NCBI GenBank assembly: GCA_964505635.1
Contig: CAZDIP010000003.1
Span: 15,313-79,312, forward strand
Source: an uncultured Candidatus Saccharibacteria bacterium
GTDB taxonomy: Bacteria; Patescibacteriota; Doudnabacteria; UBA920
Length of the DNA: 64,000 nt
Direction of reading: 5' to 3'
Part shown: positions 1-64,000 of the stretch, in pieces
Layout: each line of letters opens with the position of its first letter
Position numbering within the stretch: the first letter of the stretch is position 1
Translations under genes and position numbers: made by a program
Notes under the pieces: generated by a model
The model's input: the letters and a program-made list of their open reading frames with translations, nothing else
Database searches by the model: none
Told to the model about the DNA's origin: nothing

Positions 1-582
1 GGTGAAGCAGGATCAAGCGGCACTCCGGAAGAAAGAAAACAAGAGGCCATAGAAGCTGCCAAAATTTCCGGCGTAGCCGATGTTGAATTTTTAAATATGG
101 GCGGCGACTGCCACATAGAAAACACGGCCGAAAACAGAATTCAAATTGCCAAAATAATTCGCGAATTTAAACCTGACGCTGTACTAGCCCCTGAACTTGA
201 AATAAACCAACACCCGGACCACTATATTGTCGCGCAAATCGCCCATGCGGCGTGCCGCTTGGCTCGCTATGGTGGTTTAGCAGAATTAAAAGCTTTAGAT
301 GTTCATAAAGTTGGAGCTTTGTATTTTTACCCTTCACGCGCCGAATGGGGAGAAAAGCCGGACATAATAATAGACGTAAGCGAAAATTACGAAACATGGA
401 TAAAAGCTATGCAGGCTCACAAAAGCCAAATGAAAACCAAATCTTACGTAAATTTGGTTACCACCAAAGCCGCGGCCTGGGGCGCTAGCATAGGCGTAGA
501 ACACGCTATAGGTCTTTGGACAAACGATCCAATTCGAATAGATAATATTTCTGATCTGAATTTATCTTCCCGCAATTACTAA
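1..582 (+). CDS. bshB: PIG-L/LmbE-family N-acetylglucosaminyl deacetylase (BshB-like), 5' partial; the frame is open from base 1
   Basis: The frame is open from base 1 (GEAGSSGTPEERKQEAIEAAK...). It carries the HPDH motif and a SSGTPEERKQEA segment that resemble Bacillus BshB1. It lies directly upstream of a BshA-like gene. Confidence 0.5.
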   Translation, partial: GEAGSSGTPEERKQEAIEAAKISGVADVEFLNMGGDCHIENTAENRIQIAKIIREFKPDAVLAPELEINQHPDHYIVAQIAHAACRLARYGGLAELKALDVHKVGALYFYPSRAEWGEKPDIIIDVSENYETWIKAMQAHKSQMKTKSYVNLVTTKAAAWGASIGVEHAIGLWTNDPIRIDNISDLNLSSRNY

Positions 583-685
583 TAAAATTCGAAATACAAA
601 ATCCTAAATACGAAAAAATTCAAACTTTAAATATTTAAATTTATTAATTTTTCGAATTTCGATATTCGGATTTAGAATCTATTTT

Positions 686-1837
686 ATGAAAAACCTTAAA
701 GTCGGCATTGTCTGTTACCCCTCTGTTGGCGGGAGCGGAATAGTTGCTACTAACTTAGGATTAGAACTTTCTAAACTTGGCCACGAGGTTCATTTTATTT
801 CTTATGAGCCGCCTTTTAGGCTATCTCAAAAACATTCGCGCATTTATTTCCACAAAGTCCATATTAACGAATACAGCCTGTTTAAGTACCCAGACTACAC
901 TCTGCCTTTAGCCGTGGAAATTGGCAATGTCCATGAACAATACGAGCTCGATGTTGTGCACGTCCACTACGCTGTTCCGCACGCCACGGCTGCGCTTTTA
1001 GCCAAAGATATGATACAGCAGTGCAGTCACTGCAAACCCCCCAAAATTATTACCACGCTCCACGGAACGGACATAACCCTTTTAGCACAGGATAAAAGCC
1101 TTGACGAAGTTATTAAATTCTCCATAGAAAAATCAGGCGGGGTAACGGCTGTTTCAAAAAGCTTAAAGTTAGATACTCAAAAAATTTTAAAAACCAAAAA
1201 ACCAATAGAAGTTATTTATAACTTCTATTCCCCGCCGCCACCCACTAAATCCAGAGAAAGCATCCGCCGGAGTTTAAAAATAAAAAGTAGTGATATTTTG
1301 GGTATACATCTTTCCAACCTGCGTCCGGTAAAAAGAATACCGGACTTACTTCATATAGCGGCAAACCTAAAAAAATACCCGGGCTTTAAATTGTTAATTC
1401 TTGCCGGTGTTGACTTTTCTCCTTATAAAGCCTTGGTAAAAAAACTTGGCATTTCAAACAAAATAATTGTTAAGGAAAAAATTAAAGACATAGAAAACTA
1501 TATTAACGCTTCGGACATTGGACTCTTTACGTCCGAAACCGAAAGTTTTGGCATGGGCGCGTTGGAATGTATGGCCTACGGCCTGCCGGTTTTAGCTACA
1601 AATAGCGGGGGCACGCCGGAAGTTATAGAACACAAAAAAACCGGCCTGCTAAGCAAAGTAGGTGATATTAAAAACTTTACCAATAATCTTAAACTGTTAA
1701 TTAGCAACCAAAGCCTAAGAAACCAAATGGGCGAAGCAGCCCAAGAGACGGCAAGTAAAAAATTCTGCAGCTCTATGATTATCCCAAAGTATGTGGGGTA
1801 CTACAAAAAAATCCTCTCGCAAAAAAGCAGCCCTTAA
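686..1837 (+). CDS. bshA: GT4 glycosyltransferase, N-acetyl-alpha-D-glucosaminyl L-malate synthase (BshA-like)
   Basis: N-terminal MKNLKVGIVCYPSVGGSG, ITTLHGTDIT, a VTAVS motif and the C-terminal E-x7-E GT4 motif (ESFGMGALECMAYGLPV). Colinearity with B. subtilis BshA is strong. Confidence 0.7.
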   Translation: MKNLKVGIVCYPSVGGSGIVATNLGLELSKLGHEVHFISYEPPFRLSQKHSRIYFHKVHINEYSLFKYPDYTLPLAVEIGNVHEQYELDVVHVHYAVPHATAALLAKDMIQQCSHCKPPKIITTLHGTDITLLAQDKSLDEVIKFSIEKSGGVTAVSKSLKLDTQKILKTKKPIEVIYNFYSPPPPTKSRESIRRSLKIKSSDILGIHLSNLRPVKRIPDLLHIAANLKKYPGFKLLILAGVDFSPYKALVKKLGISNKIIVKEKIKDIENYINASDIGLFTSETESFGMGALECMAYGLPVLATNSGGTPEVIEHKKTGLLSKVGDIKNFTNNLKLLISNQSLRNQMGEAAQETASKKFCSSMIIPKYVGYYKKILSQKSSP

Positions 1838-2517
1838 CGGCTGCTTTTAAATTCCACCAACTTCCCCGCTTTTATTTCTATTTTATCTGCCTTGCGTAAG
1901 TTTCTAATTTGGGCTGACGATAATATTTGGTAATGTTTTATTTCATCTAATTTCTCCGGTATCTCAAAAAGGTTCTTCTCAGATGTTCTCCAAAATCTAA
2001 AATTAAAAAATCGTAGATCAAAAATTTTTGAATATTCCCTTAAAGTTTTTTTGCCGTTGTCATCAAAATACTCGTGAAAGTACGACAATGCAAGTTCTCG
2101 CAATGTACGGTATATAGGCTCGCGGTATCTTAACACTGCGTGGTTGGTTTTGCTAATTGCGCCATAGCAGCCAAACTGCTTAAACACAGCCACTACATGG
2201 TCAAAGTCGTGGCTTACTGACCTTAAATCCATAACCAATGGCTTTGCGCCGTGAAATTCCAAAACCGCGGCCGCAAACATCGCGCCTTCCATACAATGCG
2301 CGGTTTTATGTTTTAAAACCACACGGGGCGAACAAACAGTTTCGCCTTTTTTTTCAAAATTGATAGTTAGAGAATTTAAAAAATCCTGTATTTTTTTCGG
2401 CGAATTCAGTTTTTTAAATATCTTTATTTCGCTTCTATTATATTGGAAACTTTTCACTTTCTTTTTGTGTGTTGTGGCAATCTTGTCATTCTTGTTCAAT
2501 CTTGTCACTCTTGTCAA
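1834..2517 (-). CDS. hypothetical protein, possibly a transglutaminase-like Cys-His-Asp peptidase fold. The start is uncertain; the listed start is TTG.
   Basis: HCMEGAMFAAAVLEFHG resembles a transglutaminase core Cys followed by His/Asp (DHVVAV). The N-terminus overlaps the gnd 3' end and is encoded by short tandem DNA repeats. Confidence 0.3.
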   Translation of the reverse strand: MTRVTRLNKNDKIATTHKKKVKSFQYNRSEIKIFKKLNSPKKIQDFLNSLTINFEKKGETVCSPRVVLKHKTAHCMEGAMFAAAVLEFHGAKPLVMDLRSVSHDFDHVVAVFKQFGCYGAISKTNHAVLRYREPIYRTLRELALSYFHEYFDDNGKKTLREYSKIFDLRFFNFRFWRTSEKNLFEIPEKLDEIKHYQILSSAQIRNLRKADKIEIKAGKLVEFKSSR

Positions 2518-3442
2518 TCACCCCGTGTCCCCCAAACTGTTTTCTTAAAAGTGCCACAATTTTGTTGGAAAACTTATTTTGATTCTCAGGCAACTTTGAT
2601 TCTTTCCGCACGTTCACAGAATCCTCAATCACCCTTACGTCCACCCCTAATTCTTTGGCAGTTTCCACAGTCCATTCACCTTCCCCAAGCATATTAATTT
2701 CTCCCTTAGTTTTTTCTAAATCTTCCTGCTCAAAAATATTTCTAACCAAGTCAATAAGCCAGCTGCGAATCACCGTGCCTTGTTGATAAATTTTTGTAAC
2801 CTGCAAAAGATCGACTTTTAAATCAGAGGCTTTCAAAACGCCATAGCCCTCGCCTATGGCTTCCATCATCCCATATTCAATCCCATTATGCACCATTTTT
2901 ACAAAATGTCCCGCCCCATTTTTGCCTACCAGGCCATAATTTTGTCCATTTGATAACGCTTTTAAAATTGATTCGATTTTGTTATAGCTTTCTTTTTCCC
3001 CGCCGACCATTAAAGCAAAACCATTTTCCAGTCCCCACACGCCGCCGCTTACTCCAACGTCAAAAAAATCAATGCCCATTTCCTTTAGTTTTTTCGCACG
3101 CTGAATGCTTTTTTTATAATGGCTATTGCCACCGTCTATAACTATGTCGCCTTTTTTCAAATGCCCTCCCAACAAATCCTTATAAAACAAAAAATCCTCT
3201 ACCGTCTCCTGCGGCAACATCAGCCAAAAAATTCTTGGGCTTTCATCCATAGAACTAATCATATCGTCCATACTGGCAAATGCCCGACAGCCCTGCACAT
3301 TGGTTTTAGTACTAATATAGTTGTTAAATTCTTGTCTCGGCTCCTCGCTGCGATTCCAGGCCAGTACCGAAAAACCGCTATTATGAAGCCTTTTGGCAAT
3401 TTGCATACCCATTTTTCCTAAACCAAATACTGCTACTTGCAT
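2486..3442 (-). CDS. gnd: 6-phosphogluconate dehydrogenase (decarboxylating), short GndA/YqeC-like form
   Basis: N-terminal Rossmann motif MQVAVFGLGKMGMQIAKRL, a length of about 318 aa, and 6PGDH-like central motifs. Confidence 0.7.
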   Translation of the reverse strand: MQVAVFGLGKMGMQIAKRLHNSGFSVLAWNRSEEPRQEFNNYISTKTNVQGCRAFASMDDMISSMDESPRIFWLMLPQETVEDFLFYKDLLGGHLKKGDIVIDGGNSHYKKSIQRAKKLKEMGIDFFDVGVSGGVWGLENGFALMVGGEKESYNKIESILKALSNGQNYGLVGKNGAGHFVKMVHNGIEYGMMEAIGEGYGVLKASDLKVDLLQVTKIYQQGTVIRSWLIDLVRNIFEQEDLEKTKGEINMLGEGEWTVETAKELGVDVRVIEDSVNVRKESKLPENQNKFSNKIVALLRKQFGGHGVIDKSDKIEQE

Positions 3443-3488
3443 TATATTTTTGTTAATCTTAATAAAATTATTATATCACGACAATGGG

Positions 3489-3887
3489 TTAAAATATGAA
3501 GTTTATTGCGGCCAATAAACTAAATTCCAAAGCCGACAATACGCACCAGGTACAAAAGGCTTTAAGCACAAAGGCCTGAATATATAAAAAATACATGGAA
3601 AAAGCCCATCCAAAACCAACTAACCATAAAACCGGCCACATAGGAGAAATACCCTGGGCAACTAGGATTAACAAAATAAACAATGCCAAATACATAATAA
3701 ACCCTAAAAACCCATTTGGTATTCCAAAAGTTTTGCTATAACTGCTAAATTGAACCTTTTCACACCACTCTGGTGGAAAAAATAAACAATAAACTTTTGT
3801 CTTTGTAATAGAATGATAGGATAAATACAAAGTATTTAAAATCCCAATCCCTGCTAAAACCAAACTAAATTTAATTTGCCAAAGCAT
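3489..3887 (-). CDS. vitamin K epoxide reductase (VKOR) family membrane protein
   Basis: Multi-TM protein with a CTWC (CxxC) motif in the last helix and conserved loop cysteines. Confidence 0.6.
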   Translation of the reverse strand: MLWQIKFSLVLAGIGILNTLYLSYHSITKTKVYCLFFPPEWCEKVQFSSYSKTFGIPNGFLGFIMYLALFILLILVAQGISPMWPVLWLVGFGWAFSMYFLYIQAFVLKAFCTWCVLSALEFSLLAAINFIF

Positions 3888-3898
3888 ATAATTTTGAC

Positions 3899-4435
3899 TT
3901 AATTATTAATTAAACTTATATAATGTTTTTTAAATTTTTGCAGTTTAGGATTTATAACCACCTGACAGTACGGTTTGTCCTTATTTCTTTCAAAATAATT
4001 ATGGTGGTAGTCTTCGGCTTCGTAAAATTTATCTAAAGGTTTAACTTGGGTGACAATCGGGCTGTTATAAACCTTGTCTAATGTTAATAGCGCAATAAAT
4101 TTTTCCGCTTCTGCCTTTTGCTGTGGTGAAGTATAAAAAATTACGCTCCTATATTGCTCTCCTACGTCGTTCCCCTGCCTGTTTAAAGTAGTTGGGTCGT
4201 GGGTAGAAAAAAATACTTCAAGCAAAACTTTATATTCTATTTGCGCCGGGTCGTACTCAATTTTTATAACTTCCGCATGACCGGTCTTGCCGCCGCATAC
4301 TTCCTCATAAGTTGGGTTTGACTTAGTTCCACCAGCATAGCCCGGCTTAACGCTAATAACTCCCTTTAATTTTTGAAATATTGCCTCCGTGCACCAGAAG
4401 CATCCATTACCAAATATTGCTATCTGTGTACTCAT
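3899..4435 (-). CDS. msrA: peptide methionine sulfoxide reductase MsrA
   Basis: GCFWCTEAIF active-site motif and a length of about 178 aa. Confidence 0.85.
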   Translation of the reverse strand: MSTQIAIFGNGCFWCTEAIFQKLKGVISVKPGYAGGTKSNPTYEEVCGGKTGHAEVIKIEYDPAQIEYKVLLEVFFSTHDPTTLNRQGNDVGEQYRSVIFYTSPQQKAEAEKFIALLTLDKVYNSPIVTQVKPLDKFYEAEDYHHNYFERNKDKPYCQVVINPKLQKFKKHYISLINN

Positions 4436-4437
4436 AT

Positions 4438-4746
4438 TTATATTCTTTTAATACTCTTCTTTATTACACTCTGAAACAAAATTACGCAAGGCCTATTTTC
4501 CTTTTTATAAAAAGACTTTACGCCAAGCCATCTGTCACAACTGGGGCAGATTATCTTTCCGGCTATTTTCAGCTTACCAATATTTAATATTCTATCCAAA
4601 TAAATTCTTTTTAAAGACCCTGGACCGTCTTTTTGATAATCGCAAATATACTTCCCACACCCCTCGCAGCTTAAATTTAGCAACCTTGAATAGCCACCTC
4701 TGGCTTTTCTATATTTATCAGAAATCAATTTTAATGGCTTTTCCAT
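4438..4746 (-). CDS. small zinc-ribbon protein (hypothetical)
   Basis: CEGCG...CPSC cysteine pairs. It is separated from msrA by 2 bp. Confidence 0.3.
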   Translation of the reverse strand: MEKPLKLISDKYRKARGGYSRLLNLSCEGCGKYICDYQKDGPGSLKRIYLDRILNIGKLKIAGKIICPSCDRWLGVKSFYKKENRPCVILFQSVIKKSIKRI

Positions 4747-4747
4747 A

Positions 4748-5359
4748 TTATTTATTTAATTTCTTCATCGCCCTGTCGTGGATTTTATTAAACAACAGCA
4801 ACGCTAAAATTCCGCCTAGTAGAGCGTACCACATATCTGACTGCGTATCCCATATGTAACCTTGGGTGCCTAAAAAGTCTGTGGCGGCATCACCCATTAT
4901 TAACGCGCCTGCCCATTCAATAAGTTCATAAACCGCGCTAATTGCCAAGACTACGCAAATAATTACAAAATTAAGCCACTTACCTTGTTTTAAAGGCGAA
5001 GTCCTTATAAAAATTTCCCTGGCAACAAGCGCGGGGAAAAACCCTTGCGCCAAATGCCCAACTTTGTCGTAGTTATTGCGCGCGAAAAGGCCAATCTCCT
5101 TAAACCAGTTAAAAAACGGCACTTCCGCGTAAGTGTAATGCCCCCCAACCATTAAAATTATGGCGTGAAGGGCAATAAACCCGTACAAAAGCGTACTTAG
5201 CCTAAAGCGGTTATAAGTAAAATACAAAACAAAAAACCCAATTACAGCAGGCGCAACTTCCATAGACCAGGTTAAGTAGTCTTTTGGACCAATTGCCGAC
5301 CAAATAAAAACCAAAGTGGCTAACCCTAAAAATATTTTGTGTTTTGCGGTTTCTTTCAT
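4748..5359 (-). CDS. membrane protein, DUF2238/YjdF-like
   Basis: Six predicted TM segments. The overall pattern resembles the YjdF family. Confidence 0.35.
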   Translation of the reverse strand: MKETAKHKIFLGLATLVFIWSAIGPKDYLTWSMEVAPAVIGFFVLYFTYNRFRLSTLLYGFIALHAIILMVGGHYTYAEVPFFNWFKEIGLFARNNYDKVGHLAQGFFPALVAREIFIRTSPLKQGKWLNFVIICVVLAISAVYELIEWAGALIMGDAATDFLGTQGYIWDTQSDMWYALLGGILALLLFNKIHDRAMKKLNK

Positions 5360-5901
5360 TTTAAAATAATATTTCTTAATTGCTTTCTTAAAAATTTATA
5401 ATCAGGAATAGTACGTCCGACCAACTCCCAAAACCCCGCGCTATGGTTCATTTCTTTTAAATGGCACAACTCGTGGACAATTAGATAGTCTAATAATTCA
5501 GGAGATAAATGGACAATCTTATAATGAAAATTCAAATTTCCTTTCCTGCTGCAGCTGCCCCAGCGAGTTTTTTGATTCTTAATAGATATTCGATTAAAGC
5601 TAAATCCGTAAAACTGATTCCAATAGCTTACTTTTTCCTCTGCCAAAACGCGCGCTTGGAATTTTAGCTGGCGATATTCACTGGCAGATGCTTGCAAACG
5701 CGGACGGTCTTTATATTTAGAAATAAACTTTAATTTTTCTAAAATCCAGCTGCTTTTCTTATAAATAAAGTCCTCGAGTCTGTTCTGCGGCATGAACCAG
5801 GGCACTGTGACTACAACGCCCGCGTCGCACGAAACCGAAATGCGCATAAGCCTCGCTCGTTTACTGCGCCTTAATTTGTAAGTTATATTCTGATCTTTCA
5901 T
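5356..5901 (-). CDS. M48-family metallopeptidase, YgjP/DUF45 (SprT-like) type
   Basis: HELCHLKEMNHS zinc-binding HExxH motif near the C-terminus and a length of about 181 aa. Confidence 0.6.
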   Translation of the reverse strand: MKDQNITYKLRRSKRARLMRISVSCDAGVVVTVPWFMPQNRLEDFIYKKSSWILEKLKFISKYKDRPRLQASASEYRQLKFQARVLAEEKVSYWNQFYGFSFNRISIKNQKTRWGSCSRKGNLNFHYKIVHLSPELLDYLIVHELCHLKEMNHSAGFWELVGRTIPDYKFLRKQLRNIILK

Positions 5902-6446
5902 TTTCCTATTTGATAGTAAATACTACTGCCATTCACCCCTTCTTCCAAAGCTTTATAAACCCCTTGCCCTGCGGAAGGAGTTGCTACTGTTATATTTAAA
6001 TTTACCGGTTCGTCCTGATTTTCAAAATTCGCATAAACAGCGCAGTGCCCATCGGGCGTATAAATATAGCCATAATTTGTTTTACTTTGAGTGCCGGTTT
6101 TTGGATCTTTAGGCAGCATAGAACTAAATTGAGAAAGCTGCGGGTATTTTACAGTTAACTCCGGTACCAAATCTGCTAAATCGTAATCTCCGGCTCCGCC
6201 GTTTGGCGCGTAACAGCTGGACGAATACAAAAACCTGCCCATTTGCACCAGGTCGGTTTTTCTTTTTACGTCCCCGGCTTTTTTCCTGGTATTTGCCGTG
6301 GCAATAATTACAACAGATGATAGTAATCCTATAATCGCAATTACCGCCAAAAGTTCCACCAAACTAAACCCAGCTCCACTTTTCTGTAACGGGCGATAAC
6401 TAACAACATTATTTTGATTATTCAAATTTAATTTATTGTCTATCAT
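5898..6446 (-). CDS. type IV pilin / pseudopilin with prepilin N-terminal cleavage-methylation motif
   Basis: KSGAG|FSLVELLAVIAIIGLL matches the class III signal (G/F cleavage site, Glu at +5, hydrophobic helix). It is preceded by an unusually long leader. Confidence 0.7.
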   Translation of the reverse strand: MIDNKLNLNNQNNVVSYRPLQKSGAGFSLVELLAVIAIIGLLSSVVIIATANTRKKAGDVKRKTDLVQMGRFLYSSSCYAPNGGAGDYDLADLVPELTVKYPQLSQFSSMLPKDPKTGTQSKTNYGYIYTPDGHCAVYANFENQDEPVNLNITVATPSAGQGVYKALEEGVNGSSIYYQIGK

Positions 6447-6479
6447 AAAAAGTGAAAAGTGGAGCGGGGCAAGTCCTTT

Positions 6480-6812
6480 TTATTTTTTCCATCTATATTT
6501 TTCAATTTGAATTTTAAAATCTTTTTCAATTTTAATACCATCGCGAACTAACAAATCTCTCTGCTGCTCTTTTGTAGCTGTCCAATTACCGCGTATTGAA
6601 ATTTCACCTTTATTATTTATAACTCGCCACCAGGGTGTATTGAAATTTCTAATGTCCGACAACTTTAATATCTGTCCCACCTGCCTTGCCGCGCTTGGGT
6701 GCCCACAAGCCGCAGCCACCTGCCCATAGCTCACCACTTTACCTTTAGGAATTTTGTTTATAAACTCAATTACTTGCGATTTAAAATTCATAAAACTTAC
6801 ATCTCCTGCCAA
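6480..6812 (-). CDS. alkyltransferase-like protein (MGMT-family DNA-binding domain, Cys replaced by Trp)
   Basis: HTH of the MGMT C-terminal domain (YGQVAAACG). The PCHRV active site reads PWWRV, as in ATL proteins. Confidence 0.55.
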   Translation of the reverse strand: MAGDVSFMNFKSQVIEFINKIPKGKVVSYGQVAAACGHPSAARQVGQILKLSDIRNFNTPWWRVINNKGEISIRGNWTATKEQQRDLLVRDGIKIEKDFKIQIEKYRWKK

Positions 6813-8260
6813 AGCCTAGAATCTTTTGCCATAAAATCTTCGGCTTCTTTGGGACCAATGCTGCCTTTTTTATAAACAGTTAAAGGTAAATTTTTCCATG
6901 CCGCTGTAATTGAATCTATAAACCTCCAGGCTGCCTCAATCTCATCACTGCGAATAAATAATCTTTGATCCCCTTGAATGAAATCCAAAAGCAATCTTTC
7001 GTAGGCCGATGGTATTTCTCCTTTAAACTTTTGATGATATGAAAATTCCAAACGTGACTGATGCAGGGTAATTCCAAAACCCGGAATTTTGTTGTTAATC
7101 TGCAAATGTACGGATTCGTTAGGTTGAATCCTGAAAGTTAACACATTATGATCGCAGCCTTTAAACAGGCAACGTTTTAACTCCTTAAAGTGCACGGAAA
7201 TTTCCGTAAAGGTTTTTTTAACCGCCTTGCCCGTGCGTATGTATATAGGGACATCCTGTAAACGTTCAATGTCAACAAAAGTCTTTAAGGCGACAAAAGT
7301 TTCAGTTTGACTATCCGCCCCGACTTCCCGCTTATAATTCTGATATTGCCCCTTAACCACATACTCTTTTAGCTCTCGCGGTTTAGCTGGTCTTAAGGCA
7401 TTCAAAATTTTAGCTTTCTCGTCTCTTATATGCTGGGGCGTAAGCTCTTTGGGTTCATCCATTAAAACCAGAGCCAACATCTGCAAAGCATGATTTTGAA
7501 TTATATCTTTTAGGGCTCCTGTCTGATCATAATATTCCACCCGTCCCCTAATTCCATCTTGTTCCAACACCGAAATCTGCACATGGTCAATAAAATTTTT
7601 ATTCCACAGAGGTTCAAAAATAGAATTGGCAAAACGAGCCACAATTAAATTTTGCACGGTTTCCTTTCCTACATAGTGGTCAATACGGTAAATCTGCTCT
7701 TCTGTAAAATATTTTAACAAAAGCTTATTTAGAGCCGCTGCCGATTCTAAGTTAAAGCCAAAAGGCTTTTCCACTAAAACCCTGACTTTTCGCTGGTGCT
7801 TTGCACAAGATCTTAAAAGACCTCCGGTCTTAAGCATCTGCGCTATTTGAGAAAAAAGTTGTGGGCTGGTAGCAAAATAATACAACCTGTTATGACAACT
7901 ATGCTTGCCCTTATCTTCATCCGATAATAATTGCCCCAAATTTTTAAAGCTTTTTGAATCGTTTAAATCCGTCTGGAAATAAACCAAATGCCTTAAAAAA
8001 TGTTTTTTCGCATTTGGAGTGTTTAAAGTTTTTAATTTTGTTGATTTGTTTACAATAAAATCTAAAAAAGTTTTGTTGGTAAACGGCTTTCTTCCCACGC
8101 AAACTAACTTAAAATTATCCGGTAAAAGACCCTTTGAGTCCATGTGATGCAACGCTGGCAATAAATAATCGGCGGATAAAGATCCGGTCGCACCAAAAAT
8201 TGTCAATATTGTTGGTTCTAAAGGTTTAAGAAGTTTATGAAAATTTATTTGCCTTAACAT
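6797..8260 (-). CDS. zwf: glucose-6-phosphate 1-dehydrogenase
   Basis: N-terminal NADP motif IFGATGSLS, the RIDHYVGKE signature, and a length of 487 aa. Confidence 0.85.
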   Translation of the reverse strand: MLRQINFHKLLKPLEPTILTIFGATGSLSADYLLPALHHMDSKGLLPDNFKLVCVGRKPFTNKTFLDFIVNKSTKLKTLNTPNAKKHFLRHLVYFQTDLNDSKSFKNLGQLLSDEDKGKHSCHNRLYYFATSPQLFSQIAQMLKTGGLLRSCAKHQRKVRVLVEKPFGFNLESAAALNKLLLKYFTEEQIYRIDHYVGKETVQNLIVARFANSIFEPLWNKNFIDHVQISVLEQDGIRGRVEYYDQTGALKDIIQNHALQMLALVLMDEPKELTPQHIRDEKAKILNALRPAKPRELKEYVVKGQYQNYKREVGADSQTETFVALKTFVDIERLQDVPIYIRTGKAVKKTFTEISVHFKELKRCLFKGCDHNVLTFRIQPNESVHLQINNKIPGFGITLHQSRLEFSYHQKFKGEIPSAYERLLLDFIQGDQRLFIRSDEIEAAWRFIDSITAAWKNLPLTVYKKGSIGPKEAEDFMAKDSRLWQEM

Positions 8261-8300
8261 GATATAATAATAACATCAATAAACTTCAAAAACAAAAACT

Positions 8301-8846
8301 ATGGAAACAACCCATTTTTATATTGCCCTATTTGTCCATATTATCTCATTAATTATTGGTTTTGGGGCAGTAATAGTCATTGACAGTTTTGGCCTTTTAA
8401 TGCTCTTTAAAAAGGTCCCTCTAAGCATGCCAAAAAAAGTAGCTGATATTACCCAGCCGCTAATTTGGATCGGTTGGACCGGACTTGTTATTTCTGGCAT
8501 TAATTTAATTGTTTTAAAAGGTTATATTGATAACTTAACTACAGTTAAACTCTTTTTTGTCCTACTTTTGGGGCTAAACGGGGTATTCCTTCATTTCATA
8601 AAAAAGGCTTTAGATAAATACTCACAACTTAGTCAGATGCCGGATATTTGGAAATTTAGAATTGCAATGGCTTCTTTAATTTCACAAACCGGTTGGTGGG
8701 GAGCAATCCTAATTGGTTTTGTTCATAGGCATATTGAGCACTATATCCCCTGGCCGCAAAACCCTTTCTATTATATTTTAGGCATAAGCGTATTTTTCCT
8801 GGCAGGCATGGCTTTAGGCGAAATTGTTTTTAAAAAAAATAAATAG
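8301..8846 (+). CDS. integral membrane protein (hypothetical)
   Basis: Five to six hydrophobic segments. No recognisable catalytic motif. Confidence 0.4.
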   Translation: METTHFYIALFVHIISLIIGFGAVIVIDSFGLLMLFKKVPLSMPKKVADITQPLIWIGWTGLVISGINLIVLKGYIDNLTTVKLFFVLLLGLNGVFLHFIKKALDKYSQLSQMPDIWKFRIAMASLISQTGWWGAILIGFVHRHIEHYIPWPQNPFYYILGISVFFLAGMALGEIVFKKNK

Positions 8847-8855
8847 TCTGTAATT

Positions 8856-8890
8856 TAAAAATCCCCCCGCCTCGGGCGGGGGGATTTTTA
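8856..8890. terminator. bidirectional intrinsic terminator between convergent genes
   Basis: Stem CCCCCCGCC-TCG-GGCGGGGGG flanked by an A-run on the left and a T-run on the right. Confidence 0.65.
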
Positions 8891-8897
8891 AATAAAA

Positions 8898-9941
8898 TTA
8901 CATTTCATTAAAAATTTTTGGTTTTAAATCCTTTCTATAAATTTCCAACAAGGTTACAAAAACTGCCATTATAATTGGACCGAACAAAAAACCCAAAAAT
9001 CCGAACAATTTAATCCCTCCTAAAATAGAAAGCAAAACCAACAAAGGATGCATCTGCATTTTTGAACCTACAATCTTAGGACTAACCACATTATCAATTA
9101 ACCCCACGGCCACACTACCCCAAATAGCCATACCTATTGCAGCACCTGTGTGTCCGGTAAACAACAAAAATAAAACAGCGGGAAACCAGGCTAAAGTTGT
9201 GCCTACCGTCGGAACCAAAGCAGCCAAAACAGTAAAAGCTCCCCATAAAATTGGCTGCGGCACACCAAAAATTAAATAACCAAGAGTTGCCACCACCCCT
9301 TGAATTAAGGCTATTAAAAACGAGCCCTTAACTACTCCGGAAACTGCTGTCTCTAGCTTGTCAAACAAAGTTTGGTCGTAAACATCAGAAAGAGGTGAAA
9401 TTTCCCTGAACATTTGTTTTATTTTTTCCCCGTCGCGCAAAAAGAAAAATAAAATAAAAATCAACAAAAACAAGGACAAAAAAAAGCTGGCTAGATTGGA
9501 AAGCAAGCTGGAGACCAAATCAAACGCGCTCCCCGTTAACTTGGAGACTATGGCATTTAAATCATTGCTCAGGCTGGTTAAAATATTTTGCAACAAAACC
9601 GGCAAGCGGGAAAAAATTTCAGCTTTGCTAAAAATTAACTCTCCTAAACGAAACTTGTTGTACACCTCTACTATTTCATTAAACAAAAGTTGACCTACAA
9701 ACCATAAGGGCAAAATACAAATTAAAATTACTAAAAAAATTGTAATAATCGCGGAAAGGTTGGGACCCTTAAACTCACTTTGCATTTTTTTATACAGGGG
9801 GTGAAAAAGTACGGCAAAAATGCCGGCCAAAACCAACATTTGCCAAAACGGCCAAATTATAAGTACGGCGACAATTGAAGCCAAAGTCAAAAAGGCAAAA
9901 AAACCCATTAGTTGTTTATTATTGTTTTTAGCGGTTGTCAT
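8898..9941 (-). CDS. AI-2E family transporter (PerM/UPF0118-like) membrane protein
   Basis: About eight TM segments, a length of 347 aa, and the typical C-terminal GLIDNVVSPKIVG region. Confidence 0.55.
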   Translation of the reverse strand: MTTAKNNNKQLMGFFAFLTLASIVAVLIIWPFWQMLVLAGIFAVLFHPLYKKMQSEFKGPNLSAIITIFLVILICILPLWFVGQLLFNEIVEVYNKFRLGELIFSKAEIFSRLPVLLQNILTSLSNDLNAIVSKLTGSAFDLVSSLLSNLASFFLSLFLLIFILFFFLRDGEKIKQMFREISPLSDVYDQTLFDKLETAVSGVVKGSFLIALIQGVVATLGYLIFGVPQPILWGAFTVLAALVPTVGTTLAWFPAVLFLLFTGHTGAAIGMAIWGSVAVGLIDNVVSPKIVGSKMQMHPLLVLLSILGGIKLFGFLGFLFGPIIMAVFVTLLEIYRKDLKPKIFNEM

Positions 9942-9990
9942 ATTTTATTTCGTTTCACAAATTTTATACCAATTATATTATATCAAATTA

Positions 9991-10019
9991 TTGACTTTTT
10001 TGAAAATTTTATGTATTAT
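9991..10019 (+). promoter_or_regulatory. sigma70-like promoter for typA (TTGACT-N17-TATTAT)
   Basis: TTGACT at 9991-9996, a 17-nt spacer and TATTAT at 10014-10019, lying 45 nt upstream of the typA ATG. Confidence 0.4.
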
Positions 10020-10063
10020 TATCGGGTTGAATTTATAAATGGAATTGTTATTACTTTAAACTT

Positions 10064-11899
10064 ATGACACGCGATAATCTAAGAAATATTGCAATAATTG
10101 CCCATGTTGACCACGGCAAAACCACTTTAGTAGATGCCATGTTGAAAGCTACCCATACTGTTAAAGAAGAACAGGCGGATTTGGTTATGGACAGCATGGA
10201 TTTGGAAAGAGAACGCGGCATTACCATAAAAGCCAAAAATGCTTCCATGATGTGGGAAAATACCAAAATTAATATTGTTGATACCCCTGGTCATGCTGAT
10301 TTTGGGGGCGAAGTGGAGCGCACTCTTAAAATGGCTGACGGAGTTATTTTATTGGTTGACGCCAAAGAAGGACCCATGCCCCAAACCAAATTTGTACTTA
10401 AAAAAGCTCTGGCTTTAGGCCACAAAGCCATAGTAGTTATAAATAAAATTGATAAACCCGGAGCAAATATAGACGAGGCCTTAAACAAAACTTTTGATTT
10501 ATTCGTTAAGCTAAACGCTTCTCATCTTCAATTGGATTTTCCAATTATTTATGCTTCCGGAATACGAGGTTTGGCTTCCGAGTCAGCGGAAGAACTTTTA
10601 CTAAAATTGTCTGATATAAACACTCCTTCAGACTTAACCGCCCTGTTTAACGCAATTATTAAGCATATCCCCGCCCCTACCGTGCAAGAAGGCCAAAGTT
10701 TTGGTATGCAGGTATTTGCTTTAATGTCAGACAACTATAAAGGACGCATGGGGATAGGAAAAATTGTGTCGGGCAAAATAAAAAAAGCGCAAAATGTGCT
10801 TTTGCAAAAACAAAATGGTGAAAAAACAACCGGCAAAATAACTGCACTTTCAATGTACCAAGGTCTTAAGCAGTCTGATGTTGAGGAAGCAGAGGCAGGC
10901 GACATTGTGGCAGTTGCCGGGTTTGACGATATTCACATAGGCGATGTTTTAACCGAAATTGACAATCCAGTAAATTTACCGCCCGTGGAAATTGAACCGC
11001 CCACAATAAAAATGACTTTTGGAGTTAATACATCGCCATTTGCAGGGCGGGAAGGCAAATTTGTCACCTCCCGCAATTTGCGTGAACGATTAATGAAAGA
11101 ACTTGAAACCAACGTTGCTTTAAAAGTGGACGCTTCCGAGGAAGGCGCAGAAAGCTTTTTAGTCAGCGGCCGCGGCGAGCTACACCTGGGAATTTTAATT
11201 GAAACAATGCGCAGAGAAGGTTTTGAACTTCAAGTTTCCCAGCCACAGGTTATTTATCATGAAGTAGGCGGCGTAAAACACGAACCTTACGAAATTTGCA
11301 CTATAGACATTCCTTCTGAATACCAAGGCGTGGTTATAGAAGAAATGGGCAAACGCGGAGGCGAACTTCAGCATATGGATACCACAGCAGGCGGAGAACT
11401 TCACGCGGAATATTTAATCCCCACCCGCGGGCTGATTGGTTTAAAAAATTTACTCCTAACTCGCACCCGCGGCACAGCGGTTGTAAACAATCTGTTTGAT
11501 TCCTACAAGCCAGCCCATGAAATAGACCAGCATGTCAGCGATCACGGTTCATTAATAGCCTCTGAATCCGGTGTTTCCAACGCGTACGGTCTTAACAACG
11601 CCCAAGAAAGAGGTGTCTTATTTATTGGCCCGGCCGTGGAAGTATATGAAGGCATGGTAGTCGGCCAAAACGCTGTTGATACGGACTTAGAACTGAATGT
11701 AACCAAAACCAAAAAGCTGACCAATATGCGTTCTTCAGGAGCGGATGATGCGATTATACTCACTCCCCCTCGCCCTATTACTTTAGACTTTGCTATGGAA
11801 TATATTGGCTCCGACGAACTGTTAGAAGTTACTCCCCAAAGCATACGAATAAGAAAAAAGATTTTAAGCGCTACGGAACGCAAAAGAGCAAAAAGATAG
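10064..11899 (+). CDS. typA: translational GTPase TypA/BipA
   Basis: AIIAHVDHGKTTLVD G1 motif, DTPGHADF, NKIDK, a length of 611 aa and an EF-G-like domain order. Confidence 0.9.
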   Translation: MTRDNLRNIAIIAHVDHGKTTLVDAMLKATHTVKEEQADLVMDSMDLERERGITIKAKNASMMWENTKINIVDTPGHADFGGEVERTLKMADGVILLVDAKEGPMPQTKFVLKKALALGHKAIVVINKIDKPGANIDEALNKTFDLFVKLNASHLQLDFPIIYASGIRGLASESAEELLLKLSDINTPSDLTALFNAIIKHIPAPTVQEGQSFGMQVFALMSDNYKGRMGIGKIVSGKIKKAQNVLLQKQNGEKTTGKITALSMYQGLKQSDVEEAEAGDIVAVAGFDDIHIGDVLTEIDNPVNLPPVEIEPPTIKMTFGVNTSPFAGREGKFVTSRNLRERLMKELETNVALKVDASEEGAESFLVSGRGELHLGILIETMRREGFELQVSQPQVIYHEVGGVKHEPYEICTIDIPSEYQGVVIEEMGKRGGELQHMDTTAGGELHAEYLIPTRGLIGLKNLLLTRTRGTAVVNNLFDSYKPAHEIDQHVSDHGSLIASESGVSNAYGLNNAQERGVLFIGPAVEVYEGMVVGQNAVDTDLELNVTKTKKLTNMRSSGADDAIILTPPRPITLDFAMEYIGSDELLEVTPQSIRIRKKILSATERKRAKR

Positions 11900-11909
11900 T
11901 TTTAAATTT

Positions 11910-11934
11910 AAAGGCTCACATAATGTGAGCCTTT
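11910..11934. terminator. hairpin after typA (weak intrinsic terminator)
   Basis: AGGCTCAC-ATAAT-GTGAGCCT stem. The U-tract is short on both strands. Confidence 0.35.
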
Positions 11935-11943
11935 AAAAAATGC

Positions 11944-12330
11944 CTATTTTATGGGTAATTTATAATATACTTCCCTGCCCCTTTCGTTAACCCGAATAAG
12001 CTTACCTAAATCAGTTAAATATTTTAAATAGCGGGTAGCAGTAGCATCGGAAACTTTTAAACTTTGCTGGACTATGTCGTTAGTTAATTGAGAATGTTGT
12101 AAGGCTAGTTTGATAATTTTATCCAGGTTTTCCCGACATTTTTTTATAGCTTCTGCATTTAAAGGGTTATCGGAAAAATCATCAATTTTACCGTCCCTGT
12201 AAAACAAAGCCGCGAAGCCCGCCAAACCAAAAATTGCCAAAATAAAAGCGGCTTTTAAATTCACCAAGGCTAAAAGCAAAACCCCGAAAGCAAAAAGAAT
12301 CTGCCATTTAACTTGTTGTTTAAATATCAT
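11944..12330 (-). CDS. membrane-anchored winged-helix DNA-binding protein (hypothetical regulator)
   Basis: Two N-terminal TM helices followed by a C-terminal wHTH-like segment (SDATATRYLKYLTDLGKLIRVNERGREVYYKL). Confidence 0.4.
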   Translation of the reverse strand: MIFKQQVKWQILFAFGVLLLALVNLKAAFILAIFGLAGFAALFYRDGKIDDFSDNPLNAEAIKKCRENLDKIIKLALQHSQLTNDIVQQSLKVSDATATRYLKYLTDLGKLIRVNERGREVYYKLPIK

Positions 12331-12416
12331 GCCTTTATTTATATTTACTTAATAAAGTAAGGGGCACTGAACCAAGAATTACCAAGATCCAGTGCCAAAG
12401 ATCTCTGCGAGTATCT

Positions 12417-12914
12417 TTATTTGCCCGCAAGCAAAAGACTCGGTTCAGCGACCAGGCACATAGCCTGGTAGTGTACGGTTACCCTAAGGATACCGCTTTT
12501 GAAAGCTAGACTGTTCCTCTTCTGTTCTCTGACGGGGTTTACGCACTCGTGTTCAATAACCAGCCGGCTAGTAGCCCGGTTAAGAATTCGCAGAAAAACT
12601 CGCCCAACGGCGTTACTTCGTTTTTGGACAACTAAAGTCTGCCGAGTGTCAGGCCGTTCCATAACAAAGTCATACACCGCCAGGGTCTTGTCAGAAACCG
12701 CCCCGAGCGCCCAAAGCGTGCCTAGACTTGACAGCGCGGTCGGGGCAAGCAAAAAGTGCCCAGCCAAAACCTCAAAGCCGTTTTCATCTAGCCTCACAAC
12801 CACCTTGCCGTCAACCTGCGCCTGCCTCGCCAATGGCGGAAATTCCAGATTTTGTACCAAAGCGTCTTGCCCGAAAGCAAGAAAAGTAACCAAGAATACG
12901 CTAAGCAGCCTCAT
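12417..12914 (-). CDS. secreted protein with TonB C-terminal-like motif, in a compositionally foreign (GC-rich) segment
   Basis: Strong SD (AAGGAGG 7 nt from the ATG). Signal peptide MRLLSVFLVTFLAFGQDA. FPPLARQAQVDGKVVVRLDENG resembles the TonB_C YPxxAxxxxxEGxVxV motif. GC is about 50% against about 35% in the flanks. Confidence 0.45.
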   Translation of the reverse strand: MRLLSVFLVTFLAFGQDALVQNLEFPPLARQAQVDGKVVVRLDENGFEVLAGHFLLAPTALSSLGTLWALGAVSDKTLAVYDFVMERPDTRQTLVVQKRSNAVGRVFLRILNRATSRLVIEHECVNPVREQKRNSLAFKSGILRVTVHYQAMCLVAEPSLLLAGK

Positions 12915-12941
12915 TAAGGCCTCCTTACCTACAGTATAACA

Positions 12942-12975
12942 AAAACTCCCCTGCTTTTAACAAGGGAGTTTTAAT
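12942..12975 (-). terminator. intrinsic terminator of the 12983..13948 gene
   Basis: On the minus strand: AAAACTCCC-loop-GGGGAGTTTT followed by TTTTGTT. It lies immediately after the stop codon. Confidence 0.55.
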
Positions 12976-12982
12976 TAACTAA

Positions 12983-13948
12983 CTATTGCGCTCCTGTCGG
13001 GGTTGGGGTTGGAGTTACTGTAGGAGTTGGTGTTGGAGTTGTAGAAGGCGGAGTTGAACTTGCATTTCCAGTTGCCGTACAATTTTTTTGGTTTGCTTTT
13101 CTGGTATCACTCGCGGTTTTGGTTGCTGCTTTATAGGCATCATTTGCGGCCTTAACAGCGGCGTTATACTTTTCGTTAGCTGCTTTTACCGCGGCAACAT
13201 AAGCTTCATTTGCAGCTTTCATTGCTGCTTTGTAAGTGTCTGAACTTGTTCCAGCAGCTGCCTTATAGGCTTCGTTTGCGGCTTTTACTGCTGCCTCATA
13301 TTTTTCGTTTGCGGCTTTTACTGCAGCTTCGTAAGCAGCTTTAGCAGCGGTAATGCTTTCTGGCGTGGAGCTTGCGTTTAAAACATTATTTAGAACAGTT
13401 TTAGCCGCTTCTATTTCTGCTTTTCTGGTATTTTTAGCATTTTCTATGGCTGTATTGCGAGTTGTTTTTAAAGTACTATTAGTAGTGGTGCTGGTGCCTG
13501 TTGCCTGGGAACGAGCAGATTTTCTGGTTTCTAAAGCAGTTTTTAATTCTGTCTGTCTGGTTTCTCTAGCTTTTTTTAAAGCTTCCGAACGAACTTCTTT
13601 GGCGGCTTTGGTAGCTTCCGAATAATTTTCATTCACATCTTTATTTTGTTCTCTGCAGATTTTTAAGGCTTCTTTCTGCTGTTCTGCCTTCTTTTTTGCT
13701 TCTTCTCTTCTGCTTTCGGCTTCTTTTTTCATAGCCTCAGCCTTTTCTTCCATTAAATCCTTCAATTCTTCCCGCTTTTTTTCCATTTCCTTTTTATAGG
13801 TTTCAGACTCACTTTGCATTGAAGTCTTAATTCCTAAAATTCTACCTTCTATTTCCTGCACTGGAGTTGCCATTGCAGAAAACGCCGGCAAAACCAAACC
13901 TGCGGAAACGGCAGCGGCTGCGGCGATCTTGAATATTTTATTACGCAT
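12983..13948 (-). CDS. secreted coiled-coil repeat protein with Pro/Thr-rich C-terminal tail
   Basis: Signal peptide (MRNKIFKIAAAAAVSAGLVLPAFSA). A K/E-rich coiled-coil. Repeated AAVKAANEKYEAAVKAANEAYKAA units. A TPTPTPTVTPTPTPT tail. Confidence 0.55.
   Translation of the reverse strand: MRNKIFKIAAAAAVSAGLVLPAFSAMATPVQEIEGRILGIKTSMQSESETYKKEMEKKREELKDLMEEKAEAMKKEAESRREEAKKKAEQQKEALKICREQNKDVNENYSEATKAAKEVRSEALKKARETRQTELKTALETRKSARSQATGTSTTTNSTLKTTRNTAIENAKNTRKAEIEAAKTVLNNVLNASSTPESITAAKAAYEAAVKAANEKYEAAVKAANEAYKAAAGTSSDTYKAAMKAANEAYVAAVKAANEKYNAAVKAANDAYKAATKTASDTRKANQKNCTATGNASSTPPSTTPTPTPTVTPTPTPTGAQ
13120..13350 (-). repeat. in-frame tandem DNA repeats (about 48-nt units) encoding AAVKAANE(K/A)Y repeats
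   Basis: Repeated GCTGCTTTATAGGC.TC.TTTGCGGC.TT.AC.GC units are visible in the sequence. Confidence 0.5.
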
Positions 13949-14052
13949 TTGTTTTTTATCTCCTTTTTTCCATCCTGTGGAAAAAGTAAATTACTTTATA
14001 AAAGTATAGCAAATCAAAAACCATAACGCTAATTTTTAGACTTTGTTTCATC

Positions 14053-15024
14053 TTAAATCAACAACTGGGTTAAAATTAAGTCCAACATAACTTTGGGAGG
14101 CATGGTAGAGCTTTTAAGCTCAGAATCAAGAGCATTTAGCTTACTTAGCAGATCTAAAACCTGTGCAACCGAAAACCTTTGGGCGATTTTTTTCATAACA
14201 AACAGTCTGCCGCTTTTCCACTTAGTAAGCTCCAAAATTTGAGTTTCGGTTTGGTTGTGGGCGATCAAATCCTGCAGCATGGCCACATTCCTAAATTGCT
14301 CAGCCAAGAGAGCGTTTAACTGAATGACGGCTGATTTTTCGTCACCCCCCGTACCCTGGCTTAAAAATTTTGCCGAAAGCTCAAGGCTCAAAATTTTATT
14401 TTTGTCGGCAATTGCGTTAGTTATACTCAATGCGTCTGTCTCGCCATTTCTAAAAATTAAAAGTTCTACGTCTTGTTTAGTTATTTCCCTGCCGTTTGCC
14501 CAGGCCGCCAATTTTTTTAATTCGCTGTCTGCTTGCCATAAGCTGTATACTTCATCTACGGAGATTATTTTGCCTCCAATCCTATTTTCCTTGGCGTCAT
14601 CGCGACCCAGTCTTATGGCCAGCTCCCTAACCGCTACTGGATTAATTTTTGCATTTAATTCCTTAGCCCGACTAATTATCCATTTATCCAACTCTTCTTT
14701 ATGGGGCAAGAAAAAACTTTTTATAACAACAGCCGGATTTTCCAAAAACTCTTTATTTTCTTTTTTTCGTTTATCTAAAGACTTAACGCTAACAATAATA
14801 TAATTTTTAGACCAGGCTAATTTCTGAATATTTTTAAAACTTCGGGCTTGATTAATCAAAAAAACTTTGGGTTTTAAAAATAAATCAGTTTCAAAAAATA
14901 TGGATTCATCGGGTAATTCCTGATTTTCTTCGTAGACTGACAAAGTCGCCCCTTTTTCCTTAACCAAGGAGTCTATAAAACTTTTTTTAGTATAATCATC
15001 AGACCCTAAAAGCAAATAAATCAT
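14053..15024 (-). CDS. holA: DNA polymerase III subunit delta (HolA-like)
   Basis: N-terminal MIYLLLGSDDY typical of HolA, a length of about 323 aa and a clamp-loader delta-like helical C-terminus. Confidence 0.55.
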   Translation of the reverse strand: MIYLLLGSDDYTKKSFIDSLVKEKGATLSVYEENQELPDESIFFETDLFLKPKVFLINQARSFKNIQKLAWSKNYIIVSVKSLDKRKKENKEFLENPAVVIKSFFLPHKEELDKWIISRAKELNAKINPVAVRELAIRLGRDDAKENRIGGKIISVDEVYSLWQADSELKKLAAWANGREITKQDVELLIFRNGETDALSITNAIADKNKILSLELSAKFLSQGTGGDEKSAVIQLNALLAEQFRNVAMLQDLIAHNQTETQILELTKWKSGRLFVMKKIAQRFSVAQVLDLLSKLNALDSELKSSTMPPKVMLDLILTQLLI

Positions 15025-15176
15025 AAAGGTATAGCCCTTAAAAACCAGCTAATTGATAATACCACCAAAAGAAAAAGGGCTCAAATTGGTGTTTTAGGCT
15101 ATTGAAAAAGCATAAAAAATATTGTAGAATATCAAAGTTAATGTATATTTTGATTGCATGAGCTTAAATGTAGCAT

Positions 15177-15252
15177 GGGTCGGTAGCTCAGTTGGTAGAG
15201 CAGACGCCTCTTAAGCGTAAGCGCGTGGGTTCGATCCCCACCCGACCCACCA
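15177..15252 (+). tRNA. tRNA-Lys (anticodon CTT), CCA encoded
   Basis: Manual cloverleaf: acceptor GGGTCGG/CCGACCC; D arm GCTC-AGTTGGTA-GAGC; anticodon loop CTCTTAA; T arm GTGGG-TTCGATC-CCCAC; terminal ACCA. Confidence 0.85.
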
Positions 15253-15253
15253 T

Positions 15254-15276
15254 AAAAACCCCTACTCGGGGTTTTA
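15254..15276. terminator. hairpin between convergent tRNA genes
   Basis: AAAACCCC-TACTC-GGGGTTTT, which is symmetrical and so works on both strands. Confidence 0.5.
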
Positions 15277-15283
15277 ATTTTAC

Positions 15284-15360
15284 TGGTGACTCCGGCAGGA
15301 GTCGAACCTGCTACCTCCTGGTTCGAAGCCAGGCGCTCTATCCAAATGAGCTACGGAGTC
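15284..15360 (-). tRNA. tRNA-Arg (anticodon TCG), CCA encoded
   Basis: The reverse complement folds as: acceptor GACTCCG/CGGAGTC; D arm GCTC-ATTTGGATA-GAGC; anticodon stem CCTGG/CCAGG with loop CTTCGAA; T arm GCAGG-TTCGACT-CCTGC; terminal ACCA. Confidence 0.85.
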
Positions 15361-15423
15361 TTACAAGTAGTCTATATTATAGCCTAGATAATATCTTAGT
15401 GCCAGTAAAACCCCCCTAAGTTA

Positions 15424-15789
15424 CTAGGGATTTTGTAAAATAATTTCATTGATTTGCAAAGGAGTGTCGGTGGAATTTACTGCTTCTGGAGCCTGGGTTT
15501 TTGGATTAAATGGATTACGAGTAAACCCTTCGCTTGGCCGAAAAGAACCTGCGCTGTTAATTCTATTTACAACCTTATCGTAATCTGAAAAATTAACCCT
15601 GACGCCTTTCGCGGCATTAACCACCGGAACCTGGTCTTCCCAATTTAAAACCTTACTAACTGAGGCTTTTATCACAAAACCCTCAAACACAAGCAAAATT
15701 AAAAAGGCAAGCAAAAATAATAACTTGAAAATTTTCCTTGCAAAATTCCCCTGCCTTAAGTCAATTAAAGTAAATTTGCCAAAATTCAT
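15424..15789 (-). CDS. small membrane-anchored protein at the end of the pilus assembly operon (PilP-like?)
   Basis: A single N-terminal TM helix and a Pro-rich C-terminus. It is contiguous with pilO. Confidence 0.3.
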   Translation of the reverse strand: MNFGKFTLIDLRQGNFARKIFKLLFLLAFLILLVFEGFVIKASVSKVLNWEDQVPVVNAAKGVRVNFSDYDKVVNRINSAGSFRPSEGFTRNPFNPKTQAPEAVNSTDTPLQINEIILQNP

Positions 15790-16344
15790 TTATTTCCTCC
15801 TAACATAAAAATTAGAAGTTAAAGATACATTAATTGTATCACCATTCCCCGAAGACGCTGACATGGAGTTTAGGGTGGTTACAAAATCTAGATTTTCTAA
15901 AGCCTCAATGGCATTGACCACATTCTTAAAACTGCCCTGCAAGCCCACCGAATAAGGTACGTAAACAATATCACTCTGAGTTTTAGCTCTCGGGGCACTA
16001 CTGACTACTCCGGAAATACCAGAGAAGCTTAAATCTACATTATATTTGTCGCCCAAAGTTTCCAAAACCTGAATTTCTTTAACCAAAGTTATATCCTGAC
16101 TGAAAAAGTCCTCCGGCTGCATGGGTTTTTTTGCTAATTCTTCCAAATCTTTTTTTGCTTGCAAATAACTATCCTGCTCGGCCTCCAAAAGTTTAAGCTC
16201 TTTGCTTTGCTTCCAAATCTCATCCAATGTTTTTACGCTCATTTTGTCCTGAAGCCCAAAAAAGTAAAAAAACATGCTAACGCATAAAAATAACCAAATA
16301 AAGGCTGTTATAAAAATTTTAATTTTTGGGGAATTTAACGGCAT
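15790..16344 (-). CDS. pilO: type IV pilus assembly protein PilO-like
   Basis: N-terminal TM helix followed by a coiled-coil (KELKLLEAEQDSYLQAKKDLEEL), positioned after pilN. Confidence 0.5.
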   Translation of the reverse strand: MPLNSPKIKIFITAFIWLFLCVSMFFYFFGLQDKMSVKTLDEIWKQSKELKLLEAEQDSYLQAKKDLEELAKKPMQPEDFFSQDITLVKEIQVLETLGDKYNVDLSFSGISGVVSSAPRAKTQSDIVYVPYSVGLQGSFKNVVNAIEALENLDFVTTLNSMSASSGNGDTINVSLTSNFYVRRK

Positions 16345-16347
16345 AAA

Positions 16348-16908
16348 TTAATTAATAATCCCGTCCTTAAAATTAAAAGAGTAGTGAAAAGAAATATTTG
16401 TTGCTTTGGCCACGTTTTCAAGCGGATAATTCACGTTGTAAAAATGTTCTTTGTCCGCTTTAATATTTTCGTAAAGTTTAATGACCAAGTCCCTAGTAGG
16501 GCTAATTCCATTTATGGTAACCTGTTTCTTGTTTAAATCCACAGCAAAATTTGTAATTCTGACTCCTTCAGGCGGTATAACTGAAAAAACTTTTAGCAAC
16601 TTTGACCATTTAGGAGAGGAATTAACCAGATTATTATAATCAGAAGTTAAATCATTTACCGCTTTAATTTTCTTTTTTAAATCAGCGTTTTCATTCTTGT
16701 CAACCTGACTTTTTATTTCCCCTATTTTATAATTGATTTTAGTCAACTGGGACTGCAAATAAAGCCTTGCGCCGAATTGAACGCCCAAAACAATGACAAA
16801 ACTAAACAGAGATAGCCCAATTAGAGATAGCCAATGTTTAAAATTCAATTCAGATCTTATGGCCTCCTGTCTAAATTTTGGTAATAAATTTATGCTTTTC
16901 ATAAACAA
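16348..16908 (-). CDS. pilN: type IV pilus assembly protein PilN-like
   Basis: INLLP motif near the N-terminus, a single TM helix, and position after pilM. Confidence 0.6.
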   Translation of the reverse strand: MFMKSINLLPKFRQEAIRSELNFKHWLSLIGLSLFSFVIVLGVQFGARLYLQSQLTKINYKIGEIKSQVDKNENADLKKKIKAVNDLTSDYNNLVNSSPKWSKLLKVFSVIPPEGVRITNFAVDLNKKQVTINGISPTRDLVIKLYENIKADKEHFYNVNYPLENVAKATNISFHYSFNFKDGIIN

Positions 16909-17970
16909 TTAAAGTTGAACATTAACCCCGCTTAAAGCCAAGCCTAAAGACGTAGTGTAACTTAAAGAGTCAATTTGATTGATTGGCGGGGTTTTATCTA
17001 AACCCACGTTAACCCAAGGATTGCCAATTTCTATCTTTAAGCCGGGTCTTTCACTAAATTCGGTGACTAAATATTCCGGTAAATTTTTCATTTTTGCCGC
17101 ACCGCCGGTTAAGATAATTTTCTCCACCATATTAGCAGAGTGCTCACTGTGAAATTTTAAAATATTTTTAATTTCTGCCCCTAGATTATTCAAAACCGGG
17201 GCAACCGAAGTTTTAATGTTGGGATATTCTGAAGTATTATCCATACCGACTTTTTGTTTGATGACTTCGGCCTTTACACTTGCTATACCTAAAGATTTAG
17301 CTATGGCCTCGGTAAAACTGTTGCCACCTATCGGGATGGTTGAAGTAAATTGCAAATTGCCATCCTCTACCATAACCAAACCGCTGCGACTCGCCTCCAT
17401 ATCTACTATTAACAGGGCGGATTTTTGCTCTTTAGAAACCAAGGCTCTGGCACAAGCTTGGGATTCCACCTCCAAAGCCACGGGCTTTATTCCACAATGA
17501 TCTAAGACTGACAAATAAGAGTCAACAAATTCTTTTGGGGAAGCAATAATTAAAATATTATATTTTTCACCACTCTCGCCGATTTTTTGCCAATCCATAT
17601 AAACCTGATCCAACGGCAACGGTATAAAACTTTCAGCCTCAAAAGGAATAGCCGACTGAGCTTCCGAGTCACTCATTTTGGGAATTTGAATAACCCTGAC
17701 AAAAGACTTGGATTCAGGCAAACTCACTACAGCATATTCTGCAGAAAATCTTCCAAACTGAGGTTTATTTAAAGCTTGTTTAATCAAATAATCAAAAGTT
17801 TTTTGGTCGGTAATTACGTCATTTACCACCAAACCTTTAGGAACCTGGGTTTCGGTAAAAGCCTGCAACCTGTTACCTTGTTTAAGGCCTAACAGCTGCA
17901 TAAATTTCAAAGAATTAGCGCTAATATCCAATCCATAGGCTATTTTTTTGTCAGAAAAAAAATTAAACAT
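16909..17970 (-). CDS. pilM: type IV pilus assembly ATPase-like protein PilM
   Basis: Actin-like fold pattern (GLDISANSLK...), a length of 353 aa and PilM-like conserved segments. Confidence 0.7.
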   Translation of the reverse strand: MFNFFSDKKIAYGLDISANSLKFMQLLGLKQGNRLQAFTETQVPKGLVVNDVITDQKTFDYLIKQALNKPQFGRFSAEYAVVSLPESKSFVRVIQIPKMSDSEAQSAIPFEAESFIPLPLDQVYMDWQKIGESGEKYNILIIASPKEFVDSYLSVLDHCGIKPVALEVESQACARALVSKEQKSALLIVDMEASRSGLVMVEDGNLQFTSTIPIGGNSFTEAIAKSLGIASVKAEVIKQKVGMDNTSEYPNIKTSVAPVLNNLGAEIKNILKFHSEHSANMVEKIILTGGAAKMKNLPEYLVTEFSERPGLKIEIGNPWVNVGLDKTPPINQIDSLSYTTSLGLALSGVNVQL

Positions 17971-17973
17971 AAT

Positions 17974-19185
17974 TTATTGAATATTTTGACTGATATTATA
18001 AATCGGAGCAATTAATGCCATGGCCAAAAGTCCCACTATGCCGCCAATAAGCAATAAAAGTAATGGTTCAATAACCGAAGAAAGGTTTCTTAAGGTAGTA
18101 TCTACTTCATCTTCGTAATGCAATGCCAACTGTTCTAAAATATTTTCCACGGTTCCGCTTTCCTCCCCTACCTGGAGCATTTGAACGACTAAAATTGGAA
18201 AAAGCTGGTTATTACGGTTTAGACTTTCAGTCAATGGCTTACCAAGTTTGACATCAACAGAAGACTGTGAAACCAACTCTCTGTAAGGAATATTGGACAA
18301 GGAATTACTTGCTACTTCCAAACCCTGCACTATGGGTATTCCGCTTTTTAACAAAGAGCTCAAAATTCTGGAAAATCTTGCCAAATTAATCTTTTTTATT
18401 ATGTTGTTAATTACATAAAAATGCAAAAAAAATATATCAAATGCTTTTTTCCCAGGATAGGTTTTATATATTGATATTATAGCAATAACCAAACCTATTA
18501 TTCCAAAAATAACCAGCGTGCCGTTAGCACTCATAAAATCAGCTACGGCTATAACGGCTTTGGTGGTTGCGGGTAAATCTGTGTTAAATTCCTTGAAAAT
18601 AGAAGTTAATTTAGGCAAAACAAAAATTGACATTAAAATACCTATAATCAACATTGCCCCCACAATTACTGAAGGATAAATCATGGCGCCCTTGGCCTTG
18701 CTTCTAAGTTCATATTCTCTTTGCAGCTGAATGCTTAAATATTCCAAGCTTTTGTCTAAATTGCCCGATATCTCCCCAACTTTTATCATGCTAATAAAAA
18801 TATTTGTAAACACCGAAGGATACTTTTCCATGGCCTCTGACAGACCCTTGCCTGACTGAACCTGCGAATAGATATCTGCAATAATATTTTTAAATCTGGG
18901 GTTTTGGGTCTGCTTTACTAAAATTTGCAAAGCGCGGCTGACAGAAATTCCCGCCTTTAACATAATGCTCAAATTTTCAATAAACCCTATTTTTTCCTGT
19001 AGAGAAATGGTTGAGAAACTTTTCAAAAAAACCATCGCGCTGGATTTGCGGGTTTCCTCAATTTGAGTAGGCAAAAGACCCTGTTCTTTCAAAATATGAC
19101 CGGCTGCTATTGCATTCGGGGCCTGGATGGTAGAAGATTCGTGTTTACCATCTTTTGTTAGCGCTTTGTAAGAAAATTCTGGCAT
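17974..19185 (-). CDS. pilC: type IV pilus platform protein PilC (GspF family)
   Basis: Two GspF-like repeats with three TM segments and a length of about 403 aa. Confidence 0.8.
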   Translation of the reverse strand: MPEFSYKALTKDGKHESSTIQAPNAIAAGHILKEQGLLPTQIEETRKSSAMVFLKSFSTISLQEKIGFIENLSIMLKAGISVSRALQILVKQTQNPRFKNIIADIYSQVQSGKGLSEAMEKYPSVFTNIFISMIKVGEISGNLDKSLEYLSIQLQREYELRSKAKGAMIYPSVIVGAMLIIGILMSIFVLPKLTSIFKEFNTDLPATTKAVIAVADFMSANGTLVIFGIIGLVIAIISIYKTYPGKKAFDIFFLHFYVINNIIKKINLARFSRILSSLLKSGIPIVQGLEVASNSLSNIPYRELVSQSSVDVKLGKPLTESLNRNNQLFPILVVQMLQVGEESGTVENILEQLALHYEDEVDTTLRNLSSVIEPLLLLLIGGIVGLLAMALIAPIYNISQNIQ

Positions 19186-19197
19186 TGTAGTAAAATA

Positions 19198-20949
19198 TTA
19201 TTCCTTACTTACCCTGACAATTTCTTCCAGCGTGGTTATTCCTTTTAAAGCTTTAATAAACCCGTCTTCCCACATAAGTATCATCCCTTCTTTTTCAGCC
19301 TGTTCCTGGATTTCCTGGGCTGATTTATGCTGCATGATCATATCACCAATAAGCGGGGTTACTTCTAAAATTTCATGAATGCCCACCCTTCCCCTATAAC
19401 CTGAATTGTTGCATTTATCACAACCATGGCCTTTAAAAAATTTCAAATCTTTTATGCTCTTAACTTTATTAGCCAACCCTTCCCTGCTTAAAGTAGTATA
19501 AAATTTTTCCAAATGAAATTGTTTACCTAAACTGTCTTCAAAAGCCTGATCAATTTTTACTTCTTCGGAACAATCCTTACAAATAACCCGAACCAATCTC
19601 TGAGCCAAAACCGCGTTAACTGTAGAAGCAATCAAAAAACTCTCCACGCCTATATCAATCAACCTGGGCAAAGCTCCTGCGGCGCTATTGGTGTGTAAGG
19701 TAGAAAATACTATATGGCCGGTCATGGCAGCATGAACCGCTTCTTCAGCCGTTTCCTTGTCGCGAATTTCGCCGATCATTATAACGTTAGGATCCTGTCT
19801 TAAAAGTGCCCTTAAACCCATGGCAAAAGTCAAACCTATTTTTGGATTAACCTGCATTTGATTTGCACCGACAATTCTATACTCCACCGGGTCTTCAATG
19901 GTGGATATATTAACCGATTTGCTGTTTAACATAGACAAAACCGTATATAAAGTGGTGGATTTACCACTACCAGTAGGGCCGGTAACCAAAAGCATGCCGT
20001 GAGGCTTTTTTATACTGCGCATGATTGTATCATATGCCGATTTTTCAAATCCCAAATCTTCCAAACTCTGCGCTTTAGCGGATTCATCTAAAAGCCTCAT
20101 GACTACTTTTTCCCCATCAAAAATCGGGATCGTAGAAACGCGCAAAGAAAACTTGAAACCGTCTTTTTCAATCTTAAAACGCCCGTCTTGCGGCAACCTA
20201 TGTTCGTCTATTTTTAAATTGGAAAGAACTTTAATTCGCGCGACAATAGCGGCTTGAATAACTTTTGGCAAAGTCATAACATCATGCAAGACGCCGTCTA
20301 TACGATATCGAACGCTGACTGAATTTTCCTGCGGTTCTATATGGATGTCGGAAGCTTTTTCAAAAATAGCATATTCCAAAAGCGTATCCACCACCCGGAT
20401 AACAGGCACTTCCTCAGCCATCTTTTTCAAACCATCCTCTATTTCTTCCGCGGTTTCAGGCCCTTTGGTTAAAGCTTTGCTGGGTGCCGCAAATAAGTGT
20501 TTAATTTCCTTTTCCAAGCTGGTATGGTATTTAGATAGGCCGAAATCCAGGCTTGTTTTACCGATTAAAAACGCCTTAATTGCCAAACCGGTTTTCTTGT
20601 GAATAAACTCTTTAGTCTGAATGTCTTCCGGATCTGTCATAGCTAAAGACAACTCGTCTTTGCTTTTAGCATAACTTATTACCTGATGGCGATGAGCTAT
20701 GGGCTCAGGTACTAAATTTAAAACTTCTTGGGGAATTTGCAATTCCCTTAAATCCACAATTGGGACACTTAAAATCTCAGCTTTTGTTTTAAGCAACTGT
20801 TCTTCTGTAACAATCTTTTTTTGAACTAAAAAATCTTCCCAACTAACTGATGCTTTAGTTGAGCTAAGCTCTTTTTCCAGTTGAGAAAGGTTATTTTCTG
20901 TGATTAATTTCTTTTGTTTTAGAGCAGTATTAAGCTGCTTTTTATCCAT
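19198..20949 (-). CDS. pilB: type IV pilus assembly ATPase PilB (GspE family)
   Basis: Walker A GPTGSGKST, a His box (TLHTNSAAG), the Asp box, an N-terminal GSPII domain and a C-terminal CxxC-CxxC zinc site. Confidence 0.85.
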   Translation of the reverse strand: MDKKQLNTALKQKKLITENNLSQLEKELSSTKASVSWEDFLVQKKIVTEEQLLKTKAEILSVPIVDLRELQIPQEVLNLVPEPIAHRHQVISYAKSKDELSLAMTDPEDIQTKEFIHKKTGLAIKAFLIGKTSLDFGLSKYHTSLEKEIKHLFAAPSKALTKGPETAEEIEDGLKKMAEEVPVIRVVDTLLEYAIFEKASDIHIEPQENSVSVRYRIDGVLHDVMTLPKVIQAAIVARIKVLSNLKIDEHRLPQDGRFKIEKDGFKFSLRVSTIPIFDGEKVVMRLLDESAKAQSLEDLGFEKSAYDTIMRSIKKPHGMLLVTGPTGSGKSTTLYTVLSMLNSKSVNISTIEDPVEYRIVGANQMQVNPKIGLTFAMGLRALLRQDPNVIMIGEIRDKETAEEAVHAAMTGHIVFSTLHTNSAAGALPRLIDIGVESFLIASTVNAVLAQRLVRVICKDCSEEVKIDQAFEDSLGKQFHLEKFYTTLSREGLANKVKSIKDLKFFKGHGCDKCNNSGYRGRVGIHEILEVTPLIGDMIMQHKSAQEIQEQAEKEGMILMWEDGFIKALKGITTLEEIVRVSKE

Positions 20950-21049
20950 AAATAAATTTGGCTTATTTTTGTTTCTAATTTAAACCAACTTTACCTTTAT
21001 TATACCAGAAAAAATATTAAAAGCAAAAAAATACCGCGCTGTCATTTAT

Positions 21050-22351
21050 TTAACGTCCCTGCCAAGTAAAAATATAATAAAATGTCTTTAAAATTATTTC
21101 TAAGTCGAAAACTATGCCGCGATTTTTTACGTAGTACAAATCATACTGAAGCTTCTCCATACTTTCTTCCACGGTGGAAGCGTAGACATTCAGTTGCGCC
21201 CAGCCTGTAATTCCCGGTTTGACTAAATGACGTTCATCAAAAAAGGGAATTTTATTCTTCAAATCTTCAACAATTTGCAATTGTTCCGGCCTGGGTCCGA
21301 CCAGGCTCATGTTGCCCAAAACTAGGTTGATAAATTGAGGCAGTTCATCTAAACGACTTTTGCGCAAAAATTTGCCAAAAAAAGTTATACGGGAATCATT
21401 TACCATGGTCCAGGTATCGGTAGACCCGCCTGCCATAGTTCTATACTTATAAACCTTAAAAATCTTACCCTGTTTACCAACGCGTGGCTGAATAAAAAAT
21501 ATTGTCCCTTTGGAATCTAATTTAATTAACAGCGCAATAACCGGTAGAGTTATTAAAAAAAATACGAACCCAACCAAACCAAAAATTAAATCCAATATTC
21601 TTTTTAAAAAATTGTAAAAACGCTTTTCTTTATATGCGATATTTTCCAAAAACCAAACTTCGTTAATTTGGGATAGATAAACTTTTCGCAATAGATTTTC
21701 GTAAAAATACTTGTGGTTATAAAATTCCACACCCAATTTCCTTAGTTCGTAAAACTTTTTCATAACTTTAGGATTGGCGGCCAAAGCTTCCGGCAAAACA
21801 ATGCCCGAACCTTTTAAAAAATCCATTTTCTCCAGAGACTGTTCGTTTAGGTGGCCAATAACCTTATAACCCAAATAGCTCTGCTGCTTTATAGCTTCTT
21901 CCAGCTCGCTAAGTTCGCGGTTAAAAGAAAACAGGTAAATATTTTGAATCAAACGATTTTTTAAATTATATTTGACTATCAGATGCCAAAACAAAATTAA
22001 CATAAAAGCTATGCTGCCGTTTATAAGTAAAAACCTTCTAGGAGTCAAAATTAAATCCGGTTGAAAATAAAAATAAACAACAGCAACCAAAATGTTTATC
22101 AGCATAGCTGTCAGCAAGTTAAGAGCCATAACGGTATAGCGCCTGAATGAAGCTACATCAAAAATTCCATATAAATTAAAAACCGCTAGCCACAAAACAA
22201 ATATAACCGAAAAAGCGTTTAAATGATTCGTCCAAAGCTCCGAATTCAAGGTAGTTTTATACCTTAGAAAGACGGACAACCAGAGACTGATAAATAACAA
22301 AACAGTGTCGGGAATAACCACCAACCAAAAAATTGTAAATTTTCTTGACAT
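21050..22351 (-). CDS. undecaprenyl-phosphate sugar phosphotransferase (WbaP/bacterial sugar transferase family), initiating enzyme
   Basis: N-terminal TM bundle. C-terminal catalytic domain with the LVGPRPE signature. Confidence 0.8.
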   Translation of the reverse strand: MSRKFTIFWLVVIPDTVLLFISLWLSVFLRYKTTLNSELWTNHLNAFSVIFVLWLAVFNLYGIFDVASFRRYTVMALNLLTAMLINILVAVVYFYFQPDLILTPRRFLLINGSIAFMLILFWHLIVKYNLKNRLIQNIYLFSFNRELSELEEAIKQQSYLGYKVIGHLNEQSLEKMDFLKGSGIVLPEALAANPKVMKKFYELRKLGVEFYNHKYFYENLLRKVYLSQINEVWFLENIAYKEKRFYNFLKRILDLIFGLVGFVFFLITLPVIALLIKLDSKGTIFFIQPRVGKQGKIFKVYKYRTMAGGSTDTWTMVNDSRITFFGKFLRKSRLDELPQFINLVLGNMSLVGPRPEQLQIVEDLKNKIPFFDERHLVKPGITGWAQLNVYASTVEESMEKLQYDLYYVKNRGIVFDLEIILKTFYYIFTWQGR

Positions 22352-22362
22352 ATTATTAATCG

Positions 22363-22911
22363 CTAATCAAATAATTCAACATTTTTAAATATGGGAAAAT
22401 TGGCATCCCTTTCGGCTAAAATAGGGTTTGCAATCGGCCAAACAATACCCACTTCAGAGTCATTCCACACTAGTCCCCGTTCCAGTTTGGGAGCGTATTC
22501 CTGAGTGGTTTTATATAAAACCGAAGTATTGTCTTCTAAAGACAAAAAACCATGAGCGCAACCAACCGGCACATAAAGCCCTAAGCCATTTTCACTGTTT
22601 AATTCAACACTCAGCCATTTTTTAAAAGCTGGGGAACTCTTACGCATGTCCACTACTACATCTAAAATTGAACCGCTAAGCACTCTTACAAACTTGCCTT
22701 GGCCTTGGGGTTCTAATTGGTAATGCATGCCTCTTAAAACGTGTCTTTTTGATTTGGAAAAATTATCCTGCTTAAAATTTGCCGTTATACCAACGGCTTC
22801 AAATTCCGAGGCCTTATAACTCTCTAAAAACTCCCCTCTGGCGTCAGAAAATTTTTTCGTCTCAACCTGAAAAACACCGGGTATATTTAATTCTTTAAAA
22901 GAAAAGGGCAT
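22363..22911 (-). CDS. rfbC: dTDP-4-dehydrorhamnose 3,5-epimerase
   Basis: RmlC cupin motifs (FSDARGEF, RGMHYQ, the ...HGF... segment) and a length of 182 aa. Confidence 0.8.
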   Translation of the reverse strand: MPFSFKELNIPGVFQVETKKFSDARGEFLESYKASEFEAVGITANFKQDNFSKSKRHVLRGMHYQLEPQGQGKFVRVLSGSILDVVVDMRKSSPAFKKWLSVELNSENGLGLYVPVGCAHGFLSLEDNTSVLYKTTQEYAPKLERGLVWNDSEVGIVWPIANPILAERDANFPIFKNVELFD

Positions 22912-23647
22912 ATAATTTTATACGAATGTATAGAATAATTCGGGAAAAAAAATAAAAAGGGTAATTGTTCTTTTCCCGACTAATTAACAAAAACTGCTTT
23001 TGCCAAAATTTTAATAATTTATCTGTATTATAACTTGGTTTAAGATAGTTTACAAAAGGCTCTCTAAAATTAAACATCTTGCCCAAAATTCCCATTCTAA
23101 GCCATAAATCATAGTCTTCTGCCAGATCAATTTTATCTTTTATAAACCCTCCGGCTTTTATTGCAACTTCTTTTCTAAACATAACCGTTGAAGTAAAAAA
23201 TGGGTTTTTTAAAAGCATCCGGCGCCGAATTTTCCTGTCACTCTGGGGTCTCATTTTAATCTCCTGTTCTTTAATCTTAGATACAATTTGCATCCCCCCA
23301 CCGGCTAAAACATAATCTGGATTACTGTCTAAAAATTCCACCTGTTTTTTTAACTTATCTGCATTTACCCATTCATCATCGTCATCCAAAATCGCTACGT
23401 ATTTGCCGGTAGAAGACTGCAGTGCTTCTTGCCTGCTTTTTATAATACCTTCCGATACCGAATGCCTAATTATCTTAATATTTAAATGTTTAAAAAATTC
23501 TAAAACCTTATTTATATCTTCAATTGACCCGTCGTCAACCACCACAATTTCATAATCGGTAAAGCTCTGCTTTTCTACCGAAACCAAAGCTTTTTTAAAT
23601 AGCTCACTGCGGTCTCTCGTTAAAATATTAACTGAAACTTTCGGCAT
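22895..23647 (-). CDS. glycosyltransferase family 2
   Basis: VSVNILTRDR...DYEIVVVDDGS DxD-type GT2 N-terminus. Confidence 0.7.
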   Translation of the reverse strand: MPKVSVNILTRDRSELFKKALVSVEKQSFTDYEIVVVDDGSIEDINKVLEFFKHLNIKIIRHSVSEGIIKSRQEALQSSTGKYVAILDDDDEWVNADKLKKQVEFLDSNPDYVLAGGGMQIVSKIKEQEIKMRPQSDRKIRRRMLLKNPFFTSTVMFRKEVAIKAGGFIKDKIDLAEDYDLWLRMGILGKMFNFREPFVNYLKPSYNTDKLLKFWQKQFLLISREKNNYPFYFFSRIILYIRIKLYALFF

Positions 23648-23651
23648 AATT

Positions 23652-24446
23652 TTAGTTTTTTAATTCGGCTAAATAATTACTGGTTATAAAAATTTCCTGT
23701 GTCTCCGAATATTGACTTATGGGGCTTAAGCCGTCTTTTAAAATCAGAAACAAAGAATAATCTGGCGATAATAGCCTAAAAAAATCTTTAAAAAAGACTC
23801 GGGCGTCGATGTCTGTGCCCCCGAATTCAAACTGGATAAAACGAATTTTTTTATTTTTCAGCATGGCAGCCGCGCCTTTTAAAACCGAAAATTCATACCC
23901 TTCTACGTCCAATTTCAAAAAATCAATCTTCTCAATCTGGTTTTTTTCGCAAAAACTGTCTAAAGTTGTAACCATTACTGTTTCCGTAAAATGCAAGCTG
24001 GCTCTCAAGTGGCCTAAATCACGGTTTAACAGCGAGGCCAAACCCGAACCTGGGCTGTCGGAAAATAAAACAGATTCCCCTGTTTTTTCCCCAAAAGCCA
24101 CATTAAAAACTAAAACTGGAAAATTTTTAAACTTATTCATTAAATCTTTAGCCAATGCCTTTGCCGGTTCAAATATTAAAATTTTAAAACTTTTATTCCC
24201 ATTGCGCTCATTTAGCCATAACTCACTATATTCGCCTTTGTTCGCCCCCACATCAAAAACTATTTGAATATCAGGCTGTTTTTTTAAAACGTATTTTATA
24301 ACAAAGGCTTCCCCACTAAAAGCAGGCATTGCTCCCCCGCCAAAATTCATACCTTTTAAAGACAGCAGATGTAAAAAAGCAAAAAATTTATAACTTAATT
24401 TTCTGCCTAAAAAAAAGCTGAGAATGTTTTTAAAAAACTTTTTCAT
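23652..24446 (-). CDS. FkbM-family methyltransferase
   Basis: FDVGANKGEYS SAM-binding motif and an FkbM-like length and order. Confidence 0.65.
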   Translation of the reverse strand: MKKFFKNILSFFLGRKLSYKFFAFLHLLSLKGMNFGGGAMPAFSGEAFVIKYVLKKQPDIQIVFDVGANKGEYSELWLNERNGNKSFKILIFEPAKALAKDLMNKFKNFPVLVFNVAFGEKTGESVLFSDSPGSGLASLLNRDLGHLRASLHFTETVMVTTLDSFCEKNQIEKIDFLKLDVEGYEFSVLKGAAAMLKNKKIRFIQFEFGGTDIDARVFFKDFFRLLSPDYSLFLILKDGLSPISQYSETQEIFITSNYLAELKN

Positions 24447-25183
24447 TGGATTTTGGTAAAAATAAACATGCCACAGGCGTAGTTAGCATTTTCGTAATCG
24501 TTTGGATGAGCATGGGACAAAAACCTACCTTGGTCGTTAACCACCGCAAATTCTAAAAATTTTAAACTTTTAAAATACTCTAAAATCAATTTTGGACTAT
24601 GCACCCTATGCGCGTTAAAGTAAGTGACTGTTTTACCGACAGGCAAAGCAAAATACAGCCTGCCGCCGGGCTTTAAAACACGAGCCAATTCAGCGCAGGC
24701 TTTTTTGGTTCCTAAAGGGTCTAAAGGATCGCCATACCTACCCAGGCCAATATGTTCCGCAACATGTAAGCACGATAAAGAATCAACAAAGTTGTCTTTA
24801 AAAGGCAAACTTAAAATACTACCTTCAATGCAGGTAAAATTATCAAAATCCAAAGTAATAGGGCGAATATCAACAAATTCCAACTTAGTTACTATAGAAA
24901 CCATGGATAAAAAACGAATGGAAGAACCCACGTCCACATGGCTTGGGGGTCTTGCATTAAGCAAATGCTTAAAAGCCCATCTGTCCATATACACATAATG
25001 CTTGTCAAAAGTATGACTTTTGGGATCTTTGTCAAAAACCTGAGGAAATATTTTTAAACTTCCTTCTGGCTTGTTTATATTCCAAACTAAATAATATCTG
25101 AAGTAGTCGCGCGAAAACCAAAAAATTCCGCCCAAAAACACCTTAAACATCCGCCATAATTTTTTTAAAATTTTTTTAAACAT
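24443..25183 (-). CDS. class I SAM-dependent methyltransferase (DUF268-like)
   Basis: VDVGSSIRF glycine-rich SAM motif region and LKPGGRLYF motif. Confidence 0.45.
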   Translation of the reverse strand: MFKKILKKLWRMFKVFLGGIFWFSRDYFRYYLVWNINKPEGSLKIFPQVFDKDPKSHTFDKHYVYMDRWAFKHLLNARPPSHVDVGSSIRFLSMVSIVTKLEFVDIRPITLDFDNFTCIEGSILSLPFKDNFVDSLSCLHVAEHIGLGRYGDPLDPLGTKKACAELARVLKPGGRLYFALPVGKTVTYFNAHRVHSPKLILEYFKSLKFLEFAVVNDQGRFLSHAHPNDYENANYACGMFIFTKIQ

Positions 25184-26087
25184 CTAAAATTTTCAAAAGT
25201 TTGTTAGCACATAATTTGTCTGTAAAATTACTAAGGCTATACTGTCTGGGATTAAAACTCTCTAAACTTTGTAAAAACTTTGTTAGCGTGGAATTTAACT
25301 CTTCGAGGTCATGAAAAAACAAACCACATTCCGAAGACATATAAGGGGCAGAGATTTTTTCTGCTTTCCAAAATAAATCTGCGTTTTTAAAAAACCCCCT
25401 GTCATAAACCAAAGTTGGGATATTTGCCATCCAAGCTTCATTTAAAGCCAATCCCTGGCTTTCACTGTCGGATAAATAAATCATCGCGCGCGCAATACTT
25501 AAAATAGTAAAATATTTTATGTGCGTAAATTTTCCATATTCTAAAAGTTCAAACTTGATTTTTTGCTTGTTCAGTAAATCAGTAACCGGCTTAATAAACT
25601 CCGTGTTCCCTGTTTTGTGATAAATTATTATAGGTCCATTTTTATCCCCCATACTTCCCAGATCCTCAACACCCGCAGCCCAGACTTCCACCCTGCCTAA
25701 AAGCTTTTTTGACAGGTTTTCAAAAAAATTTTTAACCCACACGCTAGGGACTAATATTTTATCTATGGCTTCAGACTCTAAAATTGCGCCCTGGTCTTGC
25801 GGTGAATTAACAATATTTGGCCCAACTACTAAATACCGAATAACGCCTTTTTGTTTTTGATTTATCGCCCACTTTAAGGTTTCAACCCCGCTTAAAACGC
25901 AGGCTGTAACACCCGTTTCTTTTGGCGCCTTATTCCATAAAAAATTATTGTTTAACTCCTTAAGTCCCCTGATTAAAGACATTTCCACGCTCTTGGGTCC
26001 TCCCAAACTTTTTCTAACCAGTCTCTTTATTACCCGTTTTAGCCTAGGCCAGAAAAAAAAATTTTCGGTATAAAGATAAATAGGCAT
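25176..26087 (-). CDS. glycosyltransferase-like protein (GT1/GT4-type C-terminal domain)
   Basis: ESQGLALNEAWMANIPTL resembles the E-x7-E nucleotide-sugar binding motif. Confidence 0.4.
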   Translation of the reverse strand: MPIYLYTENFFFWPRLKRVIKRLVRKSLGGPKSVEMSLIRGLKELNNNFLWNKAPKETGVTACVLSGVETLKWAINQKQKGVIRYLVVGPNIVNSPQDQGAILESEAIDKILVPSVWVKNFFENLSKKLLGRVEVWAAGVEDLGSMGDKNGPIIIYHKTGNTEFIKPVTDLLNKQKIKFELLEYGKFTHIKYFTILSIARAMIYLSDSESQGLALNEAWMANIPTLVYDRGFFKNADLFWKAEKISAPYMSSECGLFFHDLEELNSTLTKFLQSLESFNPRQYSLSNFTDKLCANKLLKILDV

Positions 26088-26090
26088 AAA

Positions 26091-27335
26091 TTATTTTTTA
26101 ATTAAGCATTTTTGCAGCCACTTTTCAAAATCTTTAGAATGCCTCTCTATGGAAACCAATGGAATGGCAGCTTGCCTTGCCTTCTCACCCATCTCCAAAA
26201 GCTTGCCAGCCTGCCACTGCTTAATAAAAAACTCCATAAACTCGGCATACTGTGTGCTATTGTCCACATCCGCCACTCTTGAAAATTCCGGTTTTAAATA
26301 TTCTAAATGAGCATTCCAAATTCTTGATTTATGACTGATTACAGGGCGGCAACACAGCATAACCTGAGCAATATTTAAACCAAAAGATTCTCCGTCAGCG
26401 CGAAAATGGGCTAAAATGTCCATTGCATAATAAAAAGCCCACAAATCTTCCGTTCTTCCTGACCCCGGCAAAAAATGAACGTTTCTAATTTTTTCATCCT
26501 GAACCTTTTGTTGCAAAATTGGAGCGGGCGAAATAATTAAATAATGAATATTTGGATATTTTTTTTGCACTATTTTATACGCTTCAATGCCTATGGGATC
26601 ATATACATCGTCTGAGTTCCTGCCTATTCTTCCAAACACCAAATCACCATCGGGTATGCCCAGCGTTCGCCTTAATTTTATACCTTCTTCGGCTGAACTT
26701 GGCAAAGGTTCTTCGGAGGGCACATATGCTACCTGGATTTTATCTTTTGGTACGAAATTTTTTAGCTTTGCAGCAACTTCCTGCGAAATACACAGATGGC
26801 ACGCTATATTTTTTTGCAAATTTGGCTGGCCAAAAACGTTTACAAAAATTATTGGGATATTTTTTACAGCAGAAAAAGGGAAATTGGCATGGCCAGAACC
26901 CGCTGTCACCAAAACATCTATTTGAAAATCAGAAATAACGCGAAAAATGTCAGGCGTCATAACGCTTAATCCGTATGGCATTCGGTTTTCTATTTTACCA
27001 TAGTCAAACCGAATCGGGTAAACTCCCCCGTCCATAACCCAAGCCAGCCTGGAAGAATAGTCCTGCACCCCGGTTGTCTCAAGCGGCTTGTCTGAAAACA
27101 TAAAATAAACATCGTATTTTGACTTATCAGCATATTTTGCCAAAAGTTGTAAAAAAGTTTCAGTGCCGCCATAAGCCATGCCGGTTAAATGGTAGAATAA
27201 AATTCTGGGTTTGGGTTTTATTCTTTTCTTAAAAATATTTTTAAAGCGCAATAAAAATATGCTTATAATTACATACCATTCTCTCATAAGCCAATAAAAA
27301 TAACTTCGGTTTTTTAATCTTGTATGCAAAGACAT
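26091..27335 (-). CDS. glycosyltransferase-like protein (GT4-like)
   Basis: GESFGLNIAQVMLCCRPVIS E-x7-E-like motif in the C-terminal half. Confidence 0.45.
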   Translation of the reverse strand: MSLHTRLKNRSYFYWLMREWYVIISIFLLRFKNIFKKRIKPKPRILFYHLTGMAYGGTETFLQLLAKYADKSKYDVYFMFSDKPLETTGVQDYSSRLAWVMDGGVYPIRFDYGKIENRMPYGLSVMTPDIFRVISDFQIDVLVTAGSGHANFPFSAVKNIPIIFVNVFGQPNLQKNIACHLCISQEVAAKLKNFVPKDKIQVAYVPSEEPLPSSAEEGIKLRRTLGIPDGDLVFGRIGRNSDDVYDPIGIEAYKIVQKKYPNIHYLIISPAPILQQKVQDEKIRNVHFLPGSGRTEDLWAFYYAMDILAHFRADGESFGLNIAQVMLCCRPVISHKSRIWNAHLEYLKPEFSRVADVDNSTQYAEFMEFFIKQWQAGKLLEMGEKARQAAIPLVSIERHSKDFEKWLQKCLIKK

Positions 27336-27342
27336 GCTAAAT

Positions 27343-28407
27343 CTAAATATAAAAATTTTTATTTAAATATTTAAAGTTTTTTTTATACCATTCTACGGTT
27401 TTTTTTATGCCTGTTTCAAAACCGACTTTTTGTTTATAGCCTAACGAAGCCAGTTTTGAAGAATCTTGGTACTCATCGGGTATTTCAATAAATTTAGGAG
27501 ATTCTTTCATCACCACGGGCTTGTATCTGCTTATTAATTTTTGCAAAACTTCCACTACTTGCTCCACGCTTTTTACATTTTTATTATACTTAAACTTGCT
27601 AATACCAGATCCAATATTAAACACCGGCCAACCTACAGTACCCAGACCCTGTTTTGGTGCATTTTCCAAATTATCACCATAATACCCGGATAGTTTTTCT
27701 GCCAACAAAATATAAGCATCAACCGCGTCGTCAATATAAATATACTCCCTTAAAATATTAGCGTGGCCGGCTTTTATTTGAGGTGGTTTTTTATTCAGCA
27801 AAAGCATGGCGGTCTTAGGTATAAGCCTTGAAAAATTAACATCGCCCGGGCCATAAATATTACAAGAACGCGCCACAGCAGATTTTATTCCATACTGATA
27901 GGTAAAAGCCCTTGTAATAATATCAGCGCAGACTTTTGAAGAACTGTAAATATCCAATCCTCTCAATCCATAAAATTCCTTATACGGTAAAGGTTCGGCT
28001 TCACCTTTTGCATGATGACCGTAAACTTTATCTGAAGATCCCAAAATAAATTCCCTGCAATCACTATGCCGCATGGATTCAAGTAAATTTAAAGTAGATA
28101 AAAAATTATCATTTAAGGTTTTTATTGGGTTCTTAAAAGCCTCGGATACAATAGCAAAGCCGGCAAAATGGAATACTGTTTTTGAGGCAGTTTTGTTTAT
28201 TAAAGATTTAACCTGGCTTAAATTAGCCAAATCACAAGCAATTAGTTTAATTCCCTTAGGGGGGTTGTGTTTTATACGATTCCTTGAAACACCGACTACT
28301 TGTGCCTTCAACTTAACCAGTTTCTTAGCCAAAGCCGTGCCGACAAAACCACCAAAGCCAGTTACCAGGACCTTTCTGTTTTTCCAAAAACTATTTTTAT
28401 TCGGCAT
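27343..28407 (-). CDS. NAD-dependent epimerase/dehydratase (CDP-glucose 4,6-dehydratase-like SDR)
   Basis: VLVTGFGGFVG Rossmann motif. YSSSK (YxxxK) catalytic motif. Length 354 aa. Confidence 0.65.
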   Translation of the reverse strand: MPNKNSFWKNRKVLVTGFGGFVGTALAKKLVKLKAQVVGVSRNRIKHNPPKGIKLIACDLANLSQVKSLINKTASKTVFHFAGFAIVSEAFKNPIKTLNDNFLSTLNLLESMRHSDCREFILGSSDKVYGHHAKGEAEPLPYKEFYGLRGLDIYSSSKVCADIITRAFTYQYGIKSAVARSCNIYGPGDVNFSRLIPKTAMLLLNKKPPQIKAGHANILREYIYIDDAVDAYILLAEKLSGYYGDNLENAPKQGLGTVGWPVFNIGSGISKFKYNKNVKSVEQVVEVLQKLISRYKPVVMKESPKFIEIPDEYQDSSKLASLGYKQKVGFETGIKKTVEWYKKNFKYLNKNFYI

Positions 28408-29290
28408 AATTAAATTCAGTTATTGAATACTTTTGGGGCAAAGCTAAATACATCCAAACTCCATTAGGGATTTTACTTTCTATTGCGGCTTCTATCCTAT
28501 TTTCCCCACAGAAAAAAATTTCATACCCGAGAGATTGTAAAAATTCTTGTGTTTTATGAAAATCTTTATTTTCATAATTGCTTTCGTCTATTCTTTTTGC
28601 CGACTCATACCAAATAATCGGTTGTCTAGTTTTTAAAATGCCGCTTGCACCTTTTAATACAGCAAACTCTGCCCCTTCAACATCTATCTTAATAAAATCC
28701 GGCAAGGTTAAATTATTTTCTTGGGAAAAAGAATCCAAAGTTCGTATGGGGACTTTTCGCACCGGGGATTTTGTATGGCCTAAAAATTCCACTTTCATGG
28801 TTGTACCGCTTCCTGCTAAAAATATTTCTACCTCGCCTTCCGTATCGCCTAAACACAAATTAAAAATTTTTACCTTTTTTTCCAACCTGTTTAAAAACAC
28901 CGTTTCTTTTTCTATTGTATTATACTCTTTAACTGGGTCAAAGGAGACAGTGTTTATTTTTCCTTGCCCTAAAAAAGCAGCCATTATTCCGTAATATCCG
29001 GTATTTGAACCAATATCATAGAAAGAAAGAGGTTCTTTTTGTTTTAAAAGTTGAATTAAAATATTTTTTACCAATTTAGACCCTTCAGGTTCAACCTTTC
29101 CATTTTTAGCAATACCGTAAGCAATATCCTGGCTGTCAAAAACATTCCCCACGTACCAAAAACCAAACTCCGACTTTACCGCTGTCCTTCCGTCCATGCT
29201 TGCCATTTTGGGCAAAGAAAATAGAATAATCCGCTTTTTGATTATTTTTTGTAAAAAGAAAAATATCGCTCTTAAATATTTTTTTATCAT
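28397..29290 (-). CDS. FkbM-family methyltransferase
   Basis: FYDIGSNTGYYG SAM motif and an FkbM-like C-terminal region. Confidence 0.65.
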   Translation of the reverse strand: MIKKYLRAIFFFLQKIIKKRIILFSLPKMASMDGRTAVKSEFGFWYVGNVFDSQDIAYGIAKNGKVEPEGSKLVKNILIQLLKQKEPLSFYDIGSNTGYYGIMAAFLGQGKINTVSFDPVKEYNTIEKETVFLNRLEKKVKIFNLCLGDTEGEVEIFLAGSGTTMKVEFLGHTKSPVRKVPIRTLDSFSQENNLTLPDFIKIDVEGAEFAVLKGASGILKTRQPIIWYESAKRIDESNYENKDFHKTQEFLQSLGYEIFFCGENRIEAAIESKIPNGVWMYLALPQKYSITEFNYAE

Positions 29291-30510
29291 TGAACGCTAT
29301 TTAACATATTTTCAAGCTTTAAATAGGTTTGCTGCGCCAAATGGTTTTTTACCGCCACATTAAAAGCATTTTGTACCATATTGGTATCTTTATTTTTGGA
29401 AGTAAAAGCCTGTCTAATAATTTCTTTTATTTTCTCAATATCATTTGAACCTGTAACATGAGCAAAACCATTACTTTTAGCATATTTATACATAAAAGAT
29501 TCTTTTGGCGAGTTAACTAAAATAGGCCTTCCTGAAATAAGATATTCGCAAAGTTTTCCCGGGCTTGAAGTATTTATAAGTTGGGGAAACTTGGTGTTAA
29601 AACTTAAGGCCACAAGCAACAAGTCACTCTTTGCCATTACGCCCGAAACTTCTTGGGGAGAACAAAAATCAAAAAAAATTTTCCCGCTTTCACGTATTCC
29701 AATGCTATGCATATATTCTTTTGAGTGCGGGGTATATAAAACCAATTTTACGGGAATATCGGTAAGTTTTTCCACTGCCGAAGCCACACTTCTAACCGCG
29801 TCCTCTTGTGCCCAATATATATTGCCTAAAAAAACAATTCTAAATTCTGAGTCCGGCAATGCAGGCAAATTCGCAGCTATTGGCTGAAAATCTATGGAGT
29901 TATGGATAACCTCAACATGCCTGCGGTATTTTTTTTCATAGTGTTCTCTTAATTCCTCGCACATTACGGAGATTTTTGAAGCTTTCTTAAAAAGCCTTGG
30001 CTCAAGCCAGAAGGCGACCCACTTAAAAAGTATGGGCATTTTATTGCCTATATACATATCATAAAAATGCAAGGCAAAGGGCTTGCCAGTAAGTTTATGG
30101 AGCATATACACGGAAAATAAAACCAGTCCCCAATCCGAATAACCTAAAATTACCTCAATCCCCTGTTCCTTAACCGCTCTTTTCCCCAAGATAATTATTC
30201 CAATGGGAATCGTGAACCACAATACAATTTGTGCAAAAAATTTGGTTAACCAAAAATTTTTAATTATCCTCTTAAGTTTTTGTAATTTAGGCTCTTGCCT
30301 ATCGTTAAACTTCACAGCCAAAACTTTATTCCCGTAATAATAATAAGGAATTTTTAATCTGTATTCCTGCAATTTTGGATCCAAATTTTCCTCGCTCGTC
30401 AAAATAGCCAAATCTTTCTGTGGTAAATATTTAAGCAAAAAATACATCATTAGGCCTGAACCACTGCCTGAAGGCGGGGCATATGCGGAAATAACTAAAG
30501 TCTTTTTCAT
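29287..30510 (-). CDS. glycosyltransferase (GT4-like)
   Basis: An N-terminal GT-B domain pattern and a C-terminal nucleotide-sugar binding region. The assignment is weak. Confidence 0.4.
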   Translation of the reverse strand: MKKTLVISAYAPPSGSGSGLMMYFLLKYLPQKDLAILTSEENLDPKLQEYRLKIPYYYYGNKVLAVKFNDRQEPKLQKLKRIIKNFWLTKFFAQIVLWFTIPIGIIILGKRAVKEQGIEVILGYSDWGLVLFSVYMLHKLTGKPFALHFYDMYIGNKMPILFKWVAFWLEPRLFKKASKISVMCEELREHYEKKYRRHVEVIHNSIDFQPIAANLPALPDSEFRIVFLGNIYWAQEDAVRSVASAVEKLTDIPVKLVLYTPHSKEYMHSIGIRESGKIFFDFCSPQEVSGVMAKSDLLLVALSFNTKFPQLINTSSPGKLCEYLISGRPILVNSPKESFMYKYAKSNGFAHVTGSNDIEKIKEIIRQAFTSKNKDTNMVQNAFNVAVKNHLAQQTYLKLENMLNSVQ

Positions 30511-31718
30511 TAAAAAATCCCGTAAGCTTCGTTAATAAATTTATTTGCGGTCAAATTTTTTTTCAATCTTGATTTCTCAAAAAATCCGGAAGAAATTTTT
30601 TCCATCAAGTCTTCAAAAACCAGCTGGCTGGGGCTTTGCTTGCTGGGATTTAATGCGTAACGGTTCCAGTCTCTTTCTAAATCCAGGGCTTTTTTGGCGC
30701 CTTCGTAAATATCGCCGTCCGACAAAATGGTCGCGCCTGCCTGTATGGTTTCCGGCCTTTCCGTTGAAAGCCTGGAAATTAACGCAGGCACGCCTAAAAT
30801 TAAAGCCTCTTCCTGCACTGTTCCGCTGTCGCTGATTATTAACCTGGCTTCCTTCTGGAGTTTTAAAAATTCAAAATACCCCAAAGGCTTGGTAATTTTT
30901 ATGCCTGCATCTTCCGCTTCGGAAAGTAAGTTAATTTTTTCCAAATTACTCCTAACCCTGGGCATAAGCGGCCAAATCACTGTTACTTCTTTGGCAAGTT
31001 TTATAAGCCCCCCGACTTTTTCTTTAAGTTTGTTTAAATCAGACGTATTTTCTTCCCTGTGCAGGGTGACCAGCGCGTAATCTCCTGCTTCTAAGCCATG
31101 TTCTTGAATAATTTTTGTTTTATCCGCCATTGGCAAAAACTCTTCCACCGCGTCGTAAATTATATTCCCTATCACCTTAATCCTAAAATCCTCTATACCC
31201 TCCGACAAAAGCATTTCTTTATACCTGGGCATGTATGCATAAAGCGCGTCCGACATATGATCTATGACAATTCGGCATTTTTCTTCCGGCATGCGCCAGT
31301 CGTAACTGCGGCCGCCGGCCTCCAAATGAATGACCGGAATATTGTTGCGGGCCGCCACAATGCTGGACAACACGCTGTTTGTGTCTCCCAAATACATTAT
31401 GACATCAGGCTTTTCCCGGTTTATGAGTTCCAAAACTTTGGGAAATAAAATTCCTGTCTGATATTCAAAGCTTGTAGGGCCGCCGGCTGACTTAACAGCC
31501 AGTCCAACCCCCAAATTAATTTGCGGCCTTCGTACGCCCAATTGCTCATAAAAAATCCCGTCCAGCTCCTGGTCATAATGCTGGCCGGTATGCGCGTAAA
31601 TATGGGTATATCCGTACTTGTTCTGATTTTCGTCTAACAGCTTAATGAGCTTAAACATCCGAATAATATCGGGACGGATTCCGAGCAGGGTAATTAATTT
31701 AAATTTTTTTTCTGGCAT
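30510..31718 (-). CDS. UDP-N-acetylglucosamine 2-epimerase (non-hydrolysing, WecB/NeuC family); the start is probably Met17 (MPEKKF), whereas the ORF track extends to 31766
   Basis: ITLLGIRPDIIRM, HTGQHYD, and a family-typical length and order. Confidence 0.7.
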   Translation of the reverse strand: MPEKKFKLITLLGIRPDIIRMFKLIKLLDENQNKYGYTHIYAHTGQHYDQELDGIFYEQLGVRRPQINLGVGLAVKSAGGPTSFEYQTGILFPKVLELINREKPDVIMYLGDTNSVLSSIVAARNNIPVIHLEAGGRSYDWRMPEEKCRIVIDHMSDALYAYMPRYKEMLLSEGIEDFRIKVIGNIIYDAVEEFLPMADKTKIIQEHGLEAGDYALVTLHREENTSDLNKLKEKVGGLIKLAKEVTVIWPLMPRVRSNLEKINLLSEAEDAGIKITKPLGYFEFLKLQKEARLIISDSGTVQEEALILGVPALISRLSTERPETIQAGATILSDGDIYEGAKKALDLERDWNRYALNPSKQSPSQLVFEDLMEKISSGFFEKSRLKKNLTANKFINEAYGIF

Positions 31719-31775
31719 TAATAAAGTAATTAAATTACTATACAAGTATAACAAAAACAATACCAATTTATAATA

Positions 31776-31804
31776 TTGACAAAATTGTTAAAATAATGTA
31801 TAAT
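31776..31804 (+). promoter_or_regulatory. exact consensus sigma70 promoter TTGACA-N17-TATAAT facing the GC-rich cassette
   Basis: TTGACA at 31776-31781, a 17-nt spacer and TATAAT at 31799-31804. Confidence 0.45.
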
Positions 31805-31830
31805 ATATATTTAACTAAATATTTGTGCTT

Positions 31831-31864
31831 AAAAAAATAGGCTTATTCATAAGCTTGGTTTTTT
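31831..31864. terminator. A-run/hairpin/U-run element (bidirectional intrinsic terminator or leader attenuator)
   Basis: AAAAAAAT-AGGCTTA-TTCA-TAAGCTT-GG-TTTTTT. It lies between the promoter and the first ORF of the cassette, at the AT-rich/GC-rich boundary. Confidence 0.4.
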
Positions 31865-31986
31865 ACACGCAAAGCCTGTATGGGTGTGTGTAAATGCGGC
31901 AGGGTTAACAGCCCTGACTTAAGAGTTTGTTGTTAAGGAGGATCAGGTTTATGCCTGAATCCACCCTGTAGCAACGGCTCCAGAAA

Positions 31987-32565
31987 ATGTTTGACAGTAT
32001 ACGACGGGAAAATAACCGCCCTCTCGTTCTCCCTAATATGCCCAATTTGCATATCGTGGCGCTCTCAGCACCTCCCCTCATGACTCCTGGCGCGACTGTT
32101 ATGTCGGAATTTACGGCAGACAATGTCGCGAGAATCGTTCATGCGTCTAACCTGCGTGAGCAGGTACAAGACGCTAAACTGGTGTTGAATGGGGAAAGCA
32201 ACCAACTCACCATGATGCTGCACATCGCGCTTAAGTGCGGGGTGCCGGCAAACTTCATTGAGCTGGTAGACTGCAACCCGCGCCCCAACGGAAATACTCG
32301 CACACAGCTCCAAAAGATGGAAAAAGACCTGCGCTTCCCGCAGGATGGCTACTATGTGTTTGTGACCGTTTCGTGGCATATGCCACGGGTTATCGCGACC
32401 GCCCGCAAACAACTCAAGCGGCTTGCCAACCATATGGTCGTCGGCGTACCGTACGCTGATTTCCACGACTTTGACTGGAACGAAAAGGTCGCCGACGAAA
32501 TGTGGCGCATCCCCCAATACATCAACAAGGGAGACATTGCCGACCCGACAATCGGCATGGAGTAG
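31987..32565 (+). CDS. DUF218 (YdcF/ElyC/SanA family) domain protein, GC-rich foreign-like gene
   Basis: Order LHIVALSA, KLVLNGES, CGVPANFIELVDCNPRPNGNTRTQ and YVFVTVSWHMPRV matches the DUF218 core pattern vvvLGG, vvsGG, GVp...ie..S.nT.eNa and vvVTs..HmpRa. GC is about 53%. Confidence 0.5.
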   Translation: MFDSIRRENNRPLVLPNMPNLHIVALSAPPLMTPGATVMSEFTADNVARIVHASNLREQVQDAKLVLNGESNQLTMMLHIALKCGVPANFIELVDCNPRPNGNTRTQLQKMEKDLRFPQDGYYVFVTVSWHMPRVIATARKQLKRLANHMVVGVPYADFHDFDWNEKVADEMWRIPQYINKGDIADPTIGME

Positions 32566-32571
32566 CCACCT

Positions 32572-33237
32572 ATGCTCCCTCCTCGTGATAAGAACGGTTT
32601 TCAAGTCATTGCCTCGAGCGCAGGCGTGAAAGTGGAAACCTGTTTTGCTGAATTCAATGTCCGGCAGCAGACTGCTGCCAACGGACAAACGGAAACGTGG
32701 GGCCGGCTTATAACCCGTCCTGCGTTTGAAGTCGCGTTGCTTGCAAAGGAAGACGGCGAAACCAAAGTTCTCCTTATGCAAAAACAGCGCCTCGCGGGCG
32801 AACCCCCGGTCACTAAATGTCCGGGCGGATACATCTTCTTAAAAGGCAGCGAACTCAACTTGGACAACTTCCTGTCTAAGATCCTTGGCGGCGGATTCGG
32901 CTCTGTTGACCTGTATGACGTTCTGCCTTTCGGTTCGTTCATTGAAGAACGAATGTTGTCCTTAGGGATCTGTACTAACTTTACAAACATGCAGCTCTTT
33001 GGCTGCGTGGTAGGTCACGGCGAAATCATTACCCCCATTCTCCTGCTTGCCACCAACAAATGGCAACAGGTCGCGCCCCCGCCAGAGGGCATATCTTTCC
33101 GCAAAATGCTTCTTTCGGAAGCGGCGCGCCTGGCAGTGCAAACCGTCCAGATAGGCCGACGGATGAAAGATGCGCTTGACAGCGACAGCAGCGTGGAGCT
33201 GCTATTGTCGCTGTACGCCAAAGAACAGCTCCGCTAA
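32572..33237 (+). CDS. hypothetical protein with weak NUDIX-fold-like pattern (degenerate Nudix box), GC-rich foreign-like gene
   Basis: KVLLMQKQR...CPGGYIFLKGSE...ILGGGFG resembles the strand-loop-helix of a Nudix fold but lacks the REx2EE glutamates. SD GGAG sits 9 nt upstream. It lies 6 nt after the upstream gene. Confidence 0.3.
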   Translation: MLPPRDKNGFQVIASSAGVKVETCFAEFNVRQQTAANGQTETWGRLITRPAFEVALLAKEDGETKVLLMQKQRLAGEPPVTKCPGGYIFLKGSELNLDNFLSKILGGGFGSVDLYDVLPFGSFIEERMLSLGICTNFTNMQLFGCVVGHGEIITPILLLATNKWQQVAPPPEGISFRKMLLSEAARLAVQTVQIGRRMKDALDSDSSVELLLSLYAKEQLR

Positions 33238-33242
33238 CTATA

Positions 33243-33288
33243 ACCGCGGCTTGAATGCATCCCACAAGATGACAAACAAGCCGCGGCC
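33243..33288 (+). other. 10-bp perfect inverted repeat with 26-nt loop immediately after cassette gene 2
   Basis: CCGCGGCTTG ... CAAGCCGCGG. Confidence 0.4.
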
Positions 33289-33308
33289 AAACTCTTTACT
33301 AACTTTGC

Positions 33309-33330
33309 CCGGCTTTAAGGCCGGTTTTTT
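33309..33330 (+). terminator. intrinsic terminator of the GC-rich cassette; the hairpin spans the stop codon of the convergent EEP gene
   Basis: CCGGC-TTTAAG-GCCGG followed by TTTTTT. Confidence 0.5.
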
Positions 33331-34100
33331 ATTTCAAACCAAAGCTCCATAGGCAAATGGTCGGAAACCAAGTTATAAGGAACCCTAAAATCCCTTACCT
33401 TAATTTCTTTGGAAACAAAAGTAAAATCCGCAAAATACTGCACGTTTTTATTATTTTGCCACGAAACTTCATTGCGCGTATTTTTTATATTAAATTCTTT
33501 AATTAAGTTTTTACCCACCGACTCTAAAATTTTTATGCTCTTTGTTTTTAATTCCAAATTAAAATCTCCGCATAAAATTTTAGGTCCGGCCATGCTTTGC
33601 CACAAATTTTTTAAATTTTTAGACTGGAGAAGCCTTCTTTTGGTGTCAAATTTATTACCCGGTCTGCTCATGCCATGAAAATTTATTACAGAAAATTTTT
33701 CTTTCGCCTTTTTTAAAACCAAAGTCTGGGCAACAAAATCCCCCTCCGAAGGGTGGTCGGTCTTTGCTCTGCCGGTTATAACGACTGAATTGGAATTTAA
33801 AATTTCCACACTATTTTTTACAAAAACCGCCAAGCCCTGGCAGACCGGAAAATTTAAACGGCTGGAAACATCAAAACCAAAAACCCTAGGTATAAAAATC
33901 CCCGTAAAATTAGCAAGTTTTTTGCTTAGTTCCTGGAATAAAAAAAGTCTGGATTTATGCCAAACCTTAGGAGCGGGTCCATAAGAAGACAACATTTCCT
34001 GAAAGCAAAAAATGTCTGTATTTTTAGCCAAAGGCTTTAAATAATCAAGCAATTGTTTGCCTTGTCTGCCGCCCCAAATATTAAGCGAAACTAATTTCAT
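33315..34100 (-). CDS. endonuclease/exonuclease/phosphatase (EEP) family protein
   Basis: N-terminal MKLVSLNIWGG and conserved EEP-fold motifs (FCFQE, GDFN, a C-terminal SDH). Confidence 0.65.
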   Translation of the reverse strand: MKLVSLNIWGGRQGKQLLDYLKPLAKNTDIFCFQEMLSSYGPAPKVWHKSRLFLFQELSKKLANFTGIFIPRVFGFDVSSRLNFPVCQGLAVFVKNSVEILNSNSVVITGRAKTDHPSEGDFVAQTLVLKKAKEKFSVINFHGMSRPGNKFDTKRRLLQSKNLKNLWQSMAGPKILCGDFNLELKTKSIKILESVGKNLIKEFNIKNTRNEVSWQNNKNVQYFADFTFVSKEIKVRDFRVPYNLVSDHLPMELWFEIKNRP

Positions 34101-34102
34101 AA

Positions 34103-34990
34103 TTAAAGTCCCTCAAGCATTTGCTGAAAACTTGGTATTTCTAATTTCTTACAAACATCAAATTTAGTAGACAATCTTCGATCAACCGCGGCAACTTCTG
34201 CCTTCTCAATTATCGCGTTGATTTTGTATTTTTCCTTAAACGCCAGCAACATATCGTACTTGCTTACGTCATTGCCAAAAATATGGAATAAACCAAAAGA
34301 AGGAAAACTTCCGCGGTCATTAATAATCCTGGCGCAAACCTTCCCAAACTGCCTGGTGGTAATTCCATTCCAAAAATGGTTGGTAAAACCGGTTATGGTT
34401 TGTCCTTCCTGTTTCTTAAACCAGGCTATTAACGAGCTGCCTTCCCCAAGCTCCGGACCAATAATAGAAGTTCTCAATATTAGCGAATTAGCGGACGGTT
34501 CCCCCAAAGCTTTAGACAGGCCGTATAAGTCGTTGGGGCTTTTTGGCGACTCTTCGGAGTACGGCGCGCCGCTAACTCCTGAAAAGGCGCAGTCAGTGGT
34601 AATTTGGATAAGTTTTTCCTTATACTCAGCAGACAGTATGTGCGGCAAACTGCCGTTTATAAACATTGTAATTTCGGGGTTTTTTAAACTGTGGGGTTTT
34701 ATAATACCGGCGCAGTTAACAACCGCGTCAATTTCGCCGATTTCCAAATAAAGCTGCCTGAGTTTTGGCGAAATATGCTCTTTGGGAAAACCGGCAATAT
34801 ATTCTTTATACAAATCCGAAAAATCAAATTGAATTTTTTTATGCTTTTCCAATCCCCCGTAAGTTTGGCTGAGTAAATTTAATTTTGCTTCATCCCGGTA
34901 AACTAAAACCAAATCAAAAACATCTTTCAACTGGTCATAAACCTGGTTTCCCAGCATTCCGGTAGGGGCTAAAATTGCAACTTTTTTCAT
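34103..34990 (-). CDS. SDR-family sugar nucleotide reductase/epimerase (RmlD-like)
   Basis: N-terminal Rossmann fold AILAPTGMLG, a YGLSK (YxxxK) motif and a length of about 295 aa. Confidence 0.5.
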   Translation of the reverse strand: MKKVAILAPTGMLGNQVYDQLKDVFDLVLVYRDEAKLNLLSQTYGGLEKHKKIQFDFSDLYKEYIAGFPKEHISPKLRQLYLEIGEIDAVVNCAGIIKPHSLKNPEITMFINGSLPHILSAEYKEKLIQITTDCAFSGVSGAPYSEESPKSPNDLYGLSKALGEPSANSLILRTSIIGPELGEGSSLIAWFKKQEGQTITGFTNHFWNGITTRQFGKVCARIINDRGSFPSFGLFHIFGNDVSKYDMLLAFKEKYKINAIIEKAEVAAVDRRLSTKFDVCKKLEIPSFQQMLEGL

Positions 34991-35004
34991 AAATTTATAA
35001 TGTG

Positions 35005-35457
35005 TTACCTGGGCTTAACGCTCCAGACGTCCCCGAATTTATACGGATCCGTTCGTTTGTCGTCGGCTATGCTTTCTTCAAAGCTTGAGGTGGATCCGCA
35101 AACCAAAATAGTATTGTCTTCCAAGCTTACCCACCCGTTGGCAAAACCAGGAGGAATGACTACCAAGGTCGGCTTTCGCGCGGAAGAAATGAAAGTAAAT
35201 TGCTCTTTTTCATCGACCGGATTTATCGCAACAAACTTTGCAGAGCCGCTGACAATAATAAAATATTTCCATTCATTTTCATGAAAATGAAAACCGCGTA
35301 TTATTCCTTTGCCATAATTATACACGTAATACATGCGCTTAATTTTTAGCCCATTTGTGCCGGGTAAATCATCGCTGCTGTTTAAAAATGGGATAAAAGT
35401 ACCGCGGTCATCTCCTTTGACGGTAATTTCCATTGCGTAAGGTTTGGTTGATTTCAT
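35005..35457 (-). CDS. sugar 3,4-ketoisomerase cupin (FdtA/QdtA, WxcM-like domain)
   Basis: RGFHFHENEW cupin motif and a length of 150 aa typical of FdtA. Confidence 0.6.
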   Translation of the reverse strand: MKSTKPYAMEITVKGDDRGTFIPFLNSSDDLPGTNGLKIKRMYYVYNYGKGIIRGFHFHENEWKYFIIVSGSAKFVAINPVDEKEQFTFISSARKPTLVVIPPGFANGWVSLEDNTILVCGSTSSFEESIADDKRTDPYKFGDVWSVKPR

Positions 35458-35494
35458 AAAAAATTTAATCCTTCTATTTACTGCTTAATACTCG

Positions 35495-36463
35495 CTATTT
35501 ATTAATGGTATTATTTTCGTAGTCTTTCAGAATCTGGATCATATATTTTGCGTTTGAATAAAAATCGCTGTCCAAATTATTTACGCGCTTCTGGGTAATT
35601 ATGTCTTTTATTTGTATACTCCCGAATAAAACGTCCAACTCGCCTTTTTCAGGCAATATCCCGTCTTTGACTGCTTTTGAAGTATCGGCATTATAATTAC
35701 GGTTATCCTGAAATTTTTGCTCCGTGGTTTTAATTTCGCAATGGGTTATACTTTGGATTTTGTTCGCGACTTCTATAATGGTAAGATTTTCGGTAGCTAA
35801 ATTATAAATGCCTTTTAAATCATTGTCTATATTTTCTACCAAAAACCTGCCTATATCGCGGACATGTATAAACGGCCGCCACTGATTGCCTCCAAAAACT
35901 TCCAGATACCCGCGCCTCAGTGCGTTCATGGTCATATAGTTTACAGCCAAATCCATGCGCAAACGGGAATAAGTGTCAGACACCCCGTAGGCCGTGCCTA
36001 AACGAAAAATTAAGGCATCTTTATCTTTTAAATAGGCTTCTGCGGCAAGTTTTGTCTTAGCGTATTCGGAAAGCGGATTTGTCGCGGAAAGTTCGTTAAC
36101 CGGCTGGTCAGACGCGCCGTACACAGAACAAGTGGAAGTAAACAAAATTCGGCCTTCAAAATTTTTACAAAGCCATTCCACGGTATCCTGGTTTATGGCT
36201 TTTGTTAATTTTGGGTCAATGGCACAGACCGGATCCCCTACCAAAGCCGCCAGCCAAACTACATGGGAATAATCAGACAAAATTTTAGAAAGTTTGCGCG
36301 TGTCGCGTATGTCGCCGTATATAAATTCCACTGGCTTTAAAAAATGGTTTTCGTAAGTCAAATTGTCGTATACCGCAAAAGGAATGTTTTTTTCTAAAAG
36401 CTGGTCGGAAACCCCGCCGCCAATATACCCTGCGCCGCCTACTACCAAAACTTTTTTTATCAT
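35495..36463 (-). CDS. NAD-dependent epimerase/dehydratase (SDR, UDP-sugar 4-epimerase-like)
   Basis: VLVVGGAGYIGG Rossmann motif, STCSVYG, and YAKTK (YxxxK). Confidence 0.65.
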   Translation of the reverse strand: MIKKVLVVGGAGYIGGGVSDQLLEKNIPFAVYDNLTYENHFLKPVEFIYGDIRDTRKLSKILSDYSHVVWLAALVGDPVCAIDPKLTKAINQDTVEWLCKNFEGRILFTSTCSVYGASDQPVNELSATNPLSEYAKTKLAAEAYLKDKDALIFRLGTAYGVSDTYSRLRMDLAVNYMTMNALRRGYLEVFGGNQWRPFIHVRDIGRFLVENIDNDLKGIYNLATENLTIIEVANKIQSITHCEIKTTEQKFQDNRNYNADTSKAVKDGILPEKGELDVLFGSIQIKDIITQKRVNNLDSDFYSNAKYMIQILKDYENNTINK

Positions 36464-36467
36464 AAGA

Positions 36468-39152
36468 TTATTTTTTAAATTTATTTCTTAAACGCCATAA
36501 TTTTAACACAAAATTATACCCCCCGGGAGGCAAAGTTTTTCTTAAATAAACATTCAGGTAATTGCGATTCCTTAAAACCATAATCGTTTTTTTCCATAAA
36601 TTTTTATACTGTGCCTGCTTATGGCTTGCTAAATTTCCGTCAAAACGATAATTTTCTAGCTTTACCCTGGCAATTAAATCCCACCATTTAGATACCATGC
36701 CCTCAAGATGCAAAGATTTTTTTTGCATGACTTGGCGGGGGGTAAATTTCTTTGACAAAATTTCTATCAGACCCTGCTCTAAATCCTCGGTAAACACACC
36801 GCACGAAAGCCTTTCTTCCAAGCTTAAATCTGAAAAAATTCCCACCGGCTTCATTAGCACAGGCACATTGCACAAGCATGCTTCTATGGCTGCCAAACAT
36901 TGAGTTTCAACTTTTGAACCTAAAATAAAAAAATCTGAGCAATTATAAAGCTCGCTTAAAACAGCCTGCTCTAACCTGTTAAACATTAATACGTTTGAGG
37001 CCTGATAAGTAAGTTCGCTTTTTGCAACAACTATAAAAGTAATCTCTGAATGCTTTTCTATTATTGCCTTAACTTCAGGCCAGCCTTTAACCTGGGTCAA
37101 ATCGCCAACAAAAATACCTACCTGTTTACCGGTAATGCCATATTTTTTTCTCAAAGCTTCTTTGTCCTTAGGAATAAATAAATTATCGTCTACCCCTAAT
37201 GGAATAATTTGAAAATAAAATTGCGGGTAAGAAGCTGCTGTCTTAAAACTATTGGCAACCAAGTACTTGGCTTGCTCTAAATTATTTTCTTGTTCAAAAG
37301 ACATTTTCCCCATAGACCGCAAGTCGTCCTGCAAAATTAACGCGGTGGGAACTTGTGGGGTTAACAATCCCATATAACTGGCATTTTGAATAACCAATCT
37401 TGCTTTGGCGAAATTTTCACTAATGTATTTTTCGGCTTTTTGTTCAAAGTCCCTATCGTCGGCATTTACAATTTTTTTATCCAAGCCCGCACTGTGCGGC
37501 AACCCTTCCAATAAAAAATCCCACATTACCTTCTCCCCCATCAAACCGACCAAGGAATTATTCGCAATTACAACCTCCGCGTCCTTAGGAGAATATTTAT
37601 TGTCGGAAATGCTGGTCATCTCCCCTTCCTGAAAATGATAGCTTAAACTGTCATAAACAGTCTGATGTTTAATCCCCAAAGTTTTTAATTTTTCCATTAA
37701 AATAATGTCACCGCTTATGAGTTCCTGGCCTTTTTCGGCTATTTTTGGATTAAAAACATCGCTGCCAACTAAAACATTGCCTTCGGGGTAGCCGCCAACT
37801 TTAAGAAAATGCTCTTTTTTTATTAAAAGCGGCATAAAAGCCCCGCCATCCCTGACCCGATGTGAAGATTTATTTCTTGCGTACTCAACAAATTCCGCTT
37901 CGCGGAATTCCTCAATAAATTTTCCAAAATTTCTCTCAAAGCAAGGATCATCGTTTTCCTCCCTGCCGCTTACAAGCTTACCGCTTTCCACCAACCTGGA
38001 AACAACGCAATTTAAACCATTTTGAGCAGCCAATAAATTTTCAACCCAGTTTGGGGTAAAAGCCATGTCGCTGTTTATAAACAAAACGTAGTCGCCCTTA
38101 GCCATAGATCCCCCGTAATTCCAAGCGCGGTAGACATTGTTAATATACCACTCTTGTTTATGGGTATCGGTATTTTCAAACAAATAATGAGGAATATAGT
38201 TTTCTCTCAAATATTTTTTTACATCTTCCGAGGCGTCATTTGCAACAAAAAAAAATTCTTTATCCGACATTTCTGTATATTTTAAAACTTGTTCATAACA
38301 AAACTTCAACCAATCCGTACTTTTATATATTAAAGCTACAATAGAAACAGCCGGCCGCATAAGCTCGGGCTTTAATTCTTCAGCCAGCCTTAACCATTCT
38401 GCCAATGGTTTTTTTTCCGGTCTAGGGTTTTTTTCAAATAAACCTTTTGGAAATAAATTTTCCTCAACAGGCCTGAGTGTAAGTTCGGATTCGTCTATTA
38501 ATCGGGATAAATTTATGCCTTTTTGCCCGTGCTTTGCGTAAGTTAGATATTTTGCAATTATGCTTTTATCGGTCGCGAAACCAAAATGCAAAAAGCAAAC
38601 AATATCCTGATTCTTTACTTTTTTTATTCCGTCAGGCGCCGGCGACATATGAAGTCCGGACTTTATGCCGCTATACATAATCCCCGGTTTTACTTTCCAA
38701 AAACGAAGAAAATTTGCCTTATCAAAATCATTGTCAGTCCTGGCCCAATTTACAGAACGCCAAAGATTTGCATCTCTCAAATATGCCCCATCCAAACCCT
38801 CTTTTTCCACCCATTCTGCCAATTTCTGTAATTTAGATCCATCGTTGTCAGACAACACTTCGTCGGCATCTATAGACAAGACAAATTCAGCTTTTAACTC
38901 CAAAGCTTTCTCAAGCATTATTTTTTTATGTTCGCGTTCGTTTTTAAAATCATTTTTATTGCCACGTATTACATACGGGGTAAACTGTTGGGCGTATTCC
39001 CAACTTCCATCCGTGCTGGCATCATCATAAATAACTATTTCATCTACATTTTTAGGCAAATACTCAAAAAATCTCTGCAAATGGCCTTTGCGGATTTCGT
39101 TGTGAATTTGGGTTATGGCAATAATTTTATATCTTTTCATAAAATTTCCCAC
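36468..39152 (-). CDS. trimodular glycosyltransferase (two GT2-like domains plus a C-terminal GT4/GT1-like domain), 894 aa
   Basis: N-terminal IIAITQIHNE...IYDDASTDGS (GT2 DxD). A central second GT2-like region (SIVALIYKSTDW...). A C-terminal GT-B-like region. Confidence 0.6.
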   Translation of the reverse strand: MGNFMKRYKIIAITQIHNEIRKGHLQRFFEYLPKNVDEIVIYDDASTDGSWEYAQQFTPYVIRGNKNDFKNEREHKKIMLEKALELKAEFVLSIDADEVLSDNDGSKLQKLAEWVEKEGLDGAYLRDANLWRSVNWARTDNDFDKANFLRFWKVKPGIMYSGIKSGLHMSPAPDGIKKVKNQDIVCFLHFGFATDKSIIAKYLTYAKHGQKGINLSRLIDESELTLRPVEENLFPKGLFEKNPRPEKKPLAEWLRLAEELKPELMRPAVSIVALIYKSTDWLKFCYEQVLKYTEMSDKEFFFVANDASEDVKKYLRENYIPHYLFENTDTHKQEWYINNVYRAWNYGGSMAKGDYVLFINSDMAFTPNWVENLLAAQNGLNCVVSRLVESGKLVSGREENDDPCFERNFGKFIEEFREAEFVEYARNKSSHRVRDGGAFMPLLIKKEHFLKVGGYPEGNVLVGSDVFNPKIAEKGQELISGDIILMEKLKTLGIKHQTVYDSLSYHFQEGEMTSISDNKYSPKDAEVVIANNSLVGLMGEKVMWDFLLEGLPHSAGLDKKIVNADDRDFEQKAEKYISENFAKARLVIQNASYMGLLTPQVPTALILQDDLRSMGKMSFEQENNLEQAKYLVANSFKTAASYPQFYFQIIPLGVDDNLFIPKDKEALRKKYGITGKQVGIFVGDLTQVKGWPEVKAIIEKHSEITFIVVAKSELTYQASNVLMFNRLEQAVLSELYNCSDFFILGSKVETQCLAAIEACLCNVPVLMKPVGIFSDLSLEERLSCGVFTEDLEQGLIEILSKKFTPRQVMQKKSLHLEGMVSKWWDLIARVKLENYRFDGNLASHKQAQYKNLWKKTIMVLRNRNYLNVYLRKTLPPGGYNFVLKLWRLRNKFKK

Positions 39153-39763
39153 GGAACCTGCTTATTTCTTTTACGGCAAATAGCCAACCCCGGATGCAAG
39201 GGCAAGGTAACCAATTCGTGTTCTTGCGTCTGCTTGCTTAACTCAAAAATAGCTTTATAGCCATCGCCACAATAACCGCTTTCGGCAAAATGTTGGTTTT
39301 TTGGGTAAGCATCATGCAATAAAATAATCCCGTCTTGCTTGACTAAAGGAAAAAATGATTCAAAATCTTTTCTTACCGCCTGCTGACTATGATCCGCATC
39401 TATAAACAACATGTCAATAATTAAATTTCTTTCTTTTGCTTCCTTAGCAAAATTTTCGGTACTTCCGCAATAAAATTCGGTTTTTGGAGAATCTTGCATA
39501 TAATCACCCGATTTCTTAACAACATCTACTCCAATTAATTTTTCAGAAACTAAAGGCACCATACGGTTAAAGAGCCGGCACTTGTAAAGCCCAAGCTCAA
39601 CGTAAACTTTAGGCTTTAATGCTTTGGCTAAACTGGCAATAATGTCTTCGTGCACTAAATCTTGTTGACTTTTACCCAAATTCCTTACTTTAGATAAAAT
39701 CTCCTGAAGCCTAAGAATAATAATTTCTTTTTTCATATAACAGAAGCGGTTTGTTTTTGCCAC
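39137..39763 (-). CDS. class I SAM-dependent O-methyltransferase (TylF/MycF or CmcI-like)
   Basis: IGVDV...LFIDADHS...GIILLHD motifs. Confidence 0.5.
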   Translation of the reverse strand: MAKTNRFCYMKKEIIILRLQEILSKVRNLGKSQQDLVHEDIIASLAKALKPKVYVELGLYKCRLFNRMVPLVSEKLIGVDVVKKSGDYMQDSPKTEFYCGSTENFAKEAKERNLIIDMLFIDADHSQQAVRKDFESFFPLVKQDGIILLHDAYPKNQHFAESGYCGDGYKAIFELSKQTQEHELVTLPLHPGLAICRKRNKQVPWEIL

Positions 39764-41097
39764 AAGGCTTTATAAACCTCTCGTCTTATTTTTTTAAAAC
39801 ATATTGCCGCCACAAGCGGAATGCAATAAGAAATTACAGTCGCCCAAGCGCTGCCGACAATGCCAAATTTTGGTATAAAAAACAAGTTCAAGGCAATATT
39901 TACAAAAGCCCCTAATACCGTGGATACAAAATATACTTTTGAATACCCTTCTGTAATTAAATATTGCATCAGTGCGGCAGTTAAAAAAACCGGCACGCCC
40001 GCCCATGCGTAAATTTGCAAAGGTTTTACCGCATGCAAATAAGCCTGTCCGTAAATAATCAAAATAATAGTTTTTGAAAACAAAAAAATAAAAACCGCTA
40101 TGCCTAAAGAAAGCCAAAACATCAACTTATATAAATAACCAAGTCGTTTAAAATAAAAATTTTCTCCGGTTTTTTTGGCATTTACTATGGCCGGAAAAAG
40201 GGACGCGCAAATAATATTGGGGATAAAATACCATATTTCAGAAAGTTTGACCGCGACGGCATATATTCCTACCTGGAGATCGCTTAAAATAAGCTTGATC
40301 ATGGTTTGGTCAATTTTCATATAAATACTGGTCGCTACTGTGACAAACATTAAAGGCCAGGAGTTTTTTAACAATAAAATTATCAACGGCTTGTCAAAAC
40401 TCCAACTAATTTTATTTTCTTGTCTCTTATAGAAATACCATAATATAAACCCCGAGACTATAGCGTCTAAAACATAATTCAAAGTCAACCAAATTACTCC
40501 TTTATTGAAATAAATTACCAAGAGTTTAAAAATCGTGGATACTAAAGTAACTATAACCTGCATTTGAAAAAGCTTTTTTGCCAGAACCTGAGACTGAAAA
40601 TAAATGCTCAAAACTCCGGACACCTGAAAAAGAAAAGTCAGGGAAAAAAGAAAAATTAAAATCCTTGCCAAATAAGAATTTGGGATAAAAAAAGCAGAAA
40701 TGTTTATAGCCGCCACAGCGAAAATTCCACCAATAAACTTTATCCAAAAGCCATTCCCTATAAGAATGTCGCGTCTTTCCGGAAATTTTATCAGTTCCCT
40801 ATTTAAAATAGCGTCAATACCAAAACCTGACAAAAAAGCAAACAGACCCGAAAAACTGACGGCGTAATTTAAAATACCGTATTTTTCCGGGCCCAAATAC
40901 CGAGCTACCATTGCGCCTATAAAAAACGCGACCCCCATATTAAGCATTTGGCCAACAAACATCCAGCCGGTATTTTTCAAATAACGCTTAAAACCTTCAT
41001 GGTTTTTTAGTCTATTGTAAAAATCCGCAAACCAAAAAATAACATTATTATATTGGTTAGAGATGAACGATTGATTATTTTCCATAAAATTTACCAA
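39733..41097 (-). CDS. wzx: oligosaccharide flippase (Wzx, MOP superfamily)
   Basis: About 12-14 TM segments, a length of 454 aa, and a position within the polysaccharide locus. Confidence 0.65.
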   Translation of the reverse strand: MVNFMENNQSFISNQYNNVIFWFADFYNRLKNHEGFKRYLKNTGWMFVGQMLNMGVAFFIGAMVARYLGPEKYGILNYAVSFSGLFAFLSGFGIDAILNRELIKFPERRDILIGNGFWIKFIGGIFAVAAINISAFFIPNSYLARILIFLFSLTFLFQVSGVLSIYFQSQVLAKKLFQMQVIVTLVSTIFKLLVIYFNKGVIWLTLNYVLDAIVSGFILWYFYKRQENKISWSFDKPLIILLLKNSWPLMFVTVATSIYMKIDQTMIKLILSDLQVGIYAVAVKLSEIWYFIPNIICASLFPAIVNAKKTGENFYFKRLGYLYKLMFWLSLGIAVFIFLFSKTIILIIYGQAYLHAVKPLQIYAWAGVPVFLTAALMQYLITEGYSKVYFVSTVLGAFVNIALNLFFIPKFGIVGSAWATVISYCIPLVAAICFKKIRREVYKALWQKQTASVI

Positions 41098-41336
41098 TCT
41101 TTTACTTTATCCTTTGTTTTACTTTTAATTCTCTGGTAAGTTTCTACTGCCCTTTGTTCAAACACCGGCGAAACTAAACGCAAAATCTCATGTCCCATTA
41201 TTCGGTACTGCTTGCCAATTTTATTTGCCCTTAATAAGCCATTCTTAAGCATGCGTTTAATGGTGCTGTTGCTTATTTTTAAAAGCGCCTGGGTTTCTTT
41301 TGGCGTATATACTTGATTGGGTTTTATTTCAGACAT
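41091..41336 (-). CDS. excisionase-family (Xis/MerR-like) helix-turn-helix DNA-binding protein
   Basis: VYTPKETQALLKISNSTIKRMLKNGLLRANKIGKQYRI matches the HTH_17/excisionase-family consensus. It overlaps the wzx start by 7 nt. Confidence 0.55.
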   Translation of the reverse strand: MSEIKPNQVYTPKETQALLKISNSTIKRMLKNGLLRANKIGKQYRIMGHEILRLVSPVFEQRAVETYQRIKSKTKDKVKDW

Positions 41337-41421
41337 AACAAATAATACACCTTAATAGTATCACCAGGTGTCATTGGGTGTCAATTGTTGTTAACATTTT
41401 ATTCTCCGAATCTAACCTTGG

Positions 41422-42396
41422 CTACTGGCACAATTCCTTAAAAATATCTTCCAAAGAGTATTTGTAATCCCACTTTGGGTAGTCTTTGCGAAATTTAGTT
41501 GAATCGTGAACGTCCCATTGCCTATCGCCTTTTCTAGCTGGTTCAAAATATTCCACCTTTGCTTTTTTGCCGGTTTGTTTTTCTATAAAATCTATTGATT
41601 CTTTAACTGAAACGCTCCGCTCTGGGCCTCCCCCTATATTATAAACCGCTGCAATTTTTGGCTGCTGAATAAAATGGTAAAAAGCGTTTATTAAATCGTG
41701 CGCGTGGATTTGGTCGCGCACTTGTTTGCCCTTAAAACCATATAAATTAAAAGTCTCGCCGTTTTTTATGCATTTTGTAAGCTGAGCCAAAAAACCATGA
41801 TATTCGGACCCTTCATGCTGTCTTCCGGTAATGCAGCCCGGCCTGAAACAAGCTGTTTTCATGCCAAAATAGTAGCCATATTCCTGTACATACAAATCCG
41901 CCGCAGTTTTAGAACAGCCGAACAAGCTTCTCATTGTCGTGTCTAAAGGTAAAGACTCGTCATACGGGCTATCGTGATGCCACCTGGTGTCGGTCTCTGC
42001 CAAATTTTCCCGCTTCATATGCTCGCCATACACTTTGTCAGTGGAAACATGGACAAATACCACATCAGGGCAATGTTTTCTTGCTGCTTCCAATAAAATT
42101 AACGTACCCCGGGCATTGACGTCAAAATCCGTTAGGGGCTCATTTTTTGCCCAATCATGGCTAGGCTGGGCAGCGGCATGGATGATTGCGTCAAACTTTA
42201 CCTTGGAAAAAAGCTCGTTTATAGCCTTTTCATCGCGAATATCTATTTCATACTGCGGACTTTTTTTGGGCGTGCCAAAAAAATATGAACGCATGTTGGC
42301 ATCCAGCCCATGAACTTCCCACCCTTTGTCGGTAAAAAATTTTACGGCTTCAGACCCGACAAGCCCGGTACTGCCGGTAATAAGTATTTTTTGCAT
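41422..42396 (-). CDS. NAD-dependent epimerase/dehydratase (SDR); the start is probably MQKILITG, whereas the ORF track begins 15 codons upstream at a GTG
   Basis: ILITGSTGLVGS Rossmann motif, VSTDKVYGE, and YVQEYGYYFGMK (YxxxK). Confidence 0.65.
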   Translation of the reverse strand: MQKILITGSTGLVGSEAVKFFTDKGWEVHGLDANMRSYFFGTPKKSPQYEIDIRDEKAINELFSKVKFDAIIHAAAQPSHDWAKNEPLTDFDVNARGTLILLEAARKHCPDVVFVHVSTDKVYGEHMKRENLAETDTRWHHDSPYDESLPLDTTMRSLFGCSKTAADLYVQEYGYYFGMKTACFRPGCITGRQHEGSEYHGFLAQLTKCIKNGETFNLYGFKGKQVRDQIHAHDLINAFYHFIQQPKIAAVYNIGGGPERSVSVKESIDFIEKQTGKKAKVEYFEPARKGDRQWDVHDSTKFRKDYPKWDYKYSLEDIFKELCQ

Positions 42397-42460
42397 TTTT
42401 TGCTTATTTTTTAGATTAAAATATCTACTAAATAATATCACTTTCTAAAAAATTCTACTA

Positions 42461-42489
42461 TTGACAAATGTTGTAATTTTTGATATAAT
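42461..42489 (+). promoter_or_regulatory. exact consensus sigma70 promoter with extended -10 (TTGACA-N17-TGaTATAAT)
   Basis: TTGACA at 42461-42466, a 17-nt spacer ending in TGA, and TATAAT at 42484-42489. Confidence 0.45.
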
Positions 42490-42539
42490 ATGTAGTTTTC
42501 AGTTGAAATTCCAATATTATATTAGAGGAGGATGCAATT

Positions 42540-43160
42540 GTGGAGTTGAGAAGAAGGTTGGAGAGGGTTATCCTTGAAAACCCGATGTTTGAGTGGGACT
42601 GGAGAAAGTCTCGTGAGCAGCGGCGAGCTGTACACGAACTTTTTTCCACGCCAATACCTCCCAGCGCAAACCCCAAAGGTGGAGTGAGCCGAGAGGTCTA
42701 CTACGGCTTCAAGGAAGGCTGCGCTACAGCAAACGCGGACATGGTCGTCTGCACCCGCCTTGAAACCGGTGAGTGCGCTGTCCTGGCACTTCATAGGGAC
42801 CCAGGCACACCGTTTGGCGGGGTATGGGATATGGGCGGCGGGGCAATCCTCGCCTACCAGGCAATCGCTGATTGCCTAAAAGCCAAATCCCAAAAAGAAA
42901 CCGGTCTCACCCTAGAGCCCGAGGCGCTGTTAGGCTGCTACCGCAACGACGCGCCCGACATGGCGTCAAGCGTCATCGCGCTGTGCTACGTTGCCACAGC
43001 ACCAGTGCAGCAGCTTCAATCAGTGGTTGCCGGGGACGGCAACCACAAGTGGCAATTTTTCACTTTGGCAGACCTGGAGAATCTGCCAGCGAACCAGACC
43101 TACTGGTATGCCATGTATGTCTGGCGCAAGGTCTTAGAGGCCGCGCCACGCGTCCTCTAA
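42540..43160 (+). CDS. NUDIX-fold-like protein with degenerate Nudix box, GTG start, GC-rich foreign-like gene
   Basis: SD GAGGAGG lies 7 nt before the GTG. AVLALHRD...FGGVWDMGGGAILAYQAIADCLKAKSQKETGL follows the Nudix pattern vLLvqR..G.W.lPGG.vE.GE...A.REl.EEtGl, but with the REx2EE glutamates replaced. HKWQFF sits at the usual C-terminal Trp position. GC is about 57%. Confidence 0.4.
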   Translation: MELRRRLERVILENPMFEWDWRKSREQRRAVHELFSTPIPPSANPKGGVSREVYYGFKEGCATANADMVVCTRLETGECAVLALHRDPGTPFGGVWDMGGGAILAYQAIADCLKAKSQKETGLTLEPEALLGCYRNDAPDMASSVIALCYVATAPVQQLQSVVAGDGNHKWQFFTLADLENLPANQTYWYAMYVWRKVLEAAPRVL

Positions 43161-43183
43161 ATCAACAACCCCAAGCAACAAAA

Positions 43184-43218
43184 GGCCGACGCTTTCAGCG
43201 CCGGCCTTTCTCATTTTT
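43184..43218. terminator. GC-rich intrinsic terminator after cassette 2, likely bidirectional (it also follows fcl)
   Basis: GGCCGACGC-TTTCA-GCGCCGGCC followed by TTTCTCATTTTT. Confidence 0.5.
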
Positions 43219-43225
43219 AAAATTT

Positions 43226-44164
43226 TTATACCTGATTTTTTATATACCAGTCTATAGTCTTTTTTAGGCCTTCGGCCAAACCAGTTTTAGCTCTAAACCC
43301 AAAACCTTTTGCTGCGCGCGAGACATCGGAAACCCTTCTCAAAGCCCCCTCAGGCTTGGTTTTATCCCACACCAATTTTCCTAAAAAGCCAACATGTCTG
43401 GCAATAGTTTCCGCCAAAATTTTTATTTTTTCTTCTTTGCCGCTGCCTATATTTACAGGCTCGGGGTCTTCATATTTTTCAGCGGCGAGTACAGTAGCCC
43501 TAGCCGCGTCTTCCACATACAAAAATTCCCTGGTTGCCTTGCCGCTGCCATACATGACTATTTCCTCTGTGCCGCTGTTTTTTGCCTCAATAAATTTCCT
43601 TATAAGCGAGGCTACCACATTGGCATGGGCTAAATCAAATTCATCGCCCGGACCGTACATATTAGTGTACAGCAAATTTATACCCGTAAACTTATGCTGA
43701 AGCCTATAGGCTAAAATTTGGGCGGCTAATAATTTTTTGGAAAGCCCGTAAGAAGCATTGCCCGCTTCGGGCAGTCCATTCCAAAAATTTTCTTCCTTAA
43801 ATGGGATACTGGTATGCTCGGGGTAACTGCTGACGGTACCGCCGATTAAAATTTTCTTTACCCCTTCCTTATATGCGCTATCTATAAGGTGCAGACCCAT
43901 AACCGCGTTGTCGTAAAAAACTTCAGCCGCGTGCTCTAAATTATACTTAACGCCGTCAAAATTGGCAGCCAGATGAATAACCAAGTCCTGGCCTTTTACT
44001 GCATAGCGGCAATTAGCCGGAACCCTTAAATCCAGCTGAGAAGACCTTGGACGGTCAATATTTTTTTTTGGCACGCCGCGCCTAAGCAATTCCTGATATA
44101 CATGAGAGCCTAAAAACCCATGGCCGCCGGTTAAAAGTATTTTTGATTTTTTTAAATTTATCAT
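43226..44164 (-). CDS. fcl: GDP-L-fucose synthase (GDP-4-keto-6-deoxymannose 3,5-epimerase/4-reductase)
   Basis: KILLTGGHGFLGSHV, YGLSKK (YxxxK), and Fcl-like length and motif order. Confidence 0.7.
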   Translation of the reverse strand: MINLKKSKILLTGGHGFLGSHVYQELLRRGVPKKNIDRPRSSQLDLRVPANCRYAVKGQDLVIHLAANFDGVKYNLEHAAEVFYDNAVMGLHLIDSAYKEGVKKILIGGTVSSYPEHTSIPFKEENFWNGLPEAGNASYGLSKKLLAAQILAYRLQHKFTGINLLYTNMYGPGDEFDLAHANVVASLIRKFIEAKNSGTEEIVMYGSGKATREFLYVEDAARATVLAAEKYEDPEPVNIGSGKEEKIKILAETIARHVGFLGKLVWDKTKPEGALRRVSDVSRAAKGFGFRAKTGLAEGLKKTIDWYIKNQV

Positions 44165-44207
44165 TCTATAATCTGCTTGAAAATTAACAGATTAATTTTA
44201 TAAAACT

Positions 44208-45281
44208 TTAAGCTAAGTGTAAAGCTTTAAAAATCTGATGAAATCTGTGCGAATAAGTATGATCCCGGATGGTGCGTTCATATCCTGCCTTTGCAATTGC
44301 TTTACGTTCGGTTTCGTGCTCTAAATAATACTTGCATTTATCAACAAGATCGTCTATTCCTTTAAACTCAACCACCTCTTTTCCCAGCTGGTAATATTCC
44401 CCTAAATCATCGTCGCATTTGCCGGTGAGTAAAAATCCGCCGCAGGCCAGTACTTCAAACACCCGGCCTTTTATGGTCAGCCTTTGGGTTCCAATAAGCG
44501 CCTTAATATTAGAAATAGGGTGGTGAATGTTGAGTTTGTATCTTCCAAGTTCTTTTTTTATAAACAGCTTGGCAAACAAATTCAATTTCTTTTTAAACCC
44601 GTAATAGGGCGTCTCGCTAAAATTTAAATTAATTTTAGAATGCGCGTACAAACTTCTAATATCTTTAGGATCAAAAACCCCTCCGGTTGGCCACCCGGTC
44701 CCCCACCCTTCCGCAGGCAACCCCTCTGCTTTAAGCGCGTCTATGTAAGCCAGCCGTTTGCCGTATTTCTGCCCTAAAAAAGTTATATTAAATTTTCCCG
44801 CATCCGCATTCAAGTCTTCGGGCTTATATAAAAACGGATTTGCGCCCCACTGAGTTTTAATTACATTACTTATGCCTAAAGATTTATAAGCTTCCATTGC
44901 CTTTGAATCAGTAGTTGAAACAATGGTAAACAAAGGCGCCCAAAAACGAGAGTATACCGGAACCCGCCAGTGGTCATCGCCAAACCAATTAAATGTTTTT
45001 GTGGTTGTATTCCGGGTAATATACCTTATGGTCTCTTTTTTAATTTCTTCGGTGAACAAAAAACAAAACAGCAAGTCCGGTTTTTTTTCCCGGACTTCCC
45101 GCAAAAGCCTGCTGTTCATTTCATCGCGACCCACCTGGCGCATTATTTCATCCATGGGAAAATGCTCAGCTTCAACTCCATGCATGTTTGAAAGCGTGTC
45201 AAAAAAAGTTTTTGACTCCCACGACCTGCCTCTTTTTGGGTCGCCATATTCATTTTTAAGAGCGCAAAAAAGTACTTTCAT
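44208..45281 (-). CDS. CgeB-family glycosyltransferase-like protein
   Basis: A C-terminal Glyco_trans_1_2-like region (FEVLACGGFLLT) and an N-terminal DUF3880-like region. Confidence 0.45.
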   Translation of the reverse strand: MKVLFCALKNEYGDPKRGRSWESKTFFDTLSNMHGVEAEHFPMDEIMRQVGRDEMNSRLLREVREKKPDLLFCFLFTEEIKKETIRYITRNTTTKTFNWFGDDHWRVPVYSRFWAPLFTIVSTTDSKAMEAYKSLGISNVIKTQWGANPFLYKPEDLNADAGKFNITFLGQKYGKRLAYIDALKAEGLPAEGWGTGWPTGGVFDPKDIRSLYAHSKINLNFSETPYYGFKKKLNLFAKLFIKKELGRYKLNIHHPISNIKALIGTQRLTIKGRVFEVLACGGFLLTGKCDDDLGEYYQLGKEVVEFKGIDDLVDKCKYYLEHETERKAIAKAGYERTIRDHTYSHRFHQIFKALHLA

Positions 45282-45352
45282 TATGGATTTAAGTTATCAT
45301 AAACCCGGCTTTCTATCAATGCTTTTTTCCGCTATACTGGTCTTATAAATCC

Positions 45353-46450
45353 ATGAAAATACTTTATATTATTACCCAGGCCGAGGAAGGCGGGGCACAA
45401 CAATACGTATTAACTCTGGCCAAATATTTTAAAGGCATTATTGCCGCAGGTCAGGAAGCGGACAGACTTTTTACCCAAGCCGAAAGCCTTGGCATTAAAA
45501 CCTGCGGATTAAGGCACCTTAAGCGCGAAATTAAACCTTACCATGACTTAATGGCTGTTTGGGAAATCCGCCAATTAATTAATCAGCTTAAGCCCGATAT
45601 TGTTCATTTAAATTCAACAAAAACCGGTATACTCGGGAGTTTCGCCGCCATGGGGCTTAAAACCAAAGTAGTATATACAGCCCACGGTTTTGTATTTAAC
45701 GAGGACTTACCGTTTTGGATTAAAAATTTTTATATTGCCTTGGAAAAAATTGCTTCTGACTTCAGAGACTGTATTATTTCGGTGTCTGAGTATGACAGAA
45801 ATTCAGCAATCAAACATAAAATAATTAATCCCGAAAAGTTAAAGGTGGTTTATAATGGCTTGCCGGACTTGAAATTTTACGAGGCAAAAGAAGCAAAAAA
45901 TAAATTAAGGCTGCCTTTAGATAAAATCACCGTAGGTTGCATTGCCAATTTTTACAAAACAAAAGGCTTGGACATTCTTATAAAAGCTGTTGGACAATTG
46001 CCGTCTGATGCAAAGAGCCGATGCCAAGTAATAATTTGCGGCAGCGGCCCTGAATTAGAAAATTGCAAAAACTTGATTAAAAATTTAAACTTAGAAAATA
46101 TCGTTTCTTTGCCAGGACAAATCTCCAAAGCTTATAAATACCTAAAAGCGTTTGATATTTTTGCTTTTCCTTCCCGAAAAGAGGGCATGCCTTTTGCTCT
46201 GCTAGAAGCCATGCAGGCTGCCTCGGCGATTATTACCACCAATGCAGGCGGCATCCCGGAAACTGTAAGTAACGGCGCGATAATAGTTGAAAAAGAAAAC
46301 ATCCGCGCTTTAAGCCTGGCGCTTTTGGAACTTATAAACAACCCAGCAAAACGGGAAAATTTATCCTTTGAGGCATTAAAAAGGTCAAAAATATTTTCTG
46401 AAAAAAACATGCTAGAAAGCACCTACCAAACCTATCTACACCTCTTATAA
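45353..46450 (+). CDS. glycosyltransferase family 4
   Basis: MKILYIITQAEEGGAQQYV N-terminus and the E-x7-E motif (EGMPFALLEAMQAASAII). Confidence 0.7.
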   Translation: MKILYIITQAEEGGAQQYVLTLAKYFKGIIAAGQEADRLFTQAESLGIKTCGLRHLKREIKPYHDLMAVWEIRQLINQLKPDIVHLNSTKTGILGSFAAMGLKTKVVYTAHGFVFNEDLPFWIKNFYIALEKIASDFRDCIISVSEYDRNSAIKHKIINPEKLKVVYNGLPDLKFYEAKEAKNKLRLPLDKITVGCIANFYKTKGLDILIKAVGQLPSDAKSRCQVIICGSGPELENCKNLIKNLNLENIVSLPGQISKAYKYLKAFDIFAFPSRKEGMPFALLEAMQAASAIITTNAGGIPETVSNGAIIVEKENIRALSLALLELINNPAKRENLSFEALKRSKIFSEKNMLESTYQTYLHLL

Positions 46451-46457
46451 AAATAAT

Positions 46458-48734
46458 TTATTTTTGATTTAACAAAATTTTAAGCTCAGCTTCCAAAGAC
46501 GGATTTTGTTTAATTAAAACATTTGCCATAGCTTCTGCTTGCAGTTTTTTTCCGGTTATAACGTAAAGCTGAATTAAATTTTTATAAGCTCCGGTATCCA
46601 ATAAATTAAGCTTAGCGGCACGCTCGTAAACCGCTATTGCGGCAATATAATCTTTATTACTTACATAATAATCCGCAAGCCAACCTAATAAACCAATAGA
46701 TTTTGGGTTATGGTCTTCGCTTAATAACTTATTGACTCTAGCTATGGCGGAATTGGTTTGACCATAAGCATTTTCAGCCACAGCCAAAGTCCACTGGGCG
46801 TCAAAATTGGTTGGGTCTGTATCAACAATATCTTTTAAAATTACCATAGCCTCTCCCGGCCTGTTTTGCCAAAGCCTGACTTCAGCTAAAAAGCTTTTTG
46901 CCTCAACTCTTTTTGGAGACAGTTCAATGGCTTTTTGCAAAGCCGATTCGACCTTGGGGCTTAATGAACCAGATTCAAAAACTTTGCTGTCCAATAAATA
47001 AACCTGTGCTAATTTTTGCCAAAAAATTGGATTATTCCCAGCTCGGCTTTCAGTTACCCTTTCTAAAGCTTTTGTCGCTTTTTCGACTACCCCACCGGCA
47101 AAGCCTGGTTTTAGTCCCGGTGTGTTTTGCCGGCCAACGGTCATAGCAAAATCAGAATACTTCATGACCGTCTCAGGAAAATCAAAGTTAGCCGAATTTT
47201 CTAAAGCCTTATTGAAATATTCACTTGCCTTAACGGGATCCACCGAAATATAAGCGTAGCCGTAATTGGTATTTTTTGAAGCGGCAGCGCCTTGTATATT
47301 ACCCACCACTACGGCATACACTGTCAGCAAGCTGCTGGCAATAAAAACAGGCATGCCGTAAACCGGCTTAAAAGACTTTTGATTCTTTTTATTTACCGGC
47401 GCTGAAAATGCAAAATCATAAACATGAGCGGAAAAAGCCAAAAGAATATAAAAAGTAAGGCTGGCGGCGATATTATCAAAAACAAATAAATTTTGAATCT
47501 GATAAACAATCAGGGCTGCAAATAAAATACAAAATTCAAACAAATTAAGATTACCGGATTTAAAAACTTGATAAATTGACCGGATAGAAAACCAAGCCAT
47601 AGCCAGGTAAGCGCCAAAGCCAAAAATTCCGGTTGTAACTAAAATTTCTAACAAATAATTATGCGGCTTGTCAAACCAGCTGCGGTCATACTGGTAAATT
47701 TCCGGGTTATGGTATTTGCTGGAAACAACCTGGTAATTTTCCGGGCCTGTTCCAAAAACCGGTCTGTCTGTGTAGCCTTTTATGGCTATTTCCCACTGAA
47801 TCAAGCGAGCGGCGCTATTGCCGTCCTTTAACCTAATAACCCGGGCAAGATTTATATTATGAGGCAGCGAACTGCCGAAAATAAATAATAAAAACCCTAA
47901 GCTCAAAAAGGCAGACAAACCCAATGAGGCAATTAATTTTTGTTTATGCCTGTGTTCAAAAATCAAATAAACAACGCCGGTTAAAAATAATCCTAAGGCC
48001 AACCCTACTACAGCGCCTCTGGTGCCGCTAAAGTATATGCCGAGTAATTGTAGGAAAGCCGCTATTAGCCACCATGCCTGTCCAAATCTTTTTCTTGATT
48101 TAACCGCGAGCAAAACGGCTAAAAACATAGGTATAATTAAAAAGCTTCCCACATAAATCGGGTTGCCAAAAGTAATGGAGGACCTGGTCGGCAAAGAAGG
48201 ATCAGGTACGACTAAAAAGTCCAAGCCTAAATTCCTCAAACCAGCAATAAATGCTTCCAACCAACCGTTGGCTGATAAATACCGCATCAGCATCCCGTAT
48301 AAAACCAAAATTACGCTTAAATTTACTAAAGACTTTAAAAATTTTGCTAAAAAATTCCCGGAAATTCTGCCAAGCATTAATAAATAAAAATAAAATAAGG
48401 TTAAATGCGCTAAATAAAATACGCCTCCCATGCGCTCAAAATTACCCCAAAGGCTTTTTATATAGTCCACCCCAAAAACTGCCGAGATTAAATTTACCAA
48501 TAAAAAAATTATAATACTGGCATTTAAAGGTTGCTTAAAATTAGGCCTTAATTCTTTTCTTATATAAAATAAGTAGGCGTAAAAAGGCAGTGCCAACTCG
48601 ACCATAACCCTAAAATAAAACGCCTTGGTGGTTACAAATGGAAAAAGCAAGTCTTTACTGACTAAAAAGGGTGTTAACAAACTCATTAACACCAATATTT
48701 TTAGCACCCAGGCACTAAATTTTTCAAACCTCAT
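46458..48734 (-). CDS. O-antigen ligase-like (Wzy_C) membrane protein fused to C-terminal TPR repeats
   Basis: Multi-TM N-terminal half with the GTRGAVVGLALGLFL Wzy_C signature. The C-terminal about 250 aa contain TPR-like repeats. Confidence 0.6.
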   Translation of the reverse strand: MRFEKFSAWVLKILVLMSLLTPFLVSKDLLFPFVTTKAFYFRVMVELALPFYAYLFYIRKELRPNFKQPLNASIIIFLLVNLISAVFGVDYIKSLWGNFERMGGVFYLAHLTLFYFYLLMLGRISGNFLAKFLKSLVNLSVILVLYGMLMRYLSANGWLEAFIAGLRNLGLDFLVVPDPSLPTRSSITFGNPIYVGSFLIIPMFLAVLLAVKSRKRFGQAWWLIAAFLQLLGIYFSGTRGAVVGLALGLFLTGVVYLIFEHRHKQKLIASLGLSAFLSLGFLLFIFGSSLPHNINLARVIRLKDGNSAARLIQWEIAIKGYTDRPVFGTGPENYQVVSSKYHNPEIYQYDRSWFDKPHNYLLEILVTTGIFGFGAYLAMAWFSIRSIYQVFKSGNLNLFEFCILFAALIVYQIQNLFVFDNIAASLTFYILLAFSAHVYDFAFSAPVNKKNQKSFKPVYGMPVFIASSLLTVYAVVVGNIQGAAASKNTNYGYAYISVDPVKASEYFNKALENSANFDFPETVMKYSDFAMTVGRQNTPGLKPGFAGGVVEKATKALERVTESRAGNNPIFWQKLAQVYLLDSKVFESGSLSPKVESALQKAIELSPKRVEAKSFLAEVRLWQNRPGEAMVILKDIVDTDPTNFDAQWTLAVAENAYGQTNSAIARVNKLLSEDHNPKSIGLLGWLADYYVSNKDYIAAIAVYERAAKLNLLDTGAYKNLIQLYVITGKKLQAEAMANVLIKQNPSLEAELKILLNQK

Positions 48735-48841
48735 AATTTTTATTTTGGCTTTAATCTTCTTTACTTATGGATTATAGCCTAACAAAAAAGTTATAACAAG
48801 CAAAACAGCCCCGCTTTGCGGGGCTGTTTGAATAACTTAAA

Positions 48842-50365
48842 TTACTGCTTTATGTAAGTTACGATTTCTTGTCCTTCGTTGACTCCTTCCAAAACTTCTA
48901 CCAAACCACCATCTGCTTCCATTCCAGTAGTCACCAAAATTTCATCGTAAGTTTTTTTCTTTGAATCTTTAATTATTCTTAAATATTTAGCATTTCCTTT
49001 TACAATCACTGCCCTTAAAGGAACAGTTAGCACAGCCTGTTTACTACCCGTTAAAATACTAATATTCGCAGTCATACCTGGCTTAATTTCACTTAATTTA
49101 TCGAGTGAAATAGTTACTTTATAATTCACAACCCCGGAAACTAGCGTAGAAGCAGGATCAACGGCCTGAACCTTGCCTACAAATTTCCTATCCACGCCAA
49201 GGGCATCAAAAGTCAATTCTACTTCCTGATCTGGCTTAATGTATGCAATATTAGCTTCGCTAATATTAGCTTCAACATGAAGATTGCCTATATCTTGCAA
49301 AACAACCAAAGCTGCCAGCGCGGTGGCTAATTGACCGGGTTTGGCGTCAACTTTGGTAATGGTGCCTTCTGCTGGCGCTCGCATTATGGTATTTTCCAAA
49401 TCAGCGGAGGCAGCCAAAACCTGGCCTTCTGCAGTTAAAATTTGAGCCTTAGCAGATTCAAGCTCAGCCGGCCTTGCTTTGGCTAACTTTAATTCTAAAT
49501 TAGCCTGGGCTGACAAAACATTGTTTTCAGCCGAGGTTATCTGTGCTTTTTGGGTCTGCAATGCCGACTCGTAAGCATTTAAATTTGTCACATAACCAGA
49601 GGCTTTAGTGTTGGGAATTTTAACAGTCCAGCTATCGTTACTGGCTGTAATAGTAGACGGAAACTGAACATATAAACCTCTGGTGCCCAAAGGCAATGGA
49701 ACAGACACGCTTGTATTAATTGTCTGATTTCCCCGATTCTCCAAACCCAAAACATAAAAACTCAAGCCTTCCTGCATTATCGTATATGTTCCTTGCTCAG
49801 TTCCGGTATAAGTTCCCGATATGGTCAGCGTGATATTATTTAAGTTGGAAGAATTAGGAATTGCTTCCAAACTGGAATTGAGCAAAGCTTTATAAGCATT
49901 ATCAACCAAAACCTGTTGTTGCCTCCTTACGTCTTCCAGGGTTTTTTGCGCATTTTCCAAAGTAACCCTGGCCACCGCCACCTCTTCGTTAGAAGAACCG
50001 TCTAACACCTTCTGGTAATTAGCCTCAGCCTGTTTTAGCGCCCCTTTAGCTTGAGTTAACCTTGCCACCTGGTCTTTTTGATCCAAAAAAGCCAAAACCG
50101 CTCCTGCCTTTACTTTATCGCCAACCTGAGCGTTAACCCGGCTGATAATTCCGCTGGTTTTAAATGCCAGAGCCAAGTCAGTCTGGCTGGTAACCTGGCC
50201 GGTCGCTAAAACTGTTTGTTTTATGTCCTGTTTCTTTACCGATTCAGACTGAATGTCGGCTATATTGCTGCCTTTGCCTTTAAAAACAAAGAACAAAATT
50301 AAAGCAAGTATTGCTATTCCAGCAATAACTTTTTTCTTTTTAAAAAAACTAAATATTTTTTGCAT
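48842..50365 (-). CDS. HlyD-family membrane fusion / efflux periplasmic adaptor protein
   Basis: N-terminal TM helix, biotinyl-lipoyl-like and coiled-coil segments (ARLTQAKGALKQAEANYQKV), and a beta-barrel C-terminus. Confidence 0.6.
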   Translation of the reverse strand: MQKIFSFFKKKKVIAGIAILALILFFVFKGKGSNIADIQSESVKKQDIKQTVLATGQVTSQTDLALAFKTSGIISRVNAQVGDKVKAGAVLAFLDQKDQVARLTQAKGALKQAEANYQKVLDGSSNEEVAVARVTLENAQKTLEDVRRQQQVLVDNAYKALLNSSLEAIPNSSNLNNITLTISGTYTGTEQGTYTIMQEGLSFYVLGLENRGNQTINTSVSVPLPLGTRGLYVQFPSTITASNDSWTVKIPNTKASGYVTNLNAYESALQTQKAQITSAENNVLSAQANLELKLAKARPAELESAKAQILTAEGQVLAASADLENTIMRAPAEGTITKVDAKPGQLATALAALVVLQDIGNLHVEANISEANIAYIKPDQEVELTFDALGVDRKFVGKVQAVDPASTLVSGVVNYKVTISLDKLSEIKPGMTANISILTGSKQAVLTVPLRAVIVKGNAKYLRIIKDSKKKTYDEILVTTGMEADGGLVEVLEGVNEGQEIVTYIKQ

Positions 50366-50406
50366 AGATTATATTATAGCCCATTTTTCAATAAATTTCA
50401 AGTCCT

Positions 50407-52644
50407 TTATTTTTTAAGCCACTTGGCCAGATCTTCCCTCAAAGTCGGATCAACCGCGATAATTTCTTCAGCTAATTGCCTTGCCTCTAGTAACTGCCCA
50501 TTAAGACCATAAGCTCTTACCAAACCAAGATAAGTATTTTTATTATTTGGCTGGGCGGTAATGGCTTCTTCATAAAGCTTTATCGCTTCGCCAAAATTAT
50601 TTCTTTGAGTGTGGTAATCAATTAACAGCTGAAATTCGTTTAAGGTTTCCAGTTTATAGCCTAAATCCAAGGCCTTAGAAGCATATGTATAAGCTTCTTC
50701 AAGCCTGTTTAGCCTGTAATTTACCCAAGCCACCTGCCAAGCGCTCTGAGAGTAATTAGGATAAATTTTATTATACTCTTCTGCTAAAACCAAAGCCTGC
50801 TCAAGTTCGTTTATTGCCACCTTAAACTGGATGTTTAAGTAATAAATTTCCGGCCTGTTTGGAGCTAAAAATCCCGCTCTTTCCAAATCTGACAAAGCAG
50901 CCAAGTCTAACTTTTGCCCCAAAGTGACGGATTGAAAATATCGCAAAGCCGCTAAATAATACCAATTAACCGGATTGGTGGGGTTTTGCTCGGCAGTCTT
51001 TTTGCCAAAATCAATTGCCGCGGTTTGGATATCTTTAACTAATTGCAAAGACTGGGGCTCTTGGGTTTGAGAAATACTTAATGCCATAGAACTGAACTTT
51101 AAAAATAATTCGGAATTGTCATAATTTAAATCCATGGCGATGGCCTTTTTAAAAAAATCAAACGAAAGCTTAAAGTCAGAACCGGTTTTGCTTGTATAGG
51201 CGGTTAGTCCAAAATTAATATTTTTAGCCAAAACCATTGGTAAAATATTGGTCAGATAAATTAAGTAAAAAACAGCGGCCAAGCCGGAATAAAACACTAC
51301 GCCCGGCTTGACTGAAACAAGCTTTGCTTTATTCGGCTGCTTTTCAACATTCTCGCGGCTTTCTAAAAAATACGCGGTGAAAGCTAAGAAAACAAAACTG
51401 CTTATGCTGGCTGAAACCGTGTCAAACACAAAAAAGTTTTGAACCTGATACGCGGCCCAGGCAAAAACAAACACCGCTGCGCCGCCTAAGGATAGAAAGT
51501 TTTTTTTGTAAGCCGCTATCAACGCCCAAAAAGCCGTCCCAATAAAAAATAAAAACGCCAAAAGCCCCAAAACACCCCCTGTAACCAGGATTTCCAAAAA
51601 ATAATTATGCGGCTTGTCAAACCAGCTTTTATCAAACGAATGTTGCTGTGGGTTATAGTACTTGTTGGCAACAAAGTAATAATTTTCCGAACCAATCCCT
51701 AAAAACGGCCGGTCTAAAAAACCCTGTAACGCCGCCTGCCACTGCACAAGCCTGGCTTTGGCATTACTGTCGGAAAAATTAAACAATCTGCCTGACCCAA
51801 AACCGCCTGAAGAAAAATTTTGAACCGCTAATCCCCCGGCCGTCACCGCCACAATTACCACCAAACCCAGAGCGCCAATTCTTTTTTTTATATCCCAATT
51901 TGCATTGAACAAATAAAGTATCAATCCTAAAAACAGGCCGGCCAAAAGCCCTAAAAAGGCTCCCCGCGTGCCGGTTAAAAATATTACAGTCAGTATTAAA
52001 AAGGAGGCTGTATAATACCAATATCTGCTTCTTAAAATTTTAGAGGTAATAGCAAAATATAAAGCAAACCCTAAAGGCAATACAAGATAGCTGGCCAAAA
52101 AAATGGGATTACCCAAAGTAGATGAAACCCGGCTTGGCAAAGACATGTCGGGCGACAGTGTTACCCAGCCAAGCTTGCCAAAAATACCGTTGATACTAAC
52201 CCCCACGGCAACCCAAACTAAAAACTTTAAAAACCTTGTAAAGTAAAAAGGGTCTTTTTTGCTAATTAAAAGTAAATAAAAATATAAAAGCAATAAATGG
52301 GCTAAATAATATATACCGCCCATTCTTTCCAAATTACCCCAAAAACTTCTGTGTGCGTTTACTCCAACTAACATAGAAACCAAGCTCAAACAAAAAAAGG
52401 CCAGCAAGGAAGCGGTTAAAGGGTTGGTTATTTTTGGACGAAATTGCTTTTCTGTAAATAAAAAAAATATATAAAAAGGCAGCGCCAGCTCTATGGCAAT
52501 CCTGAATAAAAAAGCCTTGCTGGTTACAAACGGAAACAGTAAATCTTTAAAATTAACCAAAGGAACCAACAAAGACAGGCAAACCAAAAAAAAGAAAATT
52601 TTAAATAGCCAAGAATTATTTTTGTCAAAAAAAGTTGCCGTCAT
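50407..52644 (-). CDS. O-antigen ligase-like (Wzy_C) membrane protein fused to C-terminal TPR repeats (paralog of 46458..48734)
   Basis: LTGTRGAFLGLLAGLFLGL Wzy_C signature plus a C-terminal TPR region. The architecture is colinear with the 758-aa paralog. Confidence 0.6.
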   Translation of the reverse strand: MTATFFDKNNSWLFKIFFFLVCLSLLVPLVNFKDLLFPFVTSKAFLFRIAIELALPFYIFFLFTEKQFRPKITNPLTASLLAFFCLSLVSMLVGVNAHRSFWGNLERMGGIYYLAHLLLLYFYLLLISKKDPFYFTRFLKFLVWVAVGVSINGIFGKLGWVTLSPDMSLPSRVSSTLGNPIFLASYLVLPLGFALYFAITSKILRSRYWYYTASFLILTVIFLTGTRGAFLGLLAGLFLGLILYLFNANWDIKKRIGALGLVVIVAVTAGGLAVQNFSSGGFGSGRLFNFSDSNAKARLVQWQAALQGFLDRPFLGIGSENYYFVANKYYNPQQHSFDKSWFDKPHNYFLEILVTGGVLGLLAFLFFIGTAFWALIAAYKKNFLSLGGAAVFVFAWAAYQVQNFFVFDTVSASISSFVFLAFTAYFLESRENVEKQPNKAKLVSVKPGVVFYSGLAAVFYLIYLTNILPMVLAKNINFGLTAYTSKTGSDFKLSFDFFKKAIAMDLNYDNSELFLKFSSMALSISQTQEPQSLQLVKDIQTAAIDFGKKTAEQNPTNPVNWYYLAALRYFQSVTLGQKLDLAALSDLERAGFLAPNRPEIYYLNIQFKVAINELEQALVLAEEYNKIYPNYSQSAWQVAWVNYRLNRLEEAYTYASKALDLGYKLETLNEFQLLIDYHTQRNNFGEAIKLYEEAITAQPNNKNTYLGLVRAYGLNGQLLEARQLAEEIIAVDPTLREDLAKWLKK

Positions 52645-53219
52645 TACAGCTTGCCCTCCCGATTAATCCTCTCCAAAGCTTCCTTTAGTCCCCCGCTCTC
52701 AGTTTTTAAAATTCCCTGGCTTAAAATATATTTTGCGTCTTCTATGTTTCCGGCAAAGCCTTGGGAATACATTTCCGCTAAAGACAAATAAGCGGAGACA
52801 TCCGTTGGGTCTACTTCCAAAAGCTTTAAAAATGAGCCTTCTGCCTGGTCATATTTTTTCTGCGATAAATACAGATGTCCTAAATTATTCCAAATCACGG
52901 TATTTATGGGGCTGATTTCTCCGGCTTTTTTGTAAGCTTCTTCGGCCTTTATATAGTCCCCCAAAGCCTGGTAAGCCACTGCCAAGTTTTTGTAGGCTTC
53001 AAAATTATTTTTGTCATTCTTAACAATTTCCAAATCCCTTTTTATCCCGTTTTCCAACTTTTCTAAAAGACCTGGGTTATTCTGCTTTAAGTCCTCTGTC
53101 CGCTGACTTTTAGTCTGGTTGTTTAGCTGCTGGATTTTATATTCCGGAATGTATAAAAATACTCCTAAAAACAATACCAATAAAACAACAGTAATTATAC
53201 TATAAATTTTTTTATTCAT
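52644..53219 (-). CDS. TPR-repeat protein with N-terminal membrane anchor
   Basis: A single TM helix followed by AYKNLAVAYQALGDY-type TPR repeats. Confidence 0.55.
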   Translation of the reverse strand: MNKKIYSIITVVLLVLFLGVFLYIPEYKIQQLNNQTKSQRTEDLKQNNPGLLEKLENGIKRDLEIVKNDKNNFEAYKNLAVAYQALGDYIKAEEAYKKAGEISPINTVIWNNLGHLYLSQKKYDQAEGSFLKLLEVDPTDVSAYLSLAEMYSQGFAGNIEDAKYILSQGILKTESGGLKEALERINREGKL

Positions 53220-53253
53220 ATTGTAATTTTACAAAAACCGGGGGTTAAAAGCA

Positions 53254-53287
53254 AACCCCTTCCCTTTGAAAACAAAGGGAAGGGGTT
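53254..53287 (-). terminator. strong hairpin downstream of the large surface protein gene
   Basis: AACCCCTTCCCTTT-GAAAAC-AAAGGGAAGGGGTT (14-bp stem). Confidence 0.5.
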
Positions 53288-53342
53288 GCTTGTTTGATTT
53301 TTGCTAAACGCTCAAAACTAAGCGCTGAAGCACTCTTAAAGA

Positions 53343-56300
53343 CTAATTCAAGGAAAGACCCTGAGAGTCAGTAGGAATAGTTCTTACATAGCGGCCATTG
53401 GTCCAGTCATCCGAGCTGCTTGACCCAGCGGTGTCGCTGTGAGAAGTAGCGGACATATCGGACCAAATGAAGTTATAAGCTGCGGTGGCGGCTTCCATGT
53501 CGTTACCAACGTTGTTGGTATCGTCCTGGTCACGCAATTGCTGCGCGGCAGCCAAAGTGCTTAAGTCACCGGTAACCGCGGCGGTGTCAGTCGTGGCAAT
53601 AGAAGTCGTGACCGAATCGCCGGTATCAGCGCCAGCGACCGTGGCTTTGAAGTCATAGGTCTTGGAGCTGCCGGAAGTAATAAGTTCTTCCGAGTTAAAG
53701 GTGATATCAACAGTAACCGAGCCTGCAGCATAAGTAGCTGAGCTGGTTACGGTTAAGTTGCTTCCGCCCTGCGGGGCAATGGCAAAGGAAGACAAAGACA
53801 CGCCGGTAGTGGAAGAGCTGGTGAAGGTAATATGCTTAAGAGCAATATCATTATCAACAGCAGTCACTTTAAAGCGGTACAAAGTCTGGGTGCCGTTACC
53901 CAAAGAGCTGGTCATAGCCACGGTTTCTACTTTCGGCTGGCTCTTTCTTAAGACAACATAGCTGCCTACATAAGAACCGCTGGAAGGAGCAGTCAAAGTG
54001 GTAGAACCGGAAGTGCCGCGAACCTCAAAGTTGTTGCTGCCGTCAAGCCAGACAGCGAATTCATCGCCGCTGTCAGCACCATTGGAAATAGTGTTAAGGT
54101 CAGCTTTAACAGTTAAGTTCTTGCTGGCATCCTTGCCGATTATAAAGTCGGCGGTCATGCCGGTAAAGTCAGCATAGCCTTCAATGGTGCCGGACGGAGT
54201 CAAAGACACCGGACCTGCGACCAAGGTGCTGCCGTCATACAAGTAGAGGGCAGTAATGTCGTCGGCTATATTGGCTGCCGAAGCGGCTGTGGAGCTGGCT
54301 GTGGCAACCGCAATGCGGGCTTTGGTCAGCTTAAGCTCTTCGTTAACCGCGGTAAAGCGGATTTTGCCCAAAGTTACACCGGTTTTACCAGCAGTAACAA
54401 TGCGGGCGTCAGTAACATCCTGTTCGTTGTTACCAGCTGTGGCGACCGTAATGGTGCCGGCGCCGGTAATGGTAATGGCGGTACCAACCGTAGTGGTGGT
54501 GCTGCCGTTAACCGGATAGCTGGTGCTATCGGTTACGCTGTTACCGTCAGGATCAACCGCAGTAATGCTGGAAGAAGCAATTTTCCATTTGATAACATTG
54601 CTGGAGTTGGCGGAGTTTGAAATGGTCATTTTAACCACCAAAGTCTTGCTGCTACCTTTCGGAACTACCCAGTTAAGACCGTTGAAGGTCATAGTACCGG
54701 CAGTGGAAGGAGATTTAGTCTGGCCGATTTTGGTCGCGCCGTCGTAAAGCTCAACAGTTACCACGTTGTCAGACACATAAATTGTGCTGGCAGAGGCGTT
54801 GGTAGTGCTGCCATCAGCCATGGTGGCTGCGGCCGCGGAAGCTATCATACCGGTTAAGGTAAGGTCGGTGACTTTTACGTCAGCCGCGGTAGAAGCGGTA
54901 AAGACATAGCCAGCTGCTTCAACCATGGTGCTGCCTTTGACAAAGGACTTGGAAGTCGGAGTAGCGGCCAAAGCAACAGTCAAAGAAGGAACCCTAACTG
55001 TCATTTGGTTACCTGAAATGTCAGAGGTAGGCACTATGTCAGTGGAGGTTAAGAAGGTGTTGTTGTCAGTGTTCTTAACGTCGTTGGAAGTTAAGCTGTC
55101 AACATCCAAAGTGGCGCCAATTACGTCGCCGGAAGTAACATCGGAATTGTTGGCAACATCCAAAGTAACCTTATAGGTTTTGGAAGTACCGGCGGCCAAA
55201 AAGACGTCTTCCGTAAAGGTAAGAGTCTGAGAGGTGGCGCTGCCTGTGCCGGACAAATCCTGAGGCCCGAAAACTACGGCGCCGGTTGTGGCGTCTACGA
55301 CTTTTACGTCGGTGTAGTTAGGGGTGGTATTGTCGTTAAAATCAGCAGTACCGCTGCCGCCGTTGTTGAACACAAAGGCCAACTGGCGGATTTCCAAGTT
55401 GTTCTGGGCAGCCATGGTGAAGTTGAAAACTTCAACATCTTTGCCGTTCTTGGCAATATCCTTGGCAGACGGACCGTTAAAGGTAATGGTCAACTGACCA
55501 CCTTCAACGTAGCTGTAAGAACAGTCGCCGGAAGAAGAAGTACAGCTGTCGCCGTCATAATCCGTAGAGGTAACAGCAGTGCCAAAACCATAGGTCTGGC
55601 CTACCGCGAACAAGTCGGTAGATTCTTCTAAGTAGAATTTGACGGTTTCGGAAGAACCCGTGCGGGAACCGCCGGAAACGTTGGCGTAGACTTCAAAAGT
55701 CTTGGTATCGCCCTTGGCTAAGGCAAAGTTAACTTCAAAGTTAGCTTTGTCTTCGCTGTCTAAGGCAGCTACGGTGGCTAAGGTGTTGCCGGCCTGCTTT
55801 AAGACCAAATTGGTCAAGTTAGAGCTGGCAACAGCGCCGCCCTGGTAAAGAGAAATTCTCTTAACCACGACGTCTTCGGAAGAGCTGGCGGCCAAGGTAA
55901 AGGAACCTACTCTGACATTCTGCTCACCAACTTTAGGGTTGGTAATGCTGCCGGTTTTGGCAATAGTGACAGTACCGGATGAAACACCGGCGAGAGTCAT
56001 GCTGTTGCCGCTGGCAGTGCCGCTGGCCTGGGTTGAACCAAGCATAACGGAAGTCACCATTAACTGGTGAACATTGCCCGCTGTGGCGGAAGAATAAATA
56101 TCAGCCAATACGTCCATGGTAATGGATCCGCCGGCCGGAACATTCACGTTAAGGCCGGAGAACACCGCTTCGTTGGTGGAAGAGTTAACACTGCGTCCAG
56201 AGGTTAATCTGGAAGCGCCCTGGTAAAGGTAAACGTTGGTCAGGTCCGAAGTGGAACCCGCGCCGGTGCGTTTAACTGTAACCTGGTTAACTGTGGCAGC

Positions 56301-57137
56301 TGAAGTGCCGCCGTTGTAAACCACAAACTTAAGGAAGTTAACATTGGTGGCTCCTTTGGGAACAGTGGAAGGCGGAGTCTGGTTAGAGGCCGCGCCGACG
56401 GTGACTGAACCCGGAGTCGGAGAAGGATTCTGGGGGTTAGAAGTCCAAGAAGGAGAAAGTTGTCCTAATTGGCGGGCGACCATTACGCCGGAAACCGGCC
56501 AGGTCTGAGTGGCGGCGTTAGCCGGCACTGCCTTGCTAAAGGAATAGCCCCAGGAATTGAAAACTTCGTTGCTCGGAATGCCAAGCAAGCTGTTGGCGCC
56601 TACTAAGAAATAGGTTTTATTACCGTTATAGTTGAAATAGGTAATAACACCGGTTCTTAAGGCAGCAGTGGTGTTTTCAATGTTGGAATCGGCCGACAAG
56701 AAGGAAACATCGCCGCTCATGGCGTTAGCAAAGCTAAAACCAAGCCCGGTGAAAACTTCTTGGGACACGAAACCGGCTTTTTTGCCGTTGGTTATAAGGT
56801 AGCAAGTACCTTGGTCAGGGGATCTATCGGAACAAATGATAGAACCATCCTGAGGGGGAATAAAGCCAGCCGGGTCAACCGGTAAGGCTAAATCGTCGGC
56901 GTTAGCAGTCTGTACGGTGGCAAACGAGTTGAAACCGTAAGACAAGAAAGCGCCGCCGGAAGTGTAGGCGCGGCGGGTATTGCTGGAAGTAATCATCCAG
57001 ACAGTACCGTCAGAAGTAATGACATTGGTTCCGGCCGGGTGGGCAGCAGCTTGTGCTACCAACGGAGCAGCCAAAGACATGGTCATTGCAACCGCAGATC
57101 CTACAGCAAAGAGTTTCTTTGCAACAGAATTTTGCAT
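53343..57137 (-). CDS. giant secreted Ser/Thr/Gly-rich cell-surface protein (S-layer or adhesin-like), 1264 aa
   Basis: Signal peptide MQNSVAKKLFAVGSAVAMTMSLAAPLVAQAAA. Very high T/S/G/A/V content with repeated beta-rich (Ig-like) segments. It is preceded by a long AT-rich leader of about 580 nt. Confidence 0.6.
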   Translation of the reverse strand: MQNSVAKKLFAVGSAVAMTMSLAAPLVAQAAAHPAGTNVITSDGTVWMITSSNTRRAYTSGGAFLSYGFNSFATVQTANADDLALPVDPAGFIPPQDGSIICSDRSPDQGTCYLITNGKKAGFVSQEVFTGLGFSFANAMSGDVSFLSADSNIENTTAALRTGVITYFNYNGNKTYFLVGANSLLGIPSNEVFNSWGYSFSKAVPANAATQTWPVSGVMVARQLGQLSPSWTSNPQNPSPTPGSVTVGAASNQTPPSTVPKGATNVNFLKFVVYNGGTSAATVNQVTVKRTGAGSTSDLTNVYLYQGASRLTSGRSVNSSTNEAVFSGLNVNVPAGGSITMDVLADIYSSATAGNVHQLMVTSVMLGSTQASGTASGNSMTLAGVSSGTVTIAKTGSITNPKVGEQNVRVGSFTLAASSSEDVVVKRISLYQGGAVASSNLTNLVLKQAGNTLATVAALDSEDKANFEVNFALAKGDTKTFEVYANVSGGSRTGSSETVKFYLEESTDLFAVGQTYGFGTAVTSTDYDGDSCTSSSGDCSYSYVEGGQLTITFNGPSAKDIAKNGKDVEVFNFTMAAQNNLEIRQLAFVFNNGGSGTADFNDNTTPNYTDVKVVDATTGAVVFGPQDLSGTGSATSQTLTFTEDVFLAAGTSKTYKVTLDVANNSDVTSGDVIGATLDVDSLTSNDVKNTDNNTFLTSTDIVPTSDISGNQMTVRVPSLTVALAATPTSKSFVKGSTMVEAAGYVFTASTAADVKVTDLTLTGMIASAAAATMADGSTTNASASTIYVSDNVVTVELYDGATKIGQTKSPSTAGTMTFNGLNWVVPKGSSKTLVVKMTISNSANSSNVIKWKIASSSITAVDPDGNSVTDSTSYPVNGSTTTTVGTAITITGAGTITVATAGNNEQDVTDARIVTAGKTGVTLGKIRFTAVNEELKLTKARIAVATASSTAASAANIADDITALYLYDGSTLVAGPVSLTPSGTIEGYADFTGMTADFIIGKDASKNLTVKADLNTISNGADSGDEFAVWLDGSNNFEVRGTSGSTTLTAPSSGSYVGSYVVLRKSQPKVETVAMTSSLGNGTQTLYRFKVTAVDNDIALKHITFTSSSTTGVSLSSFAIAPQGGSNLTVTSSATYAAGSVTVDITFNSEELITSGSSKTYDFKATVAGADTGDSVTTSIATTDTAAVTGDLSTLAAAQQLRDQDDTNNVGNDMEAATAAYNFIWSDMSATSHSDTAGSSSSDDWTNGRYVRTIPTDSQGLSLN

Positions 57138-57719
57138 TTGTTAAATTTTACTCCATTTAAGCAATTGATTATTCAATTGAGACAATCAATTTTGTGCTTA
57201 AATTTTTAATTAATTTTACATCTGATTTTAATACCAACACTTAAGGCTCTAGAGATCTCTTAAATATGGTTTTAAAAAGGATGATTATTGAAATCCTATA
57301 TTAAGACTAAAACGCTAACCTATCGACCAAAAACATTACATGCGTTCCTGAAACAGGAAAACAAACATAATATTTTAAGCTAGCTGGCCTATAAAATAGG
57401 CTCAATAATTAATATTAGACATATTGCCTATGCGTTTTCCTGAGTTTGCAATATGTATGAGGTAAGACGTCTTAATTTTAAGTCTGTTACAACAAAAAAT
57501 TAAGCGACCAGGCTTTTTTGTAAAATACAAAAAGCCAGGGAATATTTATATTTTTTACCTTAAATAAGACAAAAAATAACAATAAACATTCCCTGACTTT
57601 TAACTTTACTGAAAAAAGTAAAATTTATACATGTGTGAGTATTTCAGAATTATATCAGTAATTTTTAATATTATAAAATAAGATATCAATTTTGTCAAAT
57701 GCTAATATTTACATTCTAC

Positions 57720-57793
57720 TGGTCGGGATGCTGGGAATTGAACCCAGTCTACCTGCTCCCAAAGCAGGCGTACTACCGGTATACTACATCCCG
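57720..57793 (-). tRNA. tRNA-Pro (anticodon TGG), CCA encoded
   Basis: The reverse complement folds as: acceptor CGGGATG/CATCCCG; D arm GTAT-ACCGGTA-GTAC; anticodon stem CCTGC/GCAGG with loop TTTGGGA; T arm CTGGG-TTCAATT-CCCAG; terminal ACCA. Confidence 0.8.
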
Positions 57794-57864
57794 TAATTAA
57801 CCATAACGCTACAAAAGACAGGCTTTACCTGTCCTTGTGATTTTACCTAATAAACTGCAAAATT

Positions 57865-58701
57865 TCAATGCAAAATTAAGTTATTCCAGTCACCGGCAAA
57901 TTTTTCTATTCCCCTATCGGTCAATTCATGCTCAATATTATACTCTTGCCAGGGATTTTTTAAACTTATTTCCTCAAATTCTATTGGTTTCAACTTTCCG
58001 CTTTCAGTCTTCAACTGACTAACTAAAGTCGGCATCCCGGCTTGTTTCCACTCAGCCAAAACCTTTACTGGCACGGTAACAATATCGCTCCCCATTTCTA
58101 AACACTGGACCAAATGGTTTAAATTTCTTATACTTGCAGACAAAACCTCAACATGTCCGTCGCCTGTTTTATACATTTTCAAGACATTCTTTATAAAATC
58201 CACCCCCCTTTCTCCCTTGTCATCCAAACGTCCTATGAAGGGCGATAAAAACACATCACCTTTTTTAGCGCCTAAACTTGCTGCGTAAACAGCCGCGGCC
58301 TGACTTTGGCTAAAAACCAAAGTCATATTAACTTTAATGCCTTGTTTTAGGCTTAACTCCGCGGCTTTTAAACCCTCAATGGTCGTCGGGTATTTAATAT
58401 GGGCGTTAGGAATCCAGGCGTTAAATTCTTTTGCCTGTCTAAACATTTCGTCGGCCAAAGTTTCCCTGTCCGCGTAAACCTCCACTGAAACCGATCCGTC
58501 TGGAATTAAAACAGATACTTCTTGTACGACTTTTTTATAAAAATCTAGGAGTTCGCTGTGAGTAAATTTTTTTCCGGTGGTCTGGGGGTTTTTGGCAATC
58601 AGCGAAGGATTAGTGGTCTGCCCGTCTAAAAAACCTAAAATATCCAAAGCTTCTTTGGTTTCTTTCGGATCTCCGCTGTCTAAAAAAATTTTAGTTTTCA
58701 T
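57865..58701 (-). CDS. transaldolase / fructose-6-phosphate aldolase family protein
   Basis: IFLDSGDPKE and TTNPSLIAK motifs typical of the Tal/Fsa family. The 278-aa length implies a C-terminal extension. Confidence 0.65.
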   Translation of the reverse strand: MKTKIFLDSGDPKETKEALDILGFLDGQTTNPSLIAKNPQTTGKKFTHSELLDFYKKVVQEVSVLIPDGSVSVEVYADRETLADEMFRQAKEFNAWIPNAHIKYPTTIEGLKAAELSLKQGIKVNMTLVFSQSQAAAVYAASLGAKKGDVFLSPFIGRLDDKGERGVDFIKNVLKMYKTGDGHVEVLSASIRNLNHLVQCLEMGSDIVTVPVKVLAEWKQAGMPTLVSQLKTESGKLKPIEFEEISLKNPWQEYNIEHELTDRGIEKFAGDWNNLILH

Positions 58702-59117
58702 AAATCAATATGATAATATCTTAAAAACTCCTGATATTTTTTTAAAGCGCTATTCCAAAAGTCTTTTTTTAAAGGCTCATGGGGCGATGTGGTGTCTATC
58801 TGCTGCAAAATCAAACCTTTTAATTCTTTATATAAATTTTTCCAGTCATTGGAATAATAAAGCGGCAGTTTGTCAAACTTATTTAAAAAAATCCTTTGCT
58901 GGGCAACTAAGCTGCTGGGAAATAGATCAAAAAACAAGCCTAAATCTCTCCTTAAATATTGAAAGGTACTACCTTTGTCCGTAGAGCGGCCAAATTCAAA
59001 AACTTTAAGCTTATTTTTTAAACTTTCATACTGCTGTTCTGTAGGCTCTATATTAGCCTTAATTGTGGCAATCTCTATTGAACTTAAAACCGAGTTTATT
59101 TCTTCTTTTGAAGGCAT
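58698..59117 (-). CDS. hypothetical protein
   Basis: The ORF is embedded in a same-strand run and overlaps its neighbour by 4 nt. There are no recognisable motifs. Confidence 0.3.
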   Translation of the reverse strand: MPSKEEINSVLSSIEIATIKANIEPTEQQYESLKNKLKVFEFGRSTDKGSTFQYLRRDLGLFFDLFPSSLVAQQRIFLNKFDKLPLYYSNDWKNLYKELKGLILQQIDTTSPHEPLKKDFWNSALKKYQEFLRYYHIDL

Positions 59118-59140
59118 AATTATGGCTGTTTACAAAAAAT

Positions 59141-59902
59141 TTAATTGAAAAGATGTTTATTCTTTGACAATTTTTTTATTACCTCAAAAGCCTCTTCCGC
59201 ATCATCCACCAAATGGTATATATCCATATCTTCTTTATTAATGGCTTTATTGCGTTTGTAAATATATTCTTCTATCCATGAAAGCAAAGGTCCCCAAAAT
59301 TCCTTATTAACCAGTATAACCGGCACCGGGCGTATTTTTTTGGTCTGGATTAAGGTTACCATTTCAAACAATTCGTCCAAAGTTCCAAAGCCGCCGGGAA
59401 AAAATATATAAACCGCGGACGCGGTTTCCAGCATGACTTTACGGGTAAAAAAGAAAGCAAAACTTTCCGACTCTTTAACATACTGATTGGTGCGCTGTTC
59501 AAAAGGAAGCTTGATGTTTATGCCTACGCTTCTGCCGCCGGCCTCAAAAGCGCCCTTGTTGGCAGCCTCCATAATCCCAGGTCCCCCGCCGGTAATAACC
59601 GTAAAGCCTGATTTAGAGAGCTTGAAAGCCAAATCTTCGGCGTCTTTATATACCCCATTCTGCAGACTTACCCGGGCACTGCCCATAACACTGACCGATT
59701 TTTTAAATTTTTTTAAAAAATCAAAACCGGAAATAAACTCAGCCAGAATTTTCATAATGGTCCAGCTGGAGACTTCCCGAGTTTTGCCTTTTTTAAAAAT
59801 ATGCTCCAGTTCAGCCGCGGGTATGCATATTTCCCTTCCCTGGGAAGTAAAACATACTACGTCGTCGTTTTGTTTTTGGTTTTTATTTTGGCGAAAAATC
59901 AT
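59141..59902 (-). CDS. LOG-family protein (cytokinin riboside 5'-monophosphate phosphoribohydrolase-like, TIGR00730)
   Basis: GGGPGIMEA and [12 protein letters not shown] signature motifs. Confidence 0.8.
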
Positions 59903-59904
59903 AT

Positions 59905-60819
59905 TTATTTTTTATTAAAAACTTTATAAAAATGCAAGTAATTTTTAGCTATCCGGCTAACCGCTTCTTCTCTGTTTATTTGCCCTTCTTTTAAAGCCAT
60001 TAAGGCTTCATGGAAAATGCTTCTGCCTATGGCAAAACCTACCATACCTTCGGCTTTAGCGGCTGCCAAAAGCCACTTTTCCACCTGCGCGTTGTCCGCA
60101 CCGCGCCCTAATATTACAGCCACCACATGCTCTCTCCCCTGGCTTTTAGCCTGCTTTATAACTGCTTCGTACTCAGCTGTTTCTTCCAAACCCTCTATTT
60201 TCCACACATCAGGCTCCACCCCGCCTTCTTGCATTTGTTTTACCATTTCAACCATAAGACCCGGGCGCAGTTCCAGATCATAGCGTTTTTGGTCGCCGGA
60301 AACTTTTTCCAATTGGGAAGGAGTGGCCGGAATTAAGGGTTCAATCAAAAACCCCAAATTATTTGCATGGCAGTAATCGCTCAATTTTTTTAAAGTCTGT
60401 AATTGCCTTTGGTTCATTTCTGAGTCCGGATCTTCCGGATTGTAACGCACCAGGGCTTTGGCAAAAGTGGGCTGAAGGCCTTGCAAATGCTTGCCAAAAT
60501 CTTCCCCGTGCTCAAACATGAATTCCTTTTGCCCGCTTTTTTCCGTACACACCGCAAAAATATAACCGCCGTCTTTCGCGTCTGTTAATACCCTGCCGCC
60601 AAACTGTTCGTCAGTCAAAATTGCCGCGGTTTCTTTAGGCACGCCCAAATTTATGCCGAGCTTAAAACCTTCAAATATTACATGTTTAAAATCCTGGATC
60701 TGCCTTGTTTGCTGCTCGTCTGGCTCTCCGCTAAGTCCTAAAATATTTTTACTAAAGCTGGATCTGTGGTCAAAAGCTAAAATAAACAAAGGCTTATTAT
60801 ATCCTATTTGATTTTTCAT
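59905..60819 (-). CDS. class I aldolase-like TIM-barrel protein (LacD/tagatose-bisphosphate aldolase or DUF2090-like; possible FBP aldolase role)
   Basis: [14 protein letters not shown] resembles the LacD-family N-terminal AiDQRGS region. The length of about 304 aa fits. It sits among gluconeogenic and PPP genes. Confidence 0.35.
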
Positions 60820-60828
60820 AATTTTTAA

Positions 60829-61032
60829 TTACTTGCTTTCTTCTTGTTTAATGATATTTATGCCTGGTTTTTGTTCAAATTTTTTCCTATGTTTTATCAA
60901 CTTTAAAACCTGCTCAAATGTAGGGTTTTCGTCAATATCTCCCCCGCTTTCCGCGTACCTTTTTCTTGGATGTGGATCTCTTTTAAAATGTTTATAATTT
61001 TCTCTTATTTTATTTTTCTTGATGGTGAGCAA
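60829..61032 (-). CDS. small basic hypothetical protein
   Basis: A 67-aa ORF overlapping the glpX 3' end by 23 nt. There is no motif support. Confidence 0.2.
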   Translation of the reverse strand: MLTIKKNKIRENYKHFKRDPHPRKRYAESGGDIDENPTFEQVLKLIKHRKKFEQKPGINIIKQEESK

Positions 61033-61951
61033 TTATATATCTTATTGTTCCGCTTTGGGCGCGAATGACCAAAGAATGGGTAGTAATTTTACCTTCTTGA
61101 TATTTAACCCCTTCTAAAAGTGGGCCGTCTATTATTCCTGTGGCGGTAAAAGTCAAAATTTTCCCCTTGACCAAATCTTGGACGTCATAAACCTTTATAA
61201 GGTTGTAGCCTGCATCTTTTATAAGTTTAACATGTTTTTCCTTATGGTCGGAAAACTTAACCAAAATTTGTCCGCCCAAGGGTTTAATGGCCGCAGCGGC
61301 CAAAACTGCTTCAGCAGAAGCGCCTATGCCTAAAAGCATGTCTATACCGCTTTGTGGCAAACACGGCGCAATAGCGCCTGACACATCCCCGTCAGAAATA
61401 AGCCTGACCCTGGCTTTACTTTGCCTAATTTGGGCAATTAAATCCTTATGCCTTTCTCTGTCTAACACACAAACGGTTATATCCTTAACTTTCTTGTTTA
61501 AAGCTTTAGCGGTATTTTGGATATTGGTTTTAACGGACGCCGAAAATTTTACAACTTTTTTAGCTTTTGGCCCTACGGCAATTTTTTCCATATACACATC
61601 TGGGGCAGAAAACATACTACCTTTACTTCCCGAAGCTATAACTGACATAGCATTATACCTGCCAAAAGCTACGCTGTCAGTACATTCAAGCGGGTCAACC
61701 GCCAAATCCATATATGGCCCTTTTTTAGACTTACCTAACTTTTCGCCCTGGTATAATTCCGGGGCTTCGTCTTTGCTGCCTTCGCCTATTACTACGGTGC
61801 CGGAAAAATCTATTTGATTAAAACGGCTCCGCATTTCCTTAACTGCAGCAGCGTCTGCCTTTTTAGCCTCGCCCTTGCCAACCCATTTAGAAGCTGCGAT
61901 AGCCGCGGCTTCGGTCACGCGCACAAATTCTAATGCTAAATTCCTGTCCAT
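61010..61951 (-). CDS. glpX: fructose-1,6-bisphosphatase class II
   Basis: N-terminal LALEFVRVTEAAAIAASKWVGKGEAKKADAAAVKEMR is highly GlpX-like. Length 313 aa. Confidence 0.85.
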   Translation of the reverse strand: MDRNLALEFVRVTEAAAIAASKWVGKGEAKKADAAAVKEMRSRFNQIDFSGTVVIGEGSKDEAPELYQGEKLGKSKKGPYMDLAVDPLECTDSVAFGRYNAMSVIASGSKGSMFSAPDVYMEKIAVGPKAKKVVKFSASVKTNIQNTAKALNKKVKDITVCVLDRERHKDLIAQIRQSKARVRLISDGDVSGAIAPCLPQSGIDMLLGIGASAEAVLAAAAIKPLGGQILVKFSDHKEKHVKLIKDAGYNLIKVYDVQDLVKGKILTFTATGIIDGPLLEGVKYQEGKITTHSLVIRAQSGTIRYIIAHHQEK

Positions 61952-61954
61952 AAA

Positions 61955-63859
61955 CTATAAAATTGCCTTTATTTTCTTAGCGATTGCTTCCCCGTTTATT
62001 TCTTCATAAGCCAAAAGTTCCTCCGGCTTGCCGCTCTTGGGCATTTTGGTTACCGCCAAGCTTTCTAAAATATGGTGGACTTCATAAGTACATAAAGCCG
62101 CGGCTACGGCTTCGCCTAATCCCCCTTCTTTAAAATGGTCTTCCACGGTTAAAATAACTCCGGTTTCTTTGGCGGCTTTTTGCAAAGTTTCCACATCAAG
62201 GGGCTTAATGGAATATAAATCTATTACCCGAATATTAATACCTTCTTTCTTTAATTCCTCGTACGCCGCCAAAGCCTCGTGCAGCGTAACCCCCGCTCCC
62301 ACCACCGTTGCCTTATCATCGGCCGATGATCTTAATGTGCACGAACCCCCAATTTTAAATTGATGATTAACCCCCCCTTCCTGCTTACTACCTGCTACTT
62401 GATACTCACTACTGTATAATATTGCCGTTTCTTTACGCGTAGTGCGTATATATACATTGCCATGATGTTTGGCGGCCTCGGCAACAAGTTTTTCCGTTGA
62501 AACCGCATCGCTTGGATAAAGCACCACTCCGCCTAAAACCGTTCTAAACATGGCGATGTCTTCTAAGGCCATTTGACTTGCTCCGTCCTCGCCAATACTT
62601 ACCCCGGCGTGCGAGCCACAAAATTTAATATTCGCGTCAGCATACTGAGACATTCTAATTTGGTCAAACGCCCGGCTAAAAAACGCGGCAAAGGTGGAAA
62701 CAAAAGGAATTTTTCCGCGTCTAGAAAAACCCAAGGCCGTAGAAACCATATTCTGCTCGGCTATATACATTTCAAAAAAACGTTCGGGATGAGTCTTTTT
62801 TACCATTTCCGAATAAGTGGAATTACTGGTTTCCGCGTCTAAAACCACGGCATTAGGATAACTTTCTAAAATATTTACCAATGCGTTACCATAAGCTTTT
62901 CTTGTGGCTACTGCTTTTTCTCTCGGATATTCTGTAATTTTGATATTTGGATTTGAAATTTGTTTCGAATTTAGAATTTCGAATTTCGAATTTATTTCTG
63001 GCTTTGCCACTACTCCGATCAAGCTTTTATCTATATTACCCAATTCGCTTAATGCCTTCGTTAGTTCGTCCTTCGTCAAAGCCTTGCCATGCCAGCCGTC
63101 CTTGTCCTCCATAAAACTCACACCTTTGCCTTTAAGGGTTTTTGCAATAATCATTAAAGGCTTTTCCCTTGTAGGGAAAGGTTTAAAACCGTTCCCTACA
63201 GCGACCGTATGAGATTTCTCAATTTCACTAAAATTATGCCCATCTATTACCACAGTTTCCCACCCAAACGCTTCAGCCTTTCTTTGATAATTCTCCACAT
63301 CGTGCCCAAACATAGTTTCTCCGCGCTGGCCAAGGCGATTGCAGTCTAAAATCGCGATTAAATTGTTTAGTTTATAATGCGTGGCCAAATTCATAGCTTC
63401 CCAAACGCTGCCCTCAGCCATTTCACTGTCGCCCAACAAAACAAAAGTTCTATAACCTAATTTGTCTAACTTAGCATTCAAAGCCATCCCAACCCCTACA
63501 CTTAAACCCTGACCCAAAGAGCCGGTGGGTACCTCGGTGTATTTAAATTCTAAAGTTGGATGCCCCTCAAGCCGGCTTCCAAACTTGCGTAAAGATAGCA
63601 TTTCCTTTTCGCTTACTTTGCCCGCGGCAGCATATAGACTATAAAACAATGGCGAAGCATGTCCTTTGCTAAAAATTAACCGGTCGTTATTAGGATTCTG
63701 GGGATTTTCCAAATCTGCCTTAAAATGCCCTCCAAACATTAAAGCCACCATTAAATCCGCAGCAGATAAAGAAGAAGACGGATGCCCACTCCCCGCCTCC
63801 GTAGTAGAAACCAAGCTATAATACCTAACCAATTTTGCTAATTCTTTTAAATTGTTCAT
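61955..63859 (-). CDS. tkt: transketolase (single-chain, with a low-complexity linker between the TPP and Pyr domains)
   Basis: The GSGHPSSSLSAAD TPP motif, GDSEMAEG, a C-terminal transketolase pyrimidine domain and a C-terminal domain. Length 634 aa. Confidence 0.85.
   Translation of the reverse strand: MNNLKELAKLVRYYSLVSTTEAGSGHPSSSLSAADLMVALMFGGHFKADLENPQNPNNDRLIFSKGHASPLFYSLYAAAGKVSEKEMLSLRKFGSRLEGHPTLEFKYTEVPTGSLGQGLSVGVGMALNAKLDKLGYRTFVLLGDSEMAEGSVWEAMNLATHYKLNNLIAILDCNRLGQRGETMFGHDVENYQRKAEAFGWETVVIDGHNFSEIEKSHTVAVGNGFKPFPTREKPLMIIAKTLKGKGVSFMEDKDGWHGKALTKDELTKALSELGNIDKSLIGVVAKPEINSKFEILNSKQISNPNIKITEYPREKAVATRKAYGNALVNILESYPNAVVLDAETSNSTYSEMVKKTHPERFFEMYIAEQNMVSTALGFSRRGKIPFVSTFAAFFSRAFDQIRMSQYADANIKFCGSHAGVSIGEDGASQMALEDIAMFRTVLGGVVLYPSDAVSTEKLVAEAAKHHGNVYIRTTRKETAILYSSEYQVAGSKQEGGVNHQFKIGGSCTLRSSADDKATVVGAGVTLHEALAAYEELKKEGINIRVIDLYSIKPLDVETLQKAAKETGVILTVEDHFKEGGLGEAVAAALCTYEVHHILESLAVTKMPKSGKPEELLAYEEINGEAIAKKIKAIL
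62941..63000 (-). repeat. short tandem repeat (TTCGAATTT-like units) inside the tkt linker coding region
   Basis: GATTTGAAATTTGTTTCGAATTTAGAATTTCGAATTTCGAATTTATTTC is visible directly in the sequence. Confidence 0.5.
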
Positions 63860-63887
63860 AAACTGATTATAACTAATTTTTGCTTAC

Positions 63888-63924
63888 AAACAAAACAAAA
63901 CCCCTAAAAAGGGGTTTTGTTTTG
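63888..63924 (-). terminator. intrinsic terminator after the upstream (partial) minus-strand gene, upstream of tkt
   Basis: AAAACAAAACCCC-TAAAAA-GGGGTTTTGTTTT (symmetrical, 13-bp stem). Confidence 0.6.
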
Positions 63925-63929
63925 CTACT

Positions 63930-64000
63930 AACTACTTGCTACTTTTTATCCCCGCTCTCAAACGCGGCCATAAACTGCTTCATAAGATCTGTAGTTTTAC
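63930..64000 (-). CDS. 3' end of an unidentified gene that extends beyond the window
   Basis: The open frame reads ...KTTDLMKQFMAAFESGDKK-stop and is followed by a terminator hairpin. Confidence 0.25.

Follow-up and report, generated by a model that had tools for sequence, protein, structure and literature searches.

Between two minus-strand sugar-nucleotide genes of the window (the whole 64-kb stretch of DNA that was analysed) lies a plus-strand gene which, judging from the signals around it, is an autonomous transcription unit. Its sigma-70-type promoter is found at 42461..42489 (plus strand), with the -35 element TTGACA at 42461-42466, a 17-nt spacer and the extended -10 element TGaTATAAT at 42481-42489. 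Promoter scoring gave a 12/12 consensus match, the TG motif included. Perfect TTGACA-N17-TATAAT occurs only three times within the 64 kb, this promoter being one of them. When one mismatch is allowed, 6 matches were observed in the window against 0.58 expected, and 6 or more were seen in 0/100 shuffles. The leader (42496..42539, plus strand; about 45-50 nt, with the start deduced from the -10 element) carries the motif GAAATTCCAAT at 42505-42515 and the Shine-Dalgarno (SD) sequence GAGGAGG at 42525-42531. A riboswitch or other leader RNA was considered and rejected, because an Rfam search of the leader gave zero matches and folding of 42496..42539 detected no significant structure (z -1.45). 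A GTG start codon at 42540, 8 nt past the SD, opens a 206-aa coding sequence (42540..43160, plus strand) for a divergent Nudix-fold protein that resembles GDP-mannose mannosyl hydrolase.

The gene is followed at 43181..43218 by an intrinsic terminator element on both strands, common to the Nudix-like gene (plus) and the convergent Fcl-like gene (minus). An inverted-repeat search placed a GC-rich hairpin with 13-bp arms (AAAGGCCGACGCT/AGCGCCGGCCTTT) at 43181-43209, with an A-tract upstream and a T-tract downstream; both strands would read a hairpin and a U-run. Folding energies were -18.0 kcal/mol on the plus strand (z -5.1) and -26.3 kcal/mol on the minus strand (z -4.4), matched by 0/200 shuffles, and the terminator scan gave a terminator-like match on the minus strand. 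By its A-tract/hairpin/T-tract arrangement the hairpin is a predicted bidirectional terminator. The preliminary description, which had raised the question of minus-strand read-through at the hairpin, was right about the promoter, the leader of about 50 nt, the 206-aa ORF and the hairpin with its T-run. Its GAGGAGG-N7-GTG start region was borne out as to SD and start codon, but the spacing is 8 nt and not 7.

The convergent neighbour (43226..44164, minus strand) is an Fcl-like SDR gene resembling GDP-L-fucose synthase: it scores 222.8 bits with the NCBIfam model GDPFucSynFcl, under the 500-bit cut-off, and its best solved structures are GDP-L-fucose synthases (E 4e-46). On the other side lies a second SDR gene (41422..42396, minus strand; 324 aa from the ATG at 42396), which matches Pfam Epimerase with 156.6 bits and whose best solved structures are those of CDP-tyvelose 2-epimerase (9rl0 and 1orr, E 1e-35). 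Of the flanks described earlier as fcl and SDR, the first thus stands, and the second is now refined as CDP-tyvelose 2-epimerase-like. A minus-strand extended -10 element, TGATATTAT (42432..42440), is the likely SDR promoter and stands back-to-back with the Nudix promoter. It is conserved in the intergenic alignment with a related metagenomic genome, L001, whose minus strand reads TGCTATTAT and has a promoter-like TG-TATTAT match at 9918..9890. As predicted from these signals, the extended -10 sigma-70 consensus would yield a transcript with the leader of about 45-50 nt, the strong SD and GTG start would direct synthesis of a 206-aa cytoplasmic protein, and the GC-rich hairpin would stop both this transcript and the convergent Fcl-like one. 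SDR gene transcription would restart from its own extended -10 promoter.

The ORF is 57.3% GC (GC1/2/3 = 0.61/0.46/0.65), against a window mean of 39.4%, 41.6-43.2% in the flanking genes and GC1/2/3 of about 0.44/0.33/0.38 in the host genes used for comparison. A GC content this high is reached by only 0.07% of 621-bp windows (z 3.6). The composition changes in a step at the start codon and again just past the hairpin. About 57% GC had been reported for a 760-bp segment, which is true of the ORF but not of the AT-rich promoter and leader (42380-42539, 15-30% GC). Relative synonymous codon usage (RSCU) of the Nudix-like gene correlates at -0.05 with the genome's own genes, at 0.14 with a highly expressed surface-protein gene, and at 0.30-0.37 with its orthologue in L001 and genes from GC-rich loci. 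It prefers CTC/CTG, GTC/GTG and ATC; the surface-protein gene uses TTG/CTT, GTT and ATT. The protein is rich in Ala, Arg and Pro and poor in Lys, Ile, Asn and Phe, as is typical of high-GC proteins. Replication-strand bias was rejected as a cause of the codon usage: C/(C+T) reaches no more than 0.41-0.45 in other plus-strand genes, and their G/(A+G) is low. The foreign-like composition noted in the preliminary description is therefore confirmed in GC at all codon positions, codon usage and amino-acid content. Such deviation from the host at all codon positions, not explained by expression, would mark the gene as a xenologue.

Abrupt GC steps at the borders of an ORF could also arise if a GC-rich fragment of another organism had been joined into a low-GC contig, an assembly artefact that had been named as a possible source of the GC shift. 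The chance of such a chimera is negligible. Window positions 42451-43832, which include both composition junctions, recur with 100% identity in an independent Logan assembly (L006); five samples yielded the orthologous locus in an identical arrangement; and promoter, SD and terminator are coherently placed around the ORF.

The orthologue in L001 (57% aa identity) occupies exactly the same site. Its flanking genes are 84% (SDR), 77% (Fcl-like) and 54% (another gene) identical to those of the window. The L001 promoter (9919-9947) also scores 12/12 with TG and has the same place as in the window, the leader motif GAAATTCYAAT and the SD are conserved, the AT-rich promoter and leader DNA is homologous, and an analogous A-tract/hairpin/T-tract terminator is present. 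Between window and L001, the genes on either side have reached saturation at synonymous sites. Together with the shared site, promoter, SD and terminator, this means that the gene is not a recent insertion. A dN/dS of 0.26 between the two orthologues indicates that it has been kept at this site by purifying selection.

The preliminary description had interpreted the gene as a foreign-composition cassette interrupting a same-strand operon. Its autonomy, atypical GC and codon usage, and strand opposite to its neighbours all agree with a recent foreign or mobile (moron-like) expression cassette splitting a same-strand polysaccharide operon, as do a strong SD where such sites are otherwise scarce in the window and another GC-rich unit at 31776-33330 that also has a perfect promoter and would be its sister at 31.8 kb. 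Such a recent arrival is very improbable, and is largely refuted by the syntenic L001 orthologue, which at 57% protein identity has the same site, the same leader motif and the same promoter and terminator, even though flanking synonymous sites are saturated. The conserved extended -10 promoter of the SDR gene likewise contradicts the splitting of an operon. The promoter and leader are AT-rich DNA of native type, and the upstream region of the native surface-protein gene has the same perfect consensus. Terminal repeats are absent, and a repeat search found no significant direct or inverted repeats flanking the unit. Searches of phage, plasmid, viral-contig and defence libraries returned nothing but one negligible PADLOC match (16 bits), and the gene appears functionally cognate with its neighbours. 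Lacking repeats and mobile relatives, and conserved in position in L001, it does not qualify as a mobile cassette, moron or insertion element. A homologue at the same position with native-like composition had been named as evidence against a foreign origin; a homologue at that position was indeed found in a relative, yet it is still GC-rich. An empty-site search of 60 SDR-bearing metagenome loci (ten of them at 60-74% identity) detected none with a Nudix-like gene; the genes around the SDR are wholly different there, however, and so these loci have no bearing on insertion.

The second unit, cassette 1 (31776-33330, plus strand), has a perfect TTGACA-N17-TGTATAAT promoter, GC-rich ORFs and a GC-rich hairpin terminator. 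It resembles the Nudix unit in being a plus-strand unit inside a minus-strand glycan cluster, with ORFs of 53% GC, GC3 of 0.60-0.65 and codon usage like that of GC-rich genomes. It differs in its leader of about 140-180 nt and in its two ORFs, which encode a DUF218 protein and a 221-aa orphan. The 221-aa protein has no detectable homology to the Nudix-like family (hhalign probability 0.2%), an orthologue search for it found none, and its single-sequence AlphaFold model (pLDDT 36.5) is unusable. The same design had been claimed for both units. They do share the perfect promoter type, but this is also present upstream of the native surface-protein gene, and the promoter type is therefore native. 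A third GC-rich block at 53.3-57.1 kb was rejected as a cassette: it is the minus-strand gene of a 1264-aa surface protein, and its GC content results from the Thr/Ser/Ala/Gly-rich composition of that protein.

The Nudix-like gene probably came from a GC-rich donor and was acquired before the lineages of the window and L001 separated. The old import would now be expressed from native-type AT-rich signals. Its orthologue is GC-rich in L001 as well (56% vs 44%), and the two share a GC3 of 0.652. For a transfer older than a split that saturated flanking synonymous sites, neutral drift should have pulled GC3 well below 0.65 in both lineages; the old-transfer explanation does not account for this persistence. 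The GC-richness might instead be native, with the gene very highly expressed and selection on codons, mRNA or amino acids holding a gene-specific GC-rich equilibrium in both lineages. Equal GC3 despite differing backgrounds and saturated flanking synonymous sites fits such an equilibrium. So do the two-fold pyrimidine codons, at which C/(C+T) is 0.76, close to the 0.67 of the highly expressed surface-protein gene (ordinary genes: 0.21-0.45), and a four-fold GC of 0.59, only slightly above the 0.52 of the flanks. The consensus promoter and strong SD of the Nudix-like gene, and the same perfect promoter type at the surface-protein gene, point the same way. Native GC-richness is nevertheless unlikely. 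Overall synonymous codon usage is unlike that of the surface-protein gene (r = 0.14, with this one gene as the high-expression reference), and GC1, GC2 and amino-acid composition are of the high-GC type. In addition, the gene of a family member on a 35% GC contig (L082) has 32.7% GC, which shows that a high GC content is not imposed by the protein itself.

The AlphaFold2 model of the 206-aa protein (pLDDT 95.2) confidently adopts an alpha/beta/alpha Nudix fold, consisting of a Nudix core, an N-terminal extension and a single C-terminal helix. Model and profile comparisons uphold the earlier NUDIX-like call, with the Nudix box degenerate. Across 31 family members only G101, E120, G122 and a hydrophobic residue at 123 are retained from the box; position 116, normally Glu, is Arg in 23/31, and position 119, the first Glu of EE, is Lys/Arg in 20/31. 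The sequence departs from the canonical GX5EX7REUXEEXGU pattern, its RE positions being Glu/Lys and Arg, and the canonical metal-binding glutamates have been lost as judged from the family alignment. Pfam NUDIX matches the family weakly, and among NCBIfam models, those of Gmm included, no family was found at E <=0.01. Among 1.84 billion representative proteins, 63 sequence clusters match the family.

GDP-mannose mannosyl hydrolase of E. coli (Gmm) employs an Arg on the substrate, a Mg2+-binding Glu, a Tyr, and a His as general base, and its R52 and R65 contact the GDP leaving group. In the Mildvan/Amzel studies H124, which precedes a late beta-strand, is reportedly catalytic, and R37 and Y103 are said to be functional residues. 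Profile alignment of the Nudix-like family with Gmm (hhalign probability 85.5%, E 5.7e-6) pairs R86, G100-G101, E120, Y150 and H169 with Gmm R37, G50-G51, E70, Y103 and H124. [quoted passage not shown] E120, H169 and R86 are each conserved in 31/31 members and Y150 in 28/31, and D67 is near-invariant. The reduced Nudix box thus keeps its last Glu, E120, at the place of Gmm E70, and H169, R86 and Y150 supply the His, Arg and Tyr in the alignment. A counterpart of R52 was not found among the 31 members by hhalign (position 102 is Ala/Ser/Thr), and R65 is not matched, the conserved basic R/K116 being offset by one residue. In the aligned sequences the Arg, Glu, Tyr and His which GDP-mannose mannosyl hydrolase uses for cleaving the glycosidic bond of GDP-hexoses are retained. 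Loss of Nudix-box residues combined with glycosidic-bond cleavage is a hallmark of GDP-sugar glycosyl hydrolases (PMC5389931).

When solved structures were searched with the sequence profile, the non-catalytic Nudix domain of NrtR ranked first (E 2.2e-7), and the top Foldseek matches include this domain (E 7.9e-8) and AraR. A non-catalytic Nudix-fold ligand-binding module like the NrtR/AraR effector domains, which would act as a nucleotide-sugar sensor and, by binding, modulate the partner epimerase or some other protein, would fit these matches, the degenerate Nudix box, the tight linkage to one enzyme family and the gene overlap at one locus (L082), which suggests translational coupling. It is an improbable role, however: catalytic or substrate positions of GDP-mannose mannosyl hydrolase fall on three invariant residues of the family (E120, H169 and R86) and two nearly invariant ones (Y150 and D67), strict invariance of Glu and His is typical of catalysis, and the model ends in a single helix with no DNA-binding domain.

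The tyvelose-2-epimerase-like SDR is the conserved partner of the family. Six loci have sufficient flanking sequence (window, L001, L007, L008, L009 and L082). Each is a polysaccharide cluster, and in each the family member adjoins an SDR gene or lies one gene away from it. [quoted passage not shown] The SDRs in L007, L008 and L009 are 32-34% identical to that of the window (L008 and L009: 32%), and in L082 the Nudix-like and SDR genes overlap by ATGA. The pairing is not obligatory, since ten closer SDR relatives (60-74% identity) have no Nudix-like gene nearby. The two 157-aa ORFs near the family members of L001 and L008 are unrelated. Against genome contigs, the SDR query reached at best 48-49% identity, in MAGs of Acidobacteria, Gemmatimonadota and Bacteroidota, and a search with the Nudix pair gave nothing close.

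SDR relatives also occur in 0.1-um-filtered Hainich groundwater metagenomes, and the gene content of the window includes PilB, transketolase/transaldolase and Wzy_C-TPR proteins. From these the host would appear to be an ultra-small, CPR-like groundwater bacterium.

Enzymes of the tyvelose-epimerase family interconvert CDP- or GDP-glucose and -mannose (PMC13098431, PMC12188384, PMC7851689). The Nudix-like protein may hydrolyse an NDP-hexose to NDP and free sugar, as its residues suggest, and candidates for this NDP-hexose are the compounds that the adjacent tyvelose-2-epimerase-like and fucose-synthase-like enzymes consume or make. Such hydrolysis could tune or proofread the nucleotide-sugar pool that feeds the surface glycan, by analogy with gmm beside gmd-fcl in the colanic acid cluster of E. 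coli; the Fcl-like neighbour parallels the E. coli gmd-fcl-gmm order. Most likely the protein is an enzyme that cuts back nucleotide-sugar pools in the service of the cell-surface sugar pathway encoded around it. Taken as a whole, it is fairly probable that the locus is a compositionally foreign single-gene unit, an old import under purifying selection that encodes a Nudix enzyme like GDP-mannose mannosyl hydrolase.

A more far-reaching proposal, which is doubtful at present, is that the Nudix-like family and the tyvelose-2-epimerase-like SDR form an undescribed two-enzyme module, that selection holds GC-rich units off the host composition, and that maximal-strength signals offset foreign codons. 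If true, a glycosyl hydrolase of the GDP-mannose-mannosyl-hydrolase type would act on the substrate or product of the epimerase, making the pair a 'hydrolysing NDP-hexose 2-epimerase' or a pool-proofreading pair. Other small GC-rich units of the window would likewise be held by selection in an AT-rich, SD-poor genome.

The family defines a small unannotated Nudix subfamily with GDP-mannose-mannosyl-hydrolase-like residues and a conserved tyvelose-2-epimerase-like partner. This gives genes that automatic annotation labels at most 'NUDIX hydrolase' a concrete function open to testing, and could supply glycan biochemistry with a new sugar-nucleotide hydrolase. The locus is also a clean case of a foreign-composition gene that stays GC-rich at one site across a divergence saturating neighbouring synonymous sites, which makes it useful for testing how fast acquired genes drift toward host composition. 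Otherwise it is an ordinary accessory gene of a polysaccharide cluster.

Phage morons are horizontally acquired islets of a single gene. The Nudix unit resembles these and other single-gene islets in having one ORF of atypical composition with its own promoter and terminator amid another transcription unit. It differs in lying outside any prophage or mobile element, in lacking relatives among viruses and plasmids, in using a promoter of native-type AT-rich DNA, in being conserved in position in a distant relative and in having a predicted function that matches its neighbours. With the NrtR/AraR effector domains (PDB 3gz5, 3gz8, 5bs6) the protein shares a degenerate Nudix box, and they are its best profile match and a top Foldseek match. 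Unlike NrtR it has no winged-helix DNA-binding domain, the alignment covering the Nudix domain of 3gz5 only, and unlike both effectors its family keeps Glu, His and Arg invariant, as a set corresponding to the active site of a hydrolase. From E. coli Gmm (NudD/WcaH) it is distant: identity is 14-18%, there is no NCBIfam match, the Nudix box is more degenerate still, and no equivalent of R52 exists. Gmm has 159-160 aa, while the window protein reaches 206 aa, extended N-terminally by about 60 residues and ending in a long C-terminal helix. The SDR with which it is paired resembles tyvelose 2-epimerase and is not Gmd, and the gene lies on the strand opposite to its neighbours as its own transcription unit. 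It is nonetheless like Gmm in its Nudix box without most glutamates but with the last Glu kept, in the aligned Arg, Glu, Tyr and His, and in its location beside an Fcl-type enzyme and a second sugar-nucleotide SDR in a surface-polysaccharide cluster.

As the preliminary description stated, the 206-codon, GTG-start Nudix-like ORF (42540-43160, +) is preceded by a TTGACA-N17-TGaTATAAT promoter and followed by a hairpin with 13-bp arms (43181-43209) and a T-run. The -35 element TTGACA is at 42461-42466 (+) and, with a 17-nt spacer, the extended -10 at 42481-42489 (+), a 12/12 consensus match with the extended -10 TG. The Shine-Dalgarno (SD) sequence GAGGAGG (42525-42531, +) is also present, but it lies 8 nt, not 7, ahead of the GTG at 42540. 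Transcription would run from about 42496 to the hairpin, which would terminate transcription on both strands. The perfect promoter, strong SD and strong terminator suggest high, insulated expression, and such signals may compensate for the poorly adapted codons of the gene.

The description of the segment as GC-rich holds for the ORF (57.3% GC; GC1/2/3 = 0.61/0.46/0.65) but not for the AT-rich promoter and leader (15-30% GC), and the composition step is therefore at the start codon and just past the hairpin. The window mean is 39.4%, the two flanking genes have 41.6% and 43.2%, and only 0.07% of 621-bp windows are equally GC-rich. The gene prefers CTC/CTG, GTC/GTG and ATC, while background genes and the highly expressed surface-protein gene use TTA/TTG/CTT, GTT and ATT instead. 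In RSCU it correlates at 0.37 with its orthologue on L001 (a metagenomic contig from a related genome) and at 0.30-0.33 with genes or homologues of GC-rich loci; against the background and the surface-protein gene the values are -0.05 and 0.14. The protein has an amino-acid composition of the high-GC type. It does not force high GC, because the homologue on metagenomic contig L082 is encoded at 32.7% GC (GC3 0.185). The best reading is a xenologous origin from a GC-rich donor. Replication-strand bias was considered as a cause of the codon composition and rejected as too small an effect.

The L001 orthologue, P0002 (57% identity), is found on this 34.8-kb contig at exactly the same site, between the orthologues of the SDR gene (84% identity) and of the Fcl-like gene (77%) and on the opposite strand. 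Upstream of it are a perfect TTGACA-N17-TGATATAAT promoter, a leader in which the motif GAAATTCYAAT is conserved, and an AAGGAGG SD; downstream is a terminator of A-tract, hairpin and T-tract. The minus-strand extended -10 of the SDR gene (TGnTATTAT) is likewise conserved in L001, and five samples yielded an identical L001 assembly. Between the window and L001 the flanking genes have reached synonymous saturation (pS 0.80-0.89) and their identical-codon frequency is not above chance (z 0.2-1.1). The Nudix-like gene itself has pS 0.65, pN 0.30 and dN/dS 0.26, and a weak synonymous signal is still left in it (z 2.3). The same site, the saturated flanks and this dN/dS show that the gene already occupied its position, under purifying selection, ahead of an old split; it was acquired long ago and has been domesticated. 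The preliminary description was right about foreign composition, as seen in codon usage and GC, but recency, mobility and disruption did not stand. A recent mobile cassette is effectively excluded by the position conserved across saturated flanks, by the absence of terminal repeats flanking the gene and by the lack of relatives in phage, plasmid and viral collections. An assembly chimera, the artefact considered earlier, is effectively excluded as well, since an independent Logan assembly is 100% identical over 42451-43832 and spans both junctions.

Homologues of native-like composition at the same position would have spoken for a native gene. L001 does hold a homologue there, but its composition is not native-like: both orthologues have a GC3 of 0.652, compared with 0.36-0.42 in the window background and 0.43-0.54 in that of L001. 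That this high GC3 was kept in both despite full synonymous turnover in the neighbours is the remaining puzzle, and a rival explanation is a native GC-rich equilibrium maintained by selection. Four-fold-site GC of the gene is near that of its flanks (0.59 vs 0.52) and the excess sits in two-fold codons, with C/(C+T) of 0.76. In the surface-protein gene this ratio is 0.67, the one codon trait the two have in common. Foreign ancestry may therefore be overlaid by some selection at synonymous sites, such as selection for expression, as judged with one gene as the high-expression reference.

The surface-protein gene (53343-57137, -; GC 0.51) encodes a Thr/Ser/Ala/Gly-rich secreted protein of 1264 aa without a Pfam domain, probably of surface-layer type. 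Its amino-acid content explains its GC, and the 53.3-57.1 kb block was rejected as a foreign GC-rich unit. Upstream of it, at 57698-57670 (-), is the third of three perfect TTGACA-N17-TATAAT sites in the 64 kb; sites with at most one mismatch number 6 in the window against 0.58 expected, a count reached in 0 of 100 shuffles. This promoter type is therefore native to the genome, and the design common to the Nudix-like gene and cassette 1, another GC-rich unit, cannot serve as a foreign mark. The promoter is about 530 nt upstream of the surface-protein start and just downstream of a tRNA gene (57723-57793), which implies that the 5' leader is very long or that the promoter serves a small transcript of its own.

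The other GC-rich outliers are cassette 1 (31776-33330) and a 165-aa ORF (12417-12914, -). In cassette 1, a perfect TTGACA-N17-TGTATAAT promoter (31776-31804, +) and a leader of ~140-180 nt without an Rfam match precede a DUF218 ORF (31987-32565, +) and a 221-aa ORF (32572-33237, +), behind which lies a GC-rich hairpin. Among 5.8 billion proteins there is no homologue of the 221-aa protein, which also yielded no usable structure model. The leader has a AAGGAGGA SD ahead of an ATG (31951) that shares the frame of the DUF218 ORF, but a TAG at 31969 separates the two; recoding, an early nonsense mutation or a uORF of 6 codons could account for this. The 165-aa ORF (GC 0.518, GC3 0.548) has a signal-peptide-like N-terminus, a strong AAGGAGG SD immediately past the upstream gene's terminator, and a motif, FPPLARQAQVDGKVVV, that by eye resembles a TonB C-terminal domain. 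It has no Pfam, PHROGs, PADLOC or solved-structure match, and its exact sequence is absent from a 15-billion-protein collection.

Upstream regions of 54 ORFs show that most window genes have no recognisable SD and A/T-rich upstream DNA. Strong SDs occur only at the Nudix-like gene, the 165-aa ORF, its neighbour (12983-13948) and the first ATG of the cassette 1 leader. Their confinement to GC-rich, foreign-looking genes and one neighbour suggests that SD-independent initiation would be the norm in this organism.

Of the neighbours named in the preliminary description, fcl is indeed Fcl-like (43226-44164, -): its best solved-structure matches are GDP-L-fucose synthases (E 4e-46), with an NCBIfam score of 222.8 bits, under the cut-off. 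The other SDR (41422-42396, -) is more precisely closest to CDP-tyvelose 2-epimerase (9rl0 and 1orr, E 1e-35). Enzymes of that family turn CDP- or GDP-glucose into its mannose epimer (PMC13098431, PMC7851689, PMC12188384). The three genes belong to a glycan cluster of ~25 kb, whose other genes include those for glycosyltransferases, a wzx-like flippase, Wzy_C proteins and a UDP-GlcNAc 2-epimerase as well as RmlC/RmlD-like ones. Wherever the contig of another family member is long enough (L001, L007, L008, L009, L082), that member is likewise in a polysaccharide cluster with an SDR adjacent or one gene away. The SDRs of L007, L008 and L009 have the window SDR as their closest counterpart (32-34% identity), and those of L007 and L082 best match CDP-tyvelose 2-epimerase (E 2e-105 and 2e-43). 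In L082 the SDR and Nudix-like genes overlap by ATGA, suggesting translational coupling. The two genes need not occur together: in groundwater and other metagenomes, ten SDRs closer to that of the window (60-74% identity) have no Nudix-like gene nearby and wholly different neighbourhoods.

Several side observations concern these clusters. On L082 (35% GC) the SDR, a Nudix-like gene of fully native low-GC composition and a DUF5662 gene all run in one direction as a compact operon (92-2209, +). In more distant SDR relatives (L024, L025, L026, L029, L030), many from 0.1-um-filtered Hainich groundwater, another conserved partner precedes the SDR, a ~196-aa protein distinct from the Nudix-like one, whose opening motif GGLGNxxFQxAYI by eye is like family-11 fucosyltransferases. 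Between the SDR and flippase genes of the window is an 81-aa HTH_17 (excisionase/MerR-like DNA-binding) gene (41091-41336, -), with a counterpart in L001 (7737-7982, -; 65% identity), which could be a local regulator of the glycan cluster. L001 has another small opposite-strand gene wedged into the cluster, a 157-aa ORF without a Pfam match (11689-12162, +) between the Fcl-like and glycosyltransferase genes, a junction of only 43 nt in the window. It is unrelated to the GC-rich 157-aa ORF beside the L008 family member.

Members of the Nudix-like family are rare. Among 5.8 billion proteins a word-indexed search returned only the protein itself and P0002, and when 1.84 billion cluster representatives were searched exhaustively with HMMER, 63 clusters matched at E <=1e-3, mostly of ~200 aa. 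NCBIfam, PHROGs and PADLOC searches gave nothing useful; the Pfam NUDIX match is weak yet over threshold (27.7 bits, cut-off 21.1). AlphaFold2 with a 31-member alignment gave a Nudix-fold model with a pLDDT of 95.2. In that alignment P40, R86, G100, E120 and H169 are invariant, and D67, T72, G77, G101, Y106, G132, C149 and Y150 nearly so. The canonical Nudix box is mostly lost, with only G101, E120, G122 and a hydrophobic residue at 123 surviving; at the 'RE' glutamate position 23/31 members have Arg, and 20/31 have Lys or Arg in place of the first 'EE' glutamate. A non-catalytic, NrtR-like ligand-binding protein is a rival reading. GDP-sugar glycosyl hydrolases have also lost Nudix-box residues, and they cut the glycosidic rather than the pyrophosphate bond (PMC5389931); in E. 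coli GDP-mannose mannosyl hydrolase (Gmm, WcaH) R36/R37 is a key substrate residue (PMC10037897).

The family profile was compared with Gmm, from the annotated E. coli K-12 gene, using hhalign (probability 85.5%, E 5.7e-6). In literature numbering (translated sequence + 1), the family/Gmm pairs are R86/R37, G100-G101/G50-G51, E120/E70, Y150/Y103 and H169/H124, and family position 168 (Asp, Asn or Gly) pairs with Q123. The role of H124 as general base of Gmm, and those of E70 and Y103, follow the Mildvan/Amzel work. With H169 as base and an E120-bound Mg2+, the enzyme would hydrolyse an NDP-hexose at sugar C1, and would tune or proofread the nucleotide-sugar pool of the adjacent epimerase and synthase. 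The gene is a new, uncharacterised Nudix-superfamily variant with Gmm-like features. R52 of Gmm is without a counterpart in the family and the equivalent of R65 is off by one residue; the gene layout in the window is reminiscent of E. coli gmd-fcl-gmm.

Follow-up and report, generated by a model that had tools for sequence, protein, structure and literature searches.

The window, i.e., the whole 64,000-nucleotide stretch of DNA that was analyzed, carries on its minus strand a five-gene module (Table 1) that we read, with a probability of about 0.58, as the gene of an S-layer protein together with the machinery for its O-glycosylation, a Patescibacteria counterpart of the slg loci of Gram-positive bacteria. 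An S-layer gene directly before probable sugar-attaching membrane enzymes is known in Gram-positive bacteria, but has not yet been studied in this phylum. The five open reading frames of the original prediction were all recovered at their positions; along the minus strand their order is the large surface protein gene (here BIG), a gene for a small TPR protein, a first (proximal) Wzy_C-TPR gene, a membrane-fusion adaptor gene and a second (distal) Wzy_C-TPR gene. The proposal of a surface-protein O-glycosylation or S-layer module is the best-supported reading, as BIG belongs to an S-layer family, its linkage to the module is conserved and the TPR domains are predicted to face outward, while the supposed novelty of the TPR pairing and the part given to the adaptor did not hold.

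Table 1. Features of the module and its surroundings, in window coordinates.
Feature	Coordinates	Strand	Basis
Sigma-70 consensus promoter match	57670-57698	-	TTGACA-17-TATAAT, 12/12
BIG, secreted surface protein, 1264 aa, candidate S-layer protein	53343-57137	-	ORF, composition, AF2, family
Intrinsic-terminator-like hairpin 3' of BIG	53254-53287	-	15-bp stem, 8 G-C pairs
TPR protein, 191 aa, WsaA-like position	52644-53219	-	N-terminal TM anchor; TPR (three to four repeats)
Proximal Wzy_C-TPR paralog, 745 aa	50407-52644	-	Pfam Wzy_C E 3.6e-24, and TPR
Membrane-fusion adaptor, MacA/YknX-type, 507 aa	48842-50365	-	TIGR01730 E 1.3e-41; MacA 5nik E 2.6e-18
Distal Wzy_C-TPR paralog, 758 aa	46458-48734	-	Wzy_C PF04932 E 1.3e-20, above curated cut-off, and C-terminal TPR
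GT4-family glycosyltransferase, 365 aa, divergently transcribed	45353-46450	+	Pfam
Lipid-linked glycan assembly cluster	21050-45281	-	Pfam of its ORFs
Wzx-type flippase	39733-41097	-	Pfam
GT2+GT1 fusion	36468-39152	-	Pfam
WbaP-type initiating phosphoglycosyl transferase (Bac_transf)	21050-22351	-	Pfam

BIG is probably the protein from which an ultra-small bacterium of the Patescibacteria builds its S-layer; its signal peptide, acidic pI, T/S/A/V-rich and Cys-poor composition, Ig-like array behind a swappable N-terminal anchor, consensus promoter and strong terminator, and a prediction in a recent preprint all point to an S-layer-type protein. Originally described as secreted and S/T/G-rich, it indeed contains 25.7% Ser+Thr (T 13.4%, S 12.3%) and 9% Gly, besides 11.2% Ala and 0.3% Cys, has a pI of 4.5 and starts with a signal-like hydrophobic segment. 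The signal peptide (approximately residues 1–31) is followed by an N-terminal domain formed by a threefold repeat (residues 32 to ~228), a P/S/T-rich linker (~228–245, SPSWTSNPQNPSPTPGS) and an array of all-beta Ig-like domains, and the C-terminus carries a conserved W-S-D...H...D-W motif. The AF2 model (pLDDT 89) is all-beta with low confidence at the linker only, and internal repeats were detected at z 3.5–6.3. No match was found for BIG in Pfam or among PDB sequences, and Foldseek returned generic Ig-array matches only. The family (~1150–1270 aa) is found Patescibacteria-wide, with the N-terminal ~20% swapped for PG_binding_1 or SLH in homologs. A promoter, recognized by its match to the consensus only, is located ~530 nt 5' of the start codon, just downstream of tRNA-Pro, and the strong hairpin directly 3' of the stop codon suggests that the BIG transcript is largely monocistronic. 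Where an S-layer protein is a target of glycosylation, its gene is reportedly transcribed by itself (monocistronic), independently of the slg cluster (PMC2943079). The preprint predicts that the family of BIG supplies the S-layer protein of Patescibacteria, forming p6 S-layers, and notes homologs among the top-expressed secreted proteins; the predicted set includes a 1264-aa Doudnabacteria entry, which may be BIG itself (10.1101/2024.05.28.596244).

The two Wzy_C-TPR paralogs are 33% identical, and Pfam matched both Wzy_C (PF04932) and a C-terminal TPR region in each of them, in line with the original prediction; its comparison with PglL found no such backing, as the PglL-specific model PglL_A (PF15864) matched neither protein. 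The proximal paralog (AF2, pLDDT 92, pTM 0.90) consists of a 12-TM WaaL-type core, a Lys/Arg-rich cytoplasmic linker (residues 430–446), a 13th TM helix (447–~473) and a TPR superhelix (491–744). Foldseek aligned it to WaaL (7tpg_B, E 2.4e-5, TM-score 0.62 normalized to the target), and the family profile matched 7tpg at E 2.1e-8 with the GTRGA, R..W, GxG and (A/P)HN motifs aligned; R227, R298, H346 and N347 (numbering of the proximal paralog) are invariant in the family. The distal paralog has the same architecture and invariant catalytic motifs. Judged by sequence and model, the Wzy_C-TPR proteins are WaaL-fold lipid-linked-glycan transferases that retain the Arg/Arg/His motifs. The topology analysis suggested earlier for the TPR region was carried out: in the AF2 model, the 13th TM helix and the positive-inside rule place this domain outside the cytoplasm. 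Its best structural matches include the TPR domains of OGT and SPINDLY (Foldseek). The 191-aa protein likewise has its TPR repeats behind one N-terminal TM helix; its stop codon shares 1 nt with the start codon of the proximal paralog (TAATG), which points to translational coupling of the two. In the paralog tree, proximal and distal copies form two lineages that are retained in many genomes; most single-copy genomes keep the distal lineage, even though either can be the sole copy, and the two paralogs probably differ in site or glycan specificity.

To assess the conservation of the locus, GTDB species representatives were scanned with the Wzy_C-TPR protein as seed, and a locus counted as informative if its upstream sequence reached 5 kb or more (n = 40). 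A BIG homolog was present upstream on the same strand in 29 of them and absent in 11, an adjacency far above chance, although the 29 linked loci are not independent because many of them belong to a single class in which synteny is broadly conserved. The recurring order is S-layer gene, small TPR gene, Wzy_C-TPR gene(s) and divergent GT4 gene: at least 13 related loci have a small TPR ORF (195–250 aa) that separates BIG from Wzy_C-TPR, and GT4 homologs (E 1e-56 to 1e-65) directly follow Wzy_C-TPR on the opposite strand in Azambacteria (L064, L071, L073, L074) and Magasanikiibacteriota (L063), and are also found in Doudnabacteria-type loci. The linkage spans several classes, Azambacteria and Magasanikiibacteriota among them, as well as several anchor types and flanking-gene contexts. 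In a PG_binding_1-type lineage (L008, L080) it is kept with wholly different flanking genes (ClpB, HtrA) and glycan genes (PglF/PglE/PglC-like). As it persists across anchors and glycan genes, the linkage tracks the body of the BIG protein and not the anchor type or a particular glycan. The association is absent from a Falkowbacteria locus (L009) and from one SLH-type locus (L079).

The lipid-linked glycan assembly line noted originally is real, but was called upstream; it lies at lower coordinates and is transcriptionally downstream of the module. Besides the genes listed in Table 1 the cluster encodes RmlC, GT2, FkbM-type and other methyltransferases, GT1/GT4, UDP-GlcNAc 2-epimerase, NAD-dependent epimerases/dehydratases and Glyco_trans_1_2. 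Of the 50 ORFs scanned, none encoded Wzz, an LCP ligase or an ABC transporter, and a separate multi-TM Wzy candidate did not turn up among the larger ORFs that were scanned or TM-checked. From this gene content we infer a pathway of protein glycosylation, in which the WbaP-type transferase and the cytoplasmic glycosyltransferases and methyltransferases would build a glycan on undecaprenyl phosphate and the Wzx-type protein would flip it to the membrane's outer face. There, the Wzy_C-TPR enzymes, whose WaaL-type catalytic loop and TPR domain are both predicted to face outward (model and positive-inside rule), would transfer the glycan en bloc to Ser/Thr (or Tyr) of the freshly secreted S-layer protein, likely in the P/S/T-rich linker between anchor and body or in S/T-rich loops of the Ig-like domains. 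Capturing or positioning the protein acceptor may be the task of the TPR domain of these enzymes and of the small TPR protein, by analogy with WsaA and WsfB. A literature search found no report of experimentally shown glycosylation for any Patescibacteria S-layer protein.

The adaptor was originally regarded as a partner of the module, but it is not a conserved one and occurs in a single sub-lineage only. It has one N-terminal TM helix, a promoter-like site of its own (50401–50373, 11/12) and a terminator-like hairpin (48829–48803). Ten related loci besides the window have it next to Wzy_C-TPR, in each case as the gene just before the distal-type copy, and in none of these loci does an ABC ATPase lie within 10 kb of it. 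However, the seven adaptor loci with a placeable, near-full-length distal-type copy fall, together with the window and one adaptor-less locus, into one sub-clade of the tree, and orthologs with 57% identity in sister genomes (L081, L082) head operons of the order adaptor, ABC_tran and two MacB_PCD-FtsX genes. These MacB-type operons make it probable that the adaptor is incidental to the pathway; most likely it belongs to a MacB-type ABC exporter and its gene has been relocated.

The match of the Wzy_C-TPR proteins to WaaL in sequence and fold does not separate ligase, O-OTase and polymerase. Whether they group with O-OTases or with ligases, the criterion of the original prediction, is not a decisive test: they match WaaL and not PglL_A, and PglL and WaaL are acknowledged as one protein family (PMC3643930). 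The main rival explanation, unlikely in our view, is that they polymerize and/or ligate a cell-wall or capsular glycopolymer made by a Wzx/Wzy-dependent route. BIG adjacency would then reflect clustering of envelope genes, or the polymer would be the wall ligand of the S-layer anchor, with a parallel in the csaAB genes beside S-layer genes in Bacillus anthracis; the threefold-repeat domain of BIG could bind such a polymer. TPR domains also scaffold the polysaccharide export machines BcsC, PgaA and AlgK. A Wzx pathway normally requires a polymerase, and with a WbaP-type initiator, a flippase and no other Wzy candidate among the ORFs covered, one paralog could fill this role; weak, sub-threshold matches to the repeat-unit polymerase model TIGR04370 and the glycan-to-glycan activity of WaaL, the sole structural and sequence match, point the same way. 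Nevertheless, the linkage is kept with a PG_binding_1 anchor, which binds peptidoglycan without need for an accessory polymer, and where the neighboring glycan genes are completely different. The family identity of 35–50% within the class and ~27% across the phylum is high for a Wzy polymerase, a type of enzyme that diverges with each repeat unit. One relative (L007) has Wzm/Wzt-like genes (faint to weak ABC2_membrane and Wzt_C matches), with which a periplasmic polymerase would be unnecessary, yet it keeps Wzy_C-TPR, and the scanned ORFs contain neither an LCP-type ligase nor a Wzz co-polymerase.

The need for a polymerase could also be met by a division of labor, with one paralog for polymerization of the flipped repeat units and the other for attachment of the finished chain to the S-layer protein; in this sub-lineage the adaptor would act beside the distal paralog, as a conduit or in the manner of a co-polymerase. 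The retention of both lineages in many genomes and the constant position of the adaptor, far from any ABC ATPase, would suit this idea, but we regard it as improbable: either lineage can stand alone, both share the TPR domain and the invariant residues, and the placeable adaptor loci, confined to one sub-clade, represent roughly one evolutionary event, with orthologs elsewhere in standard MacB-type operons. Least credible is that type IV pilins are glycosylated in a TfpO/PilO-like manner instead of or besides the S-layer protein. Known Wzy_C O-OTases often target pilins (PMC3643930), the type IV pilus assembly genes PilB, PilC and PilM (16909–20949) border on the glycan cluster at its WbaP end, and a pilin-like ORF with an N_methyl motif is located at 5898–6446. 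Yet the conserved neighbor of Wzy_C-TPR is BIG; the pilin O-glycosylation envisaged originally found no target, as no pilin gene adjoins Wzy_C-TPR in the window or the related loci inspected, and a regular-expression search of all six frames of the window did not detect the canonical G-F-T/S-L-I-E motif.

Compared with known systems, the adaptor alone resembles YknXYZ/MacAB exporters, through its MacA match, YknX-type Pfam domains and orthologs in MacB-type operons; unlike in these exporters, here and in the 10 related loci it lies more than 10 kb from any ABC ATPase, between or before Wzy_C-TPR genes, and in the window it has a ~110-aa insertion between its hairpin helices. The TMTC1-4 O-mannosyltransferases and OGT are glycosyltransferases fused to a TPR superhelix that recognizes protein acceptors, an analogy only, as their catalytic folds are unrelated to Wzy_C/WaaL and no homology is claimed. 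WaaL of Cupriavidus metallidurans (PDB 7TPG), the only solved structure matched apart from the TPR region, has 12 TM helices and no TPR; the lipid A-core that it uses as acceptor would not be expected in Patescibacteria. The host is a monoderm without LPS, unlike the Gram-negative hosts of PglL-type enzymes. With PglL, TfpO (PilO), PglS and TfpM the window proteins share the Wzy_C domain with conserved Arg/Arg/His and, as predicted here, a lipid-linked donor and transfer on the membrane's outer face; genes of such O-OTases usually adjoin the target gene, and flexible linkers of low complexity often hold the acceptor sites (PMC3643930). The window proteins differ in lacking PglL_A, in the large C-terminal TPR region after an extra TM helix and in their likely target, an S-layer protein and not a pilin.

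The slg loci of Geobacillus and Paenibacillus differ from the window in that their glycosylation is proven and here inferred, that they use Wzm/Wzt ABC transporters instead of a Wzx-type flippase, and that BIG is a Patescibacteria-specific Ig-like array of a family unrelated in sequence; the window moreover has two Wzy_C-TPR paralogs, likened to WsaB/WsfB by domain make-up and gene position. Shared are a WbaP-type initiating transferase, methyltransferase and rhamnose-pathway genes, and an S-layer gene near the cluster with its own transcript, here predicted from the terminator-like hairpin. The TPR pairing, originally held not to be a textbook arrangement, has precedents in these loci: in G. 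stearothermophilus wsaA, encoding a 168-aa TPR protein, lies beside wsaB, encoding a Wzy_C O-OTase, near the S-layer gene sgsE, and in P. alvei WsfB is a Wzy_C protein with the TPR region fused to its C-terminus (PMC2943079).

The five minus-strand genes that the original prediction placed at 46458-57137 were all recovered by ORF calling at the predicted positions, and the features of the module and its flanks are collected in the table. The stop codon of the gene for the small TPR protein (TPR191) overlaps the start codon of the proximal Wzy_C-TPR paralog (TAATG), which suggests from the sequence that these two genes may be expressed in a coupled manner. A glycan assembly line had been described upstream of the module; by gene content it is present, but it lies transcriptionally downstream. 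Pfam searches identified Bac_transf, GT1/2/4, RmlC, epimerases and methyltransferases in this cluster, and the flipping step is represented by a Wzx-type protein. The 50 ORFs scanned included no LPS-specific gene. In the gap at 42441-43226 no convincing minus-strand ORF was seen, and Rfam at the gathering threshold gave no RNA gene there. The other flank of the module consists of central metabolism genes (transaldolase, LOG, GlpX, transketolase).

Features of the module, its flanks and other genes of interest in the window
Feature	Coordinates	Strand	Description
BIG	53343-57137	(-)	gene 1 in transcription order; 1264 aa, signal-like N-terminus
TPR191	52644-53219	(-)	gene 2; 191-aa TPR protein, membrane-anchored
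Proximal Wzy_C-TPR paralog	50407-52644	(-)	gene 3; 745 aa
Adaptor (HlyD-like)	48842-50365	(-)	gene 4; 507-aa membrane-fusion protein
Distal Wzy_C-TPR paralog	46458-48734	(-)	gene 5; 758 aa
GT4 gene	45353-46450		divergent; directly past the Wzy_C-TPR genes
Glycan cluster	down to 21050		~24 kb beyond GT4; Wzx-type flippase, glycosyltransferases, FkbM-type methyltransferases, epimerases, RmlC, WbaP-type initiating transferase
T4P assembly genes	16909-20949	(-)	immediately adjoin the glycan cluster at its WbaP end; PilB-like T2SSE, PilC-like T2SSF, PilM, two small single-TM ORFs
321-aa secreted protein	12983-13948	(-)	long Lys/Glu/Ala-rich coiled coil; no Pfam match
Pilin-like ORF	5898-6446	(-)	N_methyl motif; ~10 kb beyond the T4P assembly genes
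tRNA-Pro(tgg)	57720-57793	(-)	
Promoter TTGACA-17-TATAAT	57698-57670	(-)	perfect sigma-70 consensus match; directly after tRNA-Pro, ~530 nt upstream of BIG
Long hairpin with T-run	~57606-57525	(-)	within the ~530-nt BIG leader
139-aa ORF	58698-59117	(-)	between LOG-family gene and transaldolase; no Pfam match

The gene occupying the slot between the LOG-family gene and transaldolase differs among relatives: the 139-aa ORF of the window is replaced by a bAvd/23S_rRNA_IVP four-helix-bundle protein in the related locus L002 and by a PDDEXK_3 protein in L005. Around related loci, genes of the bAvd kind keep turning up; for the slot and these genes the positions are L002, 70-426 and 3544-3930, L003, 218-595, and L006, 18086-18466. 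Such proteins go with diversity-generating retroelements, which are common in Patescibacteria.

BIG, the large secreted protein encoded by the first gene, matched neither Pfam nor any PDB sequence. It belongs to a large family of Patescibacteria proteins of nearly constant length (~1150-1270 aa), and its main residues are T (13.4%), S (12.3%), A (11.2%) and V (9.3%), with little Cys (0.3%) and a pI of 4.5. Owing to this composition, the G+C content of the gene is raised to ~0.51 compared with a background of ~0.38. Raised G+C (0.46-0.47 vs ~0.37) was also seen at 32001-34000 and 42001-44000. The AlphaFold model of BIG, computed with 66 homologs in the input (pLDDT 89), shows an N-terminal domain built from three beta-beta-alpha repeats (internal similarity z 3.5-6.3), a low-confidence P/S/T-rich linker and a long all-beta domain array. 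With this array, Foldseek returned only generic Ig/MG-like domains (PrgB, alpha-2-macroglobulin, integrins) and no S-layer-specific fold. In BIG homologs of other lineages the body is kept, while the N-terminal ~20% is exchanged for a coiled coil with PG_binding_1, for SLH domains or for another repeat. Exchangeable wall anchors are a hallmark of wall-anchored S-layer proteins. An S-layer protein family of Patescibacteria was predicted independently in a 2024 preprint, where its homologs were among the top-expressed secreted proteins in one metatranscriptomic study, and the preprint’s table contains an entry for Doudnabacteria whose length, 1264 aa, is exactly that of BIG (10.1101/2024.05.28.596244). 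From its family features and this family prediction we consider BIG a candidate S-layer protein. A cluster look-up returned no accession by which BIG could be equated with the preprint entry, UniProt A0A1F5NRV7, likewise of 1264 aa; the agreement is one of length.

The BIG gene is bracketed by sequence signals, the consensus promoter on one side and a terminator-like hairpin with a 15-bp stem 3′ of the stop codon on the other. The hairpin in the leader could serve as a terminator or attenuator, as the 3′ terminus of a small RNA or as a stabilizing 5′ structure. A known RNA element in the leader was considered and dropped, as Rfam gave only tRNA-Pro and sub-threshold noise in the 57515-57793 region.

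Both Wzy_C-TPR paralogs, which share 33% identity and belong to a family of ~740-aa proteins abundant in Patescibacteria, matched the Wzy_C profile (PF04932) with 74.2 and 85.7 bits against a curated gathering cut-off of 31.7 bits. The proximal paralog, as modeled with AlphaFold (pLDDT 92, pTM 0.90), has twelve TM helices, of which numbers 9 and 10 are joined by a large loop, followed by a Lys/Arg-rich linker (430-446), a 13th TM helix and a TPR superhelix (491-744). Since Lys and Arg abound in all loops assigned to the cytoplasm, both the catalytic loop and the TPR domain are predicted to be extracytoplasmic; where the TPR region lies had been posed as a question for topology prediction, and model and loop charge place it outside.

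The TM core matched the fold of WaaL (7tpg_B, Foldseek E 2.4e-5). A single-sequence PDB search with the TM domain gave nothing useful; WaaL 7tpg was recovered only by the family profile (E 2.1e-8), with the GTRGA, R..W, GxG and (A/P)HN motifs aligned, and no solved PglL-type structure was matched by this profile. R227, R298 and H346 (numbering of the proximal paralog) were invariant in 58 sequences, namely both paralogs and 56 homologs. Residues published as essential in WaaL and PglL, R215/R288/H338 and R224/R298/H349 (PMC3643930), plausibly correspond to them position by position. At the level of sequence and predicted fold, these data establish the pair as WaaL-type lipid-linked-glycan transferases, and fix their class but not their acceptor. 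PglL_A is a motif flanking Wzy_C that was designed for telling PglL from WaaL. The comparison with PglL in the original prediction held for the Wzy_C domain; the PglL_A model (PF15864), however, was matched by neither paralog at E ≤ 0.01, and the structural match was to WaaL. In view of the missing PglL_A match, the proteins were not filed as PglL. The lack of this motif does not speak against O-oligosaccharyltransferase (O-OTase) activity, because PilO/TfpO likewise do without it (PMC3643930). The GxG motif was discarded as a PglL-specific marker, since GvG is aligned at this motif in WaaL 7tpg as well.

In a neighbor-joining tree the proximal and distal copies formed separate lineages. The distal copy of the window falls in the lineage kept by most single-copy genomes; the proximal copy is more divergent and has clear orthologs only in close relatives. 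Paralogs differing in specificity are favored over a division of labor in which one would act as polymerase and the other as transferase, because the sole copy of a genome can be from either lineage and the catalytic residues are kept in both.

Individual homolog look-ups revealed a recurrent order of BIG, the small TPR gene, one or two Wzy_C-TPR genes and GT4. We then scanned GTDB species representatives with conserved motifs of the Wzy_C-TPR family, which yielded 68 loci, and searched their ORFs with family HMMs. The co-occurrence of Wzy_C-TPR with a Ser/Thr-rich surface protein, suggested as a check in the original prediction, was seen in most loci: of the 40 that retain 5 kb or more of sequence upstream, 29 carry a BIG homolog there on the same strand, a count in which the cases are not independent, as they come mostly from one class with broadly conserved synteny. 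The scan was seeded from the Wzy_C-TPR side only, because the BIG alignment holds no stretch conserved enough for searching. The order also occurs in Azambacteria (L064, L071, L073, L074) and Magasanikiibacteriota (L063), and is shared by the lineage with PG_binding_1-type anchors (L008, L080), where ClpB/HtrA form the flanks and the glycan genes nearby are PglF/PglE/PglC-like. The divergent GT4 gene is conserved too. Exceptions were 11 of the 40 scanned loci, a Falkowbacteria locus (L009) and an SLH-type locus (L079); in some distant exceptions other large or secreted Ser/Thr-rich proteins are encoded close by. The linkage tracks the body of the putative S-layer protein, and neither the anchor type nor a particular glycan, which speaks for BIG as substrate.

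Several related loci carry additional genes in this neighborhood. An LCAT-domain (lecithin:cholesterol acyltransferase-like) protein of ~925 aa is encoded a short distance downstream of the Wzy_C-TPR gene(s) in L003 (15508-18282), L004 (10522-13296) and L006 (14013-16805), in the last case with an additional SpaA_4 domain; an LCAT-domain gene is absent from the window. The candidate S-layer gene and the only Wzy_C-TPR gene of L005 and L007 have between them a gene of class A beta-lactamase type (PF13354; L005, 8770-9804; L007, 8788-9837) that is carried by the opposite strand.

The HlyD-like adaptor is a MacA/YknX-type membrane-fusion protein (TIGR01730, 142.6 bits against a cut-off of 94.9; MacA structure match 5nik). 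It adjoins Wzy_C-TPR in the window and in 10 related loci, and no ABC ATPase motif or MacB-type transporter was found within 10 kb of it in any of them. A role as integral partner, as originally predicted, was therefore attractive at first, but was downgraded: the adaptor family is strongly conserved throughout the class, the window and the seven adaptor loci with a placeable distal-type Wzy_C-TPR fall in one sub-clade, which also holds one adaptor-less locus, and in two sister genomes (L081, L082), where the adaptor lies away from Wzy_C-TPR, a 57%-identical ortholog heads an operon of adaptor, ABC ATPase and two MacB_PCD-FtsX genes. The adaptor gene of the window comes with promoter-like and terminator-like signals of its own. 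It is probably a relocated component of a MacB-type exporter and a bystander to the glycosylation module. Residues ~150-262 form a ~110-aa insertion between the two helices of the alpha-hairpin; this position docks the outer-membrane channel in Gram-negative homologs, and the organism here is a monoderm. Ahead of the adaptor operon, both sister genomes (L081, 4002-12078; L082, 4191-12034) share one arrangement: a pilin-like N_methyl gene, an unannotated gene of 470-490 aa and one that is MazE-like.

Other protein targets were considered. No canonical pilin motif turned up in the six reading frames of the window or near the module, and no canonical major pilin was seen in the window; with only the distant N_methyl ORF left, pilin was set aside as a target. 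The 321-aa secreted protein ends in the C-terminal tail SSTPPSTTPTPTPTVTPTPTPTGAQ and could be a second substrate, because low-complexity Thr/Pro tails are typical O-glycosylation sites in other bacteria.

Taken together, the locus is best explained as a putative S-layer O-glycosylation module, to which we assign a probability of roughly 0.58; compared with the original prediction, this reading leaves out the HlyD-like gene. The main rival is that the Wzy_C-TPR proteins act as polymerase or ligase of a cell-wall glycan. The WaaL-type class would fit this role too, yet we regard it as less likely. A role confined to synthesis of the anchor polymer runs counter to the linkage, which follows the candidate S-layer body instead of anchor or glycan. 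The scores with the repeat-unit polymerase model TIGR04370 (28.1 and 23.5 bits) fall below its 40-bit cut-off, and no Wzz/PCP partner was found among the ORFs scanned. More far-reaching, and on balance rather doubtful, is the proposal that Wzy_C-TPR proteins would be a distinct phylum-wide O-OTase class dedicated to the Patescibacteria S-layer protein, with a built-in extracytoplasmic TPR domain recognizing the acceptor and two anciently retained paralogs serving different glycans or sites; in the sub-lineage of the window, the distal paralog may additionally have gained the orphaned MacA-like adaptor as partner. If so, the S-layers of these ultra-small episymbionts would be obligate glycoproteins, and host and phage recognition would be set by variable glycan clusters.

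Patescibacteria (candidate phyla radiation, CPR) account for a large part of bacterial diversity and live attached to host cells, and S-layers are visible on them by cryo-electron microscopy. The conserved cassette of S-layer, TPR, Wzy_C-TPR and GT4 genes predicts that the CPR S-layer is an O-glycoprotein, which is directly testable, as enzyme and substrate are both named. Because the neighboring glycan genes vary between lineages, it is the surface glycans that one would first suspect of mediating host attachment, serving as phage receptors and underlying differences between strains. Glycoengineering could also profit from O-OTases that bring their own acceptor-binding domain.

Among the papers searched, none dealt with protein O-glycosylation or O-OTases in Patescibacteria; the locus would extend a known kind of system to this phylum. 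As with PglL-type O-OTases, whose gene usually adjoins that of the protein substrate outside an LPS locus, the candidate substrate BIG is encoded close to Wzy_C-TPR. The closest comparison is with the S-layer glycosylation (slg) loci of Gram-positives. There, the S-layer genes targeted by glycosylation are monocistronic, with sgsE and sgtA near their slg clusters (PMC2943079); in the window the gene of the candidate S-layer protein lies near the cluster, between a consensus promoter and a terminator-like hairpin, and may be transcribed on its own. The pairing with TPR, originally thought to be without precedent, is found in these loci already: the 168-aa TPR protein WsaA is encoded next to the Wzy_C O-OTase WsaB, and P. 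alvei WsfB combines Wzy_C with a C-terminal TPR (PMC2943079). The window has both fused and separate TPR, the likeness being one of domain content and gene order. Both slg systems begin with a WbaP homolog (PMC2943079). The window, too, combines a transferase of the WbaP type for initiation with glycosyltransferases, nucleotide-sugar genes and an export or flipping step. What sets it apart is that flipping falls to a Wzx-type protein and not to Wzm/Wzt, that the transferase comes as two paralogs, and that the candidate S-layer protein is of an unrelated family. The layout nevertheless mirrors the slg loci closely, and for the specialist is a satisfying extension of them more than a surprise.
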